A stretch of DNA of 64,000 nt from Promethearchaeota archaeon. Lineage in GTDB: Archaea > Asgardarchaeota > Lokiarchaeia > Sigyniarchaeales > SOKP01. How positions within the stretch are numbered: the stretch's first letter is position 1; each line of letters starts with the position of its first letter. Positions 1 to 64,000 of the stretch are shown piece by piece. The DNA is taken from NCBI GenBank assembly GCA_048938895.1, contig JBHLLU010000008.1, positions 1 through 64,000 on the forward strand. The letters are read 5' to 3'. The notes below the pieces were generated by a model that saw only the letters and a program-made list of their open reading frames with translations, was not told the DNA's origin and made no database searches. A program made the translations under genes and the position numbers.

Positions 1-783
1 ATGGCAGCAAGCTCATATGTTAGTATGGTTAATGCTCATTTTGAGGAATTTGGTAATCCTACTGAGGAACAAATGGCACTGGTTTCTGTTAAGAATCATG
101 GAAATGCAATAAATAATCCCAAAGCTCAATCCCCCATGAAAATCACGGTGGAAGATGTTATGAACTCAAGAATTATCTGCTACCCCTTCAAATTATTGGA
201 TTGTTGCCTTTATTCAGAGGCATCAGCTGCATTAATTTTAGCAAGCGAAACCAAAGTAAAAGAACTGAAAGTTGAGAATCCAATTTGGATAAGTGGAGTA
301 GGTGCTGCAAATACTGACTGTTTCATAGGAAATCGAGAAGATATGGGACGGTTATATTCTAACATTTATGCTGCAAGAGTTGCCTATAAAATGGCAGGAT
401 TGGAATATGATAAGATTAAAAGTCAAATTGATTTAGCAGAATTACATGATGCATTTTCTGGACAGGAAGTAATATCCTATGAAGAATTAGGTTTTGTTCC
501 TTTTGGTGAAGGTGGTAATTGGATTGAAGTTGGAGGCCCATCAATGGATGGTGAATTACCATGTTGCCCTTCAGGAGGACTAATAGGATGTGGTCACGCG
601 GTTGGAGCCACTGGAATAATGTCTACAGGAGAAGCAGCGTTACAATTAAGAGAGAATGCAGGAAAACATCAGATAAAAACAATTGAGAATGGAAGGGCCA
701 TTTCTCATTCGATAGGAGGTCCTGGTGCTGCGTATGCAGCAGTAATTGTAATGGAAAATGAAGAGGGGATTAGTAAAAAATGA
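1..783 (+). CDS. Thiolase-family (SCP-x/Ltp2-like) protein, C-terminal part, truncated by window edge
   Basis: KNHxNAxxNP, ELHDAF and GHAVGATG motifs; immediately followed by a DUF35 gene. Confidence 0.85.
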   Translation: MAASSYVSMVNAHFEEFGNPTEEQMALVSVKNHGNAINNPKAQSPMKITVEDVMNSRIICYPFKLLDCCLYSEASAALILASETKVKELKVENPIWISGVGAANTDCFIGNREDMGRLYSNIYAARVAYKMAGLEYDKIKSQIDLAELHDAFSGQEVISYEELGFVPFGEGGNWIEVGGPSMDGELPCCPSGGLIGCGHAVGATGIMSTGEAALQLRENAGKHQIKTIENGRAISHSIGGPGAAYAAVIVMENEEGISKK

Positions 784-1274
784 ATAATGAATTTCAAGCA
801 CATGAAATACGGGATATTATCAAGATAAACTATAAATATACTATGGGGGGTCAATCTAGATTTTTCTTAGAACTGATGAATAATAAAAAGATATTAGGAA
901 CAAAATGTAAAAATTGCGGAAAGATATGGCTCCCTCCTCGGATAAGTTGTTCAGATTGTTATATGCCTACTGATTGGGTAGAAGTGAAACACACGGGAGT
1001 TATAGAAGTAAGTACAATTGTATGGTTTACCACTTCAGCATTCATTAAAAATATACCATATGCCACCGGTTATATCAGATTAGATGGAGCTGACACAGCA
1101 TTATTACAAGGAATTTTTTCTGAAAATTTAGTTCCTTCAAAGATTAAAAAGGGAAAACTCGTGAGAGCAGTATTTCAAAAGGAACGACAGGGTAAAATGA
1201 CAGATTTTTTCTTTGTTCCTAAAGATGAGTATAACAATTGGATAATTAAGCCAGAATTCGAAGGAGGAGATTAG
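780..1274 (+). CDS. Zn-ribbon/OB-fold (DUF35/ChsH2-like) thiolase partner
   Basis: GTKCKNCGKIWLPPRISCSDC rubredoxin-like ribbon followed by OB fold; 4-nt overlap with the thiolase gene. Confidence 0.85.
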   Translation: MNNEFQAHEIRDIIKINYKYTMGGQSRFFLELMNNKKILGTKCKNCGKIWLPPRISCSDCYMPTDWVEVKHTGVIEVSTIVWFTTSAFIKNIPYATGYIRLDGADTALLQGIFSENLVPSKIKKGKLVRAVFQKERQGKMTDFFFVPKDEYNNWIIKPEFEGGD

Positions 1275-1276
1275 GT

Positions 1277-1648
1277 TTGGGAGTTGCTTATGATAGTTTA
1301 ACAAAAACTATTGATAAAATGAACAATTCAGCTAAAGTTAAACAAATATTTGTAACAGATATTGGGGGAAAGCCCATTAATTGGGATATAACGTTTCAAT
1401 TCTATTTAGAGGGGGAAGAACCATTCCACTTGATAATAAAAGACCAGGAACTTAGTCTTTATTTAGGAATTGCACCCCGAGCAAATGTTGTAATGTCTGG
1501 AGATAATAATGCCATCGTAAAAATTTGTAAAGGTAAAGGAGATTTTACACATGCAATTTCACGTGAACAAATAACTGTAGAAAAAGGAAAAGTTATAGAT
1601 GTTATTCGCCTTACAAGAGCAATTTCAATCGTTTTAAAAACTAAATAA
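1277..1648 (+). CDS. SCP2 sterol/lipid-binding domain protein
   Basis: About 120 aa with SCP2-like pattern (FQFYLEGEEPFHLII...ANVVMSGD...ITVEKG); GGAGGA SD before TTG; in an operon with thiolase and DUF35. Confidence 0.7.
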   Translation: MGVAYDSLTKTIDKMNNSAKVKQIFVTDIGGKPINWDITFQFYLEGEEPFHLIIKDQELSLYLGIAPRANVVMSGDNNAIVKICKGKGDFTHAISREQITVEKGKVIDVIRLTRAISIVLKTK

Positions 1649-1807
1649 ACGATTTTTATTTTTATTCATTATAAAAACAATAAGAATCACAGTTTATGCT
1701 CAATGTAAAATATTTCCCTCAAATGGTTTCAGGTAAGTAGATATCTATCGAAAGAAGATAATTTATAGGTGTTTTTCTTATTTTACACTTCTTAATGTTT
1801 TAAATAC

Positions 1808-2812
1808 TTAACCTCGGTAATATTTCAATAATCCTTCTAAAATTTTAGGAGCATCATCTATTATACAATAATCGGCAGTTTTAAAAATAGGGGCGTTTGG
1901 ATCTTTATTGATTGCAACTATCGTTTTTGATTTTGTTATTCCAACAATATGTTGAATTGCTCCAGAAATTCCAAATGAGAGATATAAATCTGGAAAAATT
2001 GTTACACCACTTATGCCAATTTGTAAGTGTTCTGGCATCCAACCATCCATGATTGGACGTCTGGTTCCACCCACTTGTCCGTTTATGTTTTTTGCCAATT
2101 TGAAAATTTTATCAAAGTTTTCTTTACACATTAAACCATATCCTCCACCTATCACAAATTTCGCGTCTGAGAGTGTACTGGAAGGCTTATCTTTGCGGGT
2201 TGGATTTCCAATTATTTTAATCTTGAGCTTATTTAGATCAAAATTATATTGAACCTTTTCTCTTTCTATATCTGGTTTTTTTTGTCTATTTTTTTGAAAA
2301 GTACCAATAGTAACAGTACACATCTGGGGTCTTGTTTCTGGGCAAGTAATTTTCACTATTATATTCCCTAAATAAGCTGGTTTATCAGATATTAAAATGT
2401 TATTCTCTTCTTTCTTTAATTCTAAATTCAAAACATCACTTACTAAACCAGTACGACAACGGTATGCTAAACGTGCAGCTAATGCATTGCTTGCCTCTGT
2501 TGATGGAAATAAAAAGATTAATGGTTTATACTTTTTAATAAGATCAAAAATAAGATCTGTAAAAATTCTCTCATGATAATGTTTTAGATCACTATGACTT
2601 ATATATATGATTTTATCAATTCCATGCTCCTCAATTGTAGGAATATATTGTTCAGCATCAAGGGCAAGTAAAATTCCTACTAATCTTTGTCCTAAATTAT
2701 CAGCAATTTCTCTTGCTTTTCCTAATATCTCCAAAGAACAATCATGGACTCGCACATGATTTTTAATTTCTGTAAAAACCCATACATCCTTATATTCATT
2801 TAATTTACTCAA
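1808..2812 (-). CDS. etfA: Electron transfer flavoprotein alpha subunit
   Basis: QIGISGVTIFPDLY and GISGAIQHIVG, AINKDPNAPIF motifs. Confidence 0.93.
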   Translation of the reverse strand: MSKLNEYKDVWVFTEIKNHVRVHDCSLEILGKAREIADNLGQRLVGILLALDAEQYIPTIEEHGIDKIIYISHSDLKHYHERIFTDLIFDLIKKYKPLIFLFPSTEASNALAARLAYRCRTGLVSDVLNLELKKEENNILISDKPAYLGNIIVKITCPETRPQMCTVTIGTFQKNRQKKPDIEREKVQYNFDLNKLKIKIIGNPTRKDKPSSTLSDAKFVIGGGYGLMCKENFDKIFKLAKNINGQVGGTRRPIMDGWMPEHLQIGISGVTIFPDLYLSFGISGAIQHIVGITKSKTIVAINKDPNAPIFKTADYCIIDDAPKILEGLLKYYRG

Positions 2813-2820
2813 ATTTTACG

Positions 2821-3642
2821 CTACCCTTCTATTTTTTTTTGACCAGAATAGACATTATTTATTCCATTTGCTTTCATAATCTTAATTAATTTCTTTATCT
2901 TTTCATTTACAGAGCCTTCTAAGATCATATTTTTCCTTTTTATCTTTACTTTCTCAATATCAACAATTCTTGTAGGAGATTTATTACTGCCATCAATATA
3001 TTTCGGAAAATTGAATGTTTTAAAATTAAAGATTTGAATTTTCTTTTCAAAGGCTTTTTTAATTCCCGATAATGATACATATCGAGGATTATTAAAATGT
3101 CTTACAGTTCTTAATAAAACAGGTAATTCTACTTCAATATTTTGTGATTCATGTCCAAAACTGCGATGACATTTAATGATATGATTCTCAATTTCCAATG
3201 TAAAAATATCTGTAATTAATGGGATTTCAAGTGCTTCTGATAACTGAAAAGGAACTTGTCCAGTACTAGAATCAGAGGTTTGACAACCACATATAATAAT
3301 ATCATAATCTTTAATTATTTCAATGGCTTCTTTCAAAATCAATGTTGTTTGAAGAGTATCTGAATATGCGAATCTCGGATCACTTATTAAAATCGCATGA
3401 TCAGTACCCATTGCTAAACCCTCTCTTAAAGCAAATTCAGCCTGAGGAGGACCCATAGTTATTATGAAAACGGTTGCATTATACTTTTCTTTTAAATTAA
3501 GCCCTAGTTCAATTGAGTAAAGATCATTTGGATTAATTATATTCTCAATACCATCTCTTACTATTGTACCTGTAGATTTATCTATTTCTAAACTGTTATA
3601 ACTGGGTACTTGTTTTATTAATACAACTATCTTTAGTGTCAT
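2821..3642 (-). CDS. etfB: Electron transfer flavoprotein beta subunit
   Basis: IVVLIKQVP, TMGPPQA, DTLQT and DSSTGQV motifs. Confidence 0.93.
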   Translation of the reverse strand: MTLKIVVLIKQVPSYNSLEIDKSTGTIVRDGIENIINPNDLYSIELGLNLKEKYNATVFIITMGPPQAEFALREGLAMGTDHAILISDPRFAYSDTLQTTLILKEAIEIIKDYDIIICGCQTSDSSTGQVPFQLSEALEIPLITDIFTLEIENHIIKCHRSFGHESQNIEVELPVLLRTVRHFNNPRYVSLSGIKKAFEKKIQIFNFKTFNFPKYIDGSNKSPTRIVDIEKVKIKRKNMILEGSVNEKIKKLIKIMKANGINNVYSGQKKIEG

Positions 3643-3643
3643 T

Positions 3644-4792
3644 TTAAATATTTCCTCTTAAAATTTGATTAGCAATAATTAATTTCATAATTTCTGAAGT
3701 ACCTTCATAAATTTCACATGCTTTAGCATCTCTATAGTAACGTTCAATGGGCAAGTCCTTCATATAACCATACCCTCCATGAATTTGAAGAGCTTCTTGC
3801 GAAACTTGACGAGCAACTTTACTTGCAAAAAGTTTACACATAGCTGCCTCTTTAGGAAAACTCTTGTTTCGCTCACTCATATGACCTGCTCTATATACCA
3901 ATAATCTTGCAGCTTCAATCTTGGTAGCCATTTCAGCTAATTTAAATGAAATCCCTTGAAATTGAGATATTGGCTTTTTAAATTGAATTCTACCATTCGA
4001 ATATTTTACACTATGTTCATAAGCCGCTTGAGCGATACCTAATGCTTGAGCTGCGATACCGATTCTACCAAAATTTAATATTTGCATTGCATATTTATAA
4101 CCATTTTGCAGTTTGCCTAAGACATTTTCTTTTGGAACACGCACATTATTGAAATACAGACTCCTCGTCGGATTTCCTCTCATTCCCAACTTATTTTCTT
4201 TTGGACCAATTTCACACCCTATCATATCTTTTTCAACTATAACTAGAGTGAAACCCTTTTGTCTATCAATAGTTTGGTATCGCGTTCCTACTAGAAATAC
4301 AGATGCAATGGCGCCATTTGTAACAAAAATTTTAGATCCATTCAAAACAAAGTCTTTTCCGTTCTCTACTGCCATACACTCAATACTGCTAGCATCTGAA
4401 CCTGCATTCGGTTCAGTCCAGCTAAATCCTGCAATTTTTTTTCCAGATGCTAAATCATTAAGAAATCTCTCCTTTTGTTCCTCATTACCCCACTTATTTA
4501 TGGGTATTGCTCCAAGAGCATTATGAACAGACACAGTAAGAGCAGTAGAAGCACATATTCTTGAAATTTCTTCTATACTGATTAAATAATTAATAAAATC
4601 TAATTCAGCACCTCCATATTCTTCGGGGATTGTTATTCCCCATAAATTCATCATAGAAATCTCTTTTATAATTTCTGGATAAAATTCCTCTTCTCTATCC
4701 ATAATAGGTGCGAGAGGAGCTAATATTTTTTCAGCAAATCTCCTAACACTGCGTCTTACTAATTTATGTTTTTCTTCAAGTTCAAAATTCAT
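3644..4792 (-). CDS. Short/branched-chain acyl-CoA dehydrogenase (Bcd-like)
   Basis: TEPNAGSD, LNGSKIFVTNG, QIHGGYGY and EIYEGTSEI motifs; bcd-etfB-etfA gene order. Confidence 0.92.
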   Translation of the reverse strand: MNFELEEKHKLVRRSVRRFAEKILAPLAPIMDREEEFYPEIIKEISMMNLWGITIPEEYGGAELDFINYLISIEEISRICASTALTVSVHNALGAIPINKWGNEEQKERFLNDLASGKKIAGFSWTEPNAGSDASSIECMAVENGKDFVLNGSKIFVTNGAIASVFLVGTRYQTIDRQKGFTLVIVEKDMIGCEIGPKENKLGMRGNPTRSLYFNNVRVPKENVLGKLQNGYKYAMQILNFGRIGIAAQALGIAQAAYEHSVKYSNGRIQFKKPISQFQGISFKLAEMATKIEAARLLVYRAGHMSERNKSFPKEAAMCKLFASKVARQVSQEALQIHGGYGYMKDLPIERYYRDAKACEIYEGTSEIMKLIIANQILRGNI

Positions 4793-4882
4793 ATTAATCC
4801 TACATTTTTTAATTAATTTTTAAAGACAATCTTAGTCCTATTCAAATTTCTATATTTCATACAAATTAATCTCATCAGGGAA

Positions 4883-6505
4883 TCACCACTTAGTTTCTCT
4901 TTTCAATAATTTAAAAATATACGAATCAACAAGTGCTTCCCATGATGCTACAATGATATTCTCATGTGTTCCAATTGTACCCCATGATTTTCCGTTATCA
5001 TTCGTTTCAACTAATACTCTCACTTTTGAGGCAGTTCCTGCTTTATTAATTATTCTGACTTTAAAATCAGAAAGATTTATTTCTTTTAAACTTGGATAAA
5101 AATGAACTAATGCCTTTTTAAGAGCATTATCTAGCGCATTTACAGGACCATTTCCCTCAGCAGCCGTATGATATTCTTGACCTTTAACTTTTACTTTAAT
5201 CGTTGCTTCAGATATTAAATTTTTTTTACGCATATCAGTAAGTACTCGAAATCCTTCTAATTCAAAAAATTTCTTTCTATAATAATCCGGATCTTGAATG
5301 TTCATATCCATACTTCTCATAATAATTTCTAAAGAAGCTTCTGCACCTTCATAAACATATCCTTCATTCTCTTTTTGTTTGATCACTTCTAAAATCTCAG
5401 CAATTTTTGGATTCACTTCCGTTAAATGCATGCCAAATCTTTTGGACATGTGTAATATTGAACTTTTACCCGCTAATTCAGAAATTCTTATATTTCGAGA
5501 GTTTCCTACCAATTCGGGATTTATTTGTTCATAAGTTTTTGAATTTTTACGCATAGCTGAGATATGGACACCTCCTTTATGCGAAAATGCATTTCTTCCT
5601 ACAAAAGGTTGATCACTATTTCTAGGCAAATTGGTCATTTCGTAAATAAAGTGCGAAACTTCAGAGATATTTTCTAAATCTTCAAAAGATATGCAATTAA
5701 TTCCCATTTTTAATTTCAGAATTGGTAAAATTGTTGTTAAATCTGTATTACCACATCTTTCACCAAAACTATTTATCGTTCCTTGAATCATTCTAGCACC
5801 ATGGTGAAAAGCCTCTAAAGCAATAGCATTTGCCACACCAGAATCGTTATGGGCATGAATTCCTAAATGAACATCCTTTCCTAGAAAATCTTTTACCTTA
5901 TCAAATATTGGGCCTAATTCGTGTGGTAAGAGGCCGCCATTAGTATCACATAGAACAATCCATGACGCACCTGCATTATATGCGCACAAAATTGTTTGTA
6001 AAGCATATTGTTTATTGTTTTTAAATCCATCGAAAAAGTGCTCAGCATCATATACAACATCAATTCCATTTTTCTTTAAAAAGATAATTGTATCTCTAAT
6101 CATGTTAAGATTTTCTTTTAAACTAGTCTCTAAGGCGACCTTAACATGCAAATCCCAGCTCTTACCAAAAATTGCAGCATGTTTTGTGCCAACCGCTAAT
6201 AATGCTCTTAAGTTTCTGTCATCTTCAGTCTTAATATCCTTACGTCTAGTGCTCCCAAAAGCATAAAGCTTAGTCCCATTTGAATTTATATCCATTGTGT
6301 TAATTTTATTATAAAACATAATATCTTTTGGATTGGAACCAGGCCACCCAACTTCAATCATAGGAATGTGAAGATCGTTAATTAAGCGTTTGAGAATATG
6401 AATTTTATCCTCGACTGATAAACTAATTCCTGTTTTTTGACTTCCCTCCCGAAGGGTTGTATCATATATATACACTTTATTATCTGTGGTCAATGCCTTT
6501 TTCAC
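4883..6505 (-). CDS. cimA: Citramalate synthase (LeuA/CimA family with C-terminal regulatory domain)
   Basis: DTTLREG, FGKSWDLHV, DAEHFFDG, GIHAHND, GERCGN, HKGGVH motifs typical of the bacterial-type CimA clade. Confidence 0.88.
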   Translation of the reverse strand: MKKALTTDNKVYIYDTTLREGSQKTGISLSVEDKIHILKRLINDLHIPMIEVGWPGSNPKDIMFYNKINTMDINSNGTKLYAFGSTRRKDIKTEDDRNLRALLAVGTKHAAIFGKSWDLHVKVALETSLKENLNMIRDTIIFLKKNGIDVVYDAEHFFDGFKNNKQYALQTILCAYNAGASWIVLCDTNGGLLPHELGPIFDKVKDFLGKDVHLGIHAHNDSGVANAIALEAFHHGARMIQGTINSFGERCGNTDLTTILPILKLKMGINCISFEDLENISEVSHFIYEMTNLPRNSDQPFVGRNAFSHKGGVHISAMRKNSKTYEQINPELVGNSRNIRISELAGKSSILHMSKRFGMHLTEVNPKIAEILEVIKQKENEGYVYEGAEASLEIIMRSMDMNIQDPDYYRKKFFELEGFRVLTDMRKKNLISEATIKVKVKGQEYHTAAEGNGPVNALDNALKKALVHFYPSLKEINLSDFKVRIINKAGTASKVRVLVETNDNGKSWGTIGTHENIIVASWEALVDSYIFKLLKRETKW

Positions 6506-6559
6506 TGATGAATTTTTACCTTTTATTATTTATTTATAAACATTAAGAAATTCAAACCC

Positions 6560-6581
6560 AAAAAAGTCAAGATAAGATGAC
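6560..6581 (-). terminator. Candidate attenuator terminator (GUCA-8 nt-UGAC stem followed by U6) in the cimA leader
   Basis: Minus strand reads gtcatcttatcttgactttttt, between the leader ORF stop and the cimA start; stem is short and weak. Confidence 0.35.
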
Positions 6582-6595
6582 AAGAAAGAGTTTAA

Positions 6596-6613
6596 AATTT
6601 CATTAATGAAATT
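6596..6613. promoter_or_regulatory. Perfect 18-bp palindrome AATTTCATTAATGAAATT overlapping the leader-peptide stop codon
   Basis: Read directly; could be an RNA hairpin or a DNA operator. Confidence 0.45.
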
Positions 6614-6677
6614 AAATAATTCCGATAATAATTAATAAAATAGTAATACCTACAATCGGAATTAATACTAATCTCAT
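6612..6677 (-). CDS. Putative Ile/Leu/Val-rich leader peptide of cimA, MRLVLIPIVGITILLIIIGII (21 aa)
   Basis: Hand translation, ATG to TAA; 9 Ile, 4 Leu, 2 Val; ends 106 nt upstream of cimA on the same strand; 10-bp inverted repeat inside. Confidence 0.7.
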   Translation of the reverse strand: MRLVLIPIVGITILLIIIGII

Positions 6678-6700
6678 AATTTAAATAAAAGAAAAAGATC

Positions 6701-6716
6701 ATTTAAAATCTTTATT
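6701..6716 (-). promoter_or_regulatory. Candidate BRE/TATA promoter of the cimA leader (leaderless transcript)
   Basis: Minus strand caataaaga-TTTTAAAT ends about 24 nt before the leader ATG, typical archaeal spacing. Confidence 0.45.
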
Positions 6717-6753
6717 GTTGGTAGTATATAATTGAAGCAAAATTCTAAAAGTT

Positions 6754-6903
6754 GGAGATAATAACGCAATCATAAAGATTTGTAATGGCAAAGAAGATTT
6801 TACCAATGAAATCAGTCGAGATGAGATTATGGTTGAAAAGAGCAAAGTTATAAATGTCATAAGATTAACAAGAGCAATCACCATAGTTTTAAAAAATGAA
6901 TAG
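6754..6903 (+). pseudogene. 3' fragment of an SCP2-domain gene (third copy)
   Basis: Translates GDNNAIIKICNGKEDFTNEISRDEIMVEKSKVINVIRLTRAITIVLKNE*, homologous to the C-termini of 1277..1648 and 15208..15537; in-frame TGA upstream and no start codon. Confidence 0.85.
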
Positions 6904-6904
6904 C

Positions 6905-7195
6905 TTATCTAGGGTAATCATTTTTAGATCCCATTAGAGTGGTTGTTTCTTCGATCCATTGAGATAAATCGTTATCAACTCTACAAAAGGTAACAATTTT
7001 GTCTAAATCTTTTAGTTTACTAAATGAACATTCCACGATCACATCCCATCCTCCATAAATGGGAGTAGCATACGTTATTTTCCAATCATTTTCTGATTCT
7101 ATTGAGTGTAAATCCTTTAGTTTCTCAACAACCTTCCATTCTGATCCGATTACTTTTAATCGAATCAAGATATAGCCTCTATAATACATTTTCAT
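6905..7195 (-). CDS. Stand-alone Lrp/AsnC ligand-binding (RAM) domain protein
   Basis: GYILIRL...IYGGWDVIVE...IEETTTL pattern of the AsnC C-terminal domain, no HTH; GGAGG SD before ATG 7195. Confidence 0.65.
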   Translation of the reverse strand: MKMYYRGYILIRLKVIGSEWKVVEKLKDLHSIESENDWKITYATPIYGGWDVIVECSFSKLKDLDKIVTFCRVDNDLSQWIEETTTLMGSKNDYPR

Positions 7196-7226
7196 ATCCT
7201 CCATCTTTTATTTATTTGCTTTTTTA

Positions 7227-8519
7227 TTACCTATTTTCATATTTGATTATCTCTAAATGTGTTTTTTTTGTATCTTTTTCTAATGATTTAATATAATTTT
7301 TAACTTGAAATCCAATCTCGCTTTGTAAACCCCATATTGGGATAAACCCATAACTAAATTTTTGATTAAATGTACTGCTAGTTTCATATGTAGCTAAATT
7401 TAAATCATATAATCCATAAGGAGATTCTCTCGAAACAATGCTAACATTGCTTTTAAATAGTTTCACTTTCACATTTCCGGTTACTTTTAGATTTATAACA
7501 TTAATAAATGCTTCGAGTGCATCTCTTAACGGGTCAACCCATAAGCCTTCATAAGTTAATTCTGTCCACCTTTGATCTACTATTGCTTTAAATGAATTTT
7601 CATGCTTTGTACATACATATTTTTCAAGATCTTTATGTGCTTTAATCAAAATTAAAGCTGCAGGAACTTCATATACTTCTCTTGATTTTAATCCAATTGC
7701 TCGATCTTCCATGTGATTAACTCTTCCAATTCCATATTTACATCCAAGATTATGTAATTTTCTAATTAAATCTACACTATTTAACTTTTTGCCATTTAAA
7801 CCAATTGGTACTCCTTTTTCAAAATTTATTTGGATATACTCAACAGTATCAGGAGTATTTTCTGGTGTTGTTGTCCAAGCATAACAGTCTTCTGGGGTTT
7901 CAATTTCTGGATGTTCTAAGATATCACATTCGGCACTTCTTCCAAAAAGATTTTCATCGACACTATATTTTTGATTTTGCTTCTTAATTGGAATTCCGTG
8001 GTGTTGAGCATATTTAATTTCCTCATCTCTACCCATATTCCATTCTATTAAAGGTTGTAGTATTTCAATACTAGGAGCATGAGCTCTAATTGTAACATTA
8101 AACCGAATTTGATCATTACCCTTACCTGTACAACCATGAGCTATTACATCAATCTTTTCTTTTTGTGCTACTTTTATTGCTTCAATGGCTATTAAAGGTC
8201 TCCCTACTGCCGTACTTAGTGGATAAATTCCTTGATATAAACCATTTGCTTTAATAGTCGGAAATATATAATCATTTACAAACACTTCTTTTAAATCTAT
8301 ATTGTAATGTTTAATTACACCTAAATCGTATGCTTTTTCTTCAATTTCCTCAAATCTGGAAAGATCTGCAAATTGTTGGCCAAGATCGGCTGTAAATGTA
8401 TAAATTTCTGCTTTATATTTCTCTTGTAACCATGTTATCATACAGGAAGTATCCAAACCTCCAGAATACATTAATAATATTTTTTCATATTTTTCCTTTT
8501 TAGGGCCTAATTGATTCAT
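7227..8519 (-). CDS. argG: Argininosuccinate synthase
   Basis: YSGGLDTS, HGCTGKGNDQ, YSVDENL, KSREVYE motifs. Confidence 0.97.
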   Translation of the reverse strand: MNQLGPKKEKYEKILLMYSGGLDTSCMITWLQEKYKAEIYTFTADLGQQFADLSRFEEIEEKAYDLGVIKHYNIDLKEVFVNDYIFPTIKANGLYQGIYPLSTAVGRPLIAIEAIKVAQKEKIDVIAHGCTGKGNDQIRFNVTIRAHAPSIEILQPLIEWNMGRDEEIKYAQHHGIPIKKQNQKYSVDENLFGRSAECDILEHPEIETPEDCYAWTTTPENTPDTVEYIQINFEKGVPIGLNGKKLNSVDLIRKLHNLGCKYGIGRVNHMEDRAIGLKSREVYEVPAALILIKAHKDLEKYVCTKHENSFKAIVDQRWTELTYEGLWVDPLRDALEAFINVINLKVTGNVKVKLFKSNVSIVSRESPYGLYDLNLATYETSSTFNQKFSYGFIPIWGLQSEIGFQVKNYIKSLEKDTKKTHLEIIKYENR

Positions 8520-8554
8520 TAATCCCTCACATTTTCTAATTTTTAAATTCTGTT

Positions 8555-9598
8555 TTAAGCAGGGAATATAGGAATTGCTTTTAATCCTATATTCTCTTCT
8601 AAATTGAACATTAAATTCATATTTTGGACAGCTTGTCCTGCTGCACCCTTTATTAAATTATCAATTGCTCCAATAATTATTATCCTACCAACTCTTTCAT
8701 CTATACAAAACCCTATATCACAATAATTTGAACCTTTAACCCATCTCGTTTCAGGAAATACTTTTTTTCCCATCAGTCGAATGAAAAATTCTTTATAATA
8801 ATATTTGTCATAAATTTCTTTGATTTTGTTGTAATCATATGGTTTTTTGAGATTTCCATAGCAGGTACATAAAATCCCTCGATTCATGGGTGTTAGATGA
8901 GGTGTGAAAGTTACAGATATTTTATTTCCATTGAATTCACTTAATTGCTGCTCGATTTCTGGTGTATGTCGATGGGACACTACATTATAGGCTTTAATAG
9001 ATTCATTACATTCAGAAAAATGTGTTCCGATATCAAGAGATCGACCCGCTCCAGATACTCCTGATTTTGCATCAATAATTATATGTTCTTCTTTTAGAAT
9101 ACCTTCTTTAATAAGTGGTAGTAAACATAATAAAATACATGTTGGATAGCAGCCAGGATTTGCAATCAAGTTTGAACTGCTTATTTGTTCTCTCTTCCAT
9201 TCAGATAAACCGTAAACAGCTTTATTCAAAAGAGCTATATTATTATGTTTAATTTTGTACCATTCTTCATACTCTTCTGCATTCTTTAATCGAAAATCAG
9301 CACTAAGATCAATAACCTTGACATTTTTTAAAATGGAATCTGATAACAACTTAGAAGTAACTCCATGAGGCAATGCTAAAAATATAATATCAAGTTGTTT
9401 TATTATAGAATCAAGATTATTCTCATTGCATTTCATTTCACATATTTTGCTGAAATTAGCAAAAATAGAATCATAATTATGGTTGGTATGACTCCTTGAC
9501 GTTATTACATTAATCTTTACCTCAGGATGATGATATAAAATTCTTATTAATTCAGCTCCTACATATCCCGTTGCGCCCATTATTCCTGCTTTAATCAT
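8555..9598 (-). CDS. argC: N-acetyl-gamma-glutamyl-phosphate reductase
   Basis: GATGYVG, ANPGCYPT, SGVSGAGR, DNLIKGAAGQA motifs. Confidence 0.97.
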   Translation of the reverse strand: MIKAGIMGATGYVGAELIRILYHHPEVKINVITSRSHTNHNYDSIFANFSKICEMKCNENNLDSIIKQLDIIFLALPHGVTSKLLSDSILKNVKVIDLSADFRLKNAEEYEEWYKIKHNNIALLNKAVYGLSEWKREQISSSNLIANPGCYPTCILLCLLPLIKEGILKEEHIIIDAKSGVSGAGRSLDIGTHFSECNESIKAYNVVSHRHTPEIEQQLSEFNGNKISVTFTPHLTPMNRGILCTCYGNLKKPYDYNKIKEIYDKYYYKEFFIRLMGKKVFPETRWVKGSNYCDIGFCIDERVGRIIIIGAIDNLIKGAAGQAVQNMNLMFNLEENIGLKAIPIFPA

Positions 9599-9602
9599 CT
9601 CT

Positions 9603-10796
9603 TTAAACCTCTACGAATTTTTCTAATACAGTATTCATAATATTTATCCCTTTATCAATGTCTTTTTTACTGATTATAAGCGGCGGAACAAACCTTATAA
9701 CATTTTCCCCAGCCCCTAAAATGAGTAGACCTTCTTCCATACACTCTTTAATGATATCCTTCACTGAACAATTTAACTCAATACCAAGCATCAAACCATA
9801 TCCGCGTACATCTTTTATTAGTTCATACTTCTTCTGTATTTCAATTAATTTCTCTTTAAAATATTTGCCTTGCTTTTGTACATTTTCAAGAACACCCTTA
9901 AATAATAGTTTTTTAATTACTACTTTACCAGCTGTACAAGCTAAATGATTACCACCAAACGTTGATGCATGATCACCTGGTTGAAAAGCTTCCGCTTTAC
10001 TCTGAATGGCCATCATTGCTCCTATAGGAAAGCCTCCTCCTAATCCCTTTGCTAATGTTACAACATCAGGCTCGATATCAAATAACTGATATGCGAAGAG
10101 CTCGCCTGTTCTTCCTATTCCGCATTGAACCTCATCGAAAATTAGGATAATATCTTTTTCATCACAAAGAGAACGCACTTTCTGTAAGTAGTTCTTCTCA
10201 GCGGGATGAATTCCTCCCTCTCCTTGTATAGGTTCAATGATAACCGCACATGTGTTTTCACTCACCGCCTTTTCAAGCATGTCAAAGTTATTAAAATCCA
10301 CATAGGAAAATCCAGGGAGTAATGGATTAAATCCTTTTTGATATTTAGTTTGACCCGTTGCGGTAATAGTTGCCATGGTCCTACCATGAAACGATTTATT
10401 CATCGTAATGATTTCAAAACAATTTTCTCCATGAACTTTCCTTCCATATTTCTTACTCAACTTTATTGCCGCTTCTACAGCTTCTGCTCCACTATTACAG
10501 TAAAAAATCTTGTCAAAACAACTATTTTGAATTAATAATTCACTTAATTCAATTGAAGGTATCATCCAATACAAATTTGAACAATGCTGTAATTTTGCTA
10601 ACTGTGAAGTAATTTCTTTTACATAATCAGAATCATTATAACCAAGTGCATTTACAGCTATACCAGCAACGAAATCTAAATATTCTTTACCTTCACTATC
10701 CCAGAGATATACACCATTACCTCTTTCCAATACGATAGGGAACTGATTATATGTATTCATGATAACTTTATTCCCTCTTTCAATCCAATCATTCAT
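9603..10796 (-). CDS. argD: Acetylornithine aminotransferase
   Basis: Class III PLP motifs SFHGRT, DEVQCG, LAKGLGGG, STFGGN; arg operon context. Confidence 0.93.
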   Translation of the reverse strand: MNDWIERGNKVIMNTYNQFPIVLERGNGVYLWDSEGKEYLDFVAGIAVNALGYNDSDYVKEITSQLAKLQHCSNLYWMIPSIELSELLIQNSCFDKIFYCNSGAEAVEAAIKLSKKYGRKVHGENCFEIITMNKSFHGRTMATITATGQTKYQKGFNPLLPGFSYVDFNNFDMLEKAVSENTCAVIIEPIQGEGGIHPAEKNYLQKVRSLCDEKDIILIFDEVQCGIGRTGELFAYQLFDIEPDVVTLAKGLGGGFPIGAMMAIQSKAEAFQPGDHASTFGGNHLACTAGKVVIKKLLFKGVLENVQKQGKYFKEKLIEIQKKYELIKDVRGYGLMLGIELNCSVKDIIKECMEEGLLILGAGENVIRFVPPLIISKKDIDKGINIMNTVLEKFVEV

Positions 10797-10822
10797 AACC
10801 CCATTTAGCCTCTTTTTTCATT

Positions 10823-11689
10823 TTAATCTGATTTTTTAAACATAGTACCTATCCCATGAGGGGTGAATATTTCAAGCAAAAGGCTATGGTCAATTCTCCC
10901 ATCTATAATATGAACAGCCGTTACACCACTTTGTATCGCTTCTATACTACACCTTACTTTTGGAATCATTCCGTCGGTAATAATCCCTTCCTTTATAAAA
11001 GTTAAAGCTTGATCAACCTTCATCTCCTTTATTAGAGATGTATCATCATTAAGATCACTAAGCACGCCTAGAACATCAGTTAAATATATTAACTTTTCAG
11101 CTCTAAGTGCTTTTGATATGGCAAGTGCTACATCATCAGCATTTATATTGAATGTATTTCCTAAATTATCCTTTCCTATAGGTGCAATCACAGGGATTAC
11201 GGAATTATCTAGAATCCCTTGTAAAAATTTTGTATTAACATTTACAACCTCTCCAACAAAGCCTAAATCTTTTCCATCTACAATTTTCTTCTTAACTTGT
11301 AATAAATTGCTATCTTTTCCACAAATGCCAATTGCATTAGCACCTTGGGTTTGAATATCGTTAACTATACTTTTATTAATCTTTCCAGCTAATACCATTT
11401 CAACTACATCCATTGTTTCCTTATCCGTAACTCTTAATCCGTTGAAAAATTTTGGCTCGATTTCTAATTTTTTCAACATTTCATTTATGATGGGCCCTCC
11501 ACCATGAACTATTATGAGATTTATATCTACTAAATTCATAGACACAACATCTTCAACAAAACTTTTCTTGAGTTTAGGATCTTTCATGGCACTTCCTCCA
11601 AATTTTATGATAACAGTTTTACCATAAAATTTTTTGATGTATTGGAGTGCTTCAACCAAAATTTTTGCTTTTCCTAATTTATCAATCAT
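10823..11689 (-). CDS. argB: Acetylglutamate kinase (start moved to ATG 11689, MIDKLGK)
   Basis: IKFGG, VHGGGP, NINAD, GMIPK motifs; the longer ORF-track start would overlap argJ. Confidence 0.95.
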   Translation of the reverse strand: MIDKLGKAKILVEALQYIKKFYGKTVIIKFGGSAMKDPKLKKSFVEDVVSMNLVDINLIIVHGGGPIINEMLKKLEIEPKFFNGLRVTDKETMDVVEMVLAGKINKSIVNDIQTQGANAIGICGKDSNLLQVKKKIVDGKDLGFVGEVVNVNTKFLQGILDNSVIPVIAPIGKDNLGNTFNINADDVALAISKALRAEKLIYLTDVLGVLSDLNDDTSLIKEMKVDQALTFIKEGIITDGMIPKVRCSIEAIQSGVTAVHIIDGRIDHSLLLEIFTPHGIGTMFKKSD

Positions 11690-11702
11690 AATAGTCAACC
11701 TT

Positions 11703-12944
11703 TTATGTTCTGTAATTCCCATTAATTCGTACATAATCATAGGATAAATCACAACCCCAAGCAGTTGCTTCACCATTGCCATCTTTCAATATGACTTCAA
11801 CAATAATTTCATTTTTTTTCAAAATTTGTTTTGCTAATTTTTCATCGAATATTATAGGTATGCCATCATGCATGAGTTTAACCGAATTAGATCCGTTTTT
11901 AAATGTTATAGAAACTTTTGACGGATTAAATTTTGCTCCAGAATATCCCATGGCTGCAAGAATTCGACCCCAATTAGCATCCTCCCCAAAAAATGCCGTT
12001 TTCACTAAATTTGAAGTGATTACTGCTTTACTTAAGACTTTTGCTTCTTGATTAGAAGTTGCACCTTTAAGATTTACCGTAATGAATTTCTTAGCTCCTT
12101 CTCCATCCCTAACGATTTCTTGAGCTAAAAAAGTATTAACGTAATTTAATGCCTGTTTAAAAATATGATATTCCTTATTTTCCTCTTTAATTACTGAATT
12201 TCCGGCTAAACCATTAGCTAATAGAAATACTGAATCATTTGTGCTTGTATCTCCATCTACAGAGATCATGTGATACGAATCATCAACACTTTCCTTTAAA
12301 GCCTTATCCAATAATTCTCTTGAAATTTTAATATCAGTAGTGATAAAGGATAACATAGTTGCCATATTTGGATGTATCATTCCTGAACCTTTAGCCATCC
12401 CTCCAATTCTTATTCTCTTCTTATTAACAGAAAATTCAACTGTAATTTCTTTAGGATATGTATCCGTGGTCATAATTGCCTTAGCTGCTAAATGAGCATC
12501 TCTTTCCGTTTTTCCTAATTTTTGATATGTAGCATTGATTCCATCAAGTATCACATCAATTGGAAGAGGTACACCAATAACTCCCGTAGACGCAACGAGA
12601 ACTTGATTTTTATTTAAGTTTAAACAAGAGGCTAATTCAGCAGCTATTAATTCAGTATGATTAATCCCAATTTCTCCAGTACAAGCATTTGCATTTCCAC
12701 TATTAATAACAACCGCTTGGATTAGGTTTTGATTTTGAATAAGGTTTTGATCCCATAAAACCGGTGCTGCTTTTACCACATTTGTAGTGAATACCCCAAC
12801 TGCTTTAGCTGAAACTTCACTATATATTATAGCTAAGTCGTTCTTACCTTCTCTAATCCCAATATGATTACCAGTAGCATGATATCCCCTTGGACTTGTA
12901 ATCCCTCCATTGGTTTGTAATATTCCTACGTTTTTTGCTTCCAT
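11703..12944 (-). CDS. argJ: Ornithine acetyltransferase / N-acetylglutamate synthase
   Basis: NSGNANACTG, KGSGMIHPNMATML, DGDTSTND, DGEGA motifs. Confidence 0.97.
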   Translation of the reverse strand: MEAKNVGILQTNGGITSPRGYHATGNHIGIREGKNDLAIIYSEVSAKAVGVFTTNVVKAAPVLWDQNLIQNQNLIQAVVINSGNANACTGEIGINHTELIAAELASCLNLNKNQVLVASTGVIGVPLPIDVILDGINATYQKLGKTERDAHLAAKAIMTTDTYPKEITVEFSVNKKRIRIGGMAKGSGMIHPNMATMLSFITTDIKISRELLDKALKESVDDSYHMISVDGDTSTNDSVFLLANGLAGNSVIKEENKEYHIFKQALNYVNTFLAQEIVRDGEGAKKFITVNLKGATSNQEAKVLSKAVITSNLVKTAFFGEDANWGRILAAMGYSGAKFNPSKVSITFKNGSNSVKLMHDGIPIIFDEKLAKQILKKNEIIVEVILKDGNGEATAWGCDLSYDYVRINGNYRT

Positions 12945-13011
12945 TTCTCATGACCTCTTAAAATTGTATAATTTAATTCCCCCTATTAAAAAAATAATAA
13001 AAATAAAAATT

Positions 13012-13042
13012 TTGAAGAAGTAAAGAAAAAAAAATACTTCAA
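13012..13042 (-). terminator. Candidate attenuator element: GAAGTA/TACTTC stem enclosing a U9 tract, followed by further U-tracts
   Basis: Inverted repeat 13017-13022/13035-13040 around A9 (U9 in the transcript), about 30 nt downstream of the Arg-leader stop. Confidence 0.4.
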
Positions 13043-13063
13043 CTTATTATCTTTATTAAGAAA

Positions 13064-13159
13064 TTATCTACGGCGACGTGCCGATCTTTGATTGCGCGGT
13101 GCTTTTTGAAATTGTGTCCTTACAATTTCATAATTCCTATGAGGTCCAAGTGAAATCAA
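13064..13159 (-). CDS. Putative Arg-rich leader peptide of the arg operon, MISLGPHRNYEIVRTQFQKAPRNQRSARRRR (31 aa)
   Basis: Hand translation; TTG start with GGTG SD-like motif upstream; 8 Arg codons, ending CGT CGC CGT AGA TAA; ends 119 nt upstream of argJ. Confidence 0.78.
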   Translation of the reverse strand: MISLGPHRNYEIVRTQFQKAPRNQRSARRRR

Positions 13160-13210
13160 AGTTCAAAACACCAACACAATATTAATATTAACATAAATAT
13201 AGCATTGTTT

Positions 13211-13224
13211 ATTTATAAAAGTTA
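13211..13224 (-). promoter_or_regulatory. Candidate TATA box (TTTTATAAAT) of the arg leader/operon
   Basis: About 50 nt upstream of the leader start, leaving a short 5' UTR that contains the SD. Confidence 0.45.
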
Positions 13225-13405
13225 GGTAATAAATTAAACGATTCTTTAATAATTTCGTATTTTATTAAAAAATATAGTCAAAAAGAAAATATTTTATTAA
13301 ACGTTTGTTCCTTATTTTATTGCATTCGTTAAATATTTTTTAATACATAATTTGTATTAATAAAAACTTATCGATTTTTCATGAACATTTTTCAAAAAAC
13401 CTAAA

Positions 13406-14890
13406 TCATGAGATTAATTTTTTGATAATTTCTCCTCTAAGATTATCAGCCTTTTTAATCATTTCTATTCTTTCTGAAAATATTTTATGTAATGAATCTT
13501 TCTTATTTGTTAAAATACCAATGTCTTTTTTAATTTCTTTCTCAGAGGGAGAACCTTGGCTAATTCTTTTTTCTAAACAGAGATCTAAATTCTTTAATGT
13601 TTGAATTATATTTTCCGATATTGTTAACTTTTTATTCAGGACATCAAGAATATATTTCTCAATTTTTTCTTTCTTTAACAATTCTTCTGGTTTTTCTGAA
13701 TTTTTTACTAAAAGTGCAACTATTTCATGTGATTGCCTAAAAGGGATATTATACTCTTTTACTAATAACTCAGCTAAATCTAACGCAAGAATGTAACTTT
13801 CATCAATACTGCTTTTCATTATCTTTTTATTTACTGTAATGGTTGAGAATATCCCTTTGAACATATTAATCATTGAATCGACTTGACTAAATGAATGTTG
13901 TAATAATATCTTTAAATCTTGGAAATCCCTAAAATATCCTGTTGGAATTGCTTTAATAGTAATTGCAGCATTAAATAAGTTCGAAATAACTTTTGAACAT
14001 CTGCTTCTAATTAATTCCACTGTATCAGGATTTTTCTTTTGTGGCATAACGCTTGAAACAGAACAATACTCATCAGCAATTTCAATAAAATTAAATTCTT
14101 TACTAGACCAAACTATCAAGTCTTCAGCTATTCTCGAAAATTGAATAGCTAATAATGAAAGTACCATCAATGTTTCATAAATATAGTCTCGCGAACTAAT
14201 TGCGTCAATAGAATTATACACTATTCCATCAAATCCCAATAATTCTGAAGTTCTAACCCTATTAATATTAATACTTGTACCTCCAATAGCACAGGCACCA
14301 AGTGGATTCCTATTAATTCTATTATAAATCTCTTCAATTCTTTTTAGAGATCTTAAAATTTGTGCAATATAATTATTGATATAATGAGAAAAAACACCTA
14401 ATTGACCCCTTTGCAAGTGAGTATATAACGGGAGATACGATATAATATTATTTTTAGACAAAATAAATAAGATCTCAACAAGGGAGAATAAATCTTCGGA
14501 AATGTGATTTAGTTCTTTTCTGATTTTTAATCGTAAATCAACTGCTATTTGATCATTTCTTGATCTACCTGTATGCATTTTACCCCCAATATCAATCCCG
14601 ATTTCGTCGATAACAACCTTTTCGATAAAAGGATGAATATCCTCAAAATTTTTTTCAAGAGTTATATGACCATTTTTGATTTGTTTTTTTATTTTTTCAA
14701 GAGCAGGTAAGATGATTTTGATTTCAGTTTCACTAAGAATTTTTTGCTCATATAACATTATATCATGAACTTGAGTCCCAATAATATCCTCTTCAAAAAG
14801 CCAAACATCTTCTTTTAATGATGAAACAAACTCAAGTGCGTCATATTCAAGAGGAGTTCCTAACCTAGTTCTATAAAAATTTTTTCCCAT
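13406..14890 (-). CDS. argH: Argininosuccinate lyase
   Basis: HTGRSRNDQ, YTHLQRGQ, SSVMPQKKNPD motifs. Confidence 0.96.
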   Translation of the reverse strand: MGKNFYRTRLGTPLEYDALEFVSSLKEDVWLFEEDIIGTQVHDIMLYEQKILSETEIKIILPALEKIKKQIKNGHITLEKNFEDIHPFIEKVVIDEIGIDIGGKMHTGRSRNDQIAVDLRLKIRKELNHISEDLFSLVEILFILSKNNIISYLPLYTHLQRGQLGVFSHYINNYIAQILRSLKRIEEIYNRINRNPLGACAIGGTSININRVRTSELLGFDGIVYNSIDAISSRDYIYETLMVLSLLAIQFSRIAEDLIVWSSKEFNFIEIADEYCSVSSVMPQKKNPDTVELIRSRCSKVISNLFNAAITIKAIPTGYFRDFQDLKILLQHSFSQVDSMINMFKGIFSTITVNKKIMKSSIDESYILALDLAELLVKEYNIPFRQSHEIVALLVKNSEKPEELLKKEKIEKYILDVLNKKLTISENIIQTLKNLDLCLEKRISQGSPSEKEIKKDIGILTNKKDSLHKIFSERIEMIKKADNLRGEIIKKLIS

Positions 14891-15044
14891 TTTAGATCCC
14901 CAACATGTTATATTTGATTATTAAACTATTAGTTTTGTACTGCTATAATCTTTAAGGTTTCAACAAAAATATTTTAAAAAAGTCCTAAAAAACCTTTATT
15001 TCTAAAAATCTAAAATCTTGATTTTCAAATTATATTTTTTGTAG

Positions 15045-15161
15045 ATGAAGAGGGGATTAGTAAAAAATGAATTATGAATTTCAATCTATATTTTTCTTAG
15101 AACTGATGAATAATAAAAAGATATTAGGAACAAAATGTAAAAAATGTGGAAAGATATGGCT
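15045..15161 (+). pseudogene. Internally deleted remnant of the thiolase 3' end and DUF35 gene (duplicate of 758-931)
   Basis: 15045-15084 matches 758-797 and 15081-15161 matches 851-931 almost base for base. Confidence 0.88.
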
Positions 15162-15207
15162 TAGGTTTGGGAGTTGCTTATGAAAGTTTAACAAAATTAT
15201 TGATAAA

Positions 15208-15537
15208 ATGAATAATTCAGCTAAAGTTAAACAAGTATTTGTAACAGATATTGGGGGAAAGCCCATTAATTGGGATATAACATTTCAATTCTATTTAGAG
15301 GGTGAAGAACCATTCCACTTGATAATAAAAGACCAGGAGCTTAGCCTTTATTTAGGAATTGGACCCCGAGCAAATGTCGTAATGTCTGGAGATAATAATG
15401 CTATCGTAAAAATATGTAATGGTAAAGGAGATTTTACACATGCTATAAGTCGTGAAGAAATTACCGTTGAAAAAGGTAAAGTTATGGATGTAATTAGACT
15501 AACGAGGGCAATAGCAATAGTTTTAAAAACAGTTTAA
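15208..15537 (+). CDS. Second copy of the SCP2-domain protein (N-terminally shortened, possibly decaying)
   Basis: Near-identical to 1277..1648; a 1-nt deletion near 15195 puts the upstream TTG start out of frame. Confidence 0.7.
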   Translation: MNNSAKVKQVFVTDIGGKPINWDITFQFYLEGEEPFHLIIKDQELSLYLGIGPRANVVMSGDNNAIVKICNGKGDFTHAISREEITVEKGKVMDVIRLTRAIAIVLKTV

Positions 15538-15706
15538 ATATAGTCAAATTTTTTTTTATTAATATTCTAATAAGAATAATTCAACGTTTTTCTTGACTGA
15601 TAGAAATCTTTATATACGAACTATTGAAATATAACTCGTTAAATTTATCCAAAAATAACCTAGAATTTATTTTAAGTAAAAGGTAAAATATGAGGTAAAA
15701 AACTTT

Positions 15707-16525
15707 ATGCCAGAAATAAAAAGAGAAATTGCTATAATTGCTATAATAGCAGGTTTAGGAATAGGTGTCCTAGGTGGATGGTTTATTCCTGCACCTGAAT
15801 TAACAACACACAAACCTTTATTAGATAAAATTATTAGTAGGCAAGAGCTCCTTGTAGGTACTAGTGCTGATTATCCACCTTTTGAAAATAAGACATGGCC
15901 GGGGGGTCAAATAGTTGGTTTTGATATCGATCTTTCACAAATGATTGTAGATAGGATAGGTCATGGGGTGACCCTTAAAATGGTTGATTTACCCTTTGAT
16001 TCTCTAATTTCTGCTTGTAAAGCAGGTACAGTCGACATGCTCGCAGCAGGGTTAAGCTATACTGAGGAGCGTGCAGAAGAGCTCGCAGCATCCATAACTT
16101 ACATCAATGTAAGCCAAGTGGTTATTGCCAAAAACGATTCGGGATACACAATCACTAGCATAAATGATGTCACAGCCTACACCGTTGGAGTTCAAACAGC
16201 GACTGTAATGTATGATGAGTTAGATGGTTTAGGGATGACTCTCAATGTAGATCTTTTTGCGTATGATAATGCTATTGAACTTATGCAAGCATTAGATACG
16301 GATGCTATTGACCTTGCATACATAGATGGTCCTGTGTTCACCGCATGGGAAGGTATTTATGATATTGAGGTCTTGTATAGCTCCGGAATAGATCCATTTG
16401 CCATATATACACAACATAATGAACCGGAACTCCTTTATATTATAAATACGGTGATTTATGAGAGTTATCTGACAGGATCGATCTTCAATGTGATAAATTA
16501 TTGGTTCGGCAACGTCACAACATAA
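15707..16525 (+). CDS. Polar amino-acid ABC transporter substrate-binding protein (family 3)
   Basis: N-terminal TM anchor; VGTSADYPPFE and GFDIDL motifs. Confidence 0.9.
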   Translation: MPEIKREIAIIAIIAGLGIGVLGGWFIPAPELTTHKPLLDKIISRQELLVGTSADYPPFENKTWPGGQIVGFDIDLSQMIVDRIGHGVTLKMVDLPFDSLISACKAGTVDMLAAGLSYTEERAEELAASITYINVSQVVIAKNDSGYTITSINDVTAYTVGVQTATVMYDELDGLGMTLNVDLFAYDNAIELMQALDTDAIDLAYIDGPVFTAWEGIYDIEVLYSSGIDPFAIYTQHNEPELLYIINTVIYESYLTGSIFNVINYWFGNVTT

Positions 16526-16654
16526 TTGATCTACTATATATGGATTTAAGGAATAACCTTAAATGATGAATATTAATTAATTAACATTTTTTTTCAATTT
16601 TTGATTATTTGTAAAAGATAAATTAAAATTTCATTCCATAATTAAATAATAACG

Positions 16655-17734
16655 ATGCTGTTTACCAATATAAATGAAGTCATAATCACGAGGATTTTTA
16701 CTCAAATTGCGATATTCATAATTGGCATATATGTATTAAGATGGTATGCCAAGAAGAAGAGCAAACACTATACCAATGTGTGGGATACATCTCTTAGAAC
16801 TTCTATAATTATAAATTTATCTTGGTTGATAATCAGCATTCCTTGGAGTCTCACATTTAATTTCATGCGTTTAGAAACTGTGTATGTCGATCTAATCCTC
16901 TCAGGAATTAATATTTTTATTGGTTTTCTGCTCGTAATAATTCTCTATGAGAAAGAAATAAAAGAATCTTTTATGTTTGTAGTTATTATTCAACTTATTA
17001 TTTTTATCGCATCTTTGGTAGTTGGATTCTTAGTGAGAATTATAATAATATTCTTTACATCAGGAAATTATGAAATAGCTCTTTACATTCTCAAGATTGG
17101 ATTACCATATACACTACTTCTTACTTTTCTTGGATTGCTTATAGGGTTTATCATTGGTATTGTTTTAGCGCTTATGCGGGTTTATAGCGGTATTGAACTC
17201 AATTGGCTAGCAAGTACTTATGAGAAGATATTCCGAGGTATTCCTGTTGTTGTTTTAATTTATATCTTTGCCTATGGTGTTACTGGTATATTTTGGTTCA
17301 TAGATCCCCTTCAAAGACCACTAGCAAGCATAGTTTTAGCACTCGGTCTTCGTAGTGGTGCATATCAATCCCAGATTTTCCGTGGGGCAATATTATCAGT
17401 GAACCCGGGTCAAACAGATGCAGCTCGTGCAATAGGTATGAGTGGGAGTCAAGCATTTCGACATATTATATTTCCTCAAGCAATTCGATTAGCTGTACCC
17501 AGTTGGTCAAATGAATATGCGGTAGTGATAAAAGATTCTTCATTTGCGTATGCTGTCGGAATTGTTGAAATGACAAGAGTTGCATATGATTATTCTCGAG
17601 CATTTCAAGGTACTTGGGCATTAGCAGTAGGCATTCTTGCAATCTTATATTTTCTCTTAACTTTTCCTATAACCAAATTATTTGGTGAACGACAAACTAA
17701 GAAGTTAAAGGAATTAGGTATGGGTGGTGGATAA
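16655..17734 (+). CDS. Amino-acid ABC transporter permease with extra N-terminal membrane domain
   Basis: FRGIP and SGAYQSQIFRGAILSVNPGQTDAARAIGMS (EAA loop). Confidence 0.88.
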   Translation: MLFTNINEVIITRIFTQIAIFIIGIYVLRWYAKKKSKHYTNVWDTSLRTSIIINLSWLIISIPWSLTFNFMRLETVYVDLILSGINIFIGFLLVIILYEKEIKESFMFVVIIQLIIFIASLVVGFLVRIIIIFFTSGNYEIALYILKIGLPYTLLLTFLGLLIGFIIGIVLALMRVYSGIELNWLASTYEKIFRGIPVVVLIYIFAYGVTGIFWFIDPLQRPLASIVLALGLRSGAYQSQIFRGAILSVNPGQTDAARAIGMSGSQAFRHIIFPQAIRLAVPSWSNEYAVVIKDSSFAYAVGIVEMTRVAYDYSRAFQGTWALAVGILAILYFLLTFPITKLFGERQTKKLKELGMGGG

Positions 17735-17736
17735 AA

Positions 17737-18525
17737 ATGAAAGAATCTGTGATCCGTGTAGATAATATATGGAAATCGTATGATAATTTAGAGGTCCTTA
17801 AAGGAGTTTCTTTTGATTTAGCTGAACAGGAAGTTAAAGTAGTATTTGGACCAAGTGGTTCCGGAAAAAGTACACTCCTTAGATGCATTAATATGCTAAA
17901 TCCTCCAGAGAGGGGTGATATTTACCTTAGGGGTCAGAATATAACTCTGCCAGGTGTCGATCTTAATGCAGTTAGAACAAGATTAGGAATGGTTTTCCAA
18001 CATTTTAACCTTTTTGCCCACCTCAAGGCTATTGATAATGTGAGTATAGGTCTTCGCAAGGTAAAGGGCTTACCGAAGAAAGAAGCTCAAATAAAAGCAC
18101 TTGAAGCATTAGATCATGTCAGGATGGCAGAATGGGCAGACCATTATCCTGCGCAATTATCCGGCGGTCAACAGCAACGCGTAGGCATAGCTCGAGCATT
18201 AGCTATGGAACCTGATGTGATACTGTTTGATGAACCTACATCAGCATTAGATCCCGAATTAATTGGGGAAGTACTTCAAGTAATGCTAGATCTCGCCAAA
18301 TCAGGTACAACAATGATAGTAGTAACTCATGAATTGGGATTTGCCAAAGCCGTGGCTTCAGAAATGATATTTATCGGTGACGGAATCGTAATTGAAAGAG
18401 GAACACCTCAACATTTTTTCACATCACCTAAATCCGAAAGAGTGAAAAAATTTCTCAAACAACTTGAAGTTTTATATGGAACACATGAGGAACTTCTAAA
18501 ACCTATAGATGAGGATGAATATTGA
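17737..18525 (+). CDS. Amino-acid ABC transporter ATP-binding protein (GlnQ family)
   Basis: GPSGSGKST, LSGGQQQR, LFDEPTSALDPE motifs. Confidence 0.95.
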   Translation: MKESVIRVDNIWKSYDNLEVLKGVSFDLAEQEVKVVFGPSGSGKSTLLRCINMLNPPERGDIYLRGQNITLPGVDLNAVRTRLGMVFQHFNLFAHLKAIDNVSIGLRKVKGLPKKEAQIKALEALDHVRMAEWADHYPAQLSGGQQQRVGIARALAMEPDVILFDEPTSALDPELIGEVLQVMLDLAKSGTTMIVVTHELGFAKAVASEMIFIGDGIVIERGTPQHFFTSPKSERVKKFLKQLEVLYGTHEELLKPIDEDEY

Positions 18526-19376
18526 ACGAGATATTAGAAAAATCTTCCATTGAAAGTAAGGTAAAGAAAAAGAAATTGTTAGTGGGTGCGATTATTGCTG
18601 TTGTTGCAATTATTCTGTTTATTATATTAAGTAATCTATTTTGTTCATTTCCATTTATGCGTGAAACAGAATATTGTACAATATCAAAATACTGGAATCG
18701 ATTGGTTTCAGGATATCTCACAACCATGTGGTTATATGGATGGGCACTTATGTTTGGCTTTTTTTTAGGGCTTTCTCTCGCTCTACTCCGACAATATGGA
18801 GGAAATATTTTTTCAAGGGTTGCTACAGGCTATATTGAAATTATACGGGGAACACCTTTAATTGCTCAATTGTTTTTATTATATTATGGTTTGAATCTTC
18901 CAATTAGTAATTGGATTATTTATACTCAATTTCAAATTTTTGGGAAAGAAATTACATTTGTATTCTTGAGTCCTCGTATACTTTTTGGTATTATAGCTTT
19001 AAGTCTTAATAGTGCAGCATATCAAGCAGAATACCTACGAGGTGCTATGATTTCGGTTAGTTCTGGTCAATTATTGGCAGCTCAATCACTGGGAATGTCA
19101 AGATTGAATGGGATTCGTCATATTGTACTTCCACAAGCTCTTCGTCGTGTTATTCCCTCATGGTCAAACGAAGCTGCTTATCTTCCAAAATATACTGTTG
19201 TGGTTGCCTTAATTGGAGCCGCAGAACTCTTTGGTCAAGCAAAAAGTATTGTTTCGTTAGAATTTATATCTGTTTTTACTTATATTATTGTTGCTATAAT
19301 TTTTTTGGTTACAATTGCGATAATATCTAAAGGCTTAGATCTCCTTCATAAAAGAACAGGGATCCCTGGATTGTAA
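18522..19376 (+). CDS. Amino-acid ABC transporter permease
   Basis: IRGTPLIAQL and SAAYQAEYLRG motifs. Confidence 0.9.
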   Translation: MNEILEKSSIESKVKKKKLLVGAIIAVVAIILFIILSNLFCSFPFMRETEYCTISKYWNRLVSGYLTTMWLYGWALMFGFFLGLSLALLRQYGGNIFSRVATGYIEIIRGTPLIAQLFLLYYGLNLPISNWIIYTQFQIFGKEITFVFLSPRILFGIIALSLNSAAYQAEYLRGAMISVSSGQLLAAQSLGMSRLNGIRHIVLPQALRRVIPSWSNEAAYLPKYTVVVALIGAAELFGQAKSIVSLEFISVFTYIIVAIIFLVTIAIISKGLDLLHKRTGIPGL

Positions 19377-19514
19377 GCTTTAGATTCTTGAATTTAAGAT
19401 TTGGTCCTTTAAGATAGAAATTCTTAAATATTAATATGGGAGATTTATTATCATCAAAAAAGAAATCTAAAAATTACAATTAATTAAATTACTTGAAAAT
19501 GGGTTGAAAATCAT

Positions 19515-20354
19515 TTGAAAAGAGAATTTGGGATTTTTCTAATTATTTGTTGCATTGGGATCGGATTTTCTGCAGGGTGGGCAATTCCTACGTTTGTTTT
19601 GGAAGAAAAACAATGTCCGGAATGTCCGGAATGTCCAGAATGTCCTATATGTCCTGAAGAATCCGAACCATTACTTGATCAGATTATTTCACGAGGAGAA
19701 TTAATTGTTGGGACAAGTGCTGACTACCCACCATTCGAATATATAAATGCCACGGAAATCATAGGGTTTGATATTGATTTAATACAATTGATTGCTGATG
19801 AAATTGGTGTTAATTTGACTATAGTTGATATATCATTTGATGGTCTAATAAGTGCTTGTAACGCAAGCACTGTTGATATGATTGCAGCAGCAATAGTTTA
19901 CACAGAATCTCGAGCGGGAATCCTTGCAGCTTCTATAACTTATCTTACTCTCAGTCAAGTTGTTACTGTCAAAAATGCTTCGTCGCTTATCATAGAAACT
20001 TTAAATAATCTTACATCTTATACCGTTGGAGTTCTAGCAGGGAGTATAAACGAACTAGAATTGTTGGATTTAGGCATGACTGTAGGTGTAAATCTCATGG
20101 TTTATGATAGTGCTGATTCTCTATTCCTAGCTTTAGATTCTGGTGCAATTGACGCAGCTTATGTTGATCAGCCTTTATTTTTCGCATATAATGCATTTTA
20201 CAATCTTAAAATTATCTTTAATACACCAAATGAATCTTTAGTGATGTGGTGCAAATATGGGGAACCAGAATTGTTATATATAATTAATAAGGTTCTTTCT
20301 GATGTTTATCAAAATGGGACGATTTATACCTTAATTAAAAAATGGTTTGGATAA
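19515..20354 (+). CDS. Second polar amino-acid ABC substrate-binding protein with (CPE)n linker
   Basis: Paralog of 15707..16525 (VGTSADYPPFE). Confidence 0.9.
   Translation: MKREFGIFLIICCIGIGFSAGWAIPTFVLEEKQCPECPECPECPICPEESEPLLDQIISRGELIVGTSADYPPFEYINATEIIGFDIDLIQLIADEIGVNLTIVDISFDGLISACNASTVDMIAAAIVYTESRAGILAASITYLTLSQVVTVKNASSLIIETLNNLTSYTVGVLAGSINELELLDLGMTVGVNLMVYDSADSLFLALDSGAIDAAYVDQPLFFAYNAFYNLKIIFNTPNESLVMWCKYGEPELLYIINKVLSDVYQNGTIYTLIKKWFG
19614..19658 (+). repeat. Five 9-bp tandem repeats (TGTCCNGAA) encoding CPECPECPECPICPE
   Basis: Read directly. Confidence 0.9.
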
Positions 20355-20465
20355 CTATTACTTAATAACGGAGAATTGTATTAAAAACCATATATTATTT
20401 AATTTAATTTTATTCTTTTTTTATACTATTTATTTGCTATAATCTAAAATATTTTTGAGTTAATA

Positions 20466-21515
20466 ATGAAACTTGTCGATTTAAGGTCTGATACTGTAAC
20501 CAAACCTTCTCCGGAAATGTGGGAGATGATAAAATCAATGGATAATTCCAAGCTTGGGGATGATGTTATCGGTGAAGATCCTACTGTGAATGAATTAGAA
20601 GAAAAGGCAGCCAAAGTAGTAGGAAAAGAAGCAGCTTTGCTGGTAACTTCAGGGACTCAAGGAAATTTAGTTTCTCTCCTTTCTCAAACGAATCCTGGAA
20701 ATGAAATCTTATTAGAACAACAATGTCATATCGTGGGTCATGAAGTTGGAAGTGCAGCTCGTATTGGGGGACTAATGATACGGACTTACCCTTCGAGTAA
20801 AGGAGTTCCCTCAGTTGATCACCTTCAAGAATTAATTCGATACAAAGAAGACATACATGAACCAACAACGACTCTAATAAGTGTTGAAAATACCCATAAT
20901 TTCCATGGAGGTGTGATAATAAATCCAGAAATCTTAAAAAATTTAAGGGAATTTGCCCAAAAAAATGAATTGAGATTTCATTTAGATGGTGCTAGAATTT
21001 TCAATGCTGCTGTGGGTCTTAATATACCAGTAACAGATTTTACTAACCATGTTGATAGTGTAATGTTTTGTTTATCTAAAGGATTATCCTGTCCTATTGG
21101 ATCCATGGTGGCGGGATCAAAAGATTTTATATCTAAAGCTCGAAAGTTCCGTAAGATGTTAGGTGGAGGTATGCGACAAGCGGGGATAATTGCATCATTT
21201 GGATTAGTGGCGCTTGAGCCCAAATGGATTAAAAGATTAGAAGAAGATCATAGAAATGCAAAAATTCTTGCAGATGGGTTGAAGTTTCTTAAAGCACCTA
21301 TTAGGATAAATGAACCAGATACTAATATTGTTATTTTAGAATTTTTAAATAAAATTAGAATCTTTAAGATCATTACTGAGCTAGGGAAAGAGGGCATATT
21401 AGCGTTTAACATTAGCAAAGAAAAGATCCGTTTTGTAACTCACTATGGAATTCAGGAGGATGATATTGAATATAGTATAAAAAAAATTGGTGCGATACTA
21501 CAAAAATTTAATTAA
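20466..21515 (+). CDS. ltaE: Low-specificity L-threonine aldolase
   Basis: DLRSDTVTKP, ENTHN, HLDGARIFNA, CLSKGL motifs. Confidence 0.93.
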   Translation: MKLVDLRSDTVTKPSPEMWEMIKSMDNSKLGDDVIGEDPTVNELEEKAAKVVGKEAALLVTSGTQGNLVSLLSQTNPGNEILLEQQCHIVGHEVGSAARIGGLMIRTYPSSKGVPSVDHLQELIRYKEDIHEPTTTLISVENTHNFHGGVIINPEILKNLREFAQKNELRFHLDGARIFNAAVGLNIPVTDFTNHVDSVMFCLSKGLSCPIGSMVAGSKDFISKARKFRKMLGGGMRQAGIIASFGLVALEPKWIKRLEEDHRNAKILADGLKFLKAPIRINEPDTNIVILEFLNKIRIFKIITELGKEGILAFNISKEKIRFVTHYGIQEDDIEYSIKKIGAILQKFN

Positions 21516-21536
21516 AATCTTCATCTCTAATTCACT

Positions 21537-22109
21537 ATGTGTTTCTATATTACAGCAACTTTACCTCAAGGAACTCAAGTAGATAATTTTAGAAATATTC
21601 TTGAACAATATAAGATGGCTTTTACTCCAATCACCAATTCGAAAGTTCAATCTCAATTAAGACCAGATGAATTATATTTTAGAGCAACCAAGAATTACTG
21701 TGATTGTGATACGGTATTAGGGTCTTTGAATACTTTACAAGAGTTTCATAAAATATCCAACTCAAAAAAAGTTAAAGCACTAAGGAAGAAAAATTGGTCA
21801 GATGCAGAGATAAACAAGTGGATTGATACCAAATTGAGCAATCGTCAAAAAAAATCTGGAAAAAAGTTAAGCCCCATAGAGAGAAAAAATGAAACAGAAA
21901 GATGGATGAAATTTCTTCATGATTTATTGGATAATAAATTTGTTTCACGGATCGGGCTAATAAAACATTGGTATGAACAGGGATTAGAATATGATCAAAT
22001 TGAAATATTAAAAACTCAGAAAATTCTTATCAATGATCTTAAACCGGATTTATTACTTAATATGAGTGAAGATATCTTATATGAATTTATTCCAGATTAT
22101 AATTACTAA
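21537..22109 (+). CDS. Hypothetical protein (Cys motifs MC...CDCD)
   Basis: 190-aa ORF in line with ltaE; no family recognised. Confidence 0.6.
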   Translation: MCFYITATLPQGTQVDNFRNILEQYKMAFTPITNSKVQSQLRPDELYFRATKNYCDCDTVLGSLNTLQEFHKISNSKKVKALRKKNWSDAEINKWIDTKLSNRQKKSGKKLSPIERKNETERWMKFLHDLLDNKFVSRIGLIKHWYEQGLEYDQIEILKTQKILINDLKPDLLLNMSEDILYEFIPDYNY

Positions 22110-22159
22110 AATTGAAATTAAAAAAAATAAGAAAATATTGTTGAAATTCTTTTTTACTT

Positions 22160-22690
22160 TCAACCTTGGTTGAGGTCCTTAGCGTCATCATCTAATAAAT
22201 CATAATATTCTATATCAAATAAATCTCCATTAAGCTCTTTATTCCAATGGACTTTCACAGGCATTCCAACATAAGTATCTTTATAATCAACCTCAGGATT
22301 TAACTCTACCATATAGGCTGTATCTGCACCATCCTGACGAATTAAAACCATTGGCTTTTCCTGTACTTCACCTGTATCTGGATCCTTTAGATACGCAATT
22401 GAAAAGGTGGAAACTTCTCCAGTATCACGTAGATCAACCCATTGGTCAGGTTTTATTAGACATTTTCCGCATACTAGCCTAGGGGGAAAGAATACTCTAT
22501 TACATCCCGAACATTTTACTCCCACTAATTTTTTTTCTTTTAGTTTGTCCAGAAATGGTTTCATGTGAGATAAATTAAACTTATATGTATAACTGGATAA
22601 ATACCAATTACCTGGCATAGTCCTAGTTTCTAAATAGTCTTTTTTAATATAATCTAAAGATTTTCTTTGGGTTCTTTTTGAAATTTTCAA
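22160..22690 (-). CDS. Zn-ribbon/OB-fold DUF35 protein
   Basis: GVKCSGCNRVFFPPRLVCGKC. Confidence 0.85.
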   Translation of the reverse strand: MKISKRTQRKSLDYIKKDYLETRTMPGNWYLSSYTYKFNLSHMKPFLDKLKEKKLVGVKCSGCNRVFFPPRLVCGKCLIKPDQWVDLRDTGEVSTFSIAYLKDPDTGEVQEKPMVLIRQDGADTAYMVELNPEVDYKDTYVGMPVKVHWNKELNGDLFDIEYYDLLDDDAKDLNQG

Positions 22691-23938
22691 TCACCTCCAT
22701 TTTCTTTGTGGTTCATCTGACATCACCAACATTGTGCATAAGTTCAAAATTCCACCCCATCCATGACCGATCGCAGTATGCACTGTTTTTGGAACTTGGT
22801 TACTTGCCTTTCCCATTATCTGAAGAGCTGCGACAGCAGGTCTTTCCAAGGCGGAAGCTCCAATTGCATTTGTAGAATTAACACCTCCAGAGCAGCATAT
22901 TGGTAATTCACCTTTTAAAGAAGTCACCCCATTTTCATACATTTCTGGAGCAGTATTTTCCTCGAATAATCCAAGTTTTTCCACCCACATTAATTCCTGA
23001 TTGGGGAACGGAGAATAGACTTCTGCATAGTCAATTTCTTTTCTAGGGAACGAAATACCCGCTTGACCATAAGCTAATTCAGAAGATTTCATTGCTCCCA
23101 ACTGTTCTGATGGATCTATTTGTCCTGAGCCACTGCAATCATAACCAAGTACAGCAGTTTCATGGGCAACACTAGATACTCCATTTACATAGACAGGAAT
23201 ATCACAAACCTCTTTAGCTTTTTCTTCAGTAGTAAATAAAACTGCACAAGCGCCATCACTTGCAGGGCAAACCATCCCATATCTTAACGGATATGAGATA
23301 TATGGGGTATCTAACACCTCATCAATTGTAAGATCAGGCATTTTTAAATGAGCCCACCAAGTTTTTGCAGCATTTCGCCGATTTTGAACCACAACTCTTG
23401 CTAAATCTTCTTCAGTTATTCTTGCTTTACTCATATAATTAGTCGCTTGATAAGAAGCTACACCGATAGCTGCACCTGCAGATAAAATTCGGGTTAATCT
23501 TTCATATGTAATTCCTAATTCATTATAAGCTGTAATTTCACCATATGCTACACTAGCAAGACCAGTAGCTGTATCACCTTGACTTTGTTGTTCAAATCCA
23601 ATCGCAAGAACAGTGTCTATTCCCGGTAATCCCGCTGCTACCGAATAGTATCCTGCAATTGCTACAGTTCCTCCCGTGGTTCCTCCCGTTGTAACACGCA
23701 TCAATGGTTTGTTCCTTGCAAATAGCCAATCGGTCATCCATAATTCTGGAATATTTGCTCCTTCAAATGCAGGCATATTTCCATTTACATATGCATCAAT
23801 ATCGTTAAAGCTTAAACTTGGAACTTTCTTCAAACAATCCTCTATAGCTTCACTCACTAATTCAGGCATACTTACATCTGATCGTTTTGAAGCATGTTCG
23901 CTAAAGCCCGCAGAAATTATTGCAACTTGATTACCCAT
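22691..23938 (-). CDS. Thiolase-superfamily protein, Ltp3-like (no catalytic Cys)
   Basis: KPLMRVTTGGTTGG at the nucleophile loop; SGGVNSTNAIGAS; YSPF in place of HDAF. Confidence 0.8.
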   Translation of the reverse strand: MGNQVAIISAGFSEHASKRSDVSMPELVSEAIEDCLKKVPSLSFNDIDAYVNGNMPAFEGANIPELWMTDWLFARNKPLMRVTTGGTTGGTVAIAGYYSVAAGLPGIDTVLAIGFEQQSQGDTATGLASVAYGEITAYNELGITYERLTRILSAGAAIGVASYQATNYMSKARITEEDLARVVVQNRRNAAKTWWAHLKMPDLTIDEVLDTPYISYPLRYGMVCPASDGACAVLFTTEEKAKEVCDIPVYVNGVSSVAHETAVLGYDCSGSGQIDPSEQLGAMKSSELAYGQAGISFPRKEIDYAEVYSPFPNQELMWVEKLGLFEENTAPEMYENGVTSLKGELPICCSGGVNSTNAIGASALERPAVAALQIMGKASNQVPKTVHTAIGHGWGGILNLCTMLVMSDEPQRKWR

Positions 23939-23939
23939 G

Positions 23940-25094
23940 TTAATTATTCCCCTCCAATACGTATATTATATTATTTTGAGCACACATCCCTATTTGACCT
24001 GTTGCTACTGCTCTCTTTGCGTCTTTTACCTGATAACCATCAGCTTCTCCTGTAAGTTGTTTGGTTGCTTCAATTATTCTTATTATTCCTGTTGCACAAG
24101 GGGCATGACCCCCTATAGCCCCTCCTGAGGGATTTATAGGAAGATCTCCATTCACTTCCGAATCAATGCTAGAACCTTTTCCTCTCTCAGCAAACCCAAG
24201 AGCTTCTGAAAATATTAATTCTTCATGAGCATAAGCTTCAAAAAATTCAGCAACATTGATTTCCTCCTTAGGATTTGTTATTCCTGCAGCCTTAAATGCC
24301 ATTTTTCCAGCAGTTTCCATTGAATTCGAAATCGATAGATTTCTTTCACCAATATAATAAGTTTCTTGGTTATAACCCACCCCCGTGATCCATACTGGTT
24401 TGTCTGTAATTTTCAATGCTTGTTTCTCGGGTGCTAATAATAAGGCAGCAACACCATCACACGGCTGAGCAACCATTAATTCAGTGACCGGATCAGAATA
24501 TATTTCCGATTCTAGTACCTCATTAATAGTTATATTATTATTTCGAGCTTCTTCTAAAGCCAAAGGATTTTTTGCAGCATTTCTCCTATTTTTAACCGCT
24601 ACTTTTGCAATATCTTCCTTACTAACTCCATATTTTTCCATATAAGCTCTCATTTGAAATCCTGCAGATGTAATATCATTTACATACGCTAATGGACGTT
24701 CCCAAGTCGGGTCTGTTTCATACAACCGAGCAGAGTGATATGGAAAACATGAAGCCATGCTTCCACCCCACACTACTGCTAATTTATGATTCCCTGATAA
24801 AATCCTCATTAATCCATATAATACGGCATGAGCACCATCCATTTCAACTTTACTTTCATCAGTTAGATAAGCTCCACCCACATCAACAGTAAAACAATTT
24901 GAAATTGTCCGTCCATCATAGTAATCATTAGTACAGGAAACTACAGTAGTAATATCCTTCTTTTTTAATCCTGCTTTATCAAGAGCACCTCTTACAGCTT
25001 CAAAAATCATTTCATACCGTCCATAATTTGCCTTAGAATATAATTTCACTTGACTATATCCCACAATACCTACTTTTTCCACTTTTTTTATCAC
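23940..25094 (-). CDS. Thiolase-superfamily protein, Ltp4-like
   Basis: DYYDGRTIS and ESKVEMDGAHA motifs; INPSGGAIG. Confidence 0.8.
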   Translation of the reverse strand: MIKKVEKVGIVGYSQVKLYSKANYGRYEMIFEAVRGALDKAGLKKKDITTVVSCTNDYYDGRTISNCFTVDVGGAYLTDESKVEMDGAHAVLYGLMRILSGNHKLAVVWGGSMASCFPYHSARLYETDPTWERPLAYVNDITSAGFQMRAYMEKYGVSKEDIAKVAVKNRRNAAKNPLALEEARNNNITINEVLESEIYSDPVTELMVAQPCDGVAALLLAPEKQALKITDKPVWITGVGYNQETYYIGERNLSISNSMETAGKMAFKAAGITNPKEEINVAEFFEAYAHEELIFSEALGFAERGKGSSIDSEVNGDLPINPSGGAIGGHAPCATGIIRIIEATKQLTGEADGYQVKDAKRAVATGQIGMCAQNNIIYVLEGNN

Positions 25095-25558
25095 CTCTTA
25101 AATTTCTCAAAACCCTTTATATCTGAAGGGTCTCCTTTTGTTTTTTCTTCCCATTTGACTTTTACTTCCATCCCCGTTTTCACTTCCTCAGGTGCTATAT
25201 CCAACAACCGATTTACTATTGCAGTATTACTTCCATCGATTTGCACCATACCGATAATTTGAGGTTTTTTTACCTTTCGAATGGATCTATCGTTAATTTT
25301 ATAGGGAGTAATAGTATAATTTTGTAAAATACCAGTATCCGGTAAATCAACCCAATTTTTATCTAATGATATTTTTTCATTGCATTTGCCACAAAATTTT
25401 CTAGGTGGTACAAAAACATCTCCACATTTGGGGCATTTATTTCCTATTATTTTCTTTTTTTCAAACGCATCATAAAATTTATCCATATATTGGCCGACCC
25501 AAAATGCAAAATCCGCTCGAACTAGTCCCTTTTTTGCGATAATTATCTTTTCAGTCAT
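25091..25558 (-). CDS. Zn-ribbon/OB-fold DUF35 protein
   Basis: GNKCPKCGDVFVPPRKFCGKC. Confidence 0.85.
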   Translation of the reverse strand: MTEKIIIAKKGLVRADFAFWVGQYMDKFYDAFEKKKIIGNKCPKCGDVFVPPRKFCGKCNEKISLDKNWVDLPDTGILQNYTITPYKINDRSIRKVKKPQIIGMVQIDGSNTAIVNRLLDIAPEEVKTGMEVKVKWEEKTKGDPSDIKGFEKFKR

Positions 25559-25683
25559 AATTTAACATTTAATTTTTTATTGAGATTCATTTATAATGAT
25601 TATAATTATAACTTTCATATATAAAATGTTAATCTGATACTATGGAATGTTGAAAAACAGAAATAATATATGTATGATAAAAC

Positions 25684-26559
25684 CTATCTCTTATAAGTTC
25701 GCATAAAATCAACTATTTCAGTATTTTTCTTAAATACTTTTAATTGATCCTTTTTAAGGCATTCATCTGCAATTGCTTTGCATTCTTTTAATTCAACTTT
25801 TCTTTCCCCTATTGCTTTGGATAGATCTGGTAAAAAGTCACATATGGCATGTAATTCTAAAACCCTCCCTCTATACTTTTTTTTCGCTAAATCGCTTGCA
25901 AGAAATACATATGCAGGTGAAATGAATTCTGGGGGAACTGTGATATCCATCATTTGACCCCATTTTCTTAAATCTTCAGCCATTTGAGTCTCTATACCCG
26001 CGGGTGTTACAACATTGACATTAATATTGTATGGTTTTAACTCTACACTTAGACATTTCCCCATTGCAGACACCGCAGCTTTAGAACCGGCATATGCTAC
26101 CTTTTTTGGCGCAAAATAGACATTGCCCATGACTGAAGAGGTCATAACAATGCTTCCGCTTTTTTGTTCAATCATCTTTGGTAGAACTTCCTTTATTAAA
26201 GCATAATAACTCAAAATATTGAGATTAAACAATTTCTGAGCATATTCAATAGGAGTATCAACTACAGATGAAACATGTGTTATTCCTGCATTATTAACTA
26301 ATATATCAATAGTGTCAAAGAAATTAAAAAATTGTTTAGCACATTCCCTTACACCATCTAATGTTGATAAATCTACAGATATTGCTAATCCTTTAACCCC
26401 AAATTTCTCAATTTCTTGGACAGTATAATCTAATTGTTCTTTAGTCCGTGAACAAACAGCTACATTTGCCCCATTTCTAGCAAAATCGATGGCTACTTCC
26501 CTGCCAATCCCACGTCCCCCTCCAGTTACTAAAGCATTCTTTCCTTCAAGTAATTTCAT
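25684..26559 (-). CDS. Short-chain dehydrogenase/reductase
   Basis: TGGGRGIG, NNAG, YAGSK motifs. Confidence 0.92.
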   Translation of the reverse strand: MKLLEGKNALVTGGGRGIGREVAIDFARNGANVAVCSRTKEQLDYTVQEIEKFGVKGLAISVDLSTLDGVRECAKQFFNFFDTIDILVNNAGITHVSSVVDTPIEYAQKLFNLNILSYYALIKEVLPKMIEQKSGSIVMTSSVMGNVYFAPKKVAYAGSKAAVSAMGKCLSVELKPYNINVNVVTPAGIETQMAEDLRKWGQMMDITVPPEFISPAYVFLASDLAKKKYRGRVLELHAICDFLPDLSKAIGERKVELKECKAIADECLKKDQLKVFKKNTEIVDFMRTYKR

Positions 26560-26679
26560 AATTGATCTCTCTAAATTCCTTCTTTAGAAATTTAATGTTA
26601 AATATTATTTAGCATTATAATCTTAAATTTTATTAAAAAGTCAGTATTTTTGGAATTAAATAATCAATGTGTTAGATTT

Positions 26680-27555
26680 ATGGAAGAAGAATTATCATCA
26701 AAATTAGTCATAAGTGCTGCCTTAGCAGGATCAACAACAAGAAAAGAGCAGAATCCTGCTGTTCCTTATAGCCCTGAAGAATTTGGAGAAGAAGCTAAAA
26801 AATGTTTTGATGCGGGAGCCACTACCGTACATATTCATGCAAGAGATGTAAATACAGGCTTTCCTACACCTGAAATAGAAAAAATTCGAGCTGTTATAGA
26901 AGCTATCAATAGAAAAGCTCCAGAAATAATTATAAACATTACGAGTTCTATAGGTATGACTTTAGAACAAAGAGTTGCTCCCACAAAAACGTTTAAACCC
27001 TTAATAGCTTCATTGAATACGAATTCGATGAATTTTGGTATAGGTAATTTTAAGACAGGGGAAGTAGTGGCCAATGCTGATGGTATTTTTAGGAATACAT
27101 TCCTTACCATTCAGACACTAGCTAAAGCCATGAAAGAGGCTAAAACCAAACCCGAATTAGAAGTGTATGATTTTGGGGGTCTATATAATATTCTTTTCCT
27201 TGATAAACAAGAGGATCTATTTGAACATCCCTTACATTTCCAATTTGTTTTTGGAACTTTGGGGGGTGTACCATTTTCATATCAAAACTTAGCAGGATTT
27301 CTTAACTTAATGCCGTCGGGATCTTCATGGAGTGTATGTGGAGTAGCAAAGGACCAATTTCGAGCAGGATTATGCGCGGCAGCGATGGGTGGTCATATCC
27401 GCGTAGGTCTGGAAGATAATATACGTGTTCCAGATGGGCGTTTGGCAAAAGGATCCTGGGAACAAGTAGAATGGGCAGCGACAGTAGCAAAATTAGCAGG
27501 AAGAGAGGTAGCAACACCAGATGAAACTCGCAAGATTTTCAATTTGCTACAATAA
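26680..27555 (+). CDS. Beta-keto acid cleavage enzyme (BKACE/Kce family)
   Basis: NPAVPYSPEE, VHIHAR, KPELEVYD, GGHIRVGLEDN motifs; ATG 26680 preferred as start. Confidence 0.9.
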   Translation: MEEELSSKLVISAALAGSTTRKEQNPAVPYSPEEFGEEAKKCFDAGATTVHIHARDVNTGFPTPEIEKIRAVIEAINRKAPEIIINITSSIGMTLEQRVAPTKTFKPLIASLNTNSMNFGIGNFKTGEVVANADGIFRNTFLTIQTLAKAMKEAKTKPELEVYDFGGLYNILFLDKQEDLFEHPLHFQFVFGTLGGVPFSYQNLAGFLNLMPSGSSWSVCGVAKDQFRAGLCAAAMGGHIRVGLEDNIRVPDGRLAKGSWEQVEWAATVAKLAGREVATPDETRKIFNLLQ

Positions 27556-27674
27556 CCTAAAGATTGAGAATATTTTTGGATTCTCTCCCAGAATTTTACT
27601 AATTTCTACATTTTTGAAAATTAAATTGCCTTTTTTTGGAGGGATTTTATTAAATGAAAAAAAAATAAAAAAAA

Positions 27675-28277
27675 TTAAAATGTAAATCCTTCTGGTAACT
27701 CAGATTCAGGTGTACCTTCTGGAACAAACATTAAATCCATAATAGTATAAGTTGGAGATTTTGTACGGAATATTGGAATAATTTTTTTCCCAATTTCAGG
27801 TTCCCCAACTGCTAGAACACTCATAAGGATTGTAACAACTTCTTCATCAAATTCAACATTTATAAATTTTATTGGTAGAGGTAATGTATTAAAAGCTCCG
27901 GATCTATGAGTTACAATAAAAGAATGGACTTTTGAATATTTCCGAGCTTTATCAGTGATATCAATTGGAGTATTCCTTCTTAAACAATCAGGACAATAAA
28001 TTCTGAAAGGTTCATAAATCGAACCTTTTGTCTCACAGTTTTGATTATCACATCTTGAAGCCATGAGTTTACCTTTTCCTAAAGACTCAAAAAATATAGC
28101 TTCACCACCGTAAGAGTGAATATATGTCATATCCCGTGGATTTGTTACCCCCGCTAACTTACCAGTGTCTTTGTTAAAAATGGGCTGATTTGCTTCTGGA
28201 ATGTGAAAAATTCCTCTCGGTTTATATCTACCATCGATTATATCTACATAACCTTTTTCATCATCTTTCTTTACCAT
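27675..28277 (-). CDS. DUF35-like Zn-ribbon/OB-fold protein with N-terminal extension
   Basis: RCDNQNC...RIYCPDC; coupled to the upstream thiolase gene. Confidence 0.78.
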   Translation of the reverse strand: MVKKDDEKGYVDIIDGRYKPRGIFHIPEANQPIFNKDTGKLAGVTNPRDMTYIHSYGGEAIFFESLGKGKLMASRCDNQNCETKGSIYEPFRIYCPDCLRRNTPIDITDKARKYSKVHSFIVTHRSGAFNTLPLPIKFINVEFDEEVVTILMSVLAVGEPEIGKKIIPIFRTKSPTYTIMDLMFVPEGTPESELPEGFTF

Positions 28278-28279
28278 TT

Positions 28280-29701
28280 TTAATCCTCCTTTATTAATTT
28301 ATTGGGATCCATTAGTATTGTACACGTCACATGAGACCCTACTCCAGCATGACTTATAGCTAATCCTCTTTTTGCACCCTTCACTTGCAAACTCTCCCAA
28401 TCTTTTGGTTTTTCTCTTCCAAATCTATTCCATTTCTCTTCAGGTTCATGAATTTCATCCCATCGGTTCCAAATATGGTAACCTATTTCAGCAATCTGCA
28501 TTAAACCCGTTGCTCCTACAGCATGCATGCATCCTATTAATCCTCCACAGGGATTGCTAGGTAGTTTTCCTGGTTTTTTGTTTATTGGATTAATAACATA
28601 AGCATCTCCACTTTCAATATAAGTCCTTCCCTCTCCATAAGGTCGTATTCCAATATCTTCATAGGTTTGAATATCACTTATAGTAAAAGCATCATGTAGC
28701 TCGACTACGTCAAGATCTTCACTAGGATCAATTACACCAGACATATTATAAGCATAGTACGCAGCCATCCTAGCTGCTAAAAAACTTGAGAATCCGGGAT
28801 AACGATCTCCTCCGGGAAATCTTTTCCCTAAATCATCATATTGTCCTTTTGATTCATTTGGCAGTAAAGGTATTTTCATATCGCGACGATCTGCCACTCT
28901 TAATGTATGACTCCCCGCAGCGATATAAATTCGTAATGGTTTATCTGTAATTTCATAAGCTGTCTTTTCGTCACATACAATCCCGCATGCAGAGCCAACA
29001 CTCATTAAACAGCAGTCCAAGGCACGAAGAGGATAAGCAACAATAGGAGAGTTAAGTACATCTTCTACTGTTATTTTCATTGGCCCTTGAGCATGAGGGT
29101 TCATTCTAGCATATCCTCTATTTTTAACTGCGATTTCTGCCATAGTATGACGAAAAGATTCCTCTTCTTTTCCAAAGATTTTCCAATATCGTTGGGCCAT
29201 AACTGCATAATAACCAGTATAAATATGTCCAAGAGGAGTCTCCCAATCTTTATCTGCTGCAGCAGATATAAGATGATTTCCCTCATCCGTAGGTACTTCA
29301 TCCATTCTTTCCCATCCTAATGCTAGTGCGCAATCGCTATAACCAGATGCAACAGCTTTCACAGCTTCCCACATGGCAGAACCTCCTGTAGCACCTCCTG
29401 TCTTCACGCCGATATTGCCTAGTGGATCTAATCCAAGTCTATCATGAATCACTGCTTCTCCGAGTAGCTGATCTCCAAAATGATCAGCAAAATGACCATA
29501 ATAACAGGTATGAATATATTGCTTTAATTCAGAAGGTGTCATTTTAACGAAGTCTGCTGCGGTGGTAAATGCATCAATACATAATTCTTCTGTTCGAGTT
29601 TCAGGAAATGCACGATCGAATTTTGACATTCCAACTGTAGCTAAATACACCGGACGCATTAATTTGGGTATTTTTAATTGCTTGTCGCTAAATTTAATCA
29701 T
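28280..29701 (-). CDS. Thiolase-domain protein (archaeal, no catalytic Cys)
   Basis: KTGGATGG, ELHDAF, HAVGATG motifs. Confidence 0.85.
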   Translation of the reverse strand: MIKFSDKQLKIPKLMRPVYLATVGMSKFDRAFPETRTEELCIDAFTTAADFVKMTPSELKQYIHTCYYGHFADHFGDQLLGEAVIHDRLGLDPLGNIGVKTGGATGGSAMWEAVKAVASGYSDCALALGWERMDEVPTDEGNHLISAAADKDWETPLGHIYTGYYAVMAQRYWKIFGKEEESFRHTMAEIAVKNRGYARMNPHAQGPMKITVEDVLNSPIVAYPLRALDCCLMSVGSACGIVCDEKTAYEITDKPLRIYIAAGSHTLRVADRRDMKIPLLPNESKGQYDDLGKRFPGGDRYPGFSSFLAARMAAYYAYNMSGVIDPSEDLDVVELHDAFTISDIQTYEDIGIRPYGEGRTYIESGDAYVINPINKKPGKLPSNPCGGLIGCMHAVGATGLMQIAEIGYHIWNRWDEIHEPEEKWNRFGREKPKDWESLQVKGAKRGLAISHAGVGSHVTCTILMDPNKLIKED

Positions 29702-30010
29702 ATTCTTTTCACTTCTTAGAATTTCGATATTTCTCGAATACTAGAATTTTGTTTTCATATATTTTCGATATTTTATTTTTATGTTTTATTTAGATTAAAA
29801 GATTTCCAATTAAAACAATAGAATTTTAGTGGGAATAAAATCCTACTTTAAAAAAAAGTAAATCTCTTACTATATCTCTTGAATGAATATAAAGAATAAA
29901 TCAAATTAATTTTTATATGAGGAACTATTCAAGGTAAATGTTTATTTTAAATTACTTTTTAAAGTATATTGTAAAACATCAAAATTATACTCATTATCAA
30001 ATGATATATT

Positions 30011-31345
30011 ATGGATACAAGAATAAGTGAGTTTGATAAAATTCAGATCCAAAGATATGTCCCGGAATTGGATTTATTAAGCAATCCTGTTTTAAATGTT
30101 AAAGAAAAGACATTTTTAGCTGATCTATATGATTTTATGGAAAAAGAACTCGATTCTGACTTGAGAAAATTAGAAGATCTTAATTATTATGTAGAGGAAC
30201 CTACTCAGGAAAAGAAAAAGAATATTGTAATTGGGATAATGAAAAAATTATCTGATCATGGCTATTATTCTACAATACTTAATACCGCAGATTATGATGT
30301 GGGAAGAATTACTAGGAATGCCCTTATAGCTTATGCAATTTGTGGAGGGCGTTGGAGTGAATACAGTGAAAAATATATAGCGGGGAATTATAGTATTGAA
30401 ATGGGTAGACTCGCAGGAGGTACGCTATACTGTAATCCAGTTAATTATGCTTCTGATGAATCCCAGAAAGAAAGATTTCTAATTCCTGTTGCAAAAGACG
30501 GTCAAATTGGAGCTTCAGCTATGACAGAATTTAACGCAGGTTCAGATATATATAGTATGGAATTAAGATTGTCAGAAACAGATGATACAATCATTGCTAA
30601 AGGTAAAAAACTTTTTATCACGAATGGTATGATCGCGGATTTTATTGTTCTCTATGGACGGATGGATAATGGACAATTAGGAGCTGTGGTTGTTGACACA
30701 GAACATCAAAAATTAAAAAATTTCAGGAGTACAAGGGTAAGAACCTATGGAATGACAGATGCATTTGTAAGTAGATTAATTTTTGATAGAACAGAAATTC
30801 CTAAAGAAAATATTTTACATGGTCATGGGCTTGATATTGCATTTCATCAATTAACTGAAGAACGGTTAGTTATTAGTGCAGAAGCATTGGGGGATGCAAT
30901 GAAAAAGATACTCTATTCCCATGCTTATGCGCTTCAAAGAATGCAATTTGATAAAAGACTCCATCAATACCAAGTGATTAGATTTCCAATATCTAAAAAA
31001 ATCCGAGAGTTAAATTTAATGTTTTCAGCGCTAATTCAATATGCAAGACAAATGGATGAACATCCTGAATTAGGCAGTTCTAAATTAATGGCGGCAAATG
31101 CTATGGGATTGAAAATTAGTGCCACAGAATTAGGATTTGAGAGCGCTATCCATTGTTTTAGAACCCTAGGAGGTCGTGGATTCACACGCCAATATGCTAA
31201 TGAAATAGGATTGTTAGATCCTTATTGTATGCTCCACGGTGGGGGCTCAAATTATGTTCTTGAAGACTCAGAATCACGGAGATTCTTTAAATATAAACCT
31301 ACTAGAAGAGAAGCAGAAGATGTCATCCCGAGAATAGATTATTAA
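30011..31345 (+). CDS. Divergent acyl-CoA dehydrogenase
   Basis: AMTEFNAGSD, GKKLFITNG, R-QF, LGGRGF motifs. Confidence 0.85.
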   Translation: MDTRISEFDKIQIQRYVPELDLLSNPVLNVKEKTFLADLYDFMEKELDSDLRKLEDLNYYVEEPTQEKKKNIVIGIMKKLSDHGYYSTILNTADYDVGRITRNALIAYAICGGRWSEYSEKYIAGNYSIEMGRLAGGTLYCNPVNYASDESQKERFLIPVAKDGQIGASAMTEFNAGSDIYSMELRLSETDDTIIAKGKKLFITNGMIADFIVLYGRMDNGQLGAVVVDTEHQKLKNFRSTRVRTYGMTDAFVSRLIFDRTEIPKENILHGHGLDIAFHQLTEERLVISAEALGDAMKKILYSHAYALQRMQFDKRLHQYQVIRFPISKKIRELNLMFSALIQYARQMDEHPELGSSKLMAANAMGLKISATELGFESAIHCFRTLGGRGFTRQYANEIGLLDPYCMLHGGGSNYVLEDSESRRFFKYKPTRREAEDVIPRIDY

Positions 31346-31473
31346 AGAAGAGCTTTTAAAATCTTGTTGAAACTTTATTTTACCTTAAAATTTCTTTCTC
31401 TAATGGACTTCAGTTTTATTATAAATTTTAAGAGAATAAGTTATTAAATAATTTAATTTAATTATAATAGATA

Positions 31474-32451
31474 ATGGCTACCTACAATTCCCCAAGTTTT
31501 GACGTCACTGAATTGGTAGAACAATATCGGGGCAAGAAATTAGAGGAACTATATCAAGAAAATCATCAGATAATAAAAAATAGCATGGGAGAATTCATGG
31601 AGCTAATGTGGAAAGAAAATGACTTTCCATATAATTTGAAACTATACAAAACCAAAAAGAAATTATTATATAACCTTAAAACAGTCCATTATATTGGAGA
31701 TTTTATAGAAAATAGACTAAAAGGAAGAGGAATAAGAACACTTAAAGATTTAAGATTCTTAAATATGAAATATAGAGATTCTGCTAATAATCTCTTAGAG
31801 TTAATTCAATTAAAGGATTATAATCGTCTTAAAAATAATAAACATATTGATGATTTGGATGTTAGCTTTTGTTTTAACATTGAAGATTTTCTTTTTATTG
31901 ATATAGAAACATTAGGATTGTATGATAATGCAATAATAATTTTAGGGATTGGATTTTTTAAAAACAAGACTTATGAGATACATTCATTTTTTGCTCGTAG
32001 CTTAGAAGAAGAAATAGCAATTTGTGAGCATTTAAGAAAAGAAATTTTACCTCACTTTAAATGCTTTGTGTCTTATAATGGAAAAAGATTTGATATTCCT
32101 TACATTGCCAACCGGTTCCTATATTATTTTGATGAAAATCCCATGATCTCAGAAGATGATACCCCTTACGAAGTATCTAATACTAAATTTCACCACATAG
32201 ATCTTTACCATATTTGTCGTAACCGATTTAAAGGATTGCTTAAAAGTTTTACATTAACAAATATAGAAGATAAAGTATTGGAAATGCAAAGGGAAAATGA
32301 ACTTCCGAGCAATATGGTTCCTATTTGCTATAAGAAATATCAAAGAAATCCAAACAGGTATATTGGATTAATTAAAGAATGTATTGAACATAATTATTTT
32401 GATGTATATTCAATGCCTCTTATCCTTCATAAGTTATTAGAGGCCTTATAA
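31474..32451 (+). CDS. YprB-like RNase H-fold exonuclease domain protein
   Basis: FIDIETLGL, SYNGKRFDIPY, HIDLY, HNYFDV motifs. Confidence 0.8.
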   Translation: MATYNSPSFDVTELVEQYRGKKLEELYQENHQIIKNSMGEFMELMWKENDFPYNLKLYKTKKKLLYNLKTVHYIGDFIENRLKGRGIRTLKDLRFLNMKYRDSANNLLELIQLKDYNRLKNNKHIDDLDVSFCFNIEDFLFIDIETLGLYDNAIIILGIGFFKNKTYEIHSFFARSLEEEIAICEHLRKEILPHFKCFVSYNGKRFDIPYIANRFLYYFDENPMISEDDTPYEVSNTKFHHIDLYHICRNRFKGLLKSFTLTNIEDKVLEMQRENELPSNMVPICYKKYQRNPNRYIGLIKECIEHNYFDVYSMPLILHKLLEAL

Positions 32452-32504
32452 CAATCTAGAAAAAAGGTCGGAAGATAACGTTTCGATCTAAGAAATAAAA
32501 AGAA

Positions 32505-32885
32505 CTACTGGTTCAACAACCGCTCAAAAATTACTGAAACATCAGCATCCTTGAAAGGTTTTTTAATGTAATCTTTAGCTCCTTTTTCTATAGCTTCAGA
32601 AACCGATAGCTCTTGACCCATAGCACTTACAACGACAATTTTTGCTGATTTATCAAATTTCATTATTGTATCAATTGCTTTGAGCCCATCATAATTGGGC
32701 ATAACTAAATCCATTGTAACTAAGTCAGGTTTTAAATCTCTATATAATGAAACAGCCTCTTCTCCATTAGAAGCTTCTCCCACAACCTCAGCAATTTCTA
32801 ACTTTTCTACAATTTTTTTAAGTCTGTTCCTTACATAAGTAGCATCATCTACAATTAGAACTCCCTTTTTACCTGTTTTTTTCAT
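32505..32885 (-). CDS. CheY-like single-domain response regulator
   Basis: VDD, TMDLVMP, VVSAMGQ, KPF motifs. Confidence 0.9.
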   Translation of the reverse strand: MKKTGKKGVLIVDDATYVRNRLKKIVEKLEIAEVVGEASNGEEAVSLYRDLKPDLVTMDLVMPNYDGLKAIDTIMKFDKSAKIVVVSAMGQELSVSEAIEKGAKDYIKKPFKDADVSVIFERLLNQ

Positions 32886-33054
32886 AGGTTTTAACGACCT
32901 TTCTTAATAAGCTTATTATGACTGTAAACTAGTAAAAGAACTTTATTATAAACTTATCCAATAAGAAAAAATTACGTTATACTAAATATAACTTAGTTTA
33001 CCTGAAAGTAGATAAGTAAAGTAAGTTTAATTACAAAATATTCACTTTACATTT

Positions 33055-34746
33055 TTGATAGAAATGACTGATTTAGAGCAAAAATTGTTTGATCAAAAAT
33101 GGAATTATAAAAACCGCCAAAAATATATTAAGAATCTAAAGGAAACTCATTACGATATTATTGTAATAGGAGCAGGTATTACAGGAGCAGGAGTAGCTCG
33201 AGAAGCATCTATGAGAGGATTAAAAGTTGCAGTTGTTGATAAACAAGATTTTGCTGCTGGAACATCTTCGAGGAGTTCGAAGTTAGCTCATGGAGGTATA
33301 CGATATTTAGGGCTTGGGGATATGGATCTTGTAAGAGAGTCTACAACAGAAAGAAACTGGATGCGAATACACATTCCACATTTGGTTCGTCCAATACCAT
33401 TTCTCTTTGTTGCTCTTGAAGGAGGAAAGTATAAAAAACGGGACATTATAGGGGCTTGTAAGATTTATGATTTTCTTGGTAATGATAAATCTGAGTTCAA
33501 GAATTATAAAAACCATAAATGGTATTCTCCAGAGGAGATTTTTGAGATGGAACCGGAATTTATTAAGAAAGGAAATAAGGGAGGTGCTGTCTACTATGAT
33601 AATAATGTTGATGATGCACGGTTAACAATAGAAACATTAAAGGAAGCAATCATAAGAGATGCCGATGTAATCAATTATTGTAAAGTTACGGGGTATATTA
33701 AAGTCAATGGCAAAATTGTTGGTGTAAATTGTACTGATTTAGAAAACGATTCTGATTTTAAGATTAAAGGGACTTTAGTGGTAAATGCGACAGGAATTTG
33801 GACTGATGAGTTATTAGACAATTATCCTGAAGATATTCCAATTCCACTTATTCGCCCTACAAAGGGAGTTCATTTACAATTTAAACGAAAACATGTTAAA
33901 AATAATATGGCCACAATCATACGTTCCCTATCGGATGATAGAGCATTTTTTGTTCTCCCTCGAAATGAAAAGTTTACTATAATTGGAACCACTGACACTG
34001 ACTATAAAGATGATTTGGAAAATCCATTCTGTAATAAACAAGATGTAGATTACTTGTTAGATTCAGTAAAACATTATTTTCCTACTGCTGAGCTAGATTA
34101 TGATAATATTATATCCACTTATGCGGGGATTAGACCTTTAGTTATGCAAAAGGGTAAATCTGAAAGTGAAATCTCCCGGAAACATATAATATTCTTCTCT
34201 GACGATGGGCTTCTAACTATTGCTGGTGGAAAATTAACAGCATTCAGAAGTATGGCTGAAGATTTGTTTAAAAGGGTTGAAGAAAAAGGAATTTTTACAG
34301 ATATTCACAGAAAGAAGAATTTTTCAAAGCAAAGATATTTAATTTCCTTGAATAAACAAGAGTGGTATGAATATTTGAATAGTTCCGGAATAGATCTGGG
34401 AAAAGACGTAACTGATCATATTTATCAGCAATATGGGAAAGGAGCTTTAAAAATTCTTGATATAATAAAGGATAATCGATCATATGGAAAAAAAATCTTA
34501 GAGAATCATTATTTTATTAAGGCAGAAATAATCTATTGTTTACAATATGAATTAACACTACATCTTATCGATTTATTATGCCGTAGAACAGAAATGGCCC
34601 TTTGGATTAGTCATAAAAATGCAACTGAAGCAGCAACAAATGTTGCTGATATAATGGCAGTAGAATATAATTGGAATGAAGTGAAGAAAAAAGAAGAAAT
34701 AAATGCCTACACTGAATATATTAAAAAAACAGTCTCTTTTCTCTAA
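33055..34746 (+). CDS. glpD: FAD-dependent glycerol-3-phosphate dehydrogenase
   Basis: GAGITGAG, DFAAGTSSRSSKLAHGG, DDARL, GGKLT motifs. Confidence 0.9.
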   Translation: MIEMTDLEQKLFDQKWNYKNRQKYIKNLKETHYDIIVIGAGITGAGVAREASMRGLKVAVVDKQDFAAGTSSRSSKLAHGGIRYLGLGDMDLVRESTTERNWMRIHIPHLVRPIPFLFVALEGGKYKKRDIIGACKIYDFLGNDKSEFKNYKNHKWYSPEEIFEMEPEFIKKGNKGGAVYYDNNVDDARLTIETLKEAIIRDADVINYCKVTGYIKVNGKIVGVNCTDLENDSDFKIKGTLVVNATGIWTDELLDNYPEDIPIPLIRPTKGVHLQFKRKHVKNNMATIIRSLSDDRAFFVLPRNEKFTIIGTTDTDYKDDLENPFCNKQDVDYLLDSVKHYFPTAELDYDNIISTYAGIRPLVMQKGKSESEISRKHIIFFSDDGLLTIAGGKLTAFRSMAEDLFKRVEEKGIFTDIHRKKNFSKQRYLISLNKQEWYEYLNSSGIDLGKDVTDHIYQQYGKGALKILDIIKDNRSYGKKILENHYFIKAEIIYCLQYELTLHLIDLLCRRTEMALWISHKNATEAATNVADIMAVEYNWNEVKKKEEINAYTEYIKKTVSFL

Positions 34747-34858
34747 GAATTTGCTTCCTTAATTTTTTTGAAATATTGGACTATATATTTTTAATAAATA
34801 TTGTTTTATATATTCATTATAATAATATATCCAAAATTAAATTATAGTGTGAAACATC

Positions 34859-35521
34859 TTGATTTTTGCGTGGGATTTTAAAGAGAATCTATTGATACCC
34901 CTAGGTGAATTAGGTGGGTTTTTCATGATCCTATTGGGAATTATATGGTTACTTTATGCCATATATGAAACAAAGAGAAGGAAATCATTCAAAAAGAGAA
35001 AAGTGGAAGACTGGGATTTTGATATAACCAAATTTTTGAAAGTATTAACATATTTAGGTTTTGTTGTTGGATTGCTATGTATAGTATCGGGAGTTTCTGG
35101 GTTAATGTTTAGGATTCCTCCAAGTGTAGCATATTTAGAAGATGATCGCAGTCTTTTTACATCCATTCTCTTAATTGTAGTGGGGATCTTAACATTTGTA
35201 AAACCTGCAAATGATCTTCCCCTTGCCAGTATAGTTGGAATGCTAGTAGCTACACTTGTTGTAATTTTACTGGCTCTTCTCTTACCCCAAACCGTCATTG
35301 ATTTAATAGCAGTATTTATAAATCCTAAGATTTTATTGGCAATTGTATTTATAATAATTTTTGCTATTGTCGCCCTCACTGCTAAATTTTACACTGCAGG
35401 TTTTATGGCCGTTTCTAAAGCAATTTCATGGCCACCATTAGCAATTATTGTTGCTCTATTCTGCTTTATCCAAGGATTTTTATTAGTAGTAATAGGGGTT
35501 TCAATCTCAGGGGTTTTCTAA
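34859..35521 (+). CDS. Multi-pass membrane protein, unknown function
   Basis: About six hydrophobic segments. Confidence 0.7.
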   Translation: MIFAWDFKENLLIPLGELGGFFMILLGIIWLLYAIYETKRRKSFKKRKVEDWDFDITKFLKVLTYLGFVVGLLCIVSGVSGLMFRIPPSVAYLEDDRSLFTSILLIVVGILTFVKPANDLPLASIVGMLVATLVVILLALLLPQTVIDLIAVFINPKILLAIVFIIIFAIVALTAKFYTAGFMAVSKAISWPPLAIIVALFCFIQGFLLVVIGVSISGVF

Positions 35522-35551
35522 TTCAAAAATTTTTTTAATTTTTTTTGATTT

Positions 35552-36664
35552 TTAGAAGAGACTAAACCTATGTAAAGGATTTCGATTTATTTCTCCAATA
35601 ATATCATTACTGAGATCGTACATACAATTTGGGCATTCTTTCGTTTCAGTGACATCTATTTTCTTAAAAGTGTAGCCTCTTCTCTCAAATAGTAAATGTC
35701 CACATTTGGGGCAATAAGTATTACTTCCTTGTTCATGATTTATATTTCCTACATAAGGAAAATATAATCCCGCTTCTTTGGCAACGTGATATGCCATGTT
35801 TAATGTAGTATAGGGTGTTCTCTTCTCTGAAGGGGATTTAAAATCGGGATGGTAAGCTGAAAAATGGGTAGGTGTATCCTTACCTAAGTTATCAACTATC
35901 CAGTTACATAATTTCTTAATATCTTCTCTACTATCGTTTAAATCAGGGATTATTAAATTTGTGATTTCAATATGCATAGCATTTTGTTTAAAAAATTTAG
36001 CAGTATCTAAAACTGGTTTGACGGATTTAACTCCACATATTTTTTTATAGAAATCATCCGACATTGCTTTAATATCAATATTAGCTGCGTCAATACCTAG
36101 TTCCACAAGTTCTTTTGAAGCTTCTGGGGTCGAGTAACCATTTGTGACTAAAATTGTTTTGATGTTTTCTTTCTTAAGCAGTTTTGCAGTGTCTAAAATA
36201 TATTCATGCCAGATTAATGGTTCATTATAAGTATATGCCAAAGTCCTTGCTCCACTCTTGATAACTCTTTTTACTAATTGCTCAGGAGTCATCTCAACCA
36301 TTGACATTCCTCTTCCCTCCAAACCCTCAAGATCATAAAAACCATTCTTTCCATTATCTGTAGGATTTGCCTGTGAAATTGACCAATTTTGGCAATTTTG
36401 ACACTTAAAAGAGCACCCTATTGATGCTATTGAATAAGCTGTTGCTCCTGGCCAAAAATTATAAAGTGGTTTTTTTTCTATAGGATCTAAACTTCCCGGA
36501 GAAATCAGAGATCCATAAATAAGAGTGAATAGTTCTCCATCAATATTTTTTCTTGTTCGGCAAATTCCCACCTTTCCAGGAAAAATAATGCATTCATTAG
36601 CACAAACATGACATTTAACTTTTCTATCATCAATTCTTTCCCATAATTTTGCTATAACTTTCAA
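35552..36664 (-). CDS. amrS: AmmeMemoRadiSam system radical SAM enzyme
   Basis: CHVCANEC, DPIEKKPLY, CSFKCQNCQNW, YTYNEP motifs. Confidence 0.9.
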   Translation of the reverse strand: MKVIAKLWERIDDRKVKCHVCANECIIFPGKVGICRTRKNIDGELFTLIYGSLISPGSLDPIEKKPLYNFWPGATAYSIASIGCSFKCQNCQNWSISQANPTDNGKNGFYDLEGLEGRGMSMVEMTPEQLVKRVIKSGARTLAYTYNEPLIWHEYILDTAKLLKKENIKTILVTNGYSTPEASKELVELGIDAANIDIKAMSDDFYKKICGVKSVKPVLDTAKFFKQNAMHIEITNLIIPDLNDSREDIKKLCNWIVDNLGKDTPTHFSAYHPDFKSPSEKRTPYTTLNMAYHVAKEAGLYFPYVGNINHEQGSNTYCPKCGHLLFERRGYTFKKIDVTETKECPNCMYDLSNDIIGEINRNPLHRFSLF

Positions 36665-36786
36665 AAGAGATTCCTACTTTTTTATATTAATTAGCATTTA
36701 TATCTCTAGATCTATAATAGATATGAAATGTTATATTTATTATACTTATAGAAGAATGTTTATAACAAAACATAGAGGTATTTCTT

Positions 36787-37221
36787 ATTTCAATAGTAGA
36801 AGAAGCTATTTCTCACTTTAAGGATAATTATAACTGTGCTCAATCGATATTTGGAACTTTTAGTAATCAATACGGATTAGATGAAAATACAGCTCTAAAA
36901 ATAGCTAGTGGTTTTGGTGGTGGAATGGCAAGGTTTGGGAGAACCTGCGGTGCCGTTTCTGGAGCTTATATGGTTATCGGATTAAAATATGGTATGGGAA
37001 AAGATATGAATCCTGAATTAAAAGAAAAGACTTATGAAGTTATTAGAGAATTTTCAAGACGATTTCGAGAGATTCATGGTTCGGAGATATGTAAAGAGTT
37101 ACTTGGGTGTGATATAAATACTCCAGAAGGTAAACTTTACTATGGTCAAAATGAATTTTTTGAAAAGAAATGTCTCCAATATGTTAAAAACGCAGCGGAA
37201 ATATTAGAAGATATGCTTTAA
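36787..37221 (+). CDS. C-GCAxxG-C-C family putative redox protein (extended upstream of ORF-track start; apparent ATT start)
   Basis: In-frame upstream sequence encodes the conserved YNCAQS and ASGFGGGM; TCGAVSG; GAGGT SD 7 nt before ATT 36787. Confidence 0.82.
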   Translation: MSIVEEAISHFKDNYNCAQSIFGTFSNQYGLDENTALKIASGFGGGMARFGRTCGAVSGAYMVIGLKYGMGKDMNPELKEKTYEVIREFSRRFREIHGSEICKELLGCDINTPEGKLYYGQNEFFEKKCLQYVKNAAEILEDML

Positions 37222-37255
37222 AAGATTAGAGAAACCATTGTAAATATGAGGTTCT

Positions 37256-38185
37256 ATGACAGAAAATGAACTCAATAAAGAAGAACTTGAGGAACTTTTA
37301 AAACGAAAGGAAGAGAATCTAAAAGAACTTGAAAAATTTGGTAAAAATTCAAACTTTATTAAAGAATTAAGTGATATCGCTTTAATCCAATTACAATTAG
37401 AATCTTATTCTGACTCAGAGAAAAATTACTTAATATGCTTAAAACATTTTGAAAAACAAAAAGATAGGTTAGGACAAGCTTCTGTATACGGACTACTGGG
37501 AACTCTTCATTTTAAGACAAAGGCTTTTCAACAATCACTTGAATTTTATAAAAAAGCTTATAATATTTATGATGAATTAATGCAAATTCCAGAAAAAGTC
37601 GAATGCTTGAAATGGATCGGTATCAATTTGATAAAACTAAATCAATTGGATGAAGCATGCGATGTTTTTTTAGATTGTAGTGTGATTTGTTCTGACAAAG
37701 GTGATATATATAGTTTATTAGATTGTTTGGGGAATTTAATTTATATATATGAAAACACTGGACAATGGGATATTGTATTCGAATTATATAAAAAAACGTT
37801 GAAAACTTTTAAGGAAATAAAAGATTCTAAAGGAATAATTACTTCATATTTCAACTTAGGAATTCTCAAGAAGAAAATTGATGATATGAGGGGCGCTTTA
37901 CTATATTTTAAGAAGGGTACAAATATTGCAATTGATTCTAACTATATTGAGTTAATTATTAAAGGATTAGGCTATACTGGAGAAACCTTATTTTATTTAG
38001 GTGAAGTGAGGGAAGCTAAATCCCAATTTATAAAAGCTTTATATTTATCTGAGAAAATTAATGCAGAAAATGCAAATGTTCAGTTAAAAATCTTACTCCA
38101 ATCACTTGGATTAGATAATAATCAGATTTTGGATGAATTAAAGAAGTATAAAGAAAGTAAAAATAAGGAATTAAGAAAATTTTGA
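37256..38185 (+). CDS. Tetratricopeptide-repeat protein
   Basis: Repeated helical LG..Y...A units. Confidence 0.8.
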   Translation: MTENELNKEELEELLKRKEENLKELEKFGKNSNFIKELSDIALIQLQLESYSDSEKNYLICLKHFEKQKDRLGQASVYGLLGTLHFKTKAFQQSLEFYKKAYNIYDELMQIPEKVECLKWIGINLIKLNQLDEACDVFLDCSVICSDKGDIYSLLDCLGNLIYIYENTGQWDIVFELYKKTLKTFKEIKDSKGIITSYFNLGILKKKIDDMRGALLYFKKGTNIAIDSNYIELIIKGLGYTGETLFYLGEVREAKSQFIKALYLSEKINAENANVQLKILLQSLGLDNNQILDELKKYKESKNKELRKF

Positions 38186-38956
38186 AAAATCAGGTTTTCT
38201 CTTTTCAAAAAACGCTTTAAAAGCTTCCTGAGCTTCAGGGGATCTCTGTCTTCTTCTAAACTCCGCACCTTCATCAGGCATTAATTTCTCAAGAAATCCC
38301 ATATAATGTTTTTTGACATATGCTTTAGTCTGTCGTAAAGCTTCTGGGGGTTTTTCTGCTAATTTTTCAGCTAGATGAGTTGTCTCATTTATAAGATCGT
38401 TTTCTGGGAAAATTTTATTAATAATCCCCATCCTATTTGCGTCTTGCACGCTGAACCAATCACCGAAGAAGAAAAGTTCAGCAGCTCGTTGACGTCCTAT
38501 TAATTCTGGTAAGGTAAACGTCGATCCAAATTCAGGTATTAATCCTAAATTTACAAATGGAAATTGAAATCTAGTACCCTCTGCAGCATATACCAAATCA
38601 AAGTGTAATAACATAGTAACTCCAATTCCAATTGCATACCCATGTACCGCAGCTAATATTGGTTTTTTTGCTGTTAAAATTGATTGACTCCAATTTCTAA
38701 TCGGTCTGTTCTCTGAAGAGGATTCAGTATTTTGAAAATCTCTTAAATCATTTCCGGCACAAAAGCATTTACCACTACCATAAATTAAAATCACTCTCAT
38801 CTTTGGATCATTTTCAGCTTTATCTATTCCCTCACCAAGTTTTTCATACATAGTCCTGTTGAGAGCATTCCTTTTTTCTGGTCTATTAAAAATGATGTGA
38901 AAAACACCATTTTCAAGCTTAAAAATAACTGTATCAGTCAATTCTATAAACACCAT
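38171..38956 (-). CDS. Enoyl-CoA hydratase/isomerase family protein
   Basis: NRPEKRNAL, FCAGNDL, AVHGYAIGIG, LGLIPEFGS motifs. Confidence 0.92.
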   Translation of the reverse strand: MVFIELTDTVIFKLENGVFHIIFNRPEKRNALNRTMYEKLGEGIDKAENDPKMRVILIYGSGKCFCAGNDLRDFQNTESSSENRPIRNWSQSILTAKKPILAAVHGYAIGIGVTMLLHFDLVYAAEGTRFQFPFVNLGLIPEFGSTFTLPELIGRQRAAELFFFGDWFSVQDANRMGIINKIFPENDLINETTHLAEKLAEKPPEALRQTKAYVKKHYMGFLEKLMPDEGAEFRRRQRSPEAQEAFKAFFEKRKPDFSKFS

Positions 38957-39105
38957 TTAAATAGTTTTAATAATAGAGTAAATGTCCCATTACTTTAAAA
39001 AAGAAAGGTTTGATAAATTAAATTAGATCTATTTGAAAATTAACTTTATGCTTTCTTATGGTTAATAATTTTGAAGTCCTATTTAATGCCTGGTTATTCA
39101 AAAAC

Positions 39106-39267
39106 TTATTTATTTGCTTTTTTATAATCTGCTTTCTCAGCTTTTCTAAGAGAATTCGATGCTCCACATTTATCACAATATTCTTGATCAGTATGAGCAA
39201 ATTCACCGCATTTATCACAGATAAAAGGATAAGTTTTCTTGAAAAGTTTCGTATCCACTATTTTCAC
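39106..39267 (-). CDS. Small zinc-ribbon protein (53 aa), not in ORF track
   Basis: MKIVDTKLFKKTYPFICDKCGEFAHTDQEYCDKCGASNSLRKAEKADYKKANK; two CxxCG knuckles. Confidence 0.75.
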   Translation of the reverse strand: MKIVDTKLFKKTYPFICDKCGEFAHTDQEYCDKCGASNSLRKAEKADYKKANK

Positions 39268-39580
39268 ATTTACTTTAATTTTATCATTGATAAAGAAATC
39301 GATCAGTAAAAAGCTTTTGTGTGTTTTTTTTATATTTTCGAGATTCCCTTATATTTAATTGTTTTATATGATATTATTTTACTATAATTAGCATTGACCT
39401 TTGATGAAGATCATTTCCCATTTATGATTCTCTCAGTAATATTGAGTGTTTAGGAATAAAATATTTCTATTTAAGAAAACAGATTCAATGGAATTTTCAT
39501 TCAAATAATTATAAATAAGCTAATTTTCTTTTTTTAATAAAAAGGAACGTAATGAAATAAAATTAAAGATTCAAATATTT

Positions 39581-41002
39581 ATGAAAATCTGCCCTTATTG
39601 TAAACAATCAATTGAAGAAGATTATCCATATTGCCCATATTGTAACAAACCATTAATTTCAAATTTGAAGAAATCAATGCTTAGGGATATAAATTCAAAA
39701 TTCATTGAAGAAGAATCTTTTTCTATTGATACAATAGAAGGCGATGGATATTATGAAGATATAATTATAGAAGACGATAAAATAGAGCAAGAAATTAAAG
39801 AGATTAATGAAAATTTAGAAAGTAAGGAAATTTTGGGAGATCCAATACCTGGGGAACTATTGTTAAAAAAATCAAGTTTATATTACAAAAAAAGAGATTT
39901 GCCTAATGCTCTAAAAAATCTTGAATTAGCATTAAGAAATTTTGAAGAAGAAGATGATTTATTTAATGTAGCAATCTGTCATAATGAAATTGGATTAATT
40001 CAAGAAGATACAGGATTCTTTGATCAAGCAATCTATCATTTAAATAGATCTCTTGAAATCCTTAGAGAAGTAAAAGATAACCTGAAGGTTATCAAAGTTC
40101 TAAATAATTTAGGAAATATTTACCTTTCAATCAAGGATTTAGAATATTCTTACAAATTTTATCAGGAAGCTCTTGATTTATCTAAAAAAGAGAATCTATT
40201 ATATGAAGAAGTTACGACTTCCAGTAATATAGTCGAAGTTCTTTACTTACTTAAAGATTTTAATCGAATTAAGAAAATCTTGGCAAGAAATATGGAATTC
40301 TTCACCCAAAAGGGTGATGCTTATGGTATTATAACTACTAAAATAAAGTATGGAAAATTGTATTATTTAATAGGAGAAGACTATAACTTAGCAAATGAGG
40401 AATTTACCACGGTTCTCCAATTGATAGAAACTGTACGTAATAATCTTTCCTTATATTTAAAAGCAAAATTAGAATGGGAATGCTACTTATATCTTGGAAA
40501 GATAAATCTCTTATGGAATAATATTAAAGCTAGTGAAAATTCATTATTAAAAAGTCTTGAATCCGTAAGAATCTTTGAAATTGGCGATAATATTCATGAG
40601 GGGGAAATCTTAGAGAATCTAGGTGATATAAATGATTTAAAAGGAGAAACTCAAAAAAGTATTGAATATTATATTCTCTCTTGCGAGATCTACTATAAAT
40701 TCGGAGACAACATGAAATGTGCTCAATTAAAAGTAACTATTGCGGAAAAATATTTAAAAATTGGAGAAGAAAAATCAAAAACAATAAAATTTTTTGAGGA
40801 AGCTCTATCTATTTATGAGGACCTTCTTTATGTAAAAGAACTTGCAGATATCCACAATAAATTAGGTGATATCTATTTACATGATGAGATGCCTAAATTA
40901 GCATTGGAACATTATGAACATTCGAGGAATTATTATAATGAGCTACAAGATGAAGAAAATCAGAAGAAAATTGAAGCAAAATTAAATTCCTTAATAAGTT
41001 AA
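39581..41002 (+). CDS. Zinc-ribbon + TPR protein
   Basis: N-terminal CPYC..CPYC followed by many TPR-like repeats. Confidence 0.82.
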   Translation: MKICPYCKQSIEEDYPYCPYCNKPLISNLKKSMLRDINSKFIEEESFSIDTIEGDGYYEDIIIEDDKIEQEIKEINENLESKEILGDPIPGELLLKKSSLYYKKRDLPNALKNLELALRNFEEEDDLFNVAICHNEIGLIQEDTGFFDQAIYHLNRSLEILREVKDNLKVIKVLNNLGNIYLSIKDLEYSYKFYQEALDLSKKENLLYEEVTTSSNIVEVLYLLKDFNRIKKILARNMEFFTQKGDAYGIITTKIKYGKLYYLIGEDYNLANEEFTTVLQLIETVRNNLSLYLKAKLEWECYLYLGKINLLWNNIKASENSLLKSLESVRIFEIGDNIHEGEILENLGDINDLKGETQKSIEYYILSCEIYYKFGDNMKCAQLKVTIAEKYLKIGEEKSKTIKFFEEALSIYEDLLYVKELADIHNKLGDIYLHDEMPKLALEHYEHSRNYYNELQDEENQKKIEAKLNSLIS

Positions 41003-41682
41003 TTAGTATAAATTTCGAAATCGTCTTTTCTATAAAGTTTTTTCTCAAATTCTTCAAATCCTAATCCTTTCATAAATGTATAACTGACCTTATTATCATT
41101 ATATACTTCTGCTCTAATTTCTTTTACATTACTGTAATTTTGTTTCAAGAAATTCCACACATAAACCCCTAGTATTTTACCAAGACCTCTACGTTGGAAC
41201 CTTGGAATTACTGCTAATGCTGCGATAATTGCAGATTCATTATTTTCTCCTTCAAAATCAAGAAGAACGAACGCAGCGTCTATTCCATAAACTTTTGCAA
41301 TAAGAAAGACTGTCTCAGGATTTTCAAGAATTGTAGATAAATCGGTCTTAGTTATAGGGCGAAAAGGAGTATTACTTGTCAACCAAGCTCGATTATAAAT
41401 ATTTTTGAGGCTTTCTAGATCTTCTAACTTTGCCTCTCGAATTTTTGCTTTAAGAATATTGTGTTCTACTTTTCCTTTTAGTTCCTCTTCAAATTCATTG
41501 GTTATTTTACTTACAGGAAGTCTCATCTGGATATATATCATCCCATCCCGATAAATATCTTCCGTTTTTTCTTCGACTAATTCTTTACGCTTCTTTTTCT
41601 TTTCTATTGAGAGGAATAATGCTCTTATTCTTCTCTTCTTCAGATCTACTTTTCCACTACGCTCTGGTTTAGAATCAGACAT
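40999..41682 (-). CDS. GNAT family N-acetyltransferase
   Basis: AVIPRFQRRGLG acetyl-CoA motif; GF near C-terminus. Confidence 0.85.
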   Translation of the reverse strand: MSDSKPERSGKVDLKKRRIRALFLSIEKKKKRKELVEEKTEDIYRDGMIYIQMRLPVSKITNEFEEELKGKVEHNILKAKIREAKLEDLESLKNIYNRAWLTSNTPFRPITKTDLSTILENPETVFLIAKVYGIDAAFVLLDFEGENNESAIIAALAVIPRFQRRGLGKILGVYVWNFLKQNYSNVKEIRAEVYNDNKVSYTFMKGLGFEEFEKKLYRKDDFEIYTN

Positions 41683-41702
41683 AATAAATGGGATTAATTA
41701 AA

Positions 41703-43337
41703 TTAAGGTAATAAATTTAAATTTTCCCGGATTGTATTCTCACCAATTTCAGTTATGAGGTTATTTTCTTTTAATTTTGAAATACCTAACTGTATTTTCT
41801 TCTTTAGATTCACATCTTTTATCAAATTTTTCCTGTCTGATGAAAATTCAAAATTTGATCTTACTGCCATATTATTCTCAATTATCTCATTCAGAGTATT
41901 TTTTAATTGAAGTATTGGTTCTGAAATAAACTCATATATATTATTCGGATCATTTGTAATATACCCAGGAAATAAAATATTCATACGTTCTTCCATCTGT
42001 GCTTCATTTTCAATAAACAAAACATAAATGGGCAAATATATCCATTGGATCGGTCTTGAAAACAACTCTGATTGATTATCGGTTAATGACCATCTAACTA
42101 ACTGTTGAGCTTCTTGTAGACAGTCAATGTGCTTACATTTTATAATTTCCTTAATCTTGTTAAATAAACTTTCAATCTGGTCTTTTTGTGCTTTTAACTC
42201 AGAAATCTTTCCCTCTTTTTCACTCTCAAATTCTGAAAGTAGCCTGTCTCTATCTTTTAATTTTAAGTTCTGTGATTCTCTAAATTGTTCCAATTTATTC
42301 TTGGCTTCTTGGTCAATCAAATCAGCCCGATTTTTCAACTCAACAAATCTTTGTTTAAGTATTTCAACTGATTCTAAGAACTTCTCTCCCTCAACTTTCA
42401 AATAGTCAAAGTGATTTTGAAAATGTGGCAAAATATCTTTAAAAACTCTACTCTTGAGAGAATCGCTATCTACAAAAAATTTATTCTTTTTAATAATCTC
42501 CTCAAGATTTCTTTCAGAAGTTTTAAATAGTGTGGAGATGCTCTCAATAATTTTTTTCTTTTCTTCCACATTCCATTGATCGATTTTGTCCTGTTCTAAT
42601 TTTAACTCATGCTCTATTTGTGTTGGATCAATAGTGGATGAAGCTTTGTTAATTTGACTAGAATATCGACTATTGAGATCCTTTAACTGAACATTTAGAT
42701 CCACAAGCCACTTATCTACTTCTTTTTCTATTAACTCTATTTGTGAATTCCATCTAAAAGCGTTCCCTTTCATTGTGTTAATTATGTTGCGGTAGTCTTC
42801 TGCAATAGTTAAAGCATTTTCAGTAGTAATACTATGATCTAAAACAGTATAATCAATAATAGGCTTATATTCTATTAACGGCATTATTTGAACTAATGTT
42901 TGAAGAAATTCTGGATTTATTAAACCATCAAGTATGAGTGATTGATATTCAGACTCTTCACCTTCCCCAATTTCTTCTGCTTCAATGTCTGTATAAGTTA
43001 AAATTTCTATTAGCTTATTTAATTCTTCCAATTTGGTTCTGTTTTCAATATTTCTCAGAATGTGCCCCACTAAGGGTTGACGAGGGGAATTTGAAAATTT
43101 ATCAATCTTTTTAAAAATACCTAACCCGTCTAGCATTATATGTGTACCAATAGTTCCTTGTATACTTAATATTGGCCAAAGAAGTCTTGAAAAAGAAAGG
43201 ATCTTTTCATTTACACCTAAATTTTTAGTTAAAAGATAAAATGTAAGAGCTAGTTCGTCATTTCCTTGAATTATAGGACGTCTTCTCATTTTACCTATAA
43301 AAAAAGGTAATAAATATTGGTTACCATGTACAGACAA
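41703..43337 (-). CDS. Hypothetical protein with long central coiled coil
   Basis: E/K/Q/L-rich heptad region flanked by globular ends. Confidence 0.7.
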   Translation of the reverse strand: MSVHGNQYLLPFFIGKMRRRPIIQGNDELALTFYLLTKNLGVNEKILSFSRLLWPILSIQGTIGTHIMLDGLGIFKKIDKFSNSPRQPLVGHILRNIENRTKLEELNKLIEILTYTDIEAEEIGEGEESEYQSLILDGLINPEFLQTLVQIMPLIEYKPIIDYTVLDHSITTENALTIAEDYRNIINTMKGNAFRWNSQIELIEKEVDKWLVDLNVQLKDLNSRYSSQINKASSTIDPTQIEHELKLEQDKIDQWNVEEKKKIIESISTLFKTSERNLEEIIKKNKFFVDSDSLKSRVFKDILPHFQNHFDYLKVEGEKFLESVEILKQRFVELKNRADLIDQEAKNKLEQFRESQNLKLKDRDRLLSEFESEKEGKISELKAQKDQIESLFNKIKEIIKCKHIDCLQEAQQLVRWSLTDNQSELFSRPIQWIYLPIYVLFIENEAQMEERMNILFPGYITNDPNNIYEFISEPILQLKNTLNEIIENNMAVRSNFEFSSDRKNLIKDVNLKKKIQLGISKLKENNLITEIGENTIRENLNLLP

Positions 43338-43510
43338 GGATATTCTCCTACTTTTTTAAACTATCTAATAAAATTTATTCTAAATATATTAAATTTATAG
43401 CGATTTAGTTTTAAAATTTTAATCTTTTTTTAAAGATAACAAAAAAGTAAGCACTTAAATATAAAAGAAATGACCGTAAGTAAAAAAATTTAAGCTTAGA
43501 AGATAACAAT

Positions 43511-44377
43511 TTATTTTAACTGTTCATAGTTATTAGCTATAACCAATATAAGGAGAGCTAACAAAATAATCAATGGTGGTAATATGGCTTTTACATGTGT
43601 AAACGCAGCTACATCAAGTGCTCCCTGCAATATTCTTCCTCCAATGAAATATAAAAGAAACCCGATTGCATTTAATGCGTAAGATTTTCTTAAAACTCCA
43701 AAAGTTTTCAAGGCAAGATACAGAAACACAAACGGAATTAAGGCGAGAAATAAGGGCATAAAGATAAAATTATATAGAAATCTCCCAAGAGGATACTCCC
43801 AAGATCCAATTGTTATTGAAATTATATTATCTGTAGGTAATGAATAATCACTCGGGAAGTCTGGATCCATAAAAAGCCATTTAGACAATGTCAAAGCAAG
43901 AATTCCTATAATCACGGGAAAAATGATTAGTGCCAAACGAATAATTAATTTGATATGATTTTTATTTTTAAACCAATTTTTTAAAGAAAATCTTTCTTCT
44001 TCTTTTTCTTCTAGTTGAGTATCGGGAGGAAATAATAAAATTCCTAAAACTCCGACAGCACAGGCGACGCCAACCCAAGTAAAAAATGTTGCGAATCTAT
44101 AATTAATCATTAAAAATTCTACAACCTCAGGACCATTTGTTGCACCGTCAAATAATTCTGGACCGAAAAAATAATACACTATAAAAAACACTCTAGCAAT
44201 CCCAAAACACAGAAAGAATAAGCTAAAAAACAACCAATATATCTTCTTTGTCATGCGAAATCTGATGAATAGGAAGTAGAAAAATAACAAGAAGAAATAG
44301 CCTACAATAACAAAATAAAGCCCCATCTCAAGGCCTTCCCATAATCCAAAATATTGAAAAGTATCTTGAAATAACAT
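43511..44377 (-). CDS. Multi-pass (about 7 TM) membrane protein
   Basis: About seven hydrophobic segments. Confidence 0.7.
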   Translation of the reverse strand: MLFQDTFQYFGLWEGLEMGLYFVIVGYFFLLFFYFLFIRFRMTKKIYWLFFSLFFLCFGIARVFFIVYYFFGPELFDGATNGPEVVEFLMINYRFATFFTWVGVACAVGVLGILLFPPDTQLEEKEEERFSLKNWFKNKNHIKLIIRLALIIFPVIIGILALTLSKWLFMDPDFPSDYSLPTDNIISITIGSWEYPLGRFLYNFIFMPLFLALIPFVFLYLALKTFGVLRKSYALNAIGFLLYFIGGRILQGALDVAAFTHVKAILPPLIILLALLILVIANNYEQLK

Positions 44378-44496
44378 GAGTATGTGAAATTTTTATAATT
44401 GCTTTAAATAATATTATTATCTTTTAGTTGTATAAAAATTTATTTCAATTTTGATTTTAATCAAATACAAATATTATCAATTATTTTAAAATCTAT

Positions 44497-45990
44497 ATGA
44501 AAATCGAGAACAGCATCGAGACGTTTAACTCATTACTAAAACGTCGTGGGTTCATTTGGGGTCCATCACCTGAAATTTATGGCGGATTTGCGGGTTTTTA
44601 TTCTTATGGTCCAGCAGGGATGGCTCTTAAGAATAATGTGTTAGATCTTTTTAGACGAGAATGTCGATATTTTGGTTTTGGGGAGGTTGAATGTCCTACT
44701 ATTTTGCCACGTATCGTTTGGGAAGCTTCAGGACACTTAGAAAGATTCATAGATCCAGTAATTAGATGCAATCAATGCAATACATTGTATAGAGCTGACA
44801 AGTTTCTTCAAGAACAGCTACCGAACCTCATGATTGATGGATTATCATACGATGAAATGGAAGATTTAATTAGAAAACATGAATTAGTATGCCCAAAATG
44901 CCAAAATTCTTTTCAAAAAATAGAAGAATATAATTTAATGTTAAAAACATCTGTAGGAAACAATGTTACGGCATTTCTACGCCCCGAAACAGCCACAACA
45001 ACCTATTTACTTTTCAACCGTTTGGATCAAGATGCAAGAAGACAATACCCTCTTAAAATTTACCAATATGGCAAAGCTTATCGGAATGAAATCTCTCCAA
45101 GACAAGGAGTTTTACGTATGAGGTCTTTTGATCAATTTGAACTGCAAATATTCATAAGTAAAGATCAAGAAATGGCTTATGAGGATTATGAAGAAGTAAA
45201 AAAAAACAAATTACCCTTATTGGATTGGAAGCTACAAGAAAAAGGAATCAATGAACCTACAATTTTATCACTAGAACAAGCTATTATGAATAAAATACTT
45301 AAAAAACCGGCTTATGCCTATTGCCTTTACATCGCATATTATTTAACATCCATCCTTGATATTCCCCAAGAGTTAATTAGATTCAGACAACATTCTATTA
45401 ATGAAAGGGCTCACTATGCTGATGATGCTTGGGATTTAGAAATAAACACTAGACAATATGGATGGGTGGAGATATGTGGTATTCATGATAGAACTGATTA
45501 TGATTTGAAAAGGCATGCTGAATTTTCAAAACAAAACTTTGAAGTAATTATGGATCCTAGCACAAACGTGAAGGAAATTCCTCAAGTTCTTGAAATCGCT
45601 TTTGGAATTGATAGAATTTTGTATTGTTTGCTTGAAACTACATTTAACATTAACCAAGAAAGAATTATATTACGATTAAATTCAATATTATCACCAAATA
45701 CAGTAGCAGTCTTTCCGCTTGTTCGAAATAAGGAGAGTATTAGAAAATTGGCTCTGAAAGTTCATAGAATGCTTCTAGAAAATCGTATAGGCTCTTTTTA
45801 TGATCCTTCTGGATCAATAGGAAAGAGATATCGTAGACAAGACGAATTAGGTACAAAATGGTGTATTACGATAGATTATGAGTCACTAGAAGATAATACA
45901 GTAACCCTCAGAGAACGTGATTCAATGGGACAAATCCGGATTAATATCTCAAAACTTCCCGAAATTGTAAAAAAAAAGCAAAAAGAGTAA
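44497..45990 (+). CDS. glyS: Glycine--tRNA ligase (alpha2, archaeal/eukaryote type)
   Basis: EIYGG, LRPETA, RNEISPRQG, SIGKRYRRQDELG motifs. Confidence 0.96.
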   Translation: MKIENSIETFNSLLKRRGFIWGPSPEIYGGFAGFYSYGPAGMALKNNVLDLFRRECRYFGFGEVECPTILPRIVWEASGHLERFIDPVIRCNQCNTLYRADKFLQEQLPNLMIDGLSYDEMEDLIRKHELVCPKCQNSFQKIEEYNLMLKTSVGNNVTAFLRPETATTTYLLFNRLDQDARRQYPLKIYQYGKAYRNEISPRQGVLRMRSFDQFELQIFISKDQEMAYEDYEEVKKNKLPLLDWKLQEKGINEPTILSLEQAIMNKILKKPAYAYCLYIAYYLTSILDIPQELIRFRQHSINERAHYADDAWDLEINTRQYGWVEICGIHDRTDYDLKRHAEFSKQNFEVIMDPSTNVKEIPQVLEIAFGIDRILYCLLETTFNINQERIILRLNSILSPNTVAVFPLVRNKESIRKLALKVHRMLLENRIGSFYDPSGSIGKRYRRQDELGTKWCITIDYESLEDNTVTLRERDSMGQIRINISKLPEIVKKKQKE

Positions 45991-46120
45991 ATTCATACAT
46001 TTATATTTAATATTTCAAAATTTTTGCGACTTTCAGAAAAAATTTTAAAGAGAAGGATTTTTTAAAAATATAATTTAATAATTATACTATTAATTAAACA
46101 TACATATCGTTTAATTTGAA

Positions 46121-48916
46121 ATGAGTTTTTTTAATTTCTCTGATTTAAGAAAGAAAAGAAGGCAAAATAGAAAGTCTTCCAAGATTTTAATTGGTATTTT
46201 CTTCATTTTTATGTTTACTCTAAGCAATTTATATCTTTATAGTTCTTTAGATCGGGATAATAATTATCCTGTCAAAGATGTCAATAAAATAGAGGATGAT
46301 ATGTTTGATTTTGATCAAAATAGTCTAGAAATGGCAACTGATCTTTCAATGCTTCAAAATCCTTTTATTCAAAATTTCGAAGGGATGCATAATTTCTTTG
46401 TAAACAAATATGAATCAAGTTTAGAATTTGATGTTCCTCTCTATTATCGGAAAGGCGATACAAATGGAATTATAATTGATGATACGATCTATTCAGAAGA
46501 TAATCTACTAATGTATAATTCATTAATAAAGTTAGAGATTACCCCAACTGAGACTTTTGATATTTTCTTAAAGTTGAAATCTACACCTTTATGGTATGAT
46601 GGCATCGGACTATATGATTATGGATTTGTGAAATCAGTTGATAATTTGACGGGGGAAGTAAAAAATGATGAAAGATATCTACGGGATAATCTTTTGCCAA
46701 TAATTCTATTAATTGAAAATATAGAAGAAGATATTGATGATATTTCAATTGGTGGAACACATCCAACAGATTCAATAGAAGAAATGTTTTATCTTATAAA
46801 TTCAACTGAATTCTGGGATGAAACTTATGATGGCTTTGATAATTCCAATTCTACGAATTACAAATACTCGGAAAGTAATTTTTATGCAATTCTAGCAAAT
46901 CTCCTAATCCACCGCACTTATGATCAACTAGGATTAAATGAAGCTATAAAGGATAGAGCATATGATTTGGCTAACAAAACAATGTATTCTATGATAAATA
47001 ATATGTGGGAAGGCACAGCATTCTATCACGATGCAAATAGAGTTTGGGACACCTCGGGTGGGGGACAACAATACTTTCATTTAAAAACGAATGCATTAGG
47101 TATCCTAGCTTTGCTAGAATTTTGGGTGGGATCTGGAATGGAAAGCACCTCACCTTTCTTCTCATTAGCAACACAACTTTATAATAGTTTAAATAACAAC
47201 ATTTGGAACGATATTGACAGACTGTACTACAACGTGACCCAACCTAATTGGAATATTGTAGACTTTAACTATGATCTTAATGCCAATGCTTTAATGTTAG
47301 AGGCATGTATAAGATTTTTCCAACTTACAGGAAATATTACCTATTATGATAGAGCTATAGAATTGTTTGACTCATTTGAAAATAATTTATATGATGATAT
47401 AAATAGTGCTTATGATTTTTCACTAGCAGATAATAGTAAGAATTTGAACTCAAACTTAAAGCTCTTCGCAGCGTATTTAGCAGCATCTGACACATATGGT
47501 AATACCGTATTAGAAGCAAAATACAATATAACTTCGACAATTCCAAGTTATATCTTCAATCAAGATATTATGAATATAACTTCAGTATATTCATTTATAA
47601 ACTCAGAAACTTACTACAACCTTACAACAGAATCTTATCTTCCATTTACCATAAGGTATAATATAACTGACGTTGGCATCAATTATCTTTTCAAGTATCC
47701 AAATGGAACATTCTTATATCAATTTAAATATCAAATTATTAGTCCAGACGATTCACATACACTTATACATGCTATAGAAGAAGCATTGCCCATAGGAGAG
47801 GGCTATTATATTTATATATGGGCAAATACGTCATATTTTAGTTTGGGTGATGTGGTAAAACGTTTTAATGTAATTTCAGGATTAATTGATGAACCAATTG
47901 AGGGTTTGGTTAGTTTGCTATACCAAGGGCCTATCTTAAATATAACACTCCCAATCAATTATACTCGTAAAGATAATTTAACACTTATGGCTTCACTTAC
48001 AGGTAGAGGGATTGTGAACTTTACTGCTCAAGAAGTAAATTTTACGGAAAATTATCAAGAAAGAGGTGTAATCACATATGTTCAGTTTAATCTTACTGCT
48101 AGACCGGGGGCAGTTCCAGGACCAAGTGAGATAGACTTTAAAATTTATCAGGGAAATTTAATTTATCTTGAAGTGAAAAAAAGTATTGAAATCGGGTATT
48201 CATTTGATTATGAACATTTAATATACCAAAGTAAGGTTGTAAGAGGAGAAAATATTGCTGTATATTTAGATTTAATAAATTTTCTCCCTAATGCAACACA
48301 GTCTTTAAATGTTAGTTTTTCAGGCATAACCGAGCCTTCCATTGAAAAATTTATCCAAGAAGAGACCTTGTATGAGGAAGAGATACGATCGGTTTCCTAT
48401 TCTTTACAAACTCTAGATAATATTGTAAATGATACCATTAGAATAGAAATGAATATTATGCAAAATACAACAATATATTACACTGATATTTTAATTATAG
48501 AAATTATCCCTAAATTTGTAATAATGAGTGTATCGTTCCCAGCTAAACTCTCTCAAGGTGCTCCGGCTTATTTTATTCTAATTCTTCAAAATAATCTAGA
48601 AGATCCAGAAGGATTTACACTCTATCTGAATGGAAAAATTATACAGACAAATATTAATGAGCTAATCCCTGGAGAAAATAGAATTGTGAAAAAAATCAGT
48701 ACTACATCTAATCCTTATGAGTTTGGGGTCAAAATATTTAGACTAACTATAGAAGACAGCGAAAATAATGAAATCGCGAAATTCTATTTCAAAGTTGATA
48801 TAGAATTATCAACATTTAATTTAGTCTTATTCTATTTATTACCTTCTATTGTACCCCTCGGCATAATTTTGTACTTCTTAAATCAACAGATTAAACATAA
48901 AAAATTAAGGCGATAA
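46121..48916 (+). CDS. Large membrane-anchored extracellular protein; alpha/alpha-barrel glycosidase-like (GH76/AGE-like) region plus beta-rich domains
   Basis: N-terminal signal/TM, helical W/Y-rich repeats (e.g. FFQLTGNITYYDRA), many NxS/T sequons, C-terminal TM. Confidence 0.6.
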   Translation: MSFFNFSDLRKKRRQNRKSSKILIGIFFIFMFTLSNLYLYSSLDRDNNYPVKDVNKIEDDMFDFDQNSLEMATDLSMLQNPFIQNFEGMHNFFVNKYESSLEFDVPLYYRKGDTNGIIIDDTIYSEDNLLMYNSLIKLEITPTETFDIFLKLKSTPLWYDGIGLYDYGFVKSVDNLTGEVKNDERYLRDNLLPIILLIENIEEDIDDISIGGTHPTDSIEEMFYLINSTEFWDETYDGFDNSNSTNYKYSESNFYAILANLLIHRTYDQLGLNEAIKDRAYDLANKTMYSMINNMWEGTAFYHDANRVWDTSGGGQQYFHLKTNALGILALLEFWVGSGMESTSPFFSLATQLYNSLNNNIWNDIDRLYYNVTQPNWNIVDFNYDLNANALMLEACIRFFQLTGNITYYDRAIELFDSFENNLYDDINSAYDFSLADNSKNLNSNLKLFAAYLAASDTYGNTVLEAKYNITSTIPSYIFNQDIMNITSVYSFINSETYYNLTTESYLPFTIRYNITDVGINYLFKYPNGTFLYQFKYQIISPDDSHTLIHAIEEALPIGEGYYIYIWANTSYFSLGDVVKRFNVISGLIDEPIEGLVSLLYQGPILNITLPINYTRKDNLTLMASLTGRGIVNFTAQEVNFTENYQERGVITYVQFNLTARPGAVPGPSEIDFKIYQGNLIYLEVKKSIEIGYSFDYEHLIYQSKVVRGENIAVYLDLINFLPNATQSLNVSFSGITEPSIEKFIQEETLYEEEIRSVSYSLQTLDNIVNDTIRIEMNIMQNTTIYYTDILIIEIIPKFVIMSVSFPAKLSQGAPAYFILILQNNLEDPEGFTLYLNGKIIQTNINELIPGENRIVKKISTTSNPYEFGVKIFRLTIEDSENNEIAKFYFKVDIELSTFNLVLFYLLPSIVPLGIILYFLNQQIKHKKLRR

Positions 48917-48921
48917 GACTA

Positions 48922-50622
48922 ATGAAAACAAATAAGCAAACCTCTATTACTATTGTCCCATTCATCATTATAGGTCTAACCATAAGTATTTTTGTCATCC
49001 ATCCTAACGTTTTTTTTTTACATAATAATGAAAAAAAGGAAGATTTCATTTCCTCTAATAATCTAAAAATCTCGAATGGACCACCTTTATCATACTTGGC
49101 AATCGATCGAAATGCTACAACGATTTATCGGTTATTTGAAGATATAAATATTACAATTGATACTTTTGGTTATAGTGATGTTGATCATAGCCTTATTCAA
49201 ATAGATTTTTCAAATGGCTCAACAGTTAACTACAACATGGAACAAACATCTATTTATGAATATTCATATGTGTTTCAACCTAATTATAATGCCCCTTTAG
49301 GATTACAAAATGTTAGTTTCTTAATTTACAACGCAACTAATGCGCTTTTAAATGCACATACCACCTATACAAACTTTACAATTAAAACTAATTACATGGT
49401 ATTAATTAATAGTTCTGAATATAAGATTGGGGATGATTTATATGCTGAATTAACGGTGAATAATTTCGGTTCTTATCAATTTGGTTGGAACGTCACAATT
49501 GTTAATAGTACTCACGAATCAGAACAAGGCAATATGATAGATTTCGTTTATAATGCTGTTCAATTTACATATCATATTGATAATGGGACATTTTATGAGA
49601 TTATAGATCGAACTTTCTATGTAAAACTAAATATGACAGATTTAATTACTGGAAAAACAAATGCAGCATATTTTCCTTTTGAAGTCTTGAATTCTAATCC
49701 AAATATAGACACTTCATCAATTTCATTTTCTCCAACAACGGTATATAGAGAGGAAGATTGTACAATTAGTTTGAATGTTACTGACACTGAAGTACTATCC
49801 CGATACTTAAATATTGATATGGATATTGAAGATTCGCAAGGAAATTTCGTTTCCACAGTTGCTATTGAACATACAAGTAAAAATAACTTTACTACTGTCT
49901 TTTCTATTCCCGCTGCTAGTCCCATTGGAAAATATAGGATAAATATAACAGCAGAAGATCCATCAGGTGGAAGTGATTTAGTTCAAACTTTTCTTGAGGT
50001 AAAAAATAATCTACCCAAGATTCACAGTTATAAAATCAATGGAAAAAGCTCAGAGCAGGGAATATCAATCGCTTATGGAAAAAATATTGTCTTTTCATTT
50101 AATGTTTCAGATGTTGAAGGAGTCACTTATATTAAAGTAGCACTTTTGGATGAAAATAATGAGTGGTACAATATAACCACAGATTATAAAGGATTAGATA
50201 CAGAAATAAGTATCCGGACAATTGATTTAATAACTGGGGTGTGGTATGTATATATTTACGTAATTGATAGCGATGGAGCAGTCACAAGCCTTACAGATGA
50301 TTACGATAAGGCACCACAAGCAATAACTATCATTCCTGATACTTTAAGTACTCTTCTGCCTTGGTTACTTTTCATTATTGGAATACTAATAGGAATTCTA
50401 ATAAGTATAGGTCTTACCTTTCGATATTATAGATCAAAAATGGTTGATTCCAAAACAATTTCCACCAAAAAGAAAGATACTAGTTCAAAAAAAAAACCAA
50501 AAAGTAAAGATTTAAAAGAGGAACAACCCACAGAACCTCCAGAAACAGAAATAAAGGAAGAATTAAAATTTGAGAAAGAAGAAGAAGGCGCGCCTAAACG
50601 AAAAATTAAAAGAAAATTATAG
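48922..50622 (+). CDS. Membrane-anchored extracellular protein with Ig-like repeats and charged cytoplasmic tail
   Basis: NVTD/NVSD..G beta-sandwich repeats, C-terminal TM, K/E-rich tail. Confidence 0.65.
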   Translation: MKTNKQTSITIVPFIIIGLTISIFVIHPNVFFLHNNEKKEDFISSNNLKISNGPPLSYLAIDRNATTIYRLFEDINITIDTFGYSDVDHSLIQIDFSNGSTVNYNMEQTSIYEYSYVFQPNYNAPLGLQNVSFLIYNATNALLNAHTTYTNFTIKTNYMVLINSSEYKIGDDLYAELTVNNFGSYQFGWNVTIVNSTHESEQGNMIDFVYNAVQFTYHIDNGTFYEIIDRTFYVKLNMTDLITGKTNAAYFPFEVLNSNPNIDTSSISFSPTTVYREEDCTISLNVTDTEVLSRYLNIDMDIEDSQGNFVSTVAIEHTSKNNFTTVFSIPAASPIGKYRINITAEDPSGGSDLVQTFLEVKNNLPKIHSYKINGKSSEQGISIAYGKNIVFSFNVSDVEGVTYIKVALLDENNEWYNITTDYKGLDTEISIRTIDLITGVWYVYIYVIDSDGAVTSLTDDYDKAPQAITIIPDTLSTLLPWLLFIIGILIGILISIGLTFRYYRSKMVDSKTISTKKKDTSSKKKPKSKDLKEEQPTEPPETEIKEELKFEKEEEGAPKRKIKRKL

Positions 50623-50662
50623 GAATACTAATAATTTGCCTATTAATTTAAAATTTTATTTT

Positions 50663-51574
50663 TTATTCTAAGATTTCATACAATCGGTATTGAAATTTAC
50701 CTAGCTTTCCCCCAAAATTACCTGCAGAAATTCTGGTTATGCCCGGTACTTTTACTGCTGCGTGAATTCCTAATTTCATTGAACTTTTTATCGATTCTTC
50801 AGTTGCCCCGTCTAGTATAATTTCATAAACGCAATTTTCTCCCTCGCGTAAATGTGAGTTCTCAATTTTATCTCTGAGATTAGGACATAGAGGATCGTTT
50901 GTAGAAGCATTGAGAAAAGAATATTTCGATCCAACTTTTGATCCAGATCTTGCGATTCCTCCCGGAAATGGAGTTATAACATTAGGTATATCTTTAATTG
51001 CCTCTATAGCTTTTTCAGCTGCTTCTAGAGCAGCATCCTGATTTTTCCCAATGATCAAGAAGTTCCCTCCTGCTATACCTTTCCCGACTTTCGCCATACT
51101 CTGAACAATAAATTCTCCTTCCATAACTGGAATTGACCATGCTTCAAATGGGAATTTACCTTCTACTTTTTCTTGAAATCCATCACCAAAAAACTTAAGG
51201 TTTGCCCCTATTTTTATATCAAATTCTTTTGTAGAGTCTAGAGATTCACTTAATGCATCAAAACATGCGGTAGTGGGACATGTTAAGACACATTGCCCCA
51301 AACGGTTCATTACTACATTGCTTACTTGATCCTTTTTAGTTTTAAAAAACATAACAATAACTCCAGGACGGTTATCGGGAGTTTTATCTGCTGGTACAAA
51401 AATGTCAATTCCAGCTTCAGCATCACAATGAATTGTAGATGTTCCATATCCTGTTGTAACTGATGCTGCAGTTTTCAACCATTTTTCATTTTTAGCAGTA
51501 ATTAGGATCCGAGTAAAAAAACCACCAAAAGCTTCACAAAAAGTATCTTCTATTTCTACACCATTTAATTCCAT
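50663..51574 (-). CDS. ftr: Formylmethanofuran--H4MPT formyltransferase
   Basis: IEDTFCEAF, GQCVLTCPTTA, PFPGGIARSGSK, SAGNFGGKLG motifs. Confidence 0.96.
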   Translation of the reverse strand: MELNGVEIEDTFCEAFGGFFTRILITAKNEKWLKTAASVTTGYGTSTIHCDAEAGIDIFVPADKTPDNRPGVIVMFFKTKKDQVSNVVMNRLGQCVLTCPTTACFDALSESLDSTKEFDIKIGANLKFFGDGFQEKVEGKFPFEAWSIPVMEGEFIVQSMAKVGKGIAGGNFLIIGKNQDAALEAAEKAIEAIKDIPNVITPFPGGIARSGSKVGSKYSFLNASTNDPLCPNLRDKIENSHLREGENCVYEIILDGATEESIKSSMKLGIHAAVKVPGITRISAGNFGGKLGKFQYRLYEILE

Positions 51575-51744
51575 TTTTTAATCTTACACCTTAAATTGCT
51601 TTATTTTAAAATATAATTTTTAAATAACGTATGACTAATAGCATTCTATTTTATATAAAATTTTAAAAAAAAAATAAAAACATTGAAAAATTGTAAGGAA
51701 TTATATTGTCAAATTAAAACTAAAGTTACTGAGACATAGGAAAA

Positions 51745-52581
51745 ATGAGTGAAAATGTACTTAAGATTGGGATATTGAAGAATGGAACTATTGGATCATC
51801 TCTACTACTCGCATTTTTAATGGATGAGCGTGCAGAGTCTACAAGAATCAATGTATATGAAGTTACTTCTGGTGCTAAAATGCATCCACCTGAAATGTGT
51901 ATAAAAACGATGGAGGCTCTACTAAAATGGGATCCTGAATTAATAATTATGTCAAGCCCTAATGCAGCTTTACCAGGACCAAAAGCTGCGAGAGAAATGG
52001 CAGGAAACATTCCAACTATAGTAATTTCAGACACACCAGCTAAAAAAGCTGTTGATGAATTTAAAGAGAAAAATAGGGGTTTTATTTTAGTTAATTGTGA
52101 TAGTATGATTGGGGCACGTAGACCTTTTCTTGATCCTACTGAGATGAGCATTTACAACGCAGACTTATTAAAAGTACTTGCTATTACAGGAGCACTTCAT
52201 GTCATAGCAGAGGAATTGAACAAAGTAATCATAGATATGCTAGAGGGGAGAACTCCTAGCTTACCTCAAAAAATTGTAGATGCAACAATAGCAATAAATG
52301 CTGCAAAATTCTCAAATCCATATGCACAAGCAAAGGCTATTGCTGCATTTGAATTAGCGGCTTCTGTATCAAAATTAACTGGAAAAGCTTGCTTTCAACT
52401 CAAAGAGAGATCCGAATATATACCATTACTCGCTGCAGCCCATGAGATGATGAGGACAGCGGCATTATTATGTGATGAGGCAAGAGAAATTGAAAAGTAT
52501 AATGATTCCGTTATAAGAAGGCCCCATCATGCTCAACAACACTTCCTCACAAAAATTGGGTTAAATGATAAAGAACAATAA
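51745..52581 (+). CDS. mtd: F420-dependent methylene-H4MPT dehydrogenase
   Basis: DERA, SGAKM, SPNAALPGP, DSMIGARR.FLDPTEM motifs. Confidence 0.93.
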   Translation: MSENVLKIGILKNGTIGSSLLLAFLMDERAESTRINVYEVTSGAKMHPPEMCIKTMEALLKWDPELIIMSSPNAALPGPKAAREMAGNIPTIVISDTPAKKAVDEFKEKNRGFILVNCDSMIGARRPFLDPTEMSIYNADLLKVLAITGALHVIAEELNKVIIDMLEGRTPSLPQKIVDATIAINAAKFSNPYAQAKAIAAFELAASVSKLTGKACFQLKERSEYIPLLAAAHEMMRTAALLCDEAREIEKYNDSVIRRPHHAQQHFLTKIGLNDKEQ

Positions 52582-52642
52582 TTTAAATTAAAATTAGGTT
52601 TTGAAAATAAACTCTATTTTTAACTATTTTTTCTTGATAAGC

Positions 52643-53599
52643 TTAAAACTCAGAAGATTTAAGATAAATCTTTAAATTATTGAATGCTTCTCCATTTAGT
52701 GCACTTAATACTCCTGAGAAAACTTCAGGTTGTTTACCTCTTGTAACAGCCATTAAAACAGCTCTATTAAAAACTTCTTTTACTAAAATCCAGCATTCTT
52801 CTGATTCATAGACGACAGTAGATAGTTTTAATGGTGAGAGATTTGAAATGCTCTGAAGCTCCATAATTTGTTGATAAATATTGTAGATATTAGAATCCAA
52901 AGTTCCTATCTCAAATTTCATGAATTGAAGAGGTTTTGACTTAAATTTGCCAAAGGTTGATGTAATCAATAATCCATCAGGTTGATTGAATAATAGATAT
53001 TCTGATAAAGTGTTAATTTTCAATTCATCTAGTAAATGACGAATTTTACCTAGACGTTGTAGTGATAAAGTGTTTTTCTGAATCTCATAATCTAAAATTT
53101 CAATTAACCTATGTTGAGCGCTCCCCTCTTTTACAGAGACAGGAGTAAATGAAATTTTATCTTTATATTCTCCATTTAAATTATTGGATAATACCTCATA
53201 GAATTCATCTTCTTTCGATTCCTGTAAATCTATTTTATTCAACAATACATAGGCTTGATCAATATTAGGAGAAAATTCGAATAAATTTTTCAAGAAGTTA
53301 TCGAAAATATCACGTACCCCAACATCAAGATTCGCTGAATCTACCATAAACACCGCAGTAGCAACTTCAGAAAATATGAGTTCACGTTGAGATTCAGAAA
53401 AATAACGCTCTAAATACCTTTCTTGACCCCCTAAATCCCAAATTGATAACTCTAAAATCCCTCGGAATATAAAATTTTCTCTAGATACTCCCTTTGTGGG
53501 TTTTAAATTAAGAACTTTCATAAAGTTATATCCTAGGCAAGTAGTCCTCATTAAACTTGTTTTTCCTGCGTTTGCAGGGCCGAATAGAAGTACCTTCAT
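52643..53599 (-). CDS. Rag/Gtr-family small GTPase with C-terminal roadblock/longin-like domain
   Basis: GPANAGKTS, PT (G2), WDLGGQERY, NKID; C-terminal LLFNQPDGLLITS. Confidence 0.8.
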   Translation of the reverse strand: MKVLLFGPANAGKTSLMRTTCLGYNFMKVLNLKPTKGVSRENFIFRGILELSIWDLGGQERYLERYFSESQRELIFSEVATAVFMVDSANLDVGVRDIFDNFLKNLFEFSPNIDQAYVLLNKIDLQESKEDEFYEVLSNNLNGEYKDKISFTPVSVKEGSAQHRLIEILDYEIQKNTLSLQRLGKIRHLLDELKINTLSEYLLFNQPDGLLITSTFGKFKSKPLQFMKFEIGTLDSNIYNIYQQIMELQSISNLSPLKLSTVVYESEECWILVKEVFNRAVLMAVTRGKQPEVFSGVLSALNGEAFNNLKIYLKSSEF

Positions 53600-53837
53600 T
53601 GTATTTAATGCTATTTTTAGAATATAATTAAAAAATCAATTCATTAACTATAGTAACTATTAAATTAATTGATTTTATATAATCTTTATAATTTTATCTT
53701 TATTTAATTTTTTCTAATTCTAAAAAAGAGATTCTAACTTAAAAGCAAATTGATACTTTGACGATTCAATTAAATATAATTTTTAATTTAACTAATTAAC
53801 ATAAATAAAATAAAACAAAAAAAGGATTAATGATAAA

Positions 53838-54365
53838 ATGGATCTTTTAAAATATATACGCAACGTCCCAGATTTTCCAATAGAAGGAATTCAATTCAAG
53901 GATATTACTACTTTGGCAAAAATGCATGAACCTTTTAAAGAATCATGCGATAAAATAATCAATTATTTTAAAAATAAAGGGATAACAAAAGTTACGGCAA
54001 TTGAAGCAAGAGGGTATATTTGGGGGGGTGTTATAGCATATAAACTCGGTGCTGGATTTGTGTTAATTAGAAAACCTGGAAAATTGCCTGCTGAGACGAT
54101 TAAGGAAACCTATGAACTGGAATATGGTACCGATACTATTGAGATGCACAGTGATGCTATAGAAAAAGGAGATAAAGTATTAGTTTTTGATGACTTGTTG
54201 GCAACTGGTGGCACAGCAAAAGCAGCTTGCAATTTAGTTGAAAAAGCAGGTGGGGTAGTTGTAGGTGTAGCTTTTGTAATAGAATTAACAGGAAGCTTAC
54301 ATGGACGAGAAAAATTAGAAAAGTATGATACACTTTCTTTAATACAGATCCCCGTTGAAGAATGA
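53838..54365 (+). CDS. apt: Adenine phosphoribosyltransferase
   Basis: PDFP..GI.FKDIT, EARG, YELEYG, DDLLATGGT motifs. Confidence 0.96.
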   Translation: MDLLKYIRNVPDFPIEGIQFKDITTLAKMHEPFKESCDKIINYFKNKGITKVTAIEARGYIWGGVIAYKLGAGFVLIRKPGKLPAETIKETYELEYGTDTIEMHSDAIEKGDKVLVFDDLLATGGTAKAACNLVEKAGGVVVGVAFVIELTGSLHGREKLEKYDTLSLIQIPVEE

Positions 54366-54392
54366 ATTTCTTTTTAGAAATAAAATCTTTTT

Positions 54393-55391
54393 TTATAATC
54401 CTTCTAATTCTGGAGGAGTATAACTAAAAGTAGTATAAAATCTTTTTTTCACTTGTTCAATATTAAAAACATGTGTTTGAGCACCATCGGTTTCAACAAC
54501 AAAGGAACCAATTATAGCTCCCAGCCGACATGAATCTAACAATGTCATGTTTAATATTAAACCCGATAATACTCCTGCACGATAGCCATCTCCTGCTCCT
54601 GTAGTATCTATGATTTTCTTTGGGGTAGCAATGGGGATATTAATTGTAAACTGTTTATCATTCTCATCTTTATAACATAATTGAGATCCCTCAGATCCTT
54701 TCGTGGTAATAATAGCCCTAACATGTTTAAGGATTGATTCCTTCGATAATCCTGATTTTTGTTTAATTTGATTTATTTCATAATTATTCCCAATCAAAAT
54801 TTCTGATTTATCAAGTATCTCAATTAAACTTTTTTTTTGGAAAAGTGGAGTCACCTGACCAGGATCAAATATAGATGGAATATTTAAATCAAATAACTGA
54901 TTAGCAAAATTAATCATTGCATCAATACCTTGTGTTGAGTTTATTGCGTAAATATACTCTTCAGGGTTAGAAATTTTCTCCCTTAAATCAATATCTGTAC
55001 ATTTATCTAAAGCACCACCATGGAAAATTATCATTTGATTAGATTTTATATCATTTACAATATAACAAGCGGCAGTAAATAGATCCTCGTGTTCATCAAT
55101 TATTAAATCTACATTTTTAAACCTTTTTATATGTTCCTTATACCCTAGTCTCTCAAAATCATTTCCAACTGAACCCAATAATGCTACTTTTGCAATATTT
55201 ATTAGCCCTAGATTATAAGCAATGTTTCCAGCAGTTCCTCCAAAAAATTGCTTACGGCTATCCGCTGTAACCGTACTCTGATACTCTTCCTTATCGTGGT
55301 CAATTGACACTGCATTTATAAAGCTTTCTTTAAAACCCATTATATAATCAAACGCTAAAGAACCAAGTACAAGGACTTTTGTTTGTTGCAT
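54393..55391 (-). CDS. PfkB-family nucleoside/adenosine kinase
   Basis: GSLAFD, GGTAGNIAY, DPGQ, DTTGAGD motifs; purine salvage context. Confidence 0.88.
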   Translation of the reverse strand: MQQTKVLVLGSLAFDYIMGFKESFINAVSIDHDKEEYQSTVTADSRKQFFGGTAGNIAYNLGLINIAKVALLGSVGNDFERLGYKEHIKRFKNVDLIIDEHEDLFTAACYIVNDIKSNQMIIFHGGALDKCTDIDLREKISNPEEYIYAINSTQGIDAMINFANQLFDLNIPSIFDPGQVTPLFQKKSLIEILDKSEILIGNNYEINQIKQKSGLSKESILKHVRAIITTKGSEGSQLCYKDENDKQFTINIPIATPKKIIDTTGAGDGYRAGVLSGLILNMTLLDSCRLGAIIGSFVVETDGAQTHVFNIEQVKKRFYTTFSYTPPELEGL

Positions 55392-55505
55392 GAGATTTTA
55401 AATTAAGGTTTAGAAATAAATCTTATAATATTCGATATAATAGTTAAAAAATTATTTATTAAATTTCAAATATTATAATTTAAAACTAACATAAAGGGTA
55501 AAAAA

Positions 55506-56261
55506 ATGCGACATATAAAAGTTGGAATAATTGGAGGTTCTGGATTGGATGATCCTGATATTTTAAAGGAAGCTAGAGATATAGAAACTAGTACACCATT
55601 TGGAAAGCCTACTTCTCCTCTTAAAATCGGAAAAATTAGCGATGTGGAAGTAATACTCATAGCAAGACATGGTAGAGAGCATACTATTCCCCCAACCCAG
55701 GTTAATTTTAGGGCTAATATTCAAGCATTAAAAGATCAAGGTTGTACTCATATTCTAGCCACAACTGCTTGCGGAAGCTTGAGAGAAGAAATAGAAAGAG
55801 GTGACCTAGTTATTCTAGATCAATTCATAGACTTCACTAGACTTAGAAAAATATCATTTTTCGACGAATTTGAACCTGGTGATATGAAACATACTCCTAT
55901 GGCTGATCCTTATTCAGAAGAACTAAGAAATATTCTTATTGAAACCGCAAAGGAACTAAATATAAAATATCATGAAACAGGAACTGTTGTGACAATTGAA
56001 GGTCCACGATTCTCTACTAGGGCAGAATCTCACATGTTTCGGATATGGGGTGCAGATGTAATAAACATGAGCATAGCTCCTGAGACAATTCTAGCAAATG
56101 AAGCAAATATACCTTATGCTGCTATTGCAATGTCCACCGATTACGATTGCTGGAAAGAAGATGAAGTTCCTGTTACTTGGGAAGAAATTCTTGAGATTTT
56201 TGGGAAAAATGTAAATAATGTCATAGCCTTGATAACCAATGCGATAAAAAAAATAGTCTAA
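55506..56261 (+). CDS. mtnP: S-methyl-5'-thioadenosine phosphorylase
   Basis: GIIGGSG, ARHG, EGPRFSTRAES, TDYDCW motifs. Confidence 0.93.
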   Translation: MRHIKVGIIGGSGLDDPDILKEARDIETSTPFGKPTSPLKIGKISDVEVILIARHGREHTIPPTQVNFRANIQALKDQGCTHILATTACGSLREEIERGDLVILDQFIDFTRLRKISFFDEFEPGDMKHTPMADPYSEELRNILIETAKELNIKYHETGTVVTIEGPRFSTRAESHMFRIWGADVINMSIAPETILANEANIPYAAIAMSTDYDCWKEDEVPVTWEEILEIFGKNVNNVIALITNAIKKIV

Positions 56262-56375
56262 TTATTCTTTTTCTAATATTTTGTTTTTGTATAATAATAA
56301 AATTATTATTTTTTAATCAGTTTCATAATATAATAGAAATGATGATACCAACAAAACATTTTAGACGTTAATAAT

Positions 56376-57680
56376 ATGGTAAGTATTTCCTTTCTTGGTG
56401 CATGTAGAGAAGTCGGGAGAAGCGCAGTTTTAATTGAATCTAAAAATGGTACAAAATGCATGTTAGATTATGGGATTAGATTTCGTGGAGACGAAAGACT
56501 TCCTATGGTAACAAACATAGAGAATCTAAAAGCGATTGCATTGACCCATAGTCATATAGATCATTCTGGGGGTCTTCCTTTTTTATATAAAACTCATAAA
56601 GTACCATTTATCACAAATTCAATCTCTCTTGCTTTAGCAGATATCTTAATAAAAGATATGATCAGAATTTCAAGTTATCCCTTCCCATTTGGGTATAGAG
56701 AATTAGATTTACTAAAACAGAATTCATTTTTCCTTACCAATGGAATTCGGCATAAAATTGATGATGATTTTTTTATAACTTTTATCGACGCAGGTCATAT
56801 TCCTGGAAGTGTGTCAATCTTACTCGAAGTAGATAATAAAACTATTCTATATTCTGGAGATATAAACACTCAAATCACCAATTTAATCCATTCAGCTAAC
56901 TATTCTGATATACCTGAAATAGATACATTAATAATTGAATCAACTTATGCTCTTCGAAATCATCCCCCAAGAGAGCAATTAGAAAGAGAATTTATAGAAA
57001 AAATAACAAACATTACAGAAAATGGTGGTACGGTTCTAATTCCCGCTTTTGGAGTAGCTCGTTCTCAGGAAGCACTATTAATTTTAGAAAAATACCAATA
57101 TAATGGGAAGATTTTTATTGATGGATTAGCAAGAAAAATATCAATGCTATGTTTAGATTATCCTGGTTTTATTAAAAACATAAAATTATTTAAGAGTGCC
57201 CTGAAAAAAGCTCAATTTGTCTCAAGACCTAAGACTAGGGCAAAAGTTAAAGATACTAGTGGAGTAATAATTTCACCATCTGGGATGCTTAAAGGTGGAG
57301 CTGCAATAGACTATATTCAATCAATACTCAAAGATCCTTTATCAGCAATATATTTGGTAGGGTACCAAGTTGAGGGAACTCCCGGAAGAAGTTTACTAGA
57401 TAATGGTATCTTCGAATTTAAGGAATCTCGTAAAAATAAACCTAATTTTACTTTAAGAATTGAAGCACAATGTGATTATCATTATTTTGATTTTTCCAGT
57501 CATTCTGATAATAATCATATTCACAATTATATCGAAAATCTAAAATTTAAAAAAGATTCCCATAGCGACATATTTTGCGTTCATGGAGATAACAAATCCA
57601 CTACGAGTTTAGCTAGTGAATTAGTAACTAAAAATTATAATTCTGTAGCTCCCGAAACTGGAGAAATATACCAAATCTAA
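56376..57680 (+). CDS. Metallo-beta-lactamase/beta-CASP ribonuclease without KH domains (aCPSF2-like)
   Basis: LGACREVGRS, THSHIDHSG, AGHIPGS, ESTY, FSSH, VHG motifs. Confidence 0.88.
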   Translation: MVSISFLGACREVGRSAVLIESKNGTKCMLDYGIRFRGDERLPMVTNIENLKAIALTHSHIDHSGGLPFLYKTHKVPFITNSISLALADILIKDMIRISSYPFPFGYRELDLLKQNSFFLTNGIRHKIDDDFFITFIDAGHIPGSVSILLEVDNKTILYSGDINTQITNLIHSANYSDIPEIDTLIIESTYALRNHPPREQLEREFIEKITNITENGGTVLIPAFGVARSQEALLILEKYQYNGKIFIDGLARKISMLCLDYPGFIKNIKLFKSALKKAQFVSRPKTRAKVKDTSGVIISPSGMLKGGAAIDYIQSILKDPLSAIYLVGYQVEGTPGRSLLDNGIFEFKESRKNKPNFTLRIEAQCDYHYFDFSSHSDNNHIHNYIENLKFKKDSHSDIFCVHGDNKSTTSLASELVTKNYNSVAPETGEIYQI

Positions 57681-57695
57681 TTTAATTGATATGAT

Positions 57696-59225
57696 TTAAC
57701 CGCTCTTTGCTTTTTTAAATTGATTACGAACTGCAGTGTTACAATTTTCAAGAAATATTTCAGATTTTTCAATTGGGATTTTTGTCCCTGCTGCAGGAGG
57801 GTGACCGCCCCCTAATACTTCTAAATTCGACCGTTCACATGCATCTCTAATCACTGAAGAGAGGTTTATTCCCTGATTTACAATTGTTTCATGTGCTCTT
57901 CCTGATACTTTATATACTTCTTCATCGCTTCTCTTCGCTAAGCCAAATATTGGTTTTGACTTATCAACTCCTTTGAAATCCTCGAAAATAAGCATAGAAG
58001 TAACTGTTCCTATAATACTTTCAGGAATTTTATCTTCTCCAAAAAAATATTGAATTGAGTCTTTCTGCAATATTTTATTATTCTCTTGAATCCAAGAAAG
58101 ACTCTCAAGCAAGGATTTTCTATAATTCTCCAAAATATTTTTTGATTGTTGGTAGATCTCTTTTCTATCCCCCATTGCAATAGCAATTCCAGATGAAGAA
58201 TTATGAGTTCGCCCACATGCGTTTAAAAGATTTGAAAATTCTTTCGCATCATGAAGTTCCGAACCGAGAGGTTCATTCTTTAATAAATATCTATTAACTA
58301 TTAATTTTCTTATGATTTTATTTGGTTCTAAATCTAACTTAATTGAAGCATATTCAATAATTGCTGATGAAATTTTTTGTTTTTCATCCTGATTTAATTC
58401 GCTTAACGTTTTTACTTCTCCAACGGAATTTTCCATCAAAATTCCTTGAGTTTTCAAGAAGATTAAAGTTCTATTTACATCCTTAGTTAATCCAGGTAAA
58501 TTGAAATCTGATGAATAAGCTATAGCTTCATTTAAAGGTTTTAAACTAGAAAAATTTAAATCATTGACAACCTCAATTTGCCCTAATTTTATAGCATCTC
58601 CCAAAATAAATTTGTTAAGCCCTAAAAACGATTTGTTCTCTCCTTGATTTTGTATATCCCCAATTGCCCCTATAACAGCGATGGATGATAAATCAATATT
58701 AGATTTATTCAAACATTTAGCAAAATAATAACACAATCCTGCCCCTGATATTTCGAGACTTCCATTAATACCATAGAAATAAGGATTGATGTGCCAATAT
58801 TTAGTATTTTCATGTATCTTCTTTATATTCTCGATTTCTTCTTTACTAGAAACATTCTGAGGGATATGATGATCTAAAATTAAAAATGAATTAAAATTTT
58901 TATTATCAATTAATTCTTTTTGAAGTTCTAAAAACTGTCCACTGCCAAAATCAGAAAACATTATAAAATTGTTATATTTCTGAACTTTCTCTGCTATTTT
59001 TTTAATTTCTTGCTTTTCTAATTGTCTTAGAACTGTGATTTGAAAGGGAATTTTCTCTCGATATAGAGCTTTTCCGAGAATAGCTCCTGAACTTAACCCA
59101 TCAGCATCAAGATGGGTATAAATATTAATTGGGGCTTGTATATCTTTAACTTTATCAAAAAAGTAGGATTTTGCCTTGGTAAGATCAGCTTGTAATCTTG
59201 ATAATTTTTCTTTATTTTCATCCAT
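57696..59225 (-). CDS. Archaeal RecJ/Cdc45-like DHH phosphoesterase
   Basis: HLDADG, DFGSG, LDHH, GGGHPPAAG motifs. Confidence 0.9.
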   Translation of the reverse strand: MDENKEKLSRLQADLTKAKSYFFDKVKDIQAPINIYTHLDADGLSSGAILGKALYREKIPFQITVLRQLEKQEIKKIAEKVQKYNNFIMFSDFGSGQFLELQKELIDNKNFNSFLILDHHIPQNVSSKEEIENIKKIHENTKYWHINPYFYGINGSLEISGAGLCYYFAKCLNKSNIDLSSIAVIGAIGDIQNQGENKSFLGLNKFILGDAIKLGQIEVVNDLNFSSLKPLNEAIAYSSDFNLPGLTKDVNRTLIFLKTQGILMENSVGEVKTLSELNQDEKQKISSAIIEYASIKLDLEPNKIIRKLIVNRYLLKNEPLGSELHDAKEFSNLLNACGRTHNSSSGIAIAMGDRKEIYQQSKNILENYRKSLLESLSWIQENNKILQKDSIQYFFGEDKIPESIIGTVTSMLIFEDFKGVDKSKPIFGLAKRSDEEVYKVSGRAHETIVNQGINLSSVIRDACERSNLEVLGGGHPPAAGTKIPIEKSEIFLENCNTAVRNQFKKAKSG

Positions 59226-59338
59226 TTTTTTAAACAATTAGATATTCATAAATTCAAAATTGAAATTATAATATAATAAATTATCAAAATTATAATAAAT
59301 ACTCAATTAAAAAAAATAATCTACTAAGGTGGAAATAA

Positions 59339-60334
59339 GTGCATCATTTAAAAATAAATGAACTTGCTAAAAACATTGTGGATAAAATAATTAAAGGAAA
59401 AGAAGTATATGGAGCTAAGATAATTAAATTAGCGAATAATTCAACTATTTTAGATATGACAAATGCATCATGGGACGGGGGTAAGTTAGTGGGAGAAATA
59501 TGCATGGGTGGATTAGGTACGGTATTATTTTCTCATTACAACTTAGATGGGCATTTTTTACCAAGTGTTATTGTACACACTTCAGAACCAATAATTTCAT
59601 GTATGGCATCTCAATTAGCAGGTTGGAGTGTAAAATTAAAGAAAGAGGTTGAAAAAGACGGGCAAGTAAAGAAAAAAGTCATTTTCCAGTCACTTGGTTC
59701 AGGACCAGCACGAGCAAAAAGTAAAGTTGAGAAAATATTCGATGATATTGAATATAATGACAGTTCTAACTCAGCGGTTATCGTTTTTGAAACTGATAAA
59801 TTACCGAATGAAGAAGTGATGAATATTATCTCTGAAAAATGCGGGGTTCAGACAAACAATACTTATGCCATTTGTGCTCCTACCGCTTGTTTGACAGGAT
59901 CAATTCAAGTGGCAGCAAGAATAGTAGAAACAGGCGTTCATAAATTACATGAAATTAAATTTCCCATAAACTTGATAAAGGATGGATATGGTACGACGAC
60001 AATCGCTCCTATTGCGGAGGATAATCTAGGTGCTATGGGGCGTACTAATGATTCTATAAGTGCTGCGGGAATGACATATTACACTATCAACGTTGAAAAA
60101 GATAAAGAAGCAGAATTATTTGAATTAATCAAGAAAGGACCAGCGAATACATCTTCTAGTTATGGGAAACCATTTATTGAAACGTTTAAAGAAGCTAATT
60201 ATAACTTCTACGATATTGACCCTGGAATATTTGCTCCTGCAACCTACACATTAACTAATGTGAGAACAGGTAAGACTATAACGGTTGGGGAGATTAATCA
60301 TGAATTACTAAAACAATCTTATGGCTTAAATTAA
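59339..60334 (+). CDS. mch: Methenyl-H4MPT cyclohydrolase
   Basis: EICMGGLG, SQLAGW, GSGPARA, ARIVETG, MGRTND, FYDIDP motifs. Confidence 0.95.
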   Translation: MHHLKINELAKNIVDKIIKGKEVYGAKIIKLANNSTILDMTNASWDGGKLVGEICMGGLGTVLFSHYNLDGHFLPSVIVHTSEPIISCMASQLAGWSVKLKKEVEKDGQVKKKVIFQSLGSGPARAKSKVEKIFDDIEYNDSSNSAVIVFETDKLPNEEVMNIISEKCGVQTNNTYAICAPTACLTGSIQVAARIVETGVHKLHEIKFPINLIKDGYGTTTIAPIAEDNLGAMGRTNDSISAAGMTYYTINVEKDKEAELFELIKKGPANTSSSYGKPFIETFKEANYNFYDIDPGIFAPATYTLTNVRTGKTITVGEINHELLKQSYGLN

Positions 60335-60372
60335 ATATTTTTTTTAGATCGTTTTTTTAATTGAAAAAAGGA

Positions 60373-61506
60373 TTACATATTTGTAAGTTCTTCTTGGTAT
60401 TTCAAGATTTCACTTGCAGATATATCCCTATCAAATATTATTTTCTTTTCTATGCCCAAATAAGCACATGCAATTTTCGCAGAAGCAGCAATCTCTGCCT
60501 TCTTAAGAGTTATTGAATATTCATCCTGTTGAAGTTGATCTTCTTGATAATTATTTTCTTTATACCGTTGATCTTGAAGTCTTGAAGCCCTCTCATTTTT
60601 CATTTCATATAATAAAGAAGCCATTTTGTAGGCTACTTTAAAAGATAATTGATTTTTGACTATTAAGCGTATTATATTATTCACATCAAAATAGTTCAAA
60701 TTCTCATATTTCGCTCGAAGGAATCCTTTAAGATTTTCAGAATCTTTTTCACATTCAATTTCCGTCCAATCATGGATGGCTAATTTTCGTCTAAAATAAA
60801 TTAACTCCCAATCAATCTCTAACTCCTTAAGAAATTCGAGTAGTTTTGGATCATTAGCGCTTCTAGATTCTATAACAACATAAAGCTGCAAACCATAATA
60901 TTTATGTTCTTGCTGAAGAAAAAAGCCCCTCTGTTGCATAGAAGCAAGAATTAACAATTTTATAGAATATATCTTTTCGGATACGTTCTTCTTACTGCAA
61001 TTTAGGTAGATTACATTTCCTTCTTCACTAATGTATTCACAATCCAAAAATCCTAGTATACTTTCTTTATTTTCAGATATAAAGGTGTTTAATCCAGTAA
61101 GCGTAGGTTTTACATCAAATCGGACGAGATCACCTTGTTCAATAGTAACATAATCATTATAATTGCTTCCAATAGCGAGTTTAATAGCGTTTAATTTAAA
61201 TTCCTTATCCATTCCAAATACTTTTTGAAAAGCTTCATTTATAGGGAAGACTTCACTTTCCAAGATATTTACATCCGCCATAGAACTCTCATATGGCTCT
61301 GGTTCACTTAACATTTTATTCATTAAAGGAGCTTCTGAAGCCTCTACTTCGATTTCATAGGTTTTTGCTAAATCTCGTCTGATAATGCAAATCGATCTCT
61401 TTTTCTTGTTATAGATTGAAATAGAATTATTATCGTTGAGGACTGCTCGGAATTTTTCAATAAATTTATCTTCTGTATTTTCTGGGCTTATTCTTCTTCT
61501 TCTAAT
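60373..61506 (-). CDS. Hypothetical protein; frame open 61 codons upstream of ORF-track ATG 61323, possible ATT start
   Basis: Uninterrupted frame from ATT 61506, preceded by GGTTGA; no family recognised. Confidence 0.55.
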   Translation of the reverse strand: MRRRRISPENTEDKFIEKFRAVLNDNNSISIYNKKKRSICIIRRDLAKTYEIEVEASEAPLMNKMLSEPEPYESSMADVNILESEVFPINEAFQKVFGMDKEFKLNAIKLAIGSNYNDYVTIEQGDLVRFDVKPTLTGLNTFISENKESILGFLDCEYISEEGNVIYLNCSKKNVSEKIYSIKLLILASMQQRGFFLQQEHKYYGLQLYVVIESRSANDPKLLEFLKELEIDWELIYFRRKLAIHDWTEIECEKDSENLKGFLRAKYENLNYFDVNNIIRLIVKNQLSFKVAYKMASLLYEMKNERASRLQDQRYKENNYQEDQLQQDEYSITLKKAEIAASAKIACAYLGIEKKIIFDRDISASEILKYQEELTNM

Positions 61507-61690
61507 TTTGAATCAACCAATATTTTGAAAATTTATTGATAGTTAATTTATTTATAAAATTAGTATCTTAAATTCTTAACTAATAGAAATTATTACTAAT
61601 AATTATTTTTCAATTTATAATTAAAAGAGCCATAAAGCTCTATGATTTATACTCAAATATTAATATAGTAATATAATATTAGGGTTTATT

Positions 61691-61870
61691 TTAATCTAAT
61701 TCCTCTTCTAAGTAGTATTCATCGTTCTTTTTTATATATATAGTCGTAGAGCCAAAATTGTTCCTTACGGTATATTTATTTCCTTGTACATCTAATATTT
61801 CTATTGAATATGATAATCTTCTTTTACTTAGTATATCTTCAACTATCTTTTTTTCTTCTTGCGAATCCAT
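61691..61870 (-). CDS. Small hypothetical protein (59 aa), not in ORF track
   Basis: MDSQEEKKIVEDILSKRRLSYSIEILDVQGNKYTVRNNFGSTTIYIKKNDEYYLEEELD; protein-like composition; AGGA upstream. Confidence 0.7.
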   Translation of the reverse strand: MDSQEEKKIVEDILSKRRLSYSIEILDVQGNKYTVRNNFGSTTIYIKKNDEYYLEEELD

Positions 61871-62085
61871 AACTATGATTTATTATTCCTTTCAAAAAAA
61901 ATTTTCCATTTTCCCAAATAAAATCTGACAAAATTCAAGATTTAAGGGCTCCTCTCTTTTTTGAAATATTGTCGGTATAAGTTTATGATATATCTTTTTA
62001 TTAGAAAAACTATGATTAAACTCTCGATTGAATCAGAAAAGCAGAAAATTAGGTCTTAAATATATAATTAAAGCATTTACAATCA

Positions 62086-62140
62086 GAGTTTCTCCAAAAG
62101 GAGAATCTCCACCATTTTATTAAAAATTGGAGTTTTTTTT
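62086..62140 (+). promoter_or_regulatory. Overlapping hairpins plus T8 tract upstream of the glycosyltransferase gene
   Basis: GAGTTTCTCC-AAAA-GGAGAATCTC, then CTCCA...TGGAG-TTTTTTTT. Confidence 0.4.
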
Positions 62141-62229
62141 AATAATCAGTTTAATAAATAAATGAGTCTTTCAATAAAATATATACCAAAGAAAATTATA
62201 TCTGATCAACCTTCTAATTCTGAGACAAC

Positions 62230-63480
62230 ATGGCACAACAAAAGCTTGACATTGGTTTTTTTACTAGTATGTATAGTCAGACCAATGGAACTGCACACGC
62301 TGTGCGATTTTTATCAGAAGCAATTGCGAAACACACAGGTCACAACGTGCATGTATATGCTCCTGGGATTCAAAAGCCAAAAAACATACCCAAAAACCTA
62401 TGTCTTCATAATTTCTTTGGGGCAAAAATAGCACCAAAAACTGGGTTTGTACTAAGTTTTCCCATTCATAAATACTTTTTCTGCCAACATGATTATTTAG
62501 ACATTGCCCACATTCATACACATGCAACATTTGGTAGCATGGCAATAAACTGGTCAAAGTATATTGGAATCCCGATGGTAGGTACTCATAATTCTCCTTT
62601 ATCTTTCTATACCTCTCAATATATTCCTATCGTAGGAGGCCTTCTATCTAAAATGGATTGGGTTTGGAGATATGAAAGACATGTCTTAGATAAATATGAT
62701 CTAGTTTCGGTCCCAACTAAATCTAAAAAAGATTTACTAAGGAAGCAGAGATTCAAAGAACCTATTATTTGTCTTTCTAATGGAATCCACGATAATTATT
62801 TCACTGATGTAAAGGAAAATGGAGTTCGAGAAAAATATAATTTAGATAATAAAAAGATACTTCTCTATGCCTCAAGACTTTCACCTGAAAAGCATCAACT
62901 AAGTATTATTAGGACATTTAAAAAGATTAATAAAGAACTTCCAGATACACATCTGGTTTTGGTTGGTAGTGATGGACCTTCAACCTCTCATGTTCTCAGA
63001 CTTATTAAAAAGAAGCAATATAAAGATTTTGTCTCCTACCTAGGACGAGTTCCCTTCAATGATTTATTGAAACTCTACAATACTGCAGATCTATCTTGTC
63101 TTTGGTCATGGATAGAGGCAGAAGGATTAGTACTTTTAGAAAGCATGGCACAAGGGACACCCTGTATAGGGGCTAATAGTATTGGAATATCAGATGTGAT
63201 TCGACACGGAGAAACAGGTTATCTAAGTACAGATCTAGAGGATTTTAGGCAAAAGGTGGTAAAATTGTTTAAAGATGATGATTTACGCCTTGAAATGGGG
63301 AAAAACGCTAGAATGTTTGCCGAAAATTATAGAATAAGTAAAATAGCAAAAATCTGGGTTGAATTATATAAATTTCTGATAAATGAACTTTATCCATTGA
63401 GATACTATAAAAAAGAAAGGAAAGAACGCGTAACACTAGTAAAAGAATTTATTCATAAAATGCCTACTGTTAGTTTTTAA
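62230..63480 (+). CDS. GT4 family glycosyltransferase (glycolipid synthase-like)
   Basis: QTNG, HIHT, SRLSPEK, EAEGLVLLESMAQG motifs. Confidence 0.9.
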   Translation: MAQQKLDIGFFTSMYSQTNGTAHAVRFLSEAIAKHTGHNVHVYAPGIQKPKNIPKNLCLHNFFGAKIAPKTGFVLSFPIHKYFFCQHDYLDIAHIHTHATFGSMAINWSKYIGIPMVGTHNSPLSFYTSQYIPIVGGLLSKMDWVWRYERHVLDKYDLVSVPTKSKKDLLRKQRFKEPIICLSNGIHDNYFTDVKENGVREKYNLDNKKILLYASRLSPEKHQLSIIRTFKKINKELPDTHLVLVGSDGPSTSHVLRLIKKKQYKDFVSYLGRVPFNDLLKLYNTADLSCLWSWIEAEGLVLLESMAQGTPCIGANSIGISDVIRHGETGYLSTDLEDFRQKVVKLFKDDDLRLEMGKNARMFAENYRISKIAKIWVELYKFLINELYPLRYYKKERKERVTLVKEFIHKMPTVSF

Positions 63481-63482
63481 AG

Positions 63483-64000
63483 TTAAAAATTATATTTTTC
63501 TCTAATATTCTCTAATTTAGATTTACATTTATTACAAAGATTATATGATTTCCTATCAACTTCATCAACATCTTTAGAAAATCTCATAACGCAAAACTCT
63601 CTTTCACAGTGGCTAGGTCCTATTAAAATATGCCCAATCTCATGGATAATTTCTTTTAGTATTCTCTCCTTAAAGAGGTCTTCATCTTTTGTTCTATCAT
63701 AAAATTCTTCTTTCAATTTAAGCGTGGATACTACACTACAACGATGTTTTAAATGCGTTTCTCCAAACATAAATATAATATTATCATCGCTACTTGAATA
63801 TATTGGAAGATCTGTCAGCAAGATTATAATGCCTAACTTTTCTTCTTTTTTTATATTAATTAGAAATTGGTAAAATTTATTTGTAGGGTGGGTTCTCAAC
63901 TTATCGTTAACCTCCCTCATTTCCTTATATTCCTTTTTAACACCTTTAGATATTTGATCTTTTGTAAAATGAAATTGACCTAAATTCCTAATATCAAAAA
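63483..64000 (-). CDS. Archaemetzincin-like Zn protease, N-terminus beyond window
   Basis: KEIIHEIGHILIGPSHC...CVM.FS...D.K...C..C. Confidence 0.85.
   Translation of the reverse strand, partial: FDIRNLGQFHFTKDQISKGVKKEYKEMREVNDKLRTHPTNKFYQFLINIKKEEKLGIIILLTDLPIYSSSDDNIIFMFGETHLKHRCSVVSTLKLKEEFYDRTKDEDLFKERILKEIIHEIGHILIGPSHCEREFCVMRFSKDVDEVDRKSYNLCNKCKSKLENIREKYNF

Follow-up and report, generated by a model that had tools for sequence, protein, structure and literature searches.

An isoleucine-rich leader ORF and a conserved two-domain RNA fold upstream of citramalate synthase in an Asgard archaeal family, a probable isoleucine-sensing attenuator

The window analysed here is a stretch of 64,000 nucleotides from a Promethearchaeota archaeon (contig JBHLLU010000008.1, positions 1 to 64,000). 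A gene on its minus strand encodes a protein that matches the citramalate synthase family TIGR00977 over residues 10-538, with 684.4 bits against a cut-off of 450, which bears out the earlier statement that the leader lying upstream precedes citramalate synthase. The longest frame of this gene, cimA, opens at GTG 6505, and the orthologues point rather to TTG 6493 as the start codon, placed after a weak Shine-Dalgarno-like motif; at the aligned position the orthologues carry GGAGG or GGTG, 7-9 nt and then TTG or ATG. The features of the region, in order of coordinate, are as follows.

4883-6505, minus strand: cimA, citramalate synthase (TIGR00977; longest frame from GTG 6505)
6527-6540, minus strand: TATA-like stretch in an unconserved A-rich spacer (from sequence)
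6542-6559, minus strand: predicted 3' arm of Domain II, with the S5 core GUUUGAAUUUC (RNAalifold consensus and folds)
6560-6587, minus strand: predicted pyrimidine-rich loop of Domain II, with a GTCA/TGAC stem and a T6 run
6588-6607, minus strand: predicted 5' arm of Domain II, with the S4 core GAAAUUUUAAAC (RNAalifold consensus and folds)
6596-6615, minus strand: S3 and the first part of S4, comprising the stop codon, a conserved UUUCAU and an 18-nt palindrome
6612-6677, minus strand: leader ORF (from sequence and the ORF list; homologues in 27 of 27 loci)
6617-6626, minus strand: S2, the 3' arm of a 10-bp inverted repeat, over the conserved G-I-I codons
6655-6664, minus strand: S1, the 5' arm of the same repeat, over the conserved I-I-P codons
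6668-6677, minus strand: S0, the 5'-terminal AUG and the next bases, predicted to pair with S3 around and just after the stop codon
6701-6716, minus strand: promoter-like element, a TTTTAAAT box (6708-6701) with A-rich sequence ahead of it and the leader ATG 23 nt further on

The leader ORF runs from ATG 6677 to the TAA at 6612-6614, and its 21 codons encode MRLVLIPIVGITILLIIIGII, a peptide with nine Ile, four Leu and two Val, so that 15 of 21 residues are branched-chain, ending in I-I-I-G-I-I-stop. Coordinates, isoleucine count, branched-chain content and peptide end agree, in both the sequence and the ORF list, with a preliminary description of this DNA. The ORF has no protein-family match, and no Rfam covariance model, those for the His, Leu, Thr and Trp leaders and the T-box included, matched at gathering score anywhere in the 64-kb window. 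Among the ATG-initiated ORFs of 12-60 codons in the source genome, 212 of 54,516 contain six Ile within ten residues, and such an Ile-dense ORF lies no more than 260 nt upstream of nine of the 1,616 genes that have an upstream spacer of at least 150 nt; two of these nine genes are cimA and a copy of ileS.

The same preliminary description placed a promoter box about 24 nt before the ATG and proposed a leaderless mRNA. The box, TTTTAAAT, is present, and its context was compared across 25 leaders anchored on the ATG. These are A-rich at positions -38 to -34 and contain only A or T from -33 to -27, with G and C absent from -31 to -28; the preferred start context is T-A-A-T-T-ATG, and no Shine-Dalgarno motif precedes the ATG in this set. 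Because the TATA-like box keeps a fixed distance from the ATG, this geometry suggests that transcription starts at or next to the leader ATG, yielding a leaderless mRNA from what would be an archaeal BRE/TATA promoter.

Within the same archaeal family, 27 loci have at least 263 nt of sequence upstream of cimA, and every one of them carries a homologous ORF of 17-24 codons, so the comparative search that had been suggested as a check found the ORF kept. At each of these 27 orthologous loci the ORF lies immediately upstream of, and co-oriented with, the branched-chain pathway gene. The CimA proteins themselves have drifted apart to 69-89% identity, and the genes on either side vary from locus to locus. 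All 24 distinct leader ORFs end in TAA, and start and stop stay in frame despite the changes in length and a DNA composition of about 25% GC. To judge from these alignments, the frame is being preserved. In one relative the leader stop codon has been lost, and the ORF there therefore continues through Domain II. In a second family, four of seven genomes have before cimA a different ORF, which is Shine-Dalgarno-led and Ile-rich and terminates in L-I-I-C-stop.

The composition of the peptides is strongly skewed. Isoleucine makes up 53.9% of leader-peptide residues against 10.2% in the proteome, and the last 144 residues pooled from the leader peptides include 112 Ile, while positions in the middle of the peptide tolerate K, E, S, P, R, D, N and H. 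The ratio of Ile to the sum of Ile, Leu, Val, Phe and Met is 0.86 in the leader peptides, whereas membrane-like windows give 0.33 and the proteome as a whole 0.31, which points to selection for isoleucine and not for hydrophobicity.

Of the 80 closest relatives of CimA that were examined, 77 are at bacterial loci, and these lack the leader ORF. The best small ORFs there reach four Ile in ten residues; most of them turn out to be the 3' end of the gene upstream, encoding the C-terminus of what we take to be aspartokinase. For these 77 loci, the idea that the leader was transferred together with a bacterial cimA is thus ruled out, and since they lack the ORF, attenuation by such leaders would have evolved independently of the bacterial systems.

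In the source genome, comparable ORFs stand before other genes of amino-acid metabolism. An Ile-rich ORF precedes copy 1 of the ileS paralogues at 29 of 30 loci, a Leu-rich ORF precedes the archaeal-type leuS at all eight loci, and Trp-rich ORFs precede trpD (11 of 20 loci) and trpB2; upstream ORFs with at least three Trp in eight residues number only four of 2,841 in the source genome. An Ile-rich ORF is absent in that genome before five acetolactate-synthase-like genes, ilvC, two ilvD genes, ileS copy 2 and three other class-I synthetase-like genes. A candidate ORF upstream of a threonine-dehydratase-like gene was dropped, as it appears to be a zinc-finger ORF read on the opposite strand.

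The leader is also unusual as RNA. Its 142 nt fold at -33.5 kcal/mol, compared with -17.7 +/- 3.1 for shuffled sequences (n = 200), corresponding to z = -5.08 with none of the 200 shuffles as good. The conserved structure, as modelled, is a two-domain fold in which a hairpin enclosing the ORF (Domain I) is followed by a long AU-rich hairpin (Domain II). Domain I comprises two helices. The outer one, S0:S3, joins AUGAA to UUCAU; its pairs are present in 25-26 of the 27 sequences, and the helix appears in 20 of 27 single-sequence folds. The inner one, S1:S2, appears in 23 of 27 and corresponds to the 10-bp inverted repeat reported earlier within the ORF, which is indeed perfect in the window (6664-6655 / 6626-6617).

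Segment S3 has two possible partners, S0 and the beginning of S4. The second option is related to the perfect 18-nt palindrome at 6613-6596 that overlaps the stop codon, likewise reported earlier. Although the palindrome exists in the window, the S3:S4 helix, which is 88.6% paired, carries a mismatch in 10 of the 27 sequences and shows no covariation (194 of 500 shuffles were as good), which rules it out as a conserved antiterminator. A similar outcome applies to the small stem and U6 described ahead of cimA: a 4-bp GTCA/TGAC stem (6581-6566) followed by T6 (6565-6560) is found in the window but is not conserved.

The best-conserved helix, absent from the preliminary description, pairs 6607-6588 with 6559-6542. 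This is Domain II, the only helix in the RNAalifold consensus, recovered in 26 of 27 single-sequence folds. Its alignment cells are 87.4% paired, compared with 35-58% when the partners are slid. It contains 22 double-change cells, a number reached in none of 500 shuffles, in a test that is inflated by the relatedness of the sequences; covariation is modest overall, because most helix positions are simply conserved, and several U-A to U-G changes are tolerated on the sense strand only. The loop of Domain II measures 29-48 nt across the 27 leaders, is 75% pyrimidine and 9% G, and contains a T-run of at least four in 25 leaders and of at least five in 14. A search with the S4-gap-S5 pattern matched in 21 genomes, in 19 of them once per genome and only at the cimA leader; there were two off-target matches, and a control pattern matched once in 135 genomes. 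Occurring only at cimA, Domain II is ruled out as a general terminator or repeat.

The pairing options S0:S3, S3:S4 and S4:S5 overlap, an arrangement that was probed by constrained equilibrium folding at 25 C with a ribosome positioned over either the Ile run or the stop codon. The calculation covered 24 of the 27 leaders, the three with non-matching S4/S5 variants, among them the window's own, being set aside. The mean probability of Domain II was 0.94 in the free RNA, 0.93 with the ribosome stalled and 0.87 with it at the stop codon, and the domain stayed intact in nearly all 24 leaders, which speaks against a bacterial-style antiterminator as an equilibrium switch. As Domain II is predicted to form wherever the ribosome sits, an antiterminator is unsupported thermodynamically and would need to act kinetically; a classical antiterminator working as a kinetic switch is possible. 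Nor does Domain II resemble a bacterial-type intrinsic terminator, since its stem is AU-rich and a T-run of at least four follows directly in only nine of 27 leaders, the U-runs lying instead in the loop; the combination of a GC-rich stem and an immediate U-run that marks Rho-independent terminators was not found across the 27 leaders. Archaeal intrinsic termination has been reported to require poly-U and no hairpin (PMC7289017). When 22 whole leaders were folded through the cimA start, neither the ribosome-binding site nor the start codon had a consistent pairing partner, and sequestration of the ribosome-binding site by the loop or the Ile tract proved inconsistent across these 22.

This leader thus brings together a conserved ORF, a bias towards isoleucine, a constant promoter geometry, a two-domain fold, an exclusive link to cimA and sister leaders matched to their amino acids. 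The most probable reading, which we hold with some confidence, is that positions 6542-6716 form a cis-acting leader through which the ribosome relays to the cimA transcript how much charged tRNA-Ile is available, that is, an Ile-sensing attenuator. Such a role for the leader peptide had already been proposed for this locus, and the proposal gains support because the ORF occurs in 27 of 27 loci, the hairpin is found at cimA only and the ileS, leuS and trp leaders are matched in amino acid; equilibrium folding did not reproduce a bacterial-type antiterminator switch. Translation of the ORF, ribosome stalling, the direction of the response and control by premature termination or cleavage, as opposed to translation or RNA stability, are what we infer from this pattern. 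Transcription would begin at or next to the ATG of the 21-codon ORF, and the first ribosome would translate the resulting leaderless mRNA while RNA polymerase is still within the leader. With isoleucine plentiful, the ribosome would reach the stop codon and depart, after which the 5' end could pair with the bases beyond the stop and the I-I-P codons with the G-I-I codons. The Domain I thus formed would serve as an anti-antiterminator and would also hide the leaderless AUG. Domain II, with its AU-rich hairpin and U-rich loop, would then form undisturbed, and most transcripts would terminate or be cut ahead of cimA. With isoleucine scarce, the ribosome would stall on the Ile codons running up to the stop, keeping Domain I open; the segment after the stop, freed or occluded, might perturb Domain II at its base or alter the accessibility of its U-rich tract, and more polymerases would read into cimA.

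Leader-peptide attenuation is a textbook bacterial mechanism. The enterobacterial ilvL, ivbL and leuL leaders have Shine-Dalgarno-led ORFs with mixed Ile, Val and Leu codons and GC-rich Rho-independent terminators, and are read by bacterial RNA polymerase. What they share with the cimA leader is a short ORF rich in the end product before biosynthetic genes, with ribosome position as the proposed sensor; there is no sequence or Rfam relationship between them. A closer likeness is the ilvBNC attenuator of Corynebacterium glutamicum as described in PMC11857589, where a leaderless leader peptide precedes a branched-chain amino-acid gene, a first hairpin hides the 5' start codon and acts as anti-antiterminator, and more hairpins lie downstream. 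On the three-hairpin scheme given there, H1 would be the counterpart of Domain I, H2 of the S3:S4 option and H3 of Domain II. The cimA leader differs in its archaeal host and TATA/BRE-type promoter, in its regulatory codons, which are Ile only and continue up to the stop, in a last hairpin that is AU-rich, has a pyrimidine loop of 29-48 nt and usually lacks a following U-run, and in that no antiterminator is favoured at equilibrium.

Other bacterial systems share single aspects. The leaderless poly-Cys ORFs of mycobacteria, described as a 'ribulon' (10.1101/834739), are likewise short ORFs with runs of one amino acid, and several pathway loci there have their own sensor ORFs and the ribosome coordinates the response, as it would here; unlike those described in that source, the 22 folded cimA leaders have no conserved sequestering duplex. 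In tnaC, which is Rho-dependent, and in the terminatorless leader peptides of Actinobacteria (PMC1262725), the regulatory codons are at the very end of the ORF and a G-poor unstructured tract adjoins them in place of a classical terminator. On such logic, a ribosome stalled at these codons might stand in the way of a termination factor, which in an archaeon would, by analogy, be aCPSF1/FttA and not Rho. The same source describes bacterial ileS T-boxes and leuS, trpS and pheST leaders, by which synthetase genes follow the charging of their own tRNAs, a pattern that the ileS and leuS sister leaders fit. In contrast to a T-box, the window holds no tRNA-binding T-box fold, and sensing would proceed via the codons of the ORF.

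That an AT-rich spacer merely yields Ile and Leu codons by coincidence is a thought invited by a genome of about 31% GC with some 40 distinct intergenic Ile-rich small ORFs, yet the ORF is kept in all 27 loci where the adjoining spacer cannot be aligned, and the folding score, the nine genes of 1,616 and the exclusive association with cimA also oppose coincidence, leaving it a negligible probability; the comparative data thus refute chance, as had been argued before. A functional micro-protein co-expressed with CimA, for example a membrane-inserted or regulatory peptide, would account for a basic N-terminus followed by a hydrophobic tail, and for a peptide conserved through synonymous changes in Gly and Pro codons. 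However, with only 17-24 residues and charged or polar residues in the middle of several versions, those versions retain just 8-10 consecutive hydrophobic residues and are therefore too short to span a membrane. The ORF lacks any protein-family match, Ile occupies 86% of its hydrophobic positions where membrane-like segments of the proteome reach 33%, the Ile-rich peptide of the second family is unrelated, and a membrane peptide would not explain the Leu- and Trp-rich ORFs ahead of leuS and the trp genes. The tiny membrane protein raised as an alternative in the preliminary description consequently does not hold up, and a micro-protein of any kind appears highly improbable.

It is somewhat easier to imagine, if still quite unlikely, that the RNA fold is functional and the ORF incidental, the element being a riboregulator that binds a protein or ligand, a processing site or a stability element of cimA mRNA, and the Ile codons no more than the way AU-rich helices and loops read in one frame. 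The nucleotide blocks at the stop codon and in S4/S5, being nearly invariant, vary less than a simple helix would require; a single helix takes precisely the conserved I-I-P codons as one arm and the conserved G-I-I codons as the other; equilibrium folding shows no ribosome dependence; and the S4/S5 cores resemble the TATA-like box of the leader promoter. Against this stand the ATG at the predicted 5' end, the in-frame TAA and the lack of internal stops in 27 of 27 loci despite changes in length, as well as an apical part that is variable in sequence and unneeded for the helices but still almost purely Ile. Moreover, an incidental ORF does not predict that the structurally unrelated ileS, leuS and trp leaders are enriched in the matching amino acid. 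Finally, the ORF may sense isoleucine while the stalled ribosome alters translation initiation of cimA or decay of its mRNA instead of transcription. Archaeal termination without hairpins, as reported in PMC7289017, the lack of a conserved U-run after Domain II and the mycobacterial precedent, which according to 10.1101/834739 acts by sequestering a ribosome-binding site, speak for such a step, and since Domain I hides the leaderless AUG in the predicted fold, RNA-level control of ribosome access would already reside within the element. The cimA ribosome-binding site and start codon have no consistent partner in the 22 folded leaders, however, and the spacer between Domain II and the cimA start is unconserved and ranges from 17 to 70 nt across leaders, so that this version is unlikely too.

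An attenuator reading of the cimA leader carries over to its sisters. We lean, with less assurance than for cimA itself, towards the view that the Asgard family of the source genome has a set of ribosome-read leader ORFs (Ile for cimA and ileS, Leu for leuS, Trp for trpD and trpB2) that would represent the first archaeal case of ribosome-mediated attenuation, having evolved independently and working via archaeal termination, at U-tracts and possibly with aCPSF1/FttA, or via cleavage. No archaeal precedent for leader-peptide attenuation was found in open-access full texts and bioRxiv, though subscription papers or supplements could hold one, and the word 'attenuation' does not occur in a 2021 review of archaeal transcription-translation coupling. 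If this view is right, Asgard archaea use the translating ribosome as a metabolite sensor, and the leaders give experimental access to coupling and to conditional termination by a polymerase that is archaeal and Pol II-like, as well as a prokaryotic counterpart of the eukaryotic upstream ORFs that control amino-acid responses. Such leaders would also indicate the amino acid to which each pathway gene answers in organisms that are extremely difficult to culture, and flag short ORFs overlooked by gene callers.

A promoter belonging to cimA itself, downstream of 6612, had been named as an observation that would speak against the attenuator, and the spacer gives a divided answer. In the closest relative the TATA-like stretch is missing and S5 is only about 17 nt from the GGTG ribosome-binding motif, so that a separate cimA promoter has no room there. 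The window does carry a TATA-like stretch at 6540-6527, possibly a second promoter between leader and cimA that is particular to the source genome.

The citramalate synthase gene (cimA) is preceded by a short isoleucine-rich open reading frame (ORF), which the preliminary description had read as the leader of an Ile-sensing attenuator. The observation of this ORF and its repeats is confirmed, as each element is present in the window:

6677 to 6612-6614, minus strand: leader ORF, ATG to TAA, encoding MRLVLIPIVGITILLIIIGII
6708-6701, minus strand: TTTTAAAT box, ending 23 nt before the leader ATG
6664-6655 and 6626-6617, minus strand: arms of the 10-nt inverted repeat
6613-6596, minus strand: 18-nt palindrome over the leader stop
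6581-6560, minus strand: 4-bp stem plus T6
4883-6505, minus strand: cimA, citramalate synthase (TIGR00977, 684.4 bits against a cut-off of 450), 106 nt downstream of the leader
6905-7204, minus strand: 99-residue ORF between argG and the leader, without Pfam or NCBIfam match

The encoded CimA contains HMGL-like and LeuA-dimer domains. TTG 6493 is a more probable start codon for it than GTG 6505: where the orthologues align, they have TTG or ATG, located 7-9 nt behind a GGAGG or GGTG. Both argG and the 99-residue ORF lie upstream of the leader on the same strand; the latter may be a stand-alone amino-acid-binding (RAM/ACT-like) domain, which its sequence resembles. ORFs beyond argG read as arg genes, and cimA is followed downstream by an acyl-CoA dehydrogenase gene and further ORFs that read as electron-transfer flavoprotein genes.

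The GC content of the genome is ~31%, and a density of six Ile per 10 residues is reached by 212 of its 54,516 ATG ORFs of 12-60 codons. Of the 1,616 genes (crude gene calls in the whole genome) with an upstream spacer of 150 nt or longer, nine have such an ORF within 260 nt upstream; cimA is one of them, and an isoleucyl-tRNA synthetase gene is another. The 142-nt leader also folds with an energy of -33.5 kcal/mol, against -17.7 +/- 3.1 for shuffled sequences (z = -5.08).

With a match at E <= 1e-100 taken as presence, this CimA is found in 42 of 154 genomes of the order, and in 29 of 134 other genomes of the window's own family. The comparative search upstream of its orthologues, which the preliminary description had proposed, bore the ORF out: among the 30 best CimA loci, a homologue is retained at each of the 27 family loci whose upstream sequence reaches 263 nt or more (window counted), terminating 86-136 nt before the matched CimA region. 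Two of the other three loci have too little upstream sequence (122 nt and none), and the third, from another family, lacks such an ORF. The family peptides span 17-24 codons: they open with M-(K/N)-x-I-I-P, vary over the part that comes next, and close with a run of Ile, G-I-I and the stop. At one locus (L118, genome G058) the stop is CAA instead of TAA, such that the ORF extends to 57 codons through the downstream hairpin and stops 11 nt short of cimA. The change is due to a sequencing error or represents a naturally occurring "constitutive" form. Beyond the family, a different Ile-rich ORF of ~35 codons is present in four of seven cimA-bearing genomes of a second family; it is Shine-Dalgarno-led, ends L-I-I-C-stop and again has a hairpin downstream, U-rich in its loop. 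No such ORF was found at the five cimA loci of two higher-GC families, nor a comparable one at 77 loci, most of them bacterial, from the set of the 80 closest CimA relatives.

The composition of 24 distinct leaders bears on whether these could simply be small hydrophobic peptides. Ile accounts for 53.9% of leader residues versus 10.2% in the proteome, and I/(I+L+V+F+M) is 0.86 versus 0.33 across 2,187 membrane-like windows taken from this genome. Ile occupies 112 of the 144 final residues, charged and polar residues are tolerated mid-peptide, ATT supplies 189 of 254 Ile codons, and all 24 leaders stop at TAA. Judged by composition, it is Ile that is favoured, not hydrophobicity in general.

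Analogous ORFs precede other amino-acid genes of the genome (G000), which was also scanned for upstream ORFs with runs of other amino acids:

C61:17739-17825, minus strand: Ile-rich ORF upstream of ileS copy 1 (C61:14734-17619, 961 residues)
C53 27098-28183, minus strand: trpD (TIGR01245, 408 bits), with a Trp-rich ORF 168 nt upstream
C67 9845-11260, plus strand: trpB2 (NF009057, 639 bits), with a Trp-rich ORF 148 nt upstream
C125:17797-20697, plus strand: archaeal-type leuS (TIGR00395, 925 bits), with a Leu-rich ORF ~145 nt upstream

A 24-codon homologue of the ileS leader, usually ending in four Ile, occurs at 29 of 30 orthologous loci (L129-L158), and the thirtieth has the same frame with a GTG start. 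At least three Trp per eight residues are found in just 4 of 2,841 upstream ORFs; trpD is preceded by a Trp-rich ORF at 11 of 20 family loci (61-genome sample), and the Trp-rich ORFs seen among the loci compared (L161, L162, L164-L183) have 17-18 codons, 4-5 Trp and a W-x-W-x-W pattern near the stop. The leuS leader, with ~8 Leu among its last 12 residues, is kept at all eight loci found (L185-L192; 41-genome sample). Across the cimA, ileS, leuS and trp leaders, the enriched residue is thus the amino acid of the gene downstream. A codon-reading sensor predicts this match; neither a peptide that is simply hydrophobic nor an element of RNA alone does.

In an ATG-anchored alignment of 25 leaders, the stretch from -38 to -34 is A-rich, only A and T occur from -33 to -27, and T-A-A-T-T directly precedes the ATG. 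This spacing fits an archaeal BRE/TATA with transcription starting at or beside the ATG, and suggests a leaderless mRNA, as the preliminary description had implied. The genes on either side of the leader-cimA unit vary among genomes, and since the gene upstream often points the opposite way, leader and cimA require a promoter of their own. The rival arrangement, in which cimA has a promoter downstream of the leader, finds no room in the closest relative: only ~17 nt separate the 3' arm (S5) of the downstream hairpin from the GGTG motif before cimA, whose transcription in that genome must start at the leader promoter. In the window itself, a 44-nt A-rich insertion includes a TATA-like stretch (6540-6527, minus strand), a possible second promoter.

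RNAalifold returned a single helix from the 27-sequence alignment, S4:S5, the two arms of Domain II. Single-sequence folds at 25 C give two domains. Domain I surrounds the whole ORF, with the 5' AUGAA (S0) paired to UUCAU just after the stop (S3) in 20 of 27 folds, and the I-I-P codons paired to the G-I-I codons in 23. Domain II (26 of 27) is an AU-rich stem of 12-20 bp; its loop measures 29-48 nt, with pyrimidines at 75% and G at 9%. For S0:S3 and Domain II together, 87.4% of cells pair, versus 35-58% with partners slid. Double changes occur at seven pairs (reached by 22 of 500 shuffles) and in 22 cells (0/500), and the covariation score is 0.129 versus 0.094 (0/500); this covariation is graded modest because kinship of the sequences inflates the shuffle counts and most helix positions are invariant. 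The S4-gap-S5 motif pair occurs once per genome, at the cimA leader only, in 19 genomes, with two weak off-target matches; a control pattern matched once in 135 genomes.

This anatomy maps onto the three hairpins of the leaderless Corynebacterium glutamicum ilvBNC attenuator, as described in the available text of PMC11857589. Domain I would serve as anti-antiterminator, concealing the start codon and occupying S3; the antiterminator would be S3 paired instead with the start of S4 (the palindrome of the window), and Domain II the "off" element. Stalling at Ile codons would prevent Domain I from closing; a ribosome at the stop, or already departed, would let both domains form. A plain copy of the bacterial device is disfavoured, since Domain II formed in every modelled ribosome state (constrained folding, 24 of 27 leaders), the S3:S4 option shows no covariation, and a U-run follows Domain II in 9 of 27 leaders. 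Strong comparative evidence supports a putative Ile-sensing leader. U-runs lie within the loop in 25 of 27 leaders. Archaeal polymerases are reported to terminate at poly-U without hairpins (PMC7289017, available text), so the decision point may be these loop U-tracts, or a factor that acts at the G-poor tract. On that view, stalling where the ORF ends would let the ribosome act by blocking, a role known from the tna operon (PMC1262725, available text). No conserved duplex for translational control via the cimA ribosome-binding site was found in 22 folded leaders. The molecular switch and the Ile response are proposed here as a model. No archaeal leader-peptide attenuator was found in the available text of the literature searched (open-access papers and bioRxiv, including PMC6393860 and PMC13158618), and "attenuation" does not occur in that of PMC8116511; mycobacterial leaderless poly-Cys ORFs offer a comparison (10.1101/834739, available text).

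At the ileS leader, a conserved hairpin lies 3' of the ORF and a GTGGAT tandem repeat immediately 5' of the ATG, with complementary copies within the ORF and in the loop of the hairpin; the repeats serve either in pairing of the RNA or as operators. In the Trp leaders, the bases after the stop fold back and pair with the Trp-Arg codons; a long-range helix bridges ~95 nt. Two ileS genes score above the family cut-off; the genome has two IleRS (C61/C146) and apparently two LeuRS-like genes (C125/C51), with a leader ORF on one of each pair, and the second copies need checking as assembly contamination is estimated at 7.5%.

The closest public relatives of CimA are Promethearchaeota by title (89% and 68% identity), and the remainder are nearly all bacterial (~46-54%). 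The bacterial-like CimA is patchy, occurring in 2 of 53 other genomes of the window's genus versus 9 of 10 in another. This distribution, with nearest non-archaeal relatives ~50% identical, suggests that the gene came from bacteria long ago and was subsequently lost from some genomes.

What the first reader, a model, noticed from the sequence alone, without database searches (positions are those of the whole stretch)
6560..13224. Two independent leaders with one architecture suggest a genome-wide leader-peptide regulatory system in an Asgard-like archaeon
Both biosynthetic units share the same layout: archaeal TATA box, a 21-31 codon ORF, cognate codons packed directly against the stop, a hairpin with or before a U-tract 30-50 nt later, and the structural gene 106-119 nt after the stop. 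Neither has the strong GC terminator hairpin of classic bacterial attenuators. Control codons abutting the stop suggest the switch is ribosome dwell versus release rather than ribosome position. Inference: a distinct archaeal mechanism, such as a stalled ribosome shielding U-rich RNA from a termination nuclease or remodelling weak stems. It would sit conceptually between bacterial attenuation and eukaryotic uORF control.
Basis: inference. Interest (0 to 1): 0.88.

Follow-up and report, generated by a model that had tools for sequence, protein, structure and literature searches.

The report
Leader-peptide attenuators in Asgard archaea
Short upstream reading frames packed with codons for the matching amino acid sit in front of arginine, isoleucine, tryptophan and phenylalanine genes in this Asgard archaeon and its relatives, so the bacterial trick of sensing amino-acid supply through a stalling ribosome seems to operate in archaea too.

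Summary
Both leaders are real and at the stated coordinates. A 31-codon ORF ending ARRRR-stop lies 119 nt before argJ. A 21-codon ORF ending IIIGII-stop lies 106 nt before cimA. Neither is chance. The Arg ORF keeps its frame, start column and length in 8 of 14 argJ loci. The Ile ORF is present in 5 of 5 archaeal cimA loci that have upstream sequence, and in none of 76 other, mostly bacterial, loci.

A blind scan of this genome found three more cognate leaders:
- The two most Trp-rich sORFs of 6684 lie before the trpDCFBAEG operon and before trpB2.
- A Phe-rich sORF lies before pheS-pheT-pheA.

These are conserved widely:
- trpB2 leader: 29 of 30 loci, against 0 of 30 on the antisense strand.
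- pheS leader: 25 of 30 loci.
- trpD leader: 15 of 28 loci, up to phylum level, against 0.12 expected from shuffles.

No cognate leader was found at hisG, ilvC, leuA-like, hom, OTC or argH. The closest named records are Promethearchaeota, and the genome encodes aCPSF1/FttA.

The most likely reading is ribosome-mediated attenuation adapted to archaeal U-tract termination. The mechanism is inferred only. No RNA data exist, second promoters are possible, and covariation is weak. Nine literature searches found no archaeal precedent.

The parts
13192..13202 (-). Conserved AT-rich block (gCTATATTTATg), a putative TATA box of the Arg-leader promoter, about 15-25 nt upstream of the conserved 5' block
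   Evidence: Conserved as CCTAT(A/T)T in 5 congeneric loci. Its promoter role is inferred.
13167..13179 (-). Conserved TTGTGTTGGTGTT. It is the 5' strand of helix P1 and contains GGTG, a Shine-Dalgarno-like core, 9 nt before the leader start codon.
   Evidence: Invariant or nearly so in 8 loci. It pairs with 13107-13092. One G-C to A-U compensatory change is seen.
13064..13159 (-). Arg leader ORF: 31 codons, TTG start, 8 Arg in all, ending ARRRR-stop
   Evidence: Frame, start column (TTG or ATG) and length are kept in 8 of 14 argJ loci. It is the top Arg-enriched sORF of the genome.
13067..13078 (-). Arg run CGT CGC CGT AGA, built mainly from the rare CGY codons
   Evidence: In long ORFs CGT is 11.7% and CGC 3.5% of Arg codons, against AGA at 51.8%. 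GGCACGTCGCCGT is identical in 3 of the 5 congeneric loci; L007 and L008 differ by 2-3 bases.
13108..13129 (-). Helix P2 inside the leader ORF (GAAATTG ... CAATTTC)
   Evidence: 8 pairs, 100% of cells paired in 8 sequences, one compensatory change.
12995..13058 (-). Long AU-rich hairpin that starts 5 unpaired nt after the leader stop. An A-rich 5' arm pairs with the first U-tracts.
   Evidence: RNAalifold helices 4 and 5, 96% of cells paired in 8 sequences against 41-56% when slid. Masking a ribosome at the stop removes its base helix; masking a ribosome on the Arg run does not.
12988..13009 (-). T5-A-T5-A-TT-A-T7 block. It is the candidate archaeal U-tract terminator of the attenuator, or alternatively a TATA-like element.
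   Evidence: Conserved in 8 loci. Ordinary genes here end at T5 or longer tracts without hairpins. Its role is inferred.
7227..12944 (-). argJ-argB-argD-argC-argG operon controlled by the Arg leader
   Evidence: Pfam.
6701..6713 (-). AAAGATTTTAAAT, a putative BRE/TATA of the Ile-leader promoter, about 25 nt before the leader ATG. This implies a leaderless or near-leaderless sORF.
   Evidence: AAAG(A/G)TTTTAAA is conserved in L010, L011 and L053. Its role is inferred.
6612..6677 (-). Ile leader ORF: 21 codons, 9 Ile, ending IIIGII-stop
   Evidence: Homologous ORFs are present in 5 of 5 archaeal cimA loci with upstream sequence.
6547..6613 (-). Post-stop switch region. AATTTCA (6613-6607) can pair with TGAAATT (6602-6596) or with the ORF start. 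GAAATTTTAAACTC (6601-6588) can pair with GGGTTTGAATTTC (6559-6547). This encloses a C/T-rich stretch with a T6 at 6565-6560.
   Evidence: RNAalifold on 5 sequences: 47 pairs, 6 with compensatory change. The mutually exclusive pairings were read from the sequence.
4883..6505 (-). cimA/leuA-like synthase (citramalate or isopropylmalate synthase family) controlled by the Ile leader
   Evidence: Pfam HMGL-like, HCS_D2 and LeuA_dimer.

Best explanation
The two ORFs are genuine cognate-codon leader peptides. They belong to a set of at least five in this Promethearchaeota (Asgard) genome:
- Arg leader before argJBDCG.
- Ile leader before cimA.
- Trp leader before trpDCFBAEG.
- Trp leader before trpB2.
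- Phe leader before pheS-pheT-pheA.

Each is translated from its own promoter-proximal start. When the matching charged tRNA is scarce, the ribosome stalls on the codon cluster near the end of the ORF. When it is plentiful, the ribosome runs to the stop codon.

The ribosome's position decides which RNA helices form just downstream. That in turn decides whether transcription ends at the oligo-U tracts between the leader and the first gene, or reads through.

For the Arg leader the most specific model is this. An A-rich segment that begins 5 nt after the stop pairs with the first U-tracts.
- A ribosome at the stop covers that segment. The U-tracts stay single-stranded and available to the U-tract-binding termination factor aCPSF1/FttA, so expression is off.
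- A ribosome stalled on the Arg run leaves the segment free to sequester the U-tracts, so expression is on.

Shown: the ORFs, their cognate enrichment, their conservation, the conserved helices, hairpin-free U-tract gene ends, and the presence of aCPSF1.
Inferred: translation of the ORFs, co-transcription with the genes, the direction of the switch, and the role of aCPSF1.

My odds:
- Cis-acting translation-sensing leaders: about 0.85.
- Control exerted at transcription termination: about 0.5.
- The specific A:U sequestration model: about 0.3.
For: 1. Blind genome scan (6684 sORFs, 2836 upstream regions). The two most Trp-enriched sORFs lie upstream of TrpB2-like (NF009057) and of trpD, the first gene of trpDCFBAEG. 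The most Arg-enriched lies upstream of argJ. A Phe-rich sORF lies 200 nt upstream of pheS-pheT-CM/PDT.

2. Conservation.
- Arg leader: 5 of 5 argJ loci in the genus, with TTG or ATG in the same column, plus 3 of 3 loci of a second genus.
- Ile leader: 5 of 5 archaeal cimA loci.
- Trp leader before trpB2: 29 of 30 loci, against 0 of 30 antisense.
- Trp-rich sORF before trpD: 15 of 28 loci, against 0 of 28 antisense and 0.12 expected in dinucleotide shuffles. These loci include order-, class- and phylum-level relatives.
- Phe leader (..SFFFxFFILPRE*): 25 of 30 pheS loci.

3. The Arg run uses the rare CGT/CGC codons.

4. Conserved helices.
- Arg region: 40 pairs, 96.9% of cells paired, against 41-56% when slid.
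- Phe hairpin: 13 pairs, 90.5% paired, against 30-61% when slid; 2 pairs show compensatory change.
- Stop-spanning hairpins of the Trp leaders change sequence but keep pairing: GGCGU/ACGCC, GGUCU/AGACC, GCACGC/GCGUGC.

5. Constraint folding. A ribosome at the stop removes the base of the post-stop hairpin in 5 of 5 Arg leaders and 3 of 3 Phe leaders. A ribosome on the cognate codons does not.

6. Ordinary genes in this genome end at T5 or longer tracts (median 22 nt after the stop), with no hairpin enrichment.

7. An aCPSF1 ortholog is present (890 bits, cut-off 580). Passages of PMC8716108 state that aCPSF1 KH domains bind U-tracts and that a Lokiarchaeota ortholog behaves alike.
Against: - There are no RNA data, so transcription, translation and premature termination are unobserved.
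- Conserved BRE/TATA-like blocks lie between leader and gene. Examples are GAAAGATTTAAATAC about 60 nt before pheS and a shared block before trpD and trpB2. The T-rich block before argJ could itself be a TATA box. The genes may therefore have their own promoters, and co-transcription is unproven.
- In the second genus the Arg run decays to R-H-R or R-L-R (2-3 Arg in the last 10 codons) while a GC hairpin is kept. This is what an RNA-structure constraint would also give.
- The conserved middle of the Arg peptide coincides with helices P1 and P2.
- Covariation is weak: 2 compensatory pairs in each. The structures were derived from the same sequences.
- Geometry differs between families. In some GC-richer Trp leaders the Trp codons lie inside the 5' arm of a hairpin followed by U5, so no single switch fits all.
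- No cognate leader was seen at his, ilvC, leuA-like, hom, OTC or argH.
- Only 279 of 1598 genes have a Shine-Dalgarno-like motif, so the GGTG argument is soft.
Confidence: 0.8

Rival explanations
1. The control is translational rather than transcriptional. The same stalling ribosome remodels the RNA so that the ribosome-binding region of the first structural gene is exposed or hidden. No premature termination is involved.
For: - No canonical terminator lies on the relevant strand.
- In the Ile leader a chain of mutually exclusive pairings runs from the ORF start to a segment near the cimA start.
- In G000 the segment GAATTT can also pair with AAATTC just before the GTG. This was read.
Against: - The pairing with the cimA start region is not conserved in L053.
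- Strong multiple U-tracts are conserved after the Arg leader, and U-tracts are how genes end here.
- Few genes use a Shine-Dalgarno motif.
Confidence: 0.2
2. These are structured cis-regulatory RNAs, either riboswitch-like or protein-binding. Their open frames and cognate codons are by-products of GC-rich helices.
For: - Helices P1, P2 and P3 cover most of the Arg ORF.
- The Arg count drops in a second genus while a GC hairpin persists.
- The conserved peptide core coincides with helix strands.
Against: - Five different units each carry the amino acid that matches the downstream pathway.
- The start codon switches TTG/ATG in one column, and the stop position is kept.
- Trp-rich sORFs recur in lineages with unrelated flanking sequence.
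- No Rfam family matches.
Confidence: 0.07
3. These are independent small proteins with no cis-regulatory role. The Ile-rich ORF, for example, would be a small membrane peptide, and it merely lies next to these genes.
For: - The Ile leader is fully hydrophobic and of transmembrane length.
- Possible separate promoters lie downstream of the sORFs.
- Ile- and Phe-rich sORFs are common in a 31% GC genome: ranks 17 and 24.
Against: - The Ile sORF travels with cimA into different genomic contexts.
- The N-terminal halves of the Phe and Trp leaders vary freely, while the cognate cluster and the distance to the gene are fixed.
- The match between residue and pathway in five units is not expected for unrelated peptides.
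Confidence: 0.05
4. These are bacterial attenuators imported together with horizontally acquired operons, or they sit on a contaminating bacterial contig.
For: - The arg operon and cimA are patchy: argJ is in 5 of 54 genus genomes and 14 of 400 phylum genomes, and cimA is in 3 of 54.
- The MAG has 7.5% estimated contamination.
Against: - None of 76 other cimA loci, mostly bacterial at 46-54% identity, has a comparable sORF.
- Leaders also precede the archaeal-type PheRS and the widespread TrpB2.
- In one relative the arg locus lies on a 1.05-Mb contig.
- There are no bacterial-type terminators.
Confidence: 0.03

Closest known systems
Enterobacterial leader-peptide transcription attenuators: trpL, pheL, pheM (pheST), ilvL/ivbL, hisL, leuL (recalled from textbook knowledge, not from a call)
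   Same: - A short ORF lies upstream of a biosynthetic or aminoacyl-tRNA synthetase operon.
- A cluster of cognate codons sits near the end of the ORF.
- Alternative RNA pairings overlap the ORF end.
- A U-rich tract precedes the first gene.
- A Phe leader in front of pheST parallels pheM.
- The use of rare codons parallels leuL.
   Different: - The host is archaeal.
- No GC-rich Rho-independent terminator is present.
- Gene ends here are hairpin-free U-tracts.
- An Arg leader before an arg operon is not among the classical set.
- No clear four-segment 1:2/2:3/3:4 arrangement could be demonstrated.
- There is no sequence homology.
Mycobacterial leaderless polycysteine sORF attenuators (bioRxiv 10.1101/834739; I saw only the search listing and the start of the abstract)
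   Same: - A short ORF rich in one amino acid is the first cistron of an operon for that amino acid.
- The sORF is probably leaderless or near-leaderless. Here this is inferred from a TATA-like block about 25 nt before the Ile-leader ATG.
   Different: The domain of life and the amino acids differ. The mechanism here is unknown, and I did not read that paper's mechanism.
Archaeal U-tract termination with aCPSF1/FttA (PMC8716108, passages read; PMC12548453, passage read, which says polarity in archaea is likely due to FttA)
   Same: - Multiple U4-or-longer tracts follow the leaders.
- The genome encodes the factor.
- Untranslated RNA after a leader stop codon is the expected substrate.
   Different: Those papers, as far as I read them, describe gene-end and intra-operon termination and polarity. 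They do not describe amino-acid-responsive leader ORFs.
Nascent-peptide arrest sensors: the fungal arginine attenuator peptide and TnaC (recalled)
   Same: An upstream ORF regulates an arginine pathway (fungal peptide) or tryptophan catabolism (TnaC), with the regulatory action near the ORF's stop codon.
   Different: Those peptides sense the free amino acid through a conserved peptide and need no run of cognate codons. Here the defining feature is the cognate-codon cluster. The conserved peptide core of the Arg leader coincides with RNA helices.

Membership tests
Ribosome-mediated (leader-peptide) transcription attenuator | A short ORF on the same strand, just upstream of an amino-acid biosynthetic or cognate tRNA-synthetase operon | tested here: met
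   Arg: 119 nt before argJ. Ile: 106 nt before cimA. Trp: 168 and 148 nt before trpD and trpB2. Phe: 200 nt before pheS.
Ribosome-mediated (leader-peptide) transcription attenuator | Enrichment of codons for the cognate amino acid beyond the composition-matched background | tested here: met
   - Genome ranks: Trp 1 and 2, Arg 1.
- trpD loci: 15 of 28, against 0.12 expected from shuffles.
- trpB2 loci: 29 of 30, against 0 of 30 antisense.
- Ile and Phe are weaker by window rank (17 and 24) but are conserved.
Ribosome-mediated (leader-peptide) transcription attenuator | The ORF is translated, with conserved start and stop | tested here: inconclusive
   The start column alternates TTG/ATG, the stop position is kept, and GGTG lies 9 nt upstream in the Arg leader. 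There is no ribosome profiling or proteomic evidence.
Ribosome-mediated (leader-peptide) transcription attenuator | An intrinsic terminator (GC-rich hairpin followed directly by a U-run) between the leader and the first gene | tested here: not met
   0 sites on the relevant strand in both regions. Instead there is a long AU-rich hairpin plus U7 (Arg) and scattered U-tracts. Archaeal termination needs no hairpin (PMC8716108 passages).
Ribosome-mediated (leader-peptide) transcription attenuator | Mutually exclusive terminator and antiterminator pairings selected by ribosome position | tested here: inconclusive
   Masking a ribosome at the stop versus on the cognate codons changes the post-stop hairpin in 5 of 5 Arg and 3 of 3 Phe leaders. 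The geometry differs in the GC-richer Trp leaders, and covariation is weak.
Ribosome-mediated (leader-peptide) transcription attenuator | Leader and structural genes are co-transcribed; short terminated transcripts fall on starvation | not testable with these tools
   Only DNA holders were listed among the sequencing runs. Possible internal promoters were noted.
Described RNA families (T-box, riboswitches, Rfam leader families) | A match to a curated covariance model | tested here: not met
   Window 6400-13500: nothing near gathering scores, best 18.6 bits. L133, L012 and L013: 0 matches at E <= 1.
Nascent-peptide arrest sensors (fungal arginine attenuator peptide, TnaC) | A conserved arrest peptide that acts without cognate-codon clusters | tested here: not met
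   The N-terminal parts vary freely. The conserved parts are the cognate clusters and the segments that form RNA helices.

The most novel reading that the evidence does not exclude
Asgard archaea run a domain-specific form of attenuation. The position of a leader-translating ribosome decides whether an A-rich or hairpin segment hides the oligo-U signal from aCPSF1/FttA, the homologue of the eukaryotic CPSF73 cleavage factor. Amino-acid supply would then be read by a uORF-like element and executed by a eukaryote-like 3'-end cleavage and termination machine. The device is old enough to be shared across the phylum for tryptophan.
Probability: 0.3. Interest if true: 0.95.

Novelty: new variant of a known kind. 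Interest (0 to 1): 0.88.

Why it matters
Leader-peptide attenuation is a textbook bacterial mechanism that depends on coupled transcription and translation. As far as I recall, and in nine full-text searches, it has not been described in Archaea.

Its presence in Asgard archaea would have three consequences:
- It would show functional transcription-translation coupling being used for regulation in the closest prokaryotic relatives of eukaryotes.
- It would give a natural, sequence-defined test bed for how archaeal U-tract/aCPSF1 termination can be regulated.
- It would provide a conceptual bridge between bacterial attenuators and eukaryotic uORFs.

Practically, the leaders are easy annotation markers. 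They also predict which Asgard lineages regulate Trp salvage (trpB2), Phe-tRNA charging and Arg/Ile synthesis in response to tRNA charging.

Tried and rejected
- Rfam: no family in the window region or in the trp and phe loci.
- Bacterial-type terminator and sigma-70 scans: nothing meaningful on the relevant strand. One hairpin hit lies on the opposite strand inside the Arg codons.
- Sequencing runs: no RNA holder listed.
- Other operons in this genome: no cognate leader seen at hisG, ilvC, four leuA-like genes, hom, two OTC genes or argH.
- His-rich sORFs (MEHHEHHHH and LHIFLALHHHRFH) lie before a restriction-modification methylase and a CoA transferase, so they are not cognate. The Thr-, Met- and Arg-rich sORFs tested were also not cognate.
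- Promoter geometry: positional profiles of TATA-like and Shine-Dalgarno-like motifs were too flat to place promoters.
- A single unifying RNA switch: constraint folding of the Arg, Phe and Trp leaders gave different geometries. I rejected simple masking of a terminator's 5' arm by the stalled ribosome as a general rule.
- Import from bacteria: considered and rejected.
- More distant argJ loci (L004, L005, L006, L168, L169) show no Arg leader. L167 has a non-homologous Arg-rich sORF.
Supplementary files were not requested. Structure prediction, complex prediction, the protein-atlas tool and the large protein searches were not used because they do not bear on the question.

Full report
**The observation.** On the minus strand, genes argH (13406-14890), argJ, argB, argD, argC and argG (12944-7227), a 99-aa ORF with no family match, and a cimA/leuA-like synthase (6505-4883) were identified by Pfam.
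- Between argH and argJ lies a 31-codon ORF (13159-13064, TTG start) that ends ARRRR-stop, 119 nt before the argJ ATG.
- Upstream of the synthase lies a 21-codon ORF (6677-6612) with 9 Ile that ends IIIGII-stop, 106 nt before the GTG.
- No bacterial-type GC-rich terminator lies on that strand, and no Rfam family matches.

**More than chance, within this genome.** The genome is 4.65 Mb with 31% G+C. I enumerated 6684 sORFs of 8-50 codons in 2836 upstream regions and ranked them by enrichment of any single residue.
- The Arg leader is the most Arg-enriched sORF (rank 1 of 127). Its run uses CGT and CGC, which are 11.7% and 3.5% of Arg codons in long ORFs.
- The Ile leader ranks only 17 of 832 by windowed Ile enrichment. 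It is, however, the only one of 2643 sORFs of 15-30 aa with at least 75% Ile+Leu+Val, and the only one with five Ile in its last six codons.

- The two most Trp-enriched sORFs are (LF)MKLATTPEWCWQWPWRWR* and MSTVKIFSWRWQCWWRV*.
- They lie 148 nt upstream of a TrpB-like enzyme (NF009057) and 168 nt upstream of trpD, the first gene of trpD-C-F-B-A-E-G.
- A Phe-rich sORF, MDLSYYEINKNFNQVQFFCFFFILPRD*, lies 200 nt upstream of pheS-pheT-chorismate mutase/prephenate dehydratase.
- Against a truly genome-wide system: no cognate leader was seen at hisG, ilvC, four leuA-like genes, hom, two OTC genes or argH.
- His-, Thr- and Met-rich sORFs lie before unrelated genes.

**Conservation in relatives.**
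- *Arg.* argJ is rare, present in 5 of 54 genus genomes and 14 of 400 phylum genomes.
  - All 5 genus loci carry the homologous ORF, with TTG or ATG in the same alignment column. It has 31 codons in four loci and 35 in one, and ends (S/A)RRR(R) in four of the five; the fifth (L008) ends PSRRGF.
  - Three loci of a second genus keep the ORF but end PARHRL or PARLRL.
  - One further locus has a non-homologous Arg-rich sORF. Five more distant loci have none.
- *Ile.* The Ile leader is present in all 5 archaeal cimA loci that have upstream sequence: MRLRLIPLVGISILLIIIGII*, MKLKLKPIIGIIAIFIIIIGIII* (twice) and MNGKIIPREFGIGIILIIIGIII*. It sits in different genomic contexts. It is absent from the 76 other, mostly bacterial, cimA loci scanned.
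- *Trp before trpB2.* The leader (..WQWPWRW[RQ]*) is present in 29 of 30 loci, against 0 of 30 on the antisense strand.
- *Trp before trpD.* A sORF with at least 3 Trp in 8 codons lies upstream of trpD in 15 of 28 loci. The antisense count is 0 of 28, and dinucleotide shuffles give 0.12 expected. The positives include order-, class- and phylum-level relatives.
- *Phe.* The leader (..[QS]xSFFFxFFILPR[ED]*) lies about 204 nt before pheS in 25 of 30 loci.
- In the Trp and Phe leaders the N-terminal halves vary freely. The cognate cluster, the tail and the distance to the gene are fixed.

**What organism.**
- The best named relatives of the cimA gene are 'Promethearchaeota archaeon' MAGs at 89% and 68% identity. 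All bacterial hits are at 46-54%.
- PheS and PheT match the archaeal equivalogs.
- The genome encodes a full aCPSF1/FttA ortholog (TIGR03675, 890 bits; only archaeal control genomes pass the cut-off).
- In one relative the arg locus sits on a 1.05-Mb contig. Contamination is therefore an unlikely explanation.

**RNA anatomy.**
- *Arg region.* RNAalifold on 8 sequences gives four elements:
  - Helix P1 joins the conserved 5' block TTGTGTTGGTGTT (which contains GGTG, 9 nt before the start) to codons 19-24.
  - Helix P2 is GAAATTG/CAATTTC.
  - A small GC hairpin forms in the Arg codons.
  - From 5 nt after the stop, a long hairpin pairs an A-rich arm with the first U-tracts and ends just before U7.
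  - Overall 96.9% of cells are paired, against 41-56% when slid, but only 2 pairs show compensatory change.
- *Phe leader.* It ends in a 13-bp hairpin whose 5' arm is the last codons plus the stop. It is 90.5% paired in 26 sequences, against 30-61% when slid, with 2 compensatory pairs.
- *Trp leaders.* They have a stop-spanning hairpin whose sequence changes while the pairing is kept.
- *Ile leader.* It shows a chain of mutually exclusive pairings: ORF start with ORF end, ORF end with the next segment, and that segment with a distal one. These surround a C/U-rich stretch that holds a T6.
- *Ordinary genes.* They end at T5 or longer tracts, at a median of 22 nt after the stop, with no hairpin enrichment (mean z -0.19 against -0.13 in coding controls, 500 windows each). 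This is the archaeal pattern described in the passages I read of PMC8716108.

**Mechanism.** Constraint folding shows the same contrast in two families. A ribosome placed at the stop codon removes the base of the post-stop hairpin in 5 of 5 Arg and 3 of 3 Phe leaders. A ribosome placed on the cognate codons leaves it intact.
- Physiology demands 'on' during starvation. The hairpin should therefore favour read-through, and its absence should favour termination.
- For the Arg leader this fits a model in which the A-rich arm hides the U-tracts from aCPSF1. Passages of PMC8716108 state that its KH domains bind U-tracts and that a Lokiarchaeota ortholog behaves alike.
- This is inference. It is essentially the E. 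coli logic, in which a ribosome at the stop blocks the antiterminator strand, with the terminator hairpin replaced by a bare U-tract signal.
- It does not fit all cases. In some GC-richer Trp leaders the Trp codons lie inside the 5' arm of a hairpin followed by U5.

**Weak points.**
- There are no RNA data.
- Conserved BRE/TATA-like blocks lie between leader and gene. Examples are the block before pheS and the shared block before trpD and trpB2. The T-rich block before argJ could also be a TATA box. Separate promoters are therefore possible.
- The Arg run decays in a second genus.
- Covariation is weak.

**Comparison with what is known.** The closest known systems are the enterobacterial leader-peptide attenuators. 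These include pheM before pheST and the rare-codon leuL (recalled, not from a call).
- Features met here: position, cognate enrichment, and conserved start and stop.
- Feature tested and not met: the defining intrinsic terminator.
- Features not testable here: co-transcription and the response to starvation.
- I therefore file this as working like an attenuator, as a new variant in a new domain, and not as a member of the bacterial families.

**Literature.** Nine full-text searches found no report of leader-peptide attenuation in archaea or Asgard archaea.
- I read passages only of PMC6393860, PMC12548453, PMC7261190, PMC10450193 and PMC8716108.
- The library lacks most subscription journals, so a precedent may exist that I could not see.

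Noticed in passing
window 6905-7204 (-) and 6699-6884 (-): A 99-aa ORF follows argG directly at the end of the arg operon and has no Pfam or NCBIfam match. A 61-aa hydrophobic ORF lies between it and the Ile leader and overlaps the putative Ile-leader promoter.
   Followed up: partly
window 13220-13235 (+ strand reading), L133 about 520-540, L012 about 815-830: A shared motif resembling TTAAACGATT / TTTAACGATAC occurs next to the putative promoters of the arg, pheS and trpB2 units. It is read on the opposite strand relative to the gene at arg. It may be a common regulator site or a promoter element.
   Followed up: no
L013 about 9200-9260 (-) and L012 about 775-830 (+): The trpD and trpB2 upstream regions share a conserved block of about 50 nt: GTGC(A/T)TTA..TATTGA(A/T)TTCCAATAT..ACACAT. 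It lies between the leader and the gene and contains a small hairpin. A segment just after the leader stop (CATTGGA) could pair with it.
   Followed up: partly
window 56352-57671 (+): A paralog of the beta-CASP/aCPSF family lies inside the window (266.7 bits to TIGR03675, below the cut-off). The full aCPSF1 ortholog is on contig C85.
   Followed up: no
genus and phylum level: Amino-acid biosynthesis genes are very patchy. argJ is in 5 of 54 genus genomes and 14 of 400 phylum genomes. cimA is in 3 of 54, and trpD is in 6 of 54 genus genomes counting G000 (5 of 53 without it). TrpB2 is in 81 of 101 relatives. Most relatives may salvage indole rather than make tryptophan de novo.
   Followed up: partly
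G000:C47 upstream of 5672-7984 (-); G000:C78 upstream of 21402-22109 (+): Two striking small ORFs unrelated to attenuation turned up in the scan. One is a 45-aa Asp/Glu/Trp-rich acidic peptide (MKPKSNKGKKSSDDDEDWDEDED...). The other is a Lys/Ala/Pro repeat peptide (MAKKAPKKKAAPKKK...).
   Followed up: no
window 13071-13083 (+): On the strand opposite the Arg codons, the same GC-rich palindrome followed by a T-rich tail scores as the only terminator-like site in the region. It is probably incidental.
   Followed up: no

Follow-up and report, generated by a model that had tools for sequence, protein, structure and literature searches.

According to our analysis, the spacer in front of the argJBDCG operon of a Promethearchaeota archaeon, on the minus strand of the window (i.e., the whole 64,000-nucleotide stretch of contig JBHLLU010000008.1 that was analyzed), harbors a conserved element which is rather probably a translated leader, that is, an upstream open reading frame (ORF) of the argJBDCG transcript acting like a bacterial leader-peptide attenuator. 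It would probably represent the first archaeal ribosome-mediated attenuator system. The anatomy of the element, its conservation, the maintenance of its ORF, the conservation of its Arg codons, its co-occurrence with argJ, and the parallel Trp, Leu, and Ile leaders are matters of observation; translation of the ORF, ribosome stalling, and the resulting termination or read-through are the steps that we infer.

Anatomy and distribution of the leader element

The features of the locus are collected in Table 1. The TATA-like box, the GGTG motif, and the 31-codon ORF with eight Arg codons, which the earlier note had described, were all confirmed along with their positions, and the presence of an argJBDCG operon downstream was corroborated by the Pfam matches of its genes (ArgJ, AA_kinase, Aminotran_3, Semialdhyde_dh, and Arginosuc_synth), while argH (Lyase_1 plus ASL_C2) lies upstream. 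By eye, orf99 (6905-7204) had been considered a RAM/ACT-type domain; this candidate was rejected, as Pfam at E ≤ 10 returned one chance match only. The leader is probably transcribed from the TATA-like box TTTTATAAAT, and the start of its transcript is predicted, by the usual TATA-to-start distance rule, to lie about 10 to 13 nt before GTTGGTG. In an alignment of eight spacers, the window's copy carries an insertion of about 14 nt after the CGTTTAATTTATT box, and boxes of the type [AT][TC]GTTTAA[CT] are repeated upstream of the TATA box and at it. A GC-rich patch in the AT-rich spacer was recovered as well (GC of 0.38 over 13050-13149 versus 0.14 to 0.20 in the flanking spacer). Beyond the stop codon, the GAAGTA/TACTTC stem (arms at 13040-13035 and 13022-13017) encloses TTTTTTTTTCTT and is followed by U-tracts and then by argJ (ATG at 12944), just as had been noted, and it shows a compensatory change in relatives. 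From their sequence, the U-tracts T5, T5, and T7 appear to be an archaeal termination signal: in the portion of PMC8716108 considered here, U-tracts are described as the terminator signal recognized by aCPSF1/FttA, also with a Lokiarchaeota orthologue. The SD-like GAGGT before argJ implies a leadered argJ mRNA, and relatives have the weaker GAGT, AGGT, or GGGT at this position. Transcription of argJ could also start from a promoter of its own, either a TATA-like TTAAAATA at -31 or the T-rich tract.

Table 1 Features of the arg leader locus, in order of transcription
Feature	Position	Strand	Details
CGTTTAATTTATT box	13228..13240	-	Corresponds to the relatives' invariant CGTTTAA-TTTATA (BRE/TATA-like); alignment of 8 spacers
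TATA-like box TTTTATAAAT	13211..13220	-	From sequence; aligned with TTTATA[TA]A in 8/8 loci
P1 5' strand ATTGTGTTGGTGTT, includes GGTG	13167..13180	-	GTTGGTG invariant in 22/22 copies
SD-like GGTG	13172->13169	-	9 nt ahead of TTG at 13159
Leader ORF MISLGPHRNYEIVRTQFQKAPRNQRSARRRR, TTG start, 31 codons plus TAA	13064..13159	-	8 Arg codons
P3 hairpin GAAATTGT/ACAATTTC, codons 11-17, variable loop	13108..13129	-	
P1 3' strand AAGCACCGCGCAAT, codons 19-23	13091..13104	-	Pairs with transcript 5' end and SD
Arg-codon cluster, AGA (codon 25) and CGT CGC CGT AGA (codons 28-31)	13067..13087	-	
Terminator-like hairpin GAAGTA-(U9CUU)-TACTTC	13017..13040	-	From sequence; GAAGTG/CACTTC in relatives
U-tracts T5, T5, T7	12988..13009	-	T7 tract conserved in relatives
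SD-like GAGGT	12953..12957	-	13 nt ahead of argJ ATG
argJ-argB-argD-argC-argG	7227..12944	-	Pfam; operon presumed controlled

Within the family, argJ is found in 9 of 135 genomes, and the covariance model R1 detected one copy of the element in each of these nine and none in the other 126. The element, represented by 23 distinct sequences of which 22 are complete and form the basis of the per-codon counts given below, always immediately precedes argJ, with an unchanged orientation and at a distance of about 120 nt; no second copy was found in the window's own genome. All eight genome loci compared share the order argH, a spacer of 339 to 461 nt containing the element, and argJ, and in one locus (L015) the start of ArgJ is displaced by a duplication of 26 nt. 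A search of positions 12000-14500 against Rfam 15 gave only two matches, both at chance level (E = 2.4 and 6.9) and outside the element. The closest relatives of ArgJ beyond the class are bacterial. Out of 80 bacterial ArgJ loci gathered, 47 were inspected for Arg-rich short ORFs (sORFs): a gap of at least 80 nt upstream of argJ was present in nine, and two weak, unconvincing sORFs were seen. Model R1 had zero matches in the 80 bacterial loci and in L003, L004, and L071-L073. The sORF MYINRIKNKKMLNFRLISDFRHN upstream of argJ in L003 (genome G035) has an end resembling that of the divergent locus L070 described below, yet we did not count it as a copy since R1 does not recognize it.

The host is archaeal, with three TBP genes, actin matches of up to 418 bits, and an archaeal RecJ on the same contig. 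The organism is known from metagenome assemblies only; in this assembly no 16S rRNA was found, and aragorn reported 17 tRNAs, including one tRNA-Arg (TCG). SD-like 4-mers occur at -16 to -9 of 469 of its 2302 genes, versus 139 of 2302 in a control window, and TATA-like words peak at -31 of genes, which suggests a leaderless subset.

Open reading frame, Arg codons, and RNA structure

The leader ORF is open in all 22 complete copies, a result obtained in 0.46% of 5000 column shuffles (p = 0.0046); with the set of eight sequences, the ORF remained open in each of them in 1.7% of 20000 shuffles. The start codon is TTG in 21 copies and ATG in one, with no other start change, and the TAA stop occupies the same alignment column in 21 of 22, within an invariant UAAUU context. 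Indels are numerous in the 3' part of the element and absent from the ORF. The peptide, whose consensus LISLDPHLNNEIVSIQFPKAPHNPRPAR.RL is conserved, keeps a length of 30 to 31 residues. The locus L070 (genome G144) is 47 to 50% identical and aligns without gaps (42 to 45 of 90 nt, versus 14 to 27 of 90 at other offsets), and it has an ATG 9 nt after GGTG opening a colinear 30-codon ORF. Its peptide shares about 8 of 30 residues, mostly at positions fixed by RNA helices; outside the helices, the identities form islands at the Arg codons AGA25 and CGG28, L070 having an extra CGG24.

The window's ORF ends with the tandem CGT CGC CGT AGA (13078->13067) followed by TAA, as the earlier note had pointed out, and the orthologous loci found all have the ORF at a constant position in the argJ leader, with Arg codons toward its end. 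What they do not share is a terminal Arg run. Codon 28 is Arg in 22/22 copies, codon 30 in 20/22, and codon 25 is AGA in 19/22, whereas codon 29 is Arg in nine, Leu in ten, and His in three, so that ten copies read R-L-R at codons 28 to 30, and codon 31 is Arg in two. The conserved unit is R-x-R rather than a tandem Arg run, and the RRRR end is peculiar to the window's copy. The number of Arg codons per ORF ranges from two to eight across the eight genome copies (one copy having only two), against a genome average of 3.8% Arg codons. CGC and CGG account for 0.13% and 0.16% of genome codons, respectively, and CGT is rare too. In the window's own genome, sORFs with at least four Arg in five codons number 4 among 5228 intergenic sORFs, and the one that adjoins an arg gene is the leader ORF. 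With regard to synonymous variation, a further prediction of the earlier note, codon 28 is indeed kept as Arg by three synonymous codons (CGG, CGT, and CGC), although over the whole ORF the excess was not significant (synonymous-variant fraction of 0.317 versus 0.265 in shuffles, p = 0.09). The pN/pS of the ORF frame (0.74) compared with those of the other frames (0.69 and 0.80) revealed no frame-specific purifying selection. Because both tests were null, selection on the peptide is not claimed here.

Based on RNAalifold and on pair counts, a helix P1 joins two segments 65 nt apart and sequesters the SD-like GGUG. Its pairs hold in 96.9% of cells, with two pairs changed on both sides, and it is kept in L070 as AUGGUGCU/AGCACCGU. 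P3, which corresponds to the 9-bp stem that had been recognized in the ORF (13130-13122 with 13115-13107), is paired in 99.4% of cells, with one compensatory pair and four U-A to U-G changes. Two further stems had been proposed, the competing TCATA/TATGA and the CGGC/GCCG over the Arg run; both can indeed pair in the window, but neither is conserved in that form. For the L070 leader, folding gave z = -3.62. The terminator hairpin occurs in two registers, with pairing in 90.6 to 95.9% of cells and one compensatory pair (GAAGTG/CACTTC), and with its flank it folds at -6.1 kcal/mol in the window. Evidence for a terminator is structural, namely the hairpin and the U-tracts in the sequence; a terminator scan with a bacterial consensus (loops of 3 to 8 nt) called 7 sites versus 6.5 expected, without the leader hairpin.

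The leader may operate as follows. From a BRE/TATA-type promoter, transcription would begin about 25 nt ahead of the TTG, and a ribosome would load at GGUG-N9-UUG and translate the 31 codons. When Arg-tRNA is scarce, the ribosome would stall at Arg codons 25 and 28 to 30 (in the window's copy possibly also at codons 8, 14, 22, and 31); when Arg is plentiful, it would proceed to the UAA stop. Its position would set the folding of the RNA around and beyond the stop codon, and depending on the outcome, RNA polymerase would either halt at the hairpin and U-tracts, intrinsically or assisted by aCPSF1/FttA, or enter argJ. Counting against this reading, TTG is a weak start codon, and P1, as modeled, would sequester the GGUG.

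How ribosome position might be read out is suggested by an alternative pairing. In most relatives, the sequence "last codon + UAA + UUCU" (codon 31, stop, and 4 nt, hereafter S1) could form base pairs with the terminator hairpin's 5' arm (S2), and this pairing would be masked only by a ribosome at the stop codon. S1 and S2 pair in 91.1% of cells, versus 39 to 58% with the partner slid, without covariation; the alternative is clear in 17 of 22 relatives, and half of S2 is absent in five of 22 copies. In one relative (L014), S1:S2 reaches -9.3 kcal/mol before the 3' arm, compared with -9.6 kcal/mol for the whole region with the 3' arm, and in the window it is essentially absent (-1.2 kcal/mol, z of +1.7). 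A ribosome stalled at codons 28 to 30 would itself cover part of S1, which counts against an S1:S2 switch. Folding the leader with and without a ribosome footprint, as the earlier note had proposed, revealed no consistent terminator/antiterminator switch under equilibrium folding; since the terminator hairpin persists in nearly all mask states, we do not put forward a classical thermodynamic switch as shown. The mean unpaired probability of the U-tract is 0.68 with a ribosome at the stop versus 0.47 to 0.54 otherwise, and accessibility is higher with the ribosome there in 20 of 22 copies, the exceptions being the window's own and L019. According to these models, the A-rich segment after the stop might pair with the U-tract unless a ribosome occupies the stop. 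In all, the Arg leader-peptide attenuator envisaged in the earlier note finds partial support in the conserved ORF, the Arg codons, the hairpin with its U-tracts, and the parallel leaders treated below, and it is not sustained as regards RRRR, the competing stems, and the folding switch.

Parallel leaders and alternative explanations

The same genome contains Trp-rich sORFs upstream of trpD and of a trpB-like gene, a Leu-rich sORF upstream of leuA (2-isopropylmalate synthase), and an Ile-rich sORF upstream of cimA (citramalate synthase). They share a common layout (sORF, spacer of about 90 to 170 nt, gene) and differ in sequence, the principle of a cognate-codon sORF being all that they have in common. 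The Leu-rich sORF is present in 30/30 related loci, the Ile-rich sORF in 26/27, and a Trp-rich sORF is kept in 13/25; with leuA matches in 63 and cimA matches in 30 of the 135 genomes, no other leaders are as widespread as those for Leu and Ile. The Ile leader, with a TATA-like box 22 to 24 nt ahead of its ATG, looks leaderless. These sORFs were missed by a first genome scan, which asked for four or more identical residues out of five and disregarded I, L, K, N, and F. A second filter yielded 23 sORFs, for 11 of which the family of the downstream gene was searched, and the scan of relatives was run without L230 and L231. Unrelated matches of the filter were H-, T-, M-, and P-rich sORFs, one L-rich, and two I-rich, with CoA_trans, NosD, ThiF, DNA_alkylation, GNAT, DnaJ, and HisKA among the downstream genes. 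We think that the occurrence of Trp, Leu, and Ile sORFs before the matching genes strongly supports the leader-peptide reading. The wider proposal, to which we give even chances, is that this Asgard order possesses a set of ribosome-mediated attenuators (Arg, Trp twice, Leu, and Ile) built on a eukaryote-like transcription apparatus, where U-tract/aCPSF1(FttA)-dependent termination would be gated by how far the first ribosome has advanced along a cognate-codon sORF.

Several other explanations of the arg element were weighed. It may be an independent small gene for a small RNA of about 190 nt or a peptide of 31 residues; the promoter and the hairpin/U-tract terminator would then belong to this gene, argJ would have a separate promoter within or beyond the T-rich tract, and any link to arginine would act in trans or via transcriptional interference. 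The hairpin and U-tracts do resemble a full terminator, predicted whatever the position of the ribosome, TTAAAATA sits where the genome's TATA-like words peak, and P1 forms a helix at the 5' terminus, like those of stable small RNAs. We nevertheless deem this unlikely, since the element occurs as a single copy per genome, in argJ genomes only and at a fixed orientation and distance, the SD-like motif 13 nt ahead of argJ points to a leadered mRNA, the duplication shifting the ArgJ start in L015 would break a leaderless design, and a like layout with cognate codons precedes trp, leu, and ile genes. The palindromes could instead be DNA operators for a roadblock transcription factor downstream of the promoter, without RNA-level function, in keeping with the perfect 8+8 palindrome GAAATTGT-N6-ACAATTTC of invariant sequence and with the repeated [AT][TC]GTTTAA[CT] boxes. 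This is very unlikely: the changes in the helices (four in P3, several in P1) are G-U compatible on the sense RNA strand only, the P1 partners are 65 nt apart, and the maintenance of the ORF and Arg codons would be unexplained.

Two further alternatives accept a function in RNA or in translation. A structured RNA leader might be read by a protein or small ligand, as in riboswitch-like or protein-mediated attenuation, the open frame being a by-product; conservation at the nucleotide level without codon periodicity, the location in P1 and P3 of most residues common to L070, the G-U-compatible and compensatory changes by which these helices are kept, and the fold of the L070 leader all agree with this. 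Against it, the frame is open beyond shuffle expectation (p = 0.005), the sole start change exchanges TTG and ATG, the GGTG-N9-start spacing is kept in L070, which outside the helices matches at Arg codons 25 and 28, Rfam offers no match, and the four other leaders of the lineage, unlike in sequence, share only the cognate-codon sORF principle, so we regard it as distinctly unlikely. To the same low degree we credit a nascent peptide as the sensor, with free Arg stalling the ribosome at or near the stop, S1 masked, and the terminator formed. The fixed peptide length, the conserved consensus, the invariant stop context with the stop codon lying within S1, and the conservation of R-x-R rather than an Arg run would fit; no purifying selection was detected on the peptide, however, the few residues shared with L070 are mostly helix-fixed, and the Trp, Leu, and Ile sORFs carry runs of the cognate residue, which codon sensing explains better than four ligand-sensing peptides would.

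Relation to known systems

If the sORFs of this set act in the way put forward, ribosome-mediated transcription attenuation would be seen in Archaea for the first time, and it would directly attest that transcription and translation are tightly coupled in the prokaryotes closest to eukaryotes; in Asgard archaea, the ribosome would trail RNA polymerase at a distance short enough for it to control termination. Such leaders would serve as natural reporters of archaeal coupling and of the access of FttA/aCPSF1, and would clarify how seemingly horizontally acquired operons come under amino-acid control in an archaeal host. The earlier note knew of no characterized archaeal example; likewise, we found no archaeal leader-peptide attenuator in the literature searched by titles and abstracts, and the word "attenuation" has zero occurrences in a review of archaeal coupling (PMC8116511).

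Among known systems, the element most invites comparison with several. The fungal AAP, encoded by the arg-2/CPA1 uORF upstream of an arginine-biosynthesis gene, is a peptide of 24 to 25 residues which in its nascent form senses free Arg and stalls the ribosome at the stop codon, independently of Arg codons. The arg leader is likewise a short uORF of similar length before an arginine-biosynthesis gene in the eukaryote-related branch; in contrast to AAP, codon sensing is favored here by the Trp, Leu, and Ile sORFs that parallel it. Leader-peptide attenuation is the textbook consequence of bacterial transcription-translation coupling, exemplified by trpL, hisL, leuL, ilvL, thrL, and pheL of Enterobacteria, and no classical leader peptide for Arg biosynthesis is known to us. 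With these transcription attenuators the arg leader shares the succession of promoter, ribosome-binding site, short ORF with codons for the end product, hairpin with U-run, and first biosynthetic gene, the lineage-specific and fast-evolving nature of the elements, and the use of one principle for several pathways per genome (here Arg, Trp, Leu, and Ile). It differs in its Asgard archaeal host with a TBP/TATA promoter, in the amino acid arginine, in its interleaved Arg codons (R-x-R) placed 1 to 7 codons before the stop, and in an antiterminator that is weak or absent in the window's copy; a further difference is that archaeal termination, as presented in the portion of PMC8716108 considered here, proceeds via U-tracts and aCPSF1/FttA, without a strict hairpin mechanism.

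Cognate-rich sORFs before the matching operon, as here, are also described for the leaderless polycysteine sORF attenuators of mycobacteria in the available text of bioRxiv 10.1101/834739. Those are bacterial, and the cimA Ile leader looks leaderless as they are, whereas the arg leader has a 5' UTR of about 25 nt with the SD-like GGUG. Salmonella orf34, the leader of speF, is an upstream ORF with Arg codons like the arg leader, and it senses arginine supply by ribosome pausing at these codons, its translation affecting premature termination and downstream mRNA folding (as given in the part of PMC6386406 considered). According to the same text, orf34 differs in being bacterial, in controlling ornithine decarboxylase rather than Arg synthesis, in involving Rho and RNase G, and in having, midway along its 34 codons, two Arg codons in succession; no sequence relationship to the arg leader is expected.

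The arg locus and its host

In the window, argH (13406-14890, minus strand) is followed by a 461-nt spacer and then by argJ, argB, argD, argC, and argG (12944-7227, minus strand). Every spacer feature that the earlier note had read from the sequence was found at the locus, and the leader ORF region forms a GC island with a GC content of 0.38 versus 0.14-0.20 in its flanks. An Rfam search returned no match for the leader element. Just past the argH stop codon (13350-13405, minus strand) a small palindrome, which reads TTGAAAATTGTTCAA in relatives, is conserved and is accompanied by a T5-T6 run; this is probably the argH terminator, so that the leader promoter would begin a separate transcription unit. 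Upstream of, and abutting, the TATA box of the leader, two to three imperfect [AT][TC]GTTTAA[CT] boxes spaced by about 40 to 60 nt are found in the window (13228-13330, minus strand) and in the aligned arg spacers of loci L013 to L019, and may serve as an operator for a DNA-binding regulator at the leader promoter.

Features of the arg leader and of the other amino acid-rich sORFs in the genome of the window (G000)
Feature	Position	Strand	Context
TATA-like box	13220-13211	minus	read in sequence
GGTG	13172-13169	minus	9 nt ahead of TTG
ORF of 31 codons, MISLGPHRNYEIVRTQFQKAPRNQRSARRRR*, 8 Arg codons	13159-13064	minus	
Stem of 8-9 bp		minus	within leader ORF, read in sequence
GAAGTA/TACTTC hairpin enclosing U9 tract		minus	3' of ORF
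Three more T-runs		minus	beyond hairpin, read in sequence
GAGGT, SD-like		minus	13 nt ahead of argJ ATG
MSTVKIFSWRWQCWWRV*, Trp-rich (...SWRWQCWWRV*), L221	contig C53:28352-28405	minus	168 nt upstream of TrpD
MKLATTPEWCWQWPWRWR*, Trp-rich (...EWCWQWPWRWR*), L220	contig C67:9640-9696	plus	148 nt upstream of TrpB-like enzyme
Leu-rich frame, ...LTLDLLLLL*, L225	contig C104:9266-9448	minus	92 nt upstream of 2-isopropylmalate synthase
MRLVLIPIVGITILLIIIGII*, Ile-rich	window 6677-6612	minus	106 nt upstream of citramalate synthase (4883-6505)

Other observations concern the surroundings of the operon. At locus L015 of the related genome G024, a partial duplication of the opening codons of argJ leaves a 7-codon ORF (MEIKGMF*) at the aligned argJ start, with the true ArgJ start 26 nt further downstream. 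Directly after argG lies a 99-aa ORF (6905-7204, minus strand) with no family match, to which a fragment on contig C4 is related. An element of about 150 to 170 nt, also present in many genomes of the family, occurs three times in the window (6730-6902, 15369-15529, and 1498-1647; 75-78% identity). A plus-strand ORF of 109 aa, whose SCP2 match is weak, overlaps it at 15208-15537; the copy at 6730-6902, with short frames only, may be a decayed one.

The host genome carries three genes for TBP and five of the actin family (best 418 bits), and the contig of the window also encodes a RecJ of archaeal type and a GlyRS of the dimeric kind. These genes place the element in an Asgard-type archaeal chromosome rather than in a bacterial contaminant. 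In G024 the element sits at about position 747,000 of contig C7. ArgJ (11703-12944) is rare and patchy in the lineage, being present in 9 of 135 family genomes, 12 of 161 class genomes, and 14 of 400 genomes sampled from the phylum. Since its closest relatives beyond the class are bacterial (Melainabacteria, Clostridia, and Spirochaetes; 47-55% identity), the operon was, judging from these similarities, probably acquired horizontally. The leader looks lineage-specific; a covariance model built from the collected leader sequences did not find it in 80 bacterial ArgJ loci.

Conservation of the leader ORF and RNA

A DNA search of 154 genomes of the order yielded seven more full-length copies, all between argH and argJ, and a metagenome pattern scan returned 22 stretches, 17 of which are copies of the element and 5 unrelated. 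Removal of two identical cores left 23 distinct sequences, 22 of them complete. The diverged copy L070 in genome G144 matches in a gap-free alignment at 42-45 of 90 nt, versus 14-27 of 90 at other offsets. The covariance model detects a single copy in each of nine of the 135 family genomes, exactly those with ArgJ, and no second copy in any tested genome. It did not recognize as a homologue the sORF MYINRIKNKKMLNFRLISDFRHN* at L003 (genome G035), which lies about 245 nt upstream of argJ, has CGC and CGG near its end followed by hairpins with T-runs, and may be an independent analogue or a chance occurrence.

The conserved short ORF that the earlier note had proposed to seek in related argJ leaders is indeed there: it is open in all 22 complete copies, and L070 keeps an ATG 9 nt past GGTG with a 30-codon frame. 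When alignment columns were swapped among positions sharing one consensus base, all 22 copies stayed open in 0.46% of 5000 trials (1.7% of 20000 with 8 sequences). The start codon changes only from TTG to ATG, the stop codon column is the same in 21 of 22 copies, and indels are absent from the ORF and numerous in the 3' part. The leader GGTG, at -13, falls inside the peak of SD-like words at -16 to -9 of the starts in this genome (469 genes out of 2302, versus 139 for the control window). What speaks against the ORF is that pN/pS by frame shows no clear coding pattern (0.74 in the ORF frame versus 0.69 and 0.80 in the others), and that the synonymous excess reaches only p=0.09.

The terminal RRRR run that the earlier note had pointed out is peculiar to the window's copy; what is conserved across the 22 copies is R-x-x-R-x-R. 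Codon 25 is AGA in 19 of them, codon 28 is Arg in all (CGG 15, CGT 6, CGC 1), and codon 30 is Arg in 20, with codon 29 divided among Arg (9), Leu (10), and His (3) and codon 31 being Arg in two. AGA25 and CGG28 are the islands of identity with L070 left unexplained by the helices; L070 has an extra CGG24. Of all codons in this genome, 0.13% are CGC, 0.16% CGG, and 0.45% CGT.

A further point against the ORF is that RNA helices account for much of the conservation. RNAalifold and pair counts back two of them in the 5' part: P1, in which the 5' end including GGUG pairs with codons 19-23 (12 pairs, 96.9% of cells paired, two pairs altered on both sides), and P3 at codons 11-17 (8 pairs, 99.4%, one compensatory change and four U-A to U-G changes). 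L070 retains P1 as AUGGUGCU/AGCACCGU, with a fold z of -3.62. The 3' hairpin joins a purine-rich to a pyrimidine-rich arm in either of two registers (95.9% and 90.6% of cells paired), with GAAGTA/TACTTC versus GAAGTG/CACTTC as a compensatory change, and U-tracts lie 3' of it. According to PMC8716108, the terminators of archaea are U-tracts to which aCPSF1 binds, a hairpin is not required, and a Lokiarchaeota orthologue behaves alike.

Cognate-codon leaders elsewhere in the lineage

The strongest new evidence is the existence of parallel leaders for other amino acids. A scan of the 5228 intergenic sORFs of the genome for tails rich in a single residue gave 23 matches. By family searches of downstream genes and by reading of the window, the four in the table precede biosynthetic genes, and the other matches whose downstream gene was searched adjoin unrelated genes. 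Relatives were then picked by enzyme, not by leader. The cimA gene is found in 30 of 135 genomes; of the 27 loci that could be evaluated, from several genera, 26 carry an Ile-rich sORF, conserved as MKxIIP...IIIGII*. At trpD, 13 of 25 family loci carry a homologous W-x-W-x-W sORF; the two Trp-rich sORFs of G000 are related to each other, and each has its stop codon within a small GC hairpin. At leuA (63 of 135 genomes), where frames were read from stop to stop, all 30 loci fetched have a Leu-rich tail of the form SL.L.L..L.L.LLLL*. Elsewhere in the order, a second family shows the Leu-rich tail at 3 of the 5 loci that could be evaluated, and two GC-richer families show it at none of 4 loci.

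A TATA-like box stands 22-24 nt ahead of the ATG of the Ile leader and suggests that this sORF is leaderless. The stop codon of the sORF falls within AAUUUC, the first segment, and the conserved 3' part, to about 6560, holds two invariant 12-nt perfect complements, GAAAUUUUAAAC and GUUUAAAAUUUC, and is then U-rich.

Attenuation as the proposed mechanism

The leader is conserved and linked in cis, its Arg-codon ORF is maintained, and its 3' part is terminator-like; it is one of several cognate-codon leaders in this archaeal lineage. That it acts as a ribosome-mediated, Arg-sensing attenuator is a reading we regard as reasonably probable. A ribosome at the stop codon would cover S1 (codon 31, UAA, and UUCU) and leave S2, the 5' arm of the terminator-like hairpin, free for the terminator, and one held upstream, e.g., at codon 25, would leave S1 free. 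S1 is complementary to S2 in 17 of 22 copies (91.1% of cells paired versus 39-58% with the partner slid), and in the predicted folds of L014 the two structures are balanced alternatives, at -9.3 kcal/mol for S1:S2 before the 3' arm exists and -9.6 kcal/mol for the complete region. Against regarding such a switch as settled stand the lack of S1:S2 covariation, the loss of half of S2 in five copies, and the window's own copy, in which S1:S2 is not stable (-1.2 kcal/mol, z +1.7). Part of S1 would also be hidden by a ribosome standing on codons 28-30, and folding with a ribosome footprint, a check proposed in the earlier note, produced no consistent switch under equilibrium conditions with masks. 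Alternatively, argJ could be served by a separate promoter that lies within the T-rich tract or follows it.

A literature search at the title and abstract level found no archaeal leader-peptide attenuator, and attenuation is not mentioned in PMC8116511. That uORFs act in archaea is stated in general terms only (PMC10219788), and those of Haloferax are reported without a link to attenuation (PMC7261190). Within the lineage, the putative Arg attenuator shares its design with the Ile leader, the stop codon lying within the first segment of an alternative pairing, and its R-x-R resembles the W-x-W alternation of the Trp leaders. Among known systems, the nearest arginine example is orf34 of Salmonella speF (PMC6386406).
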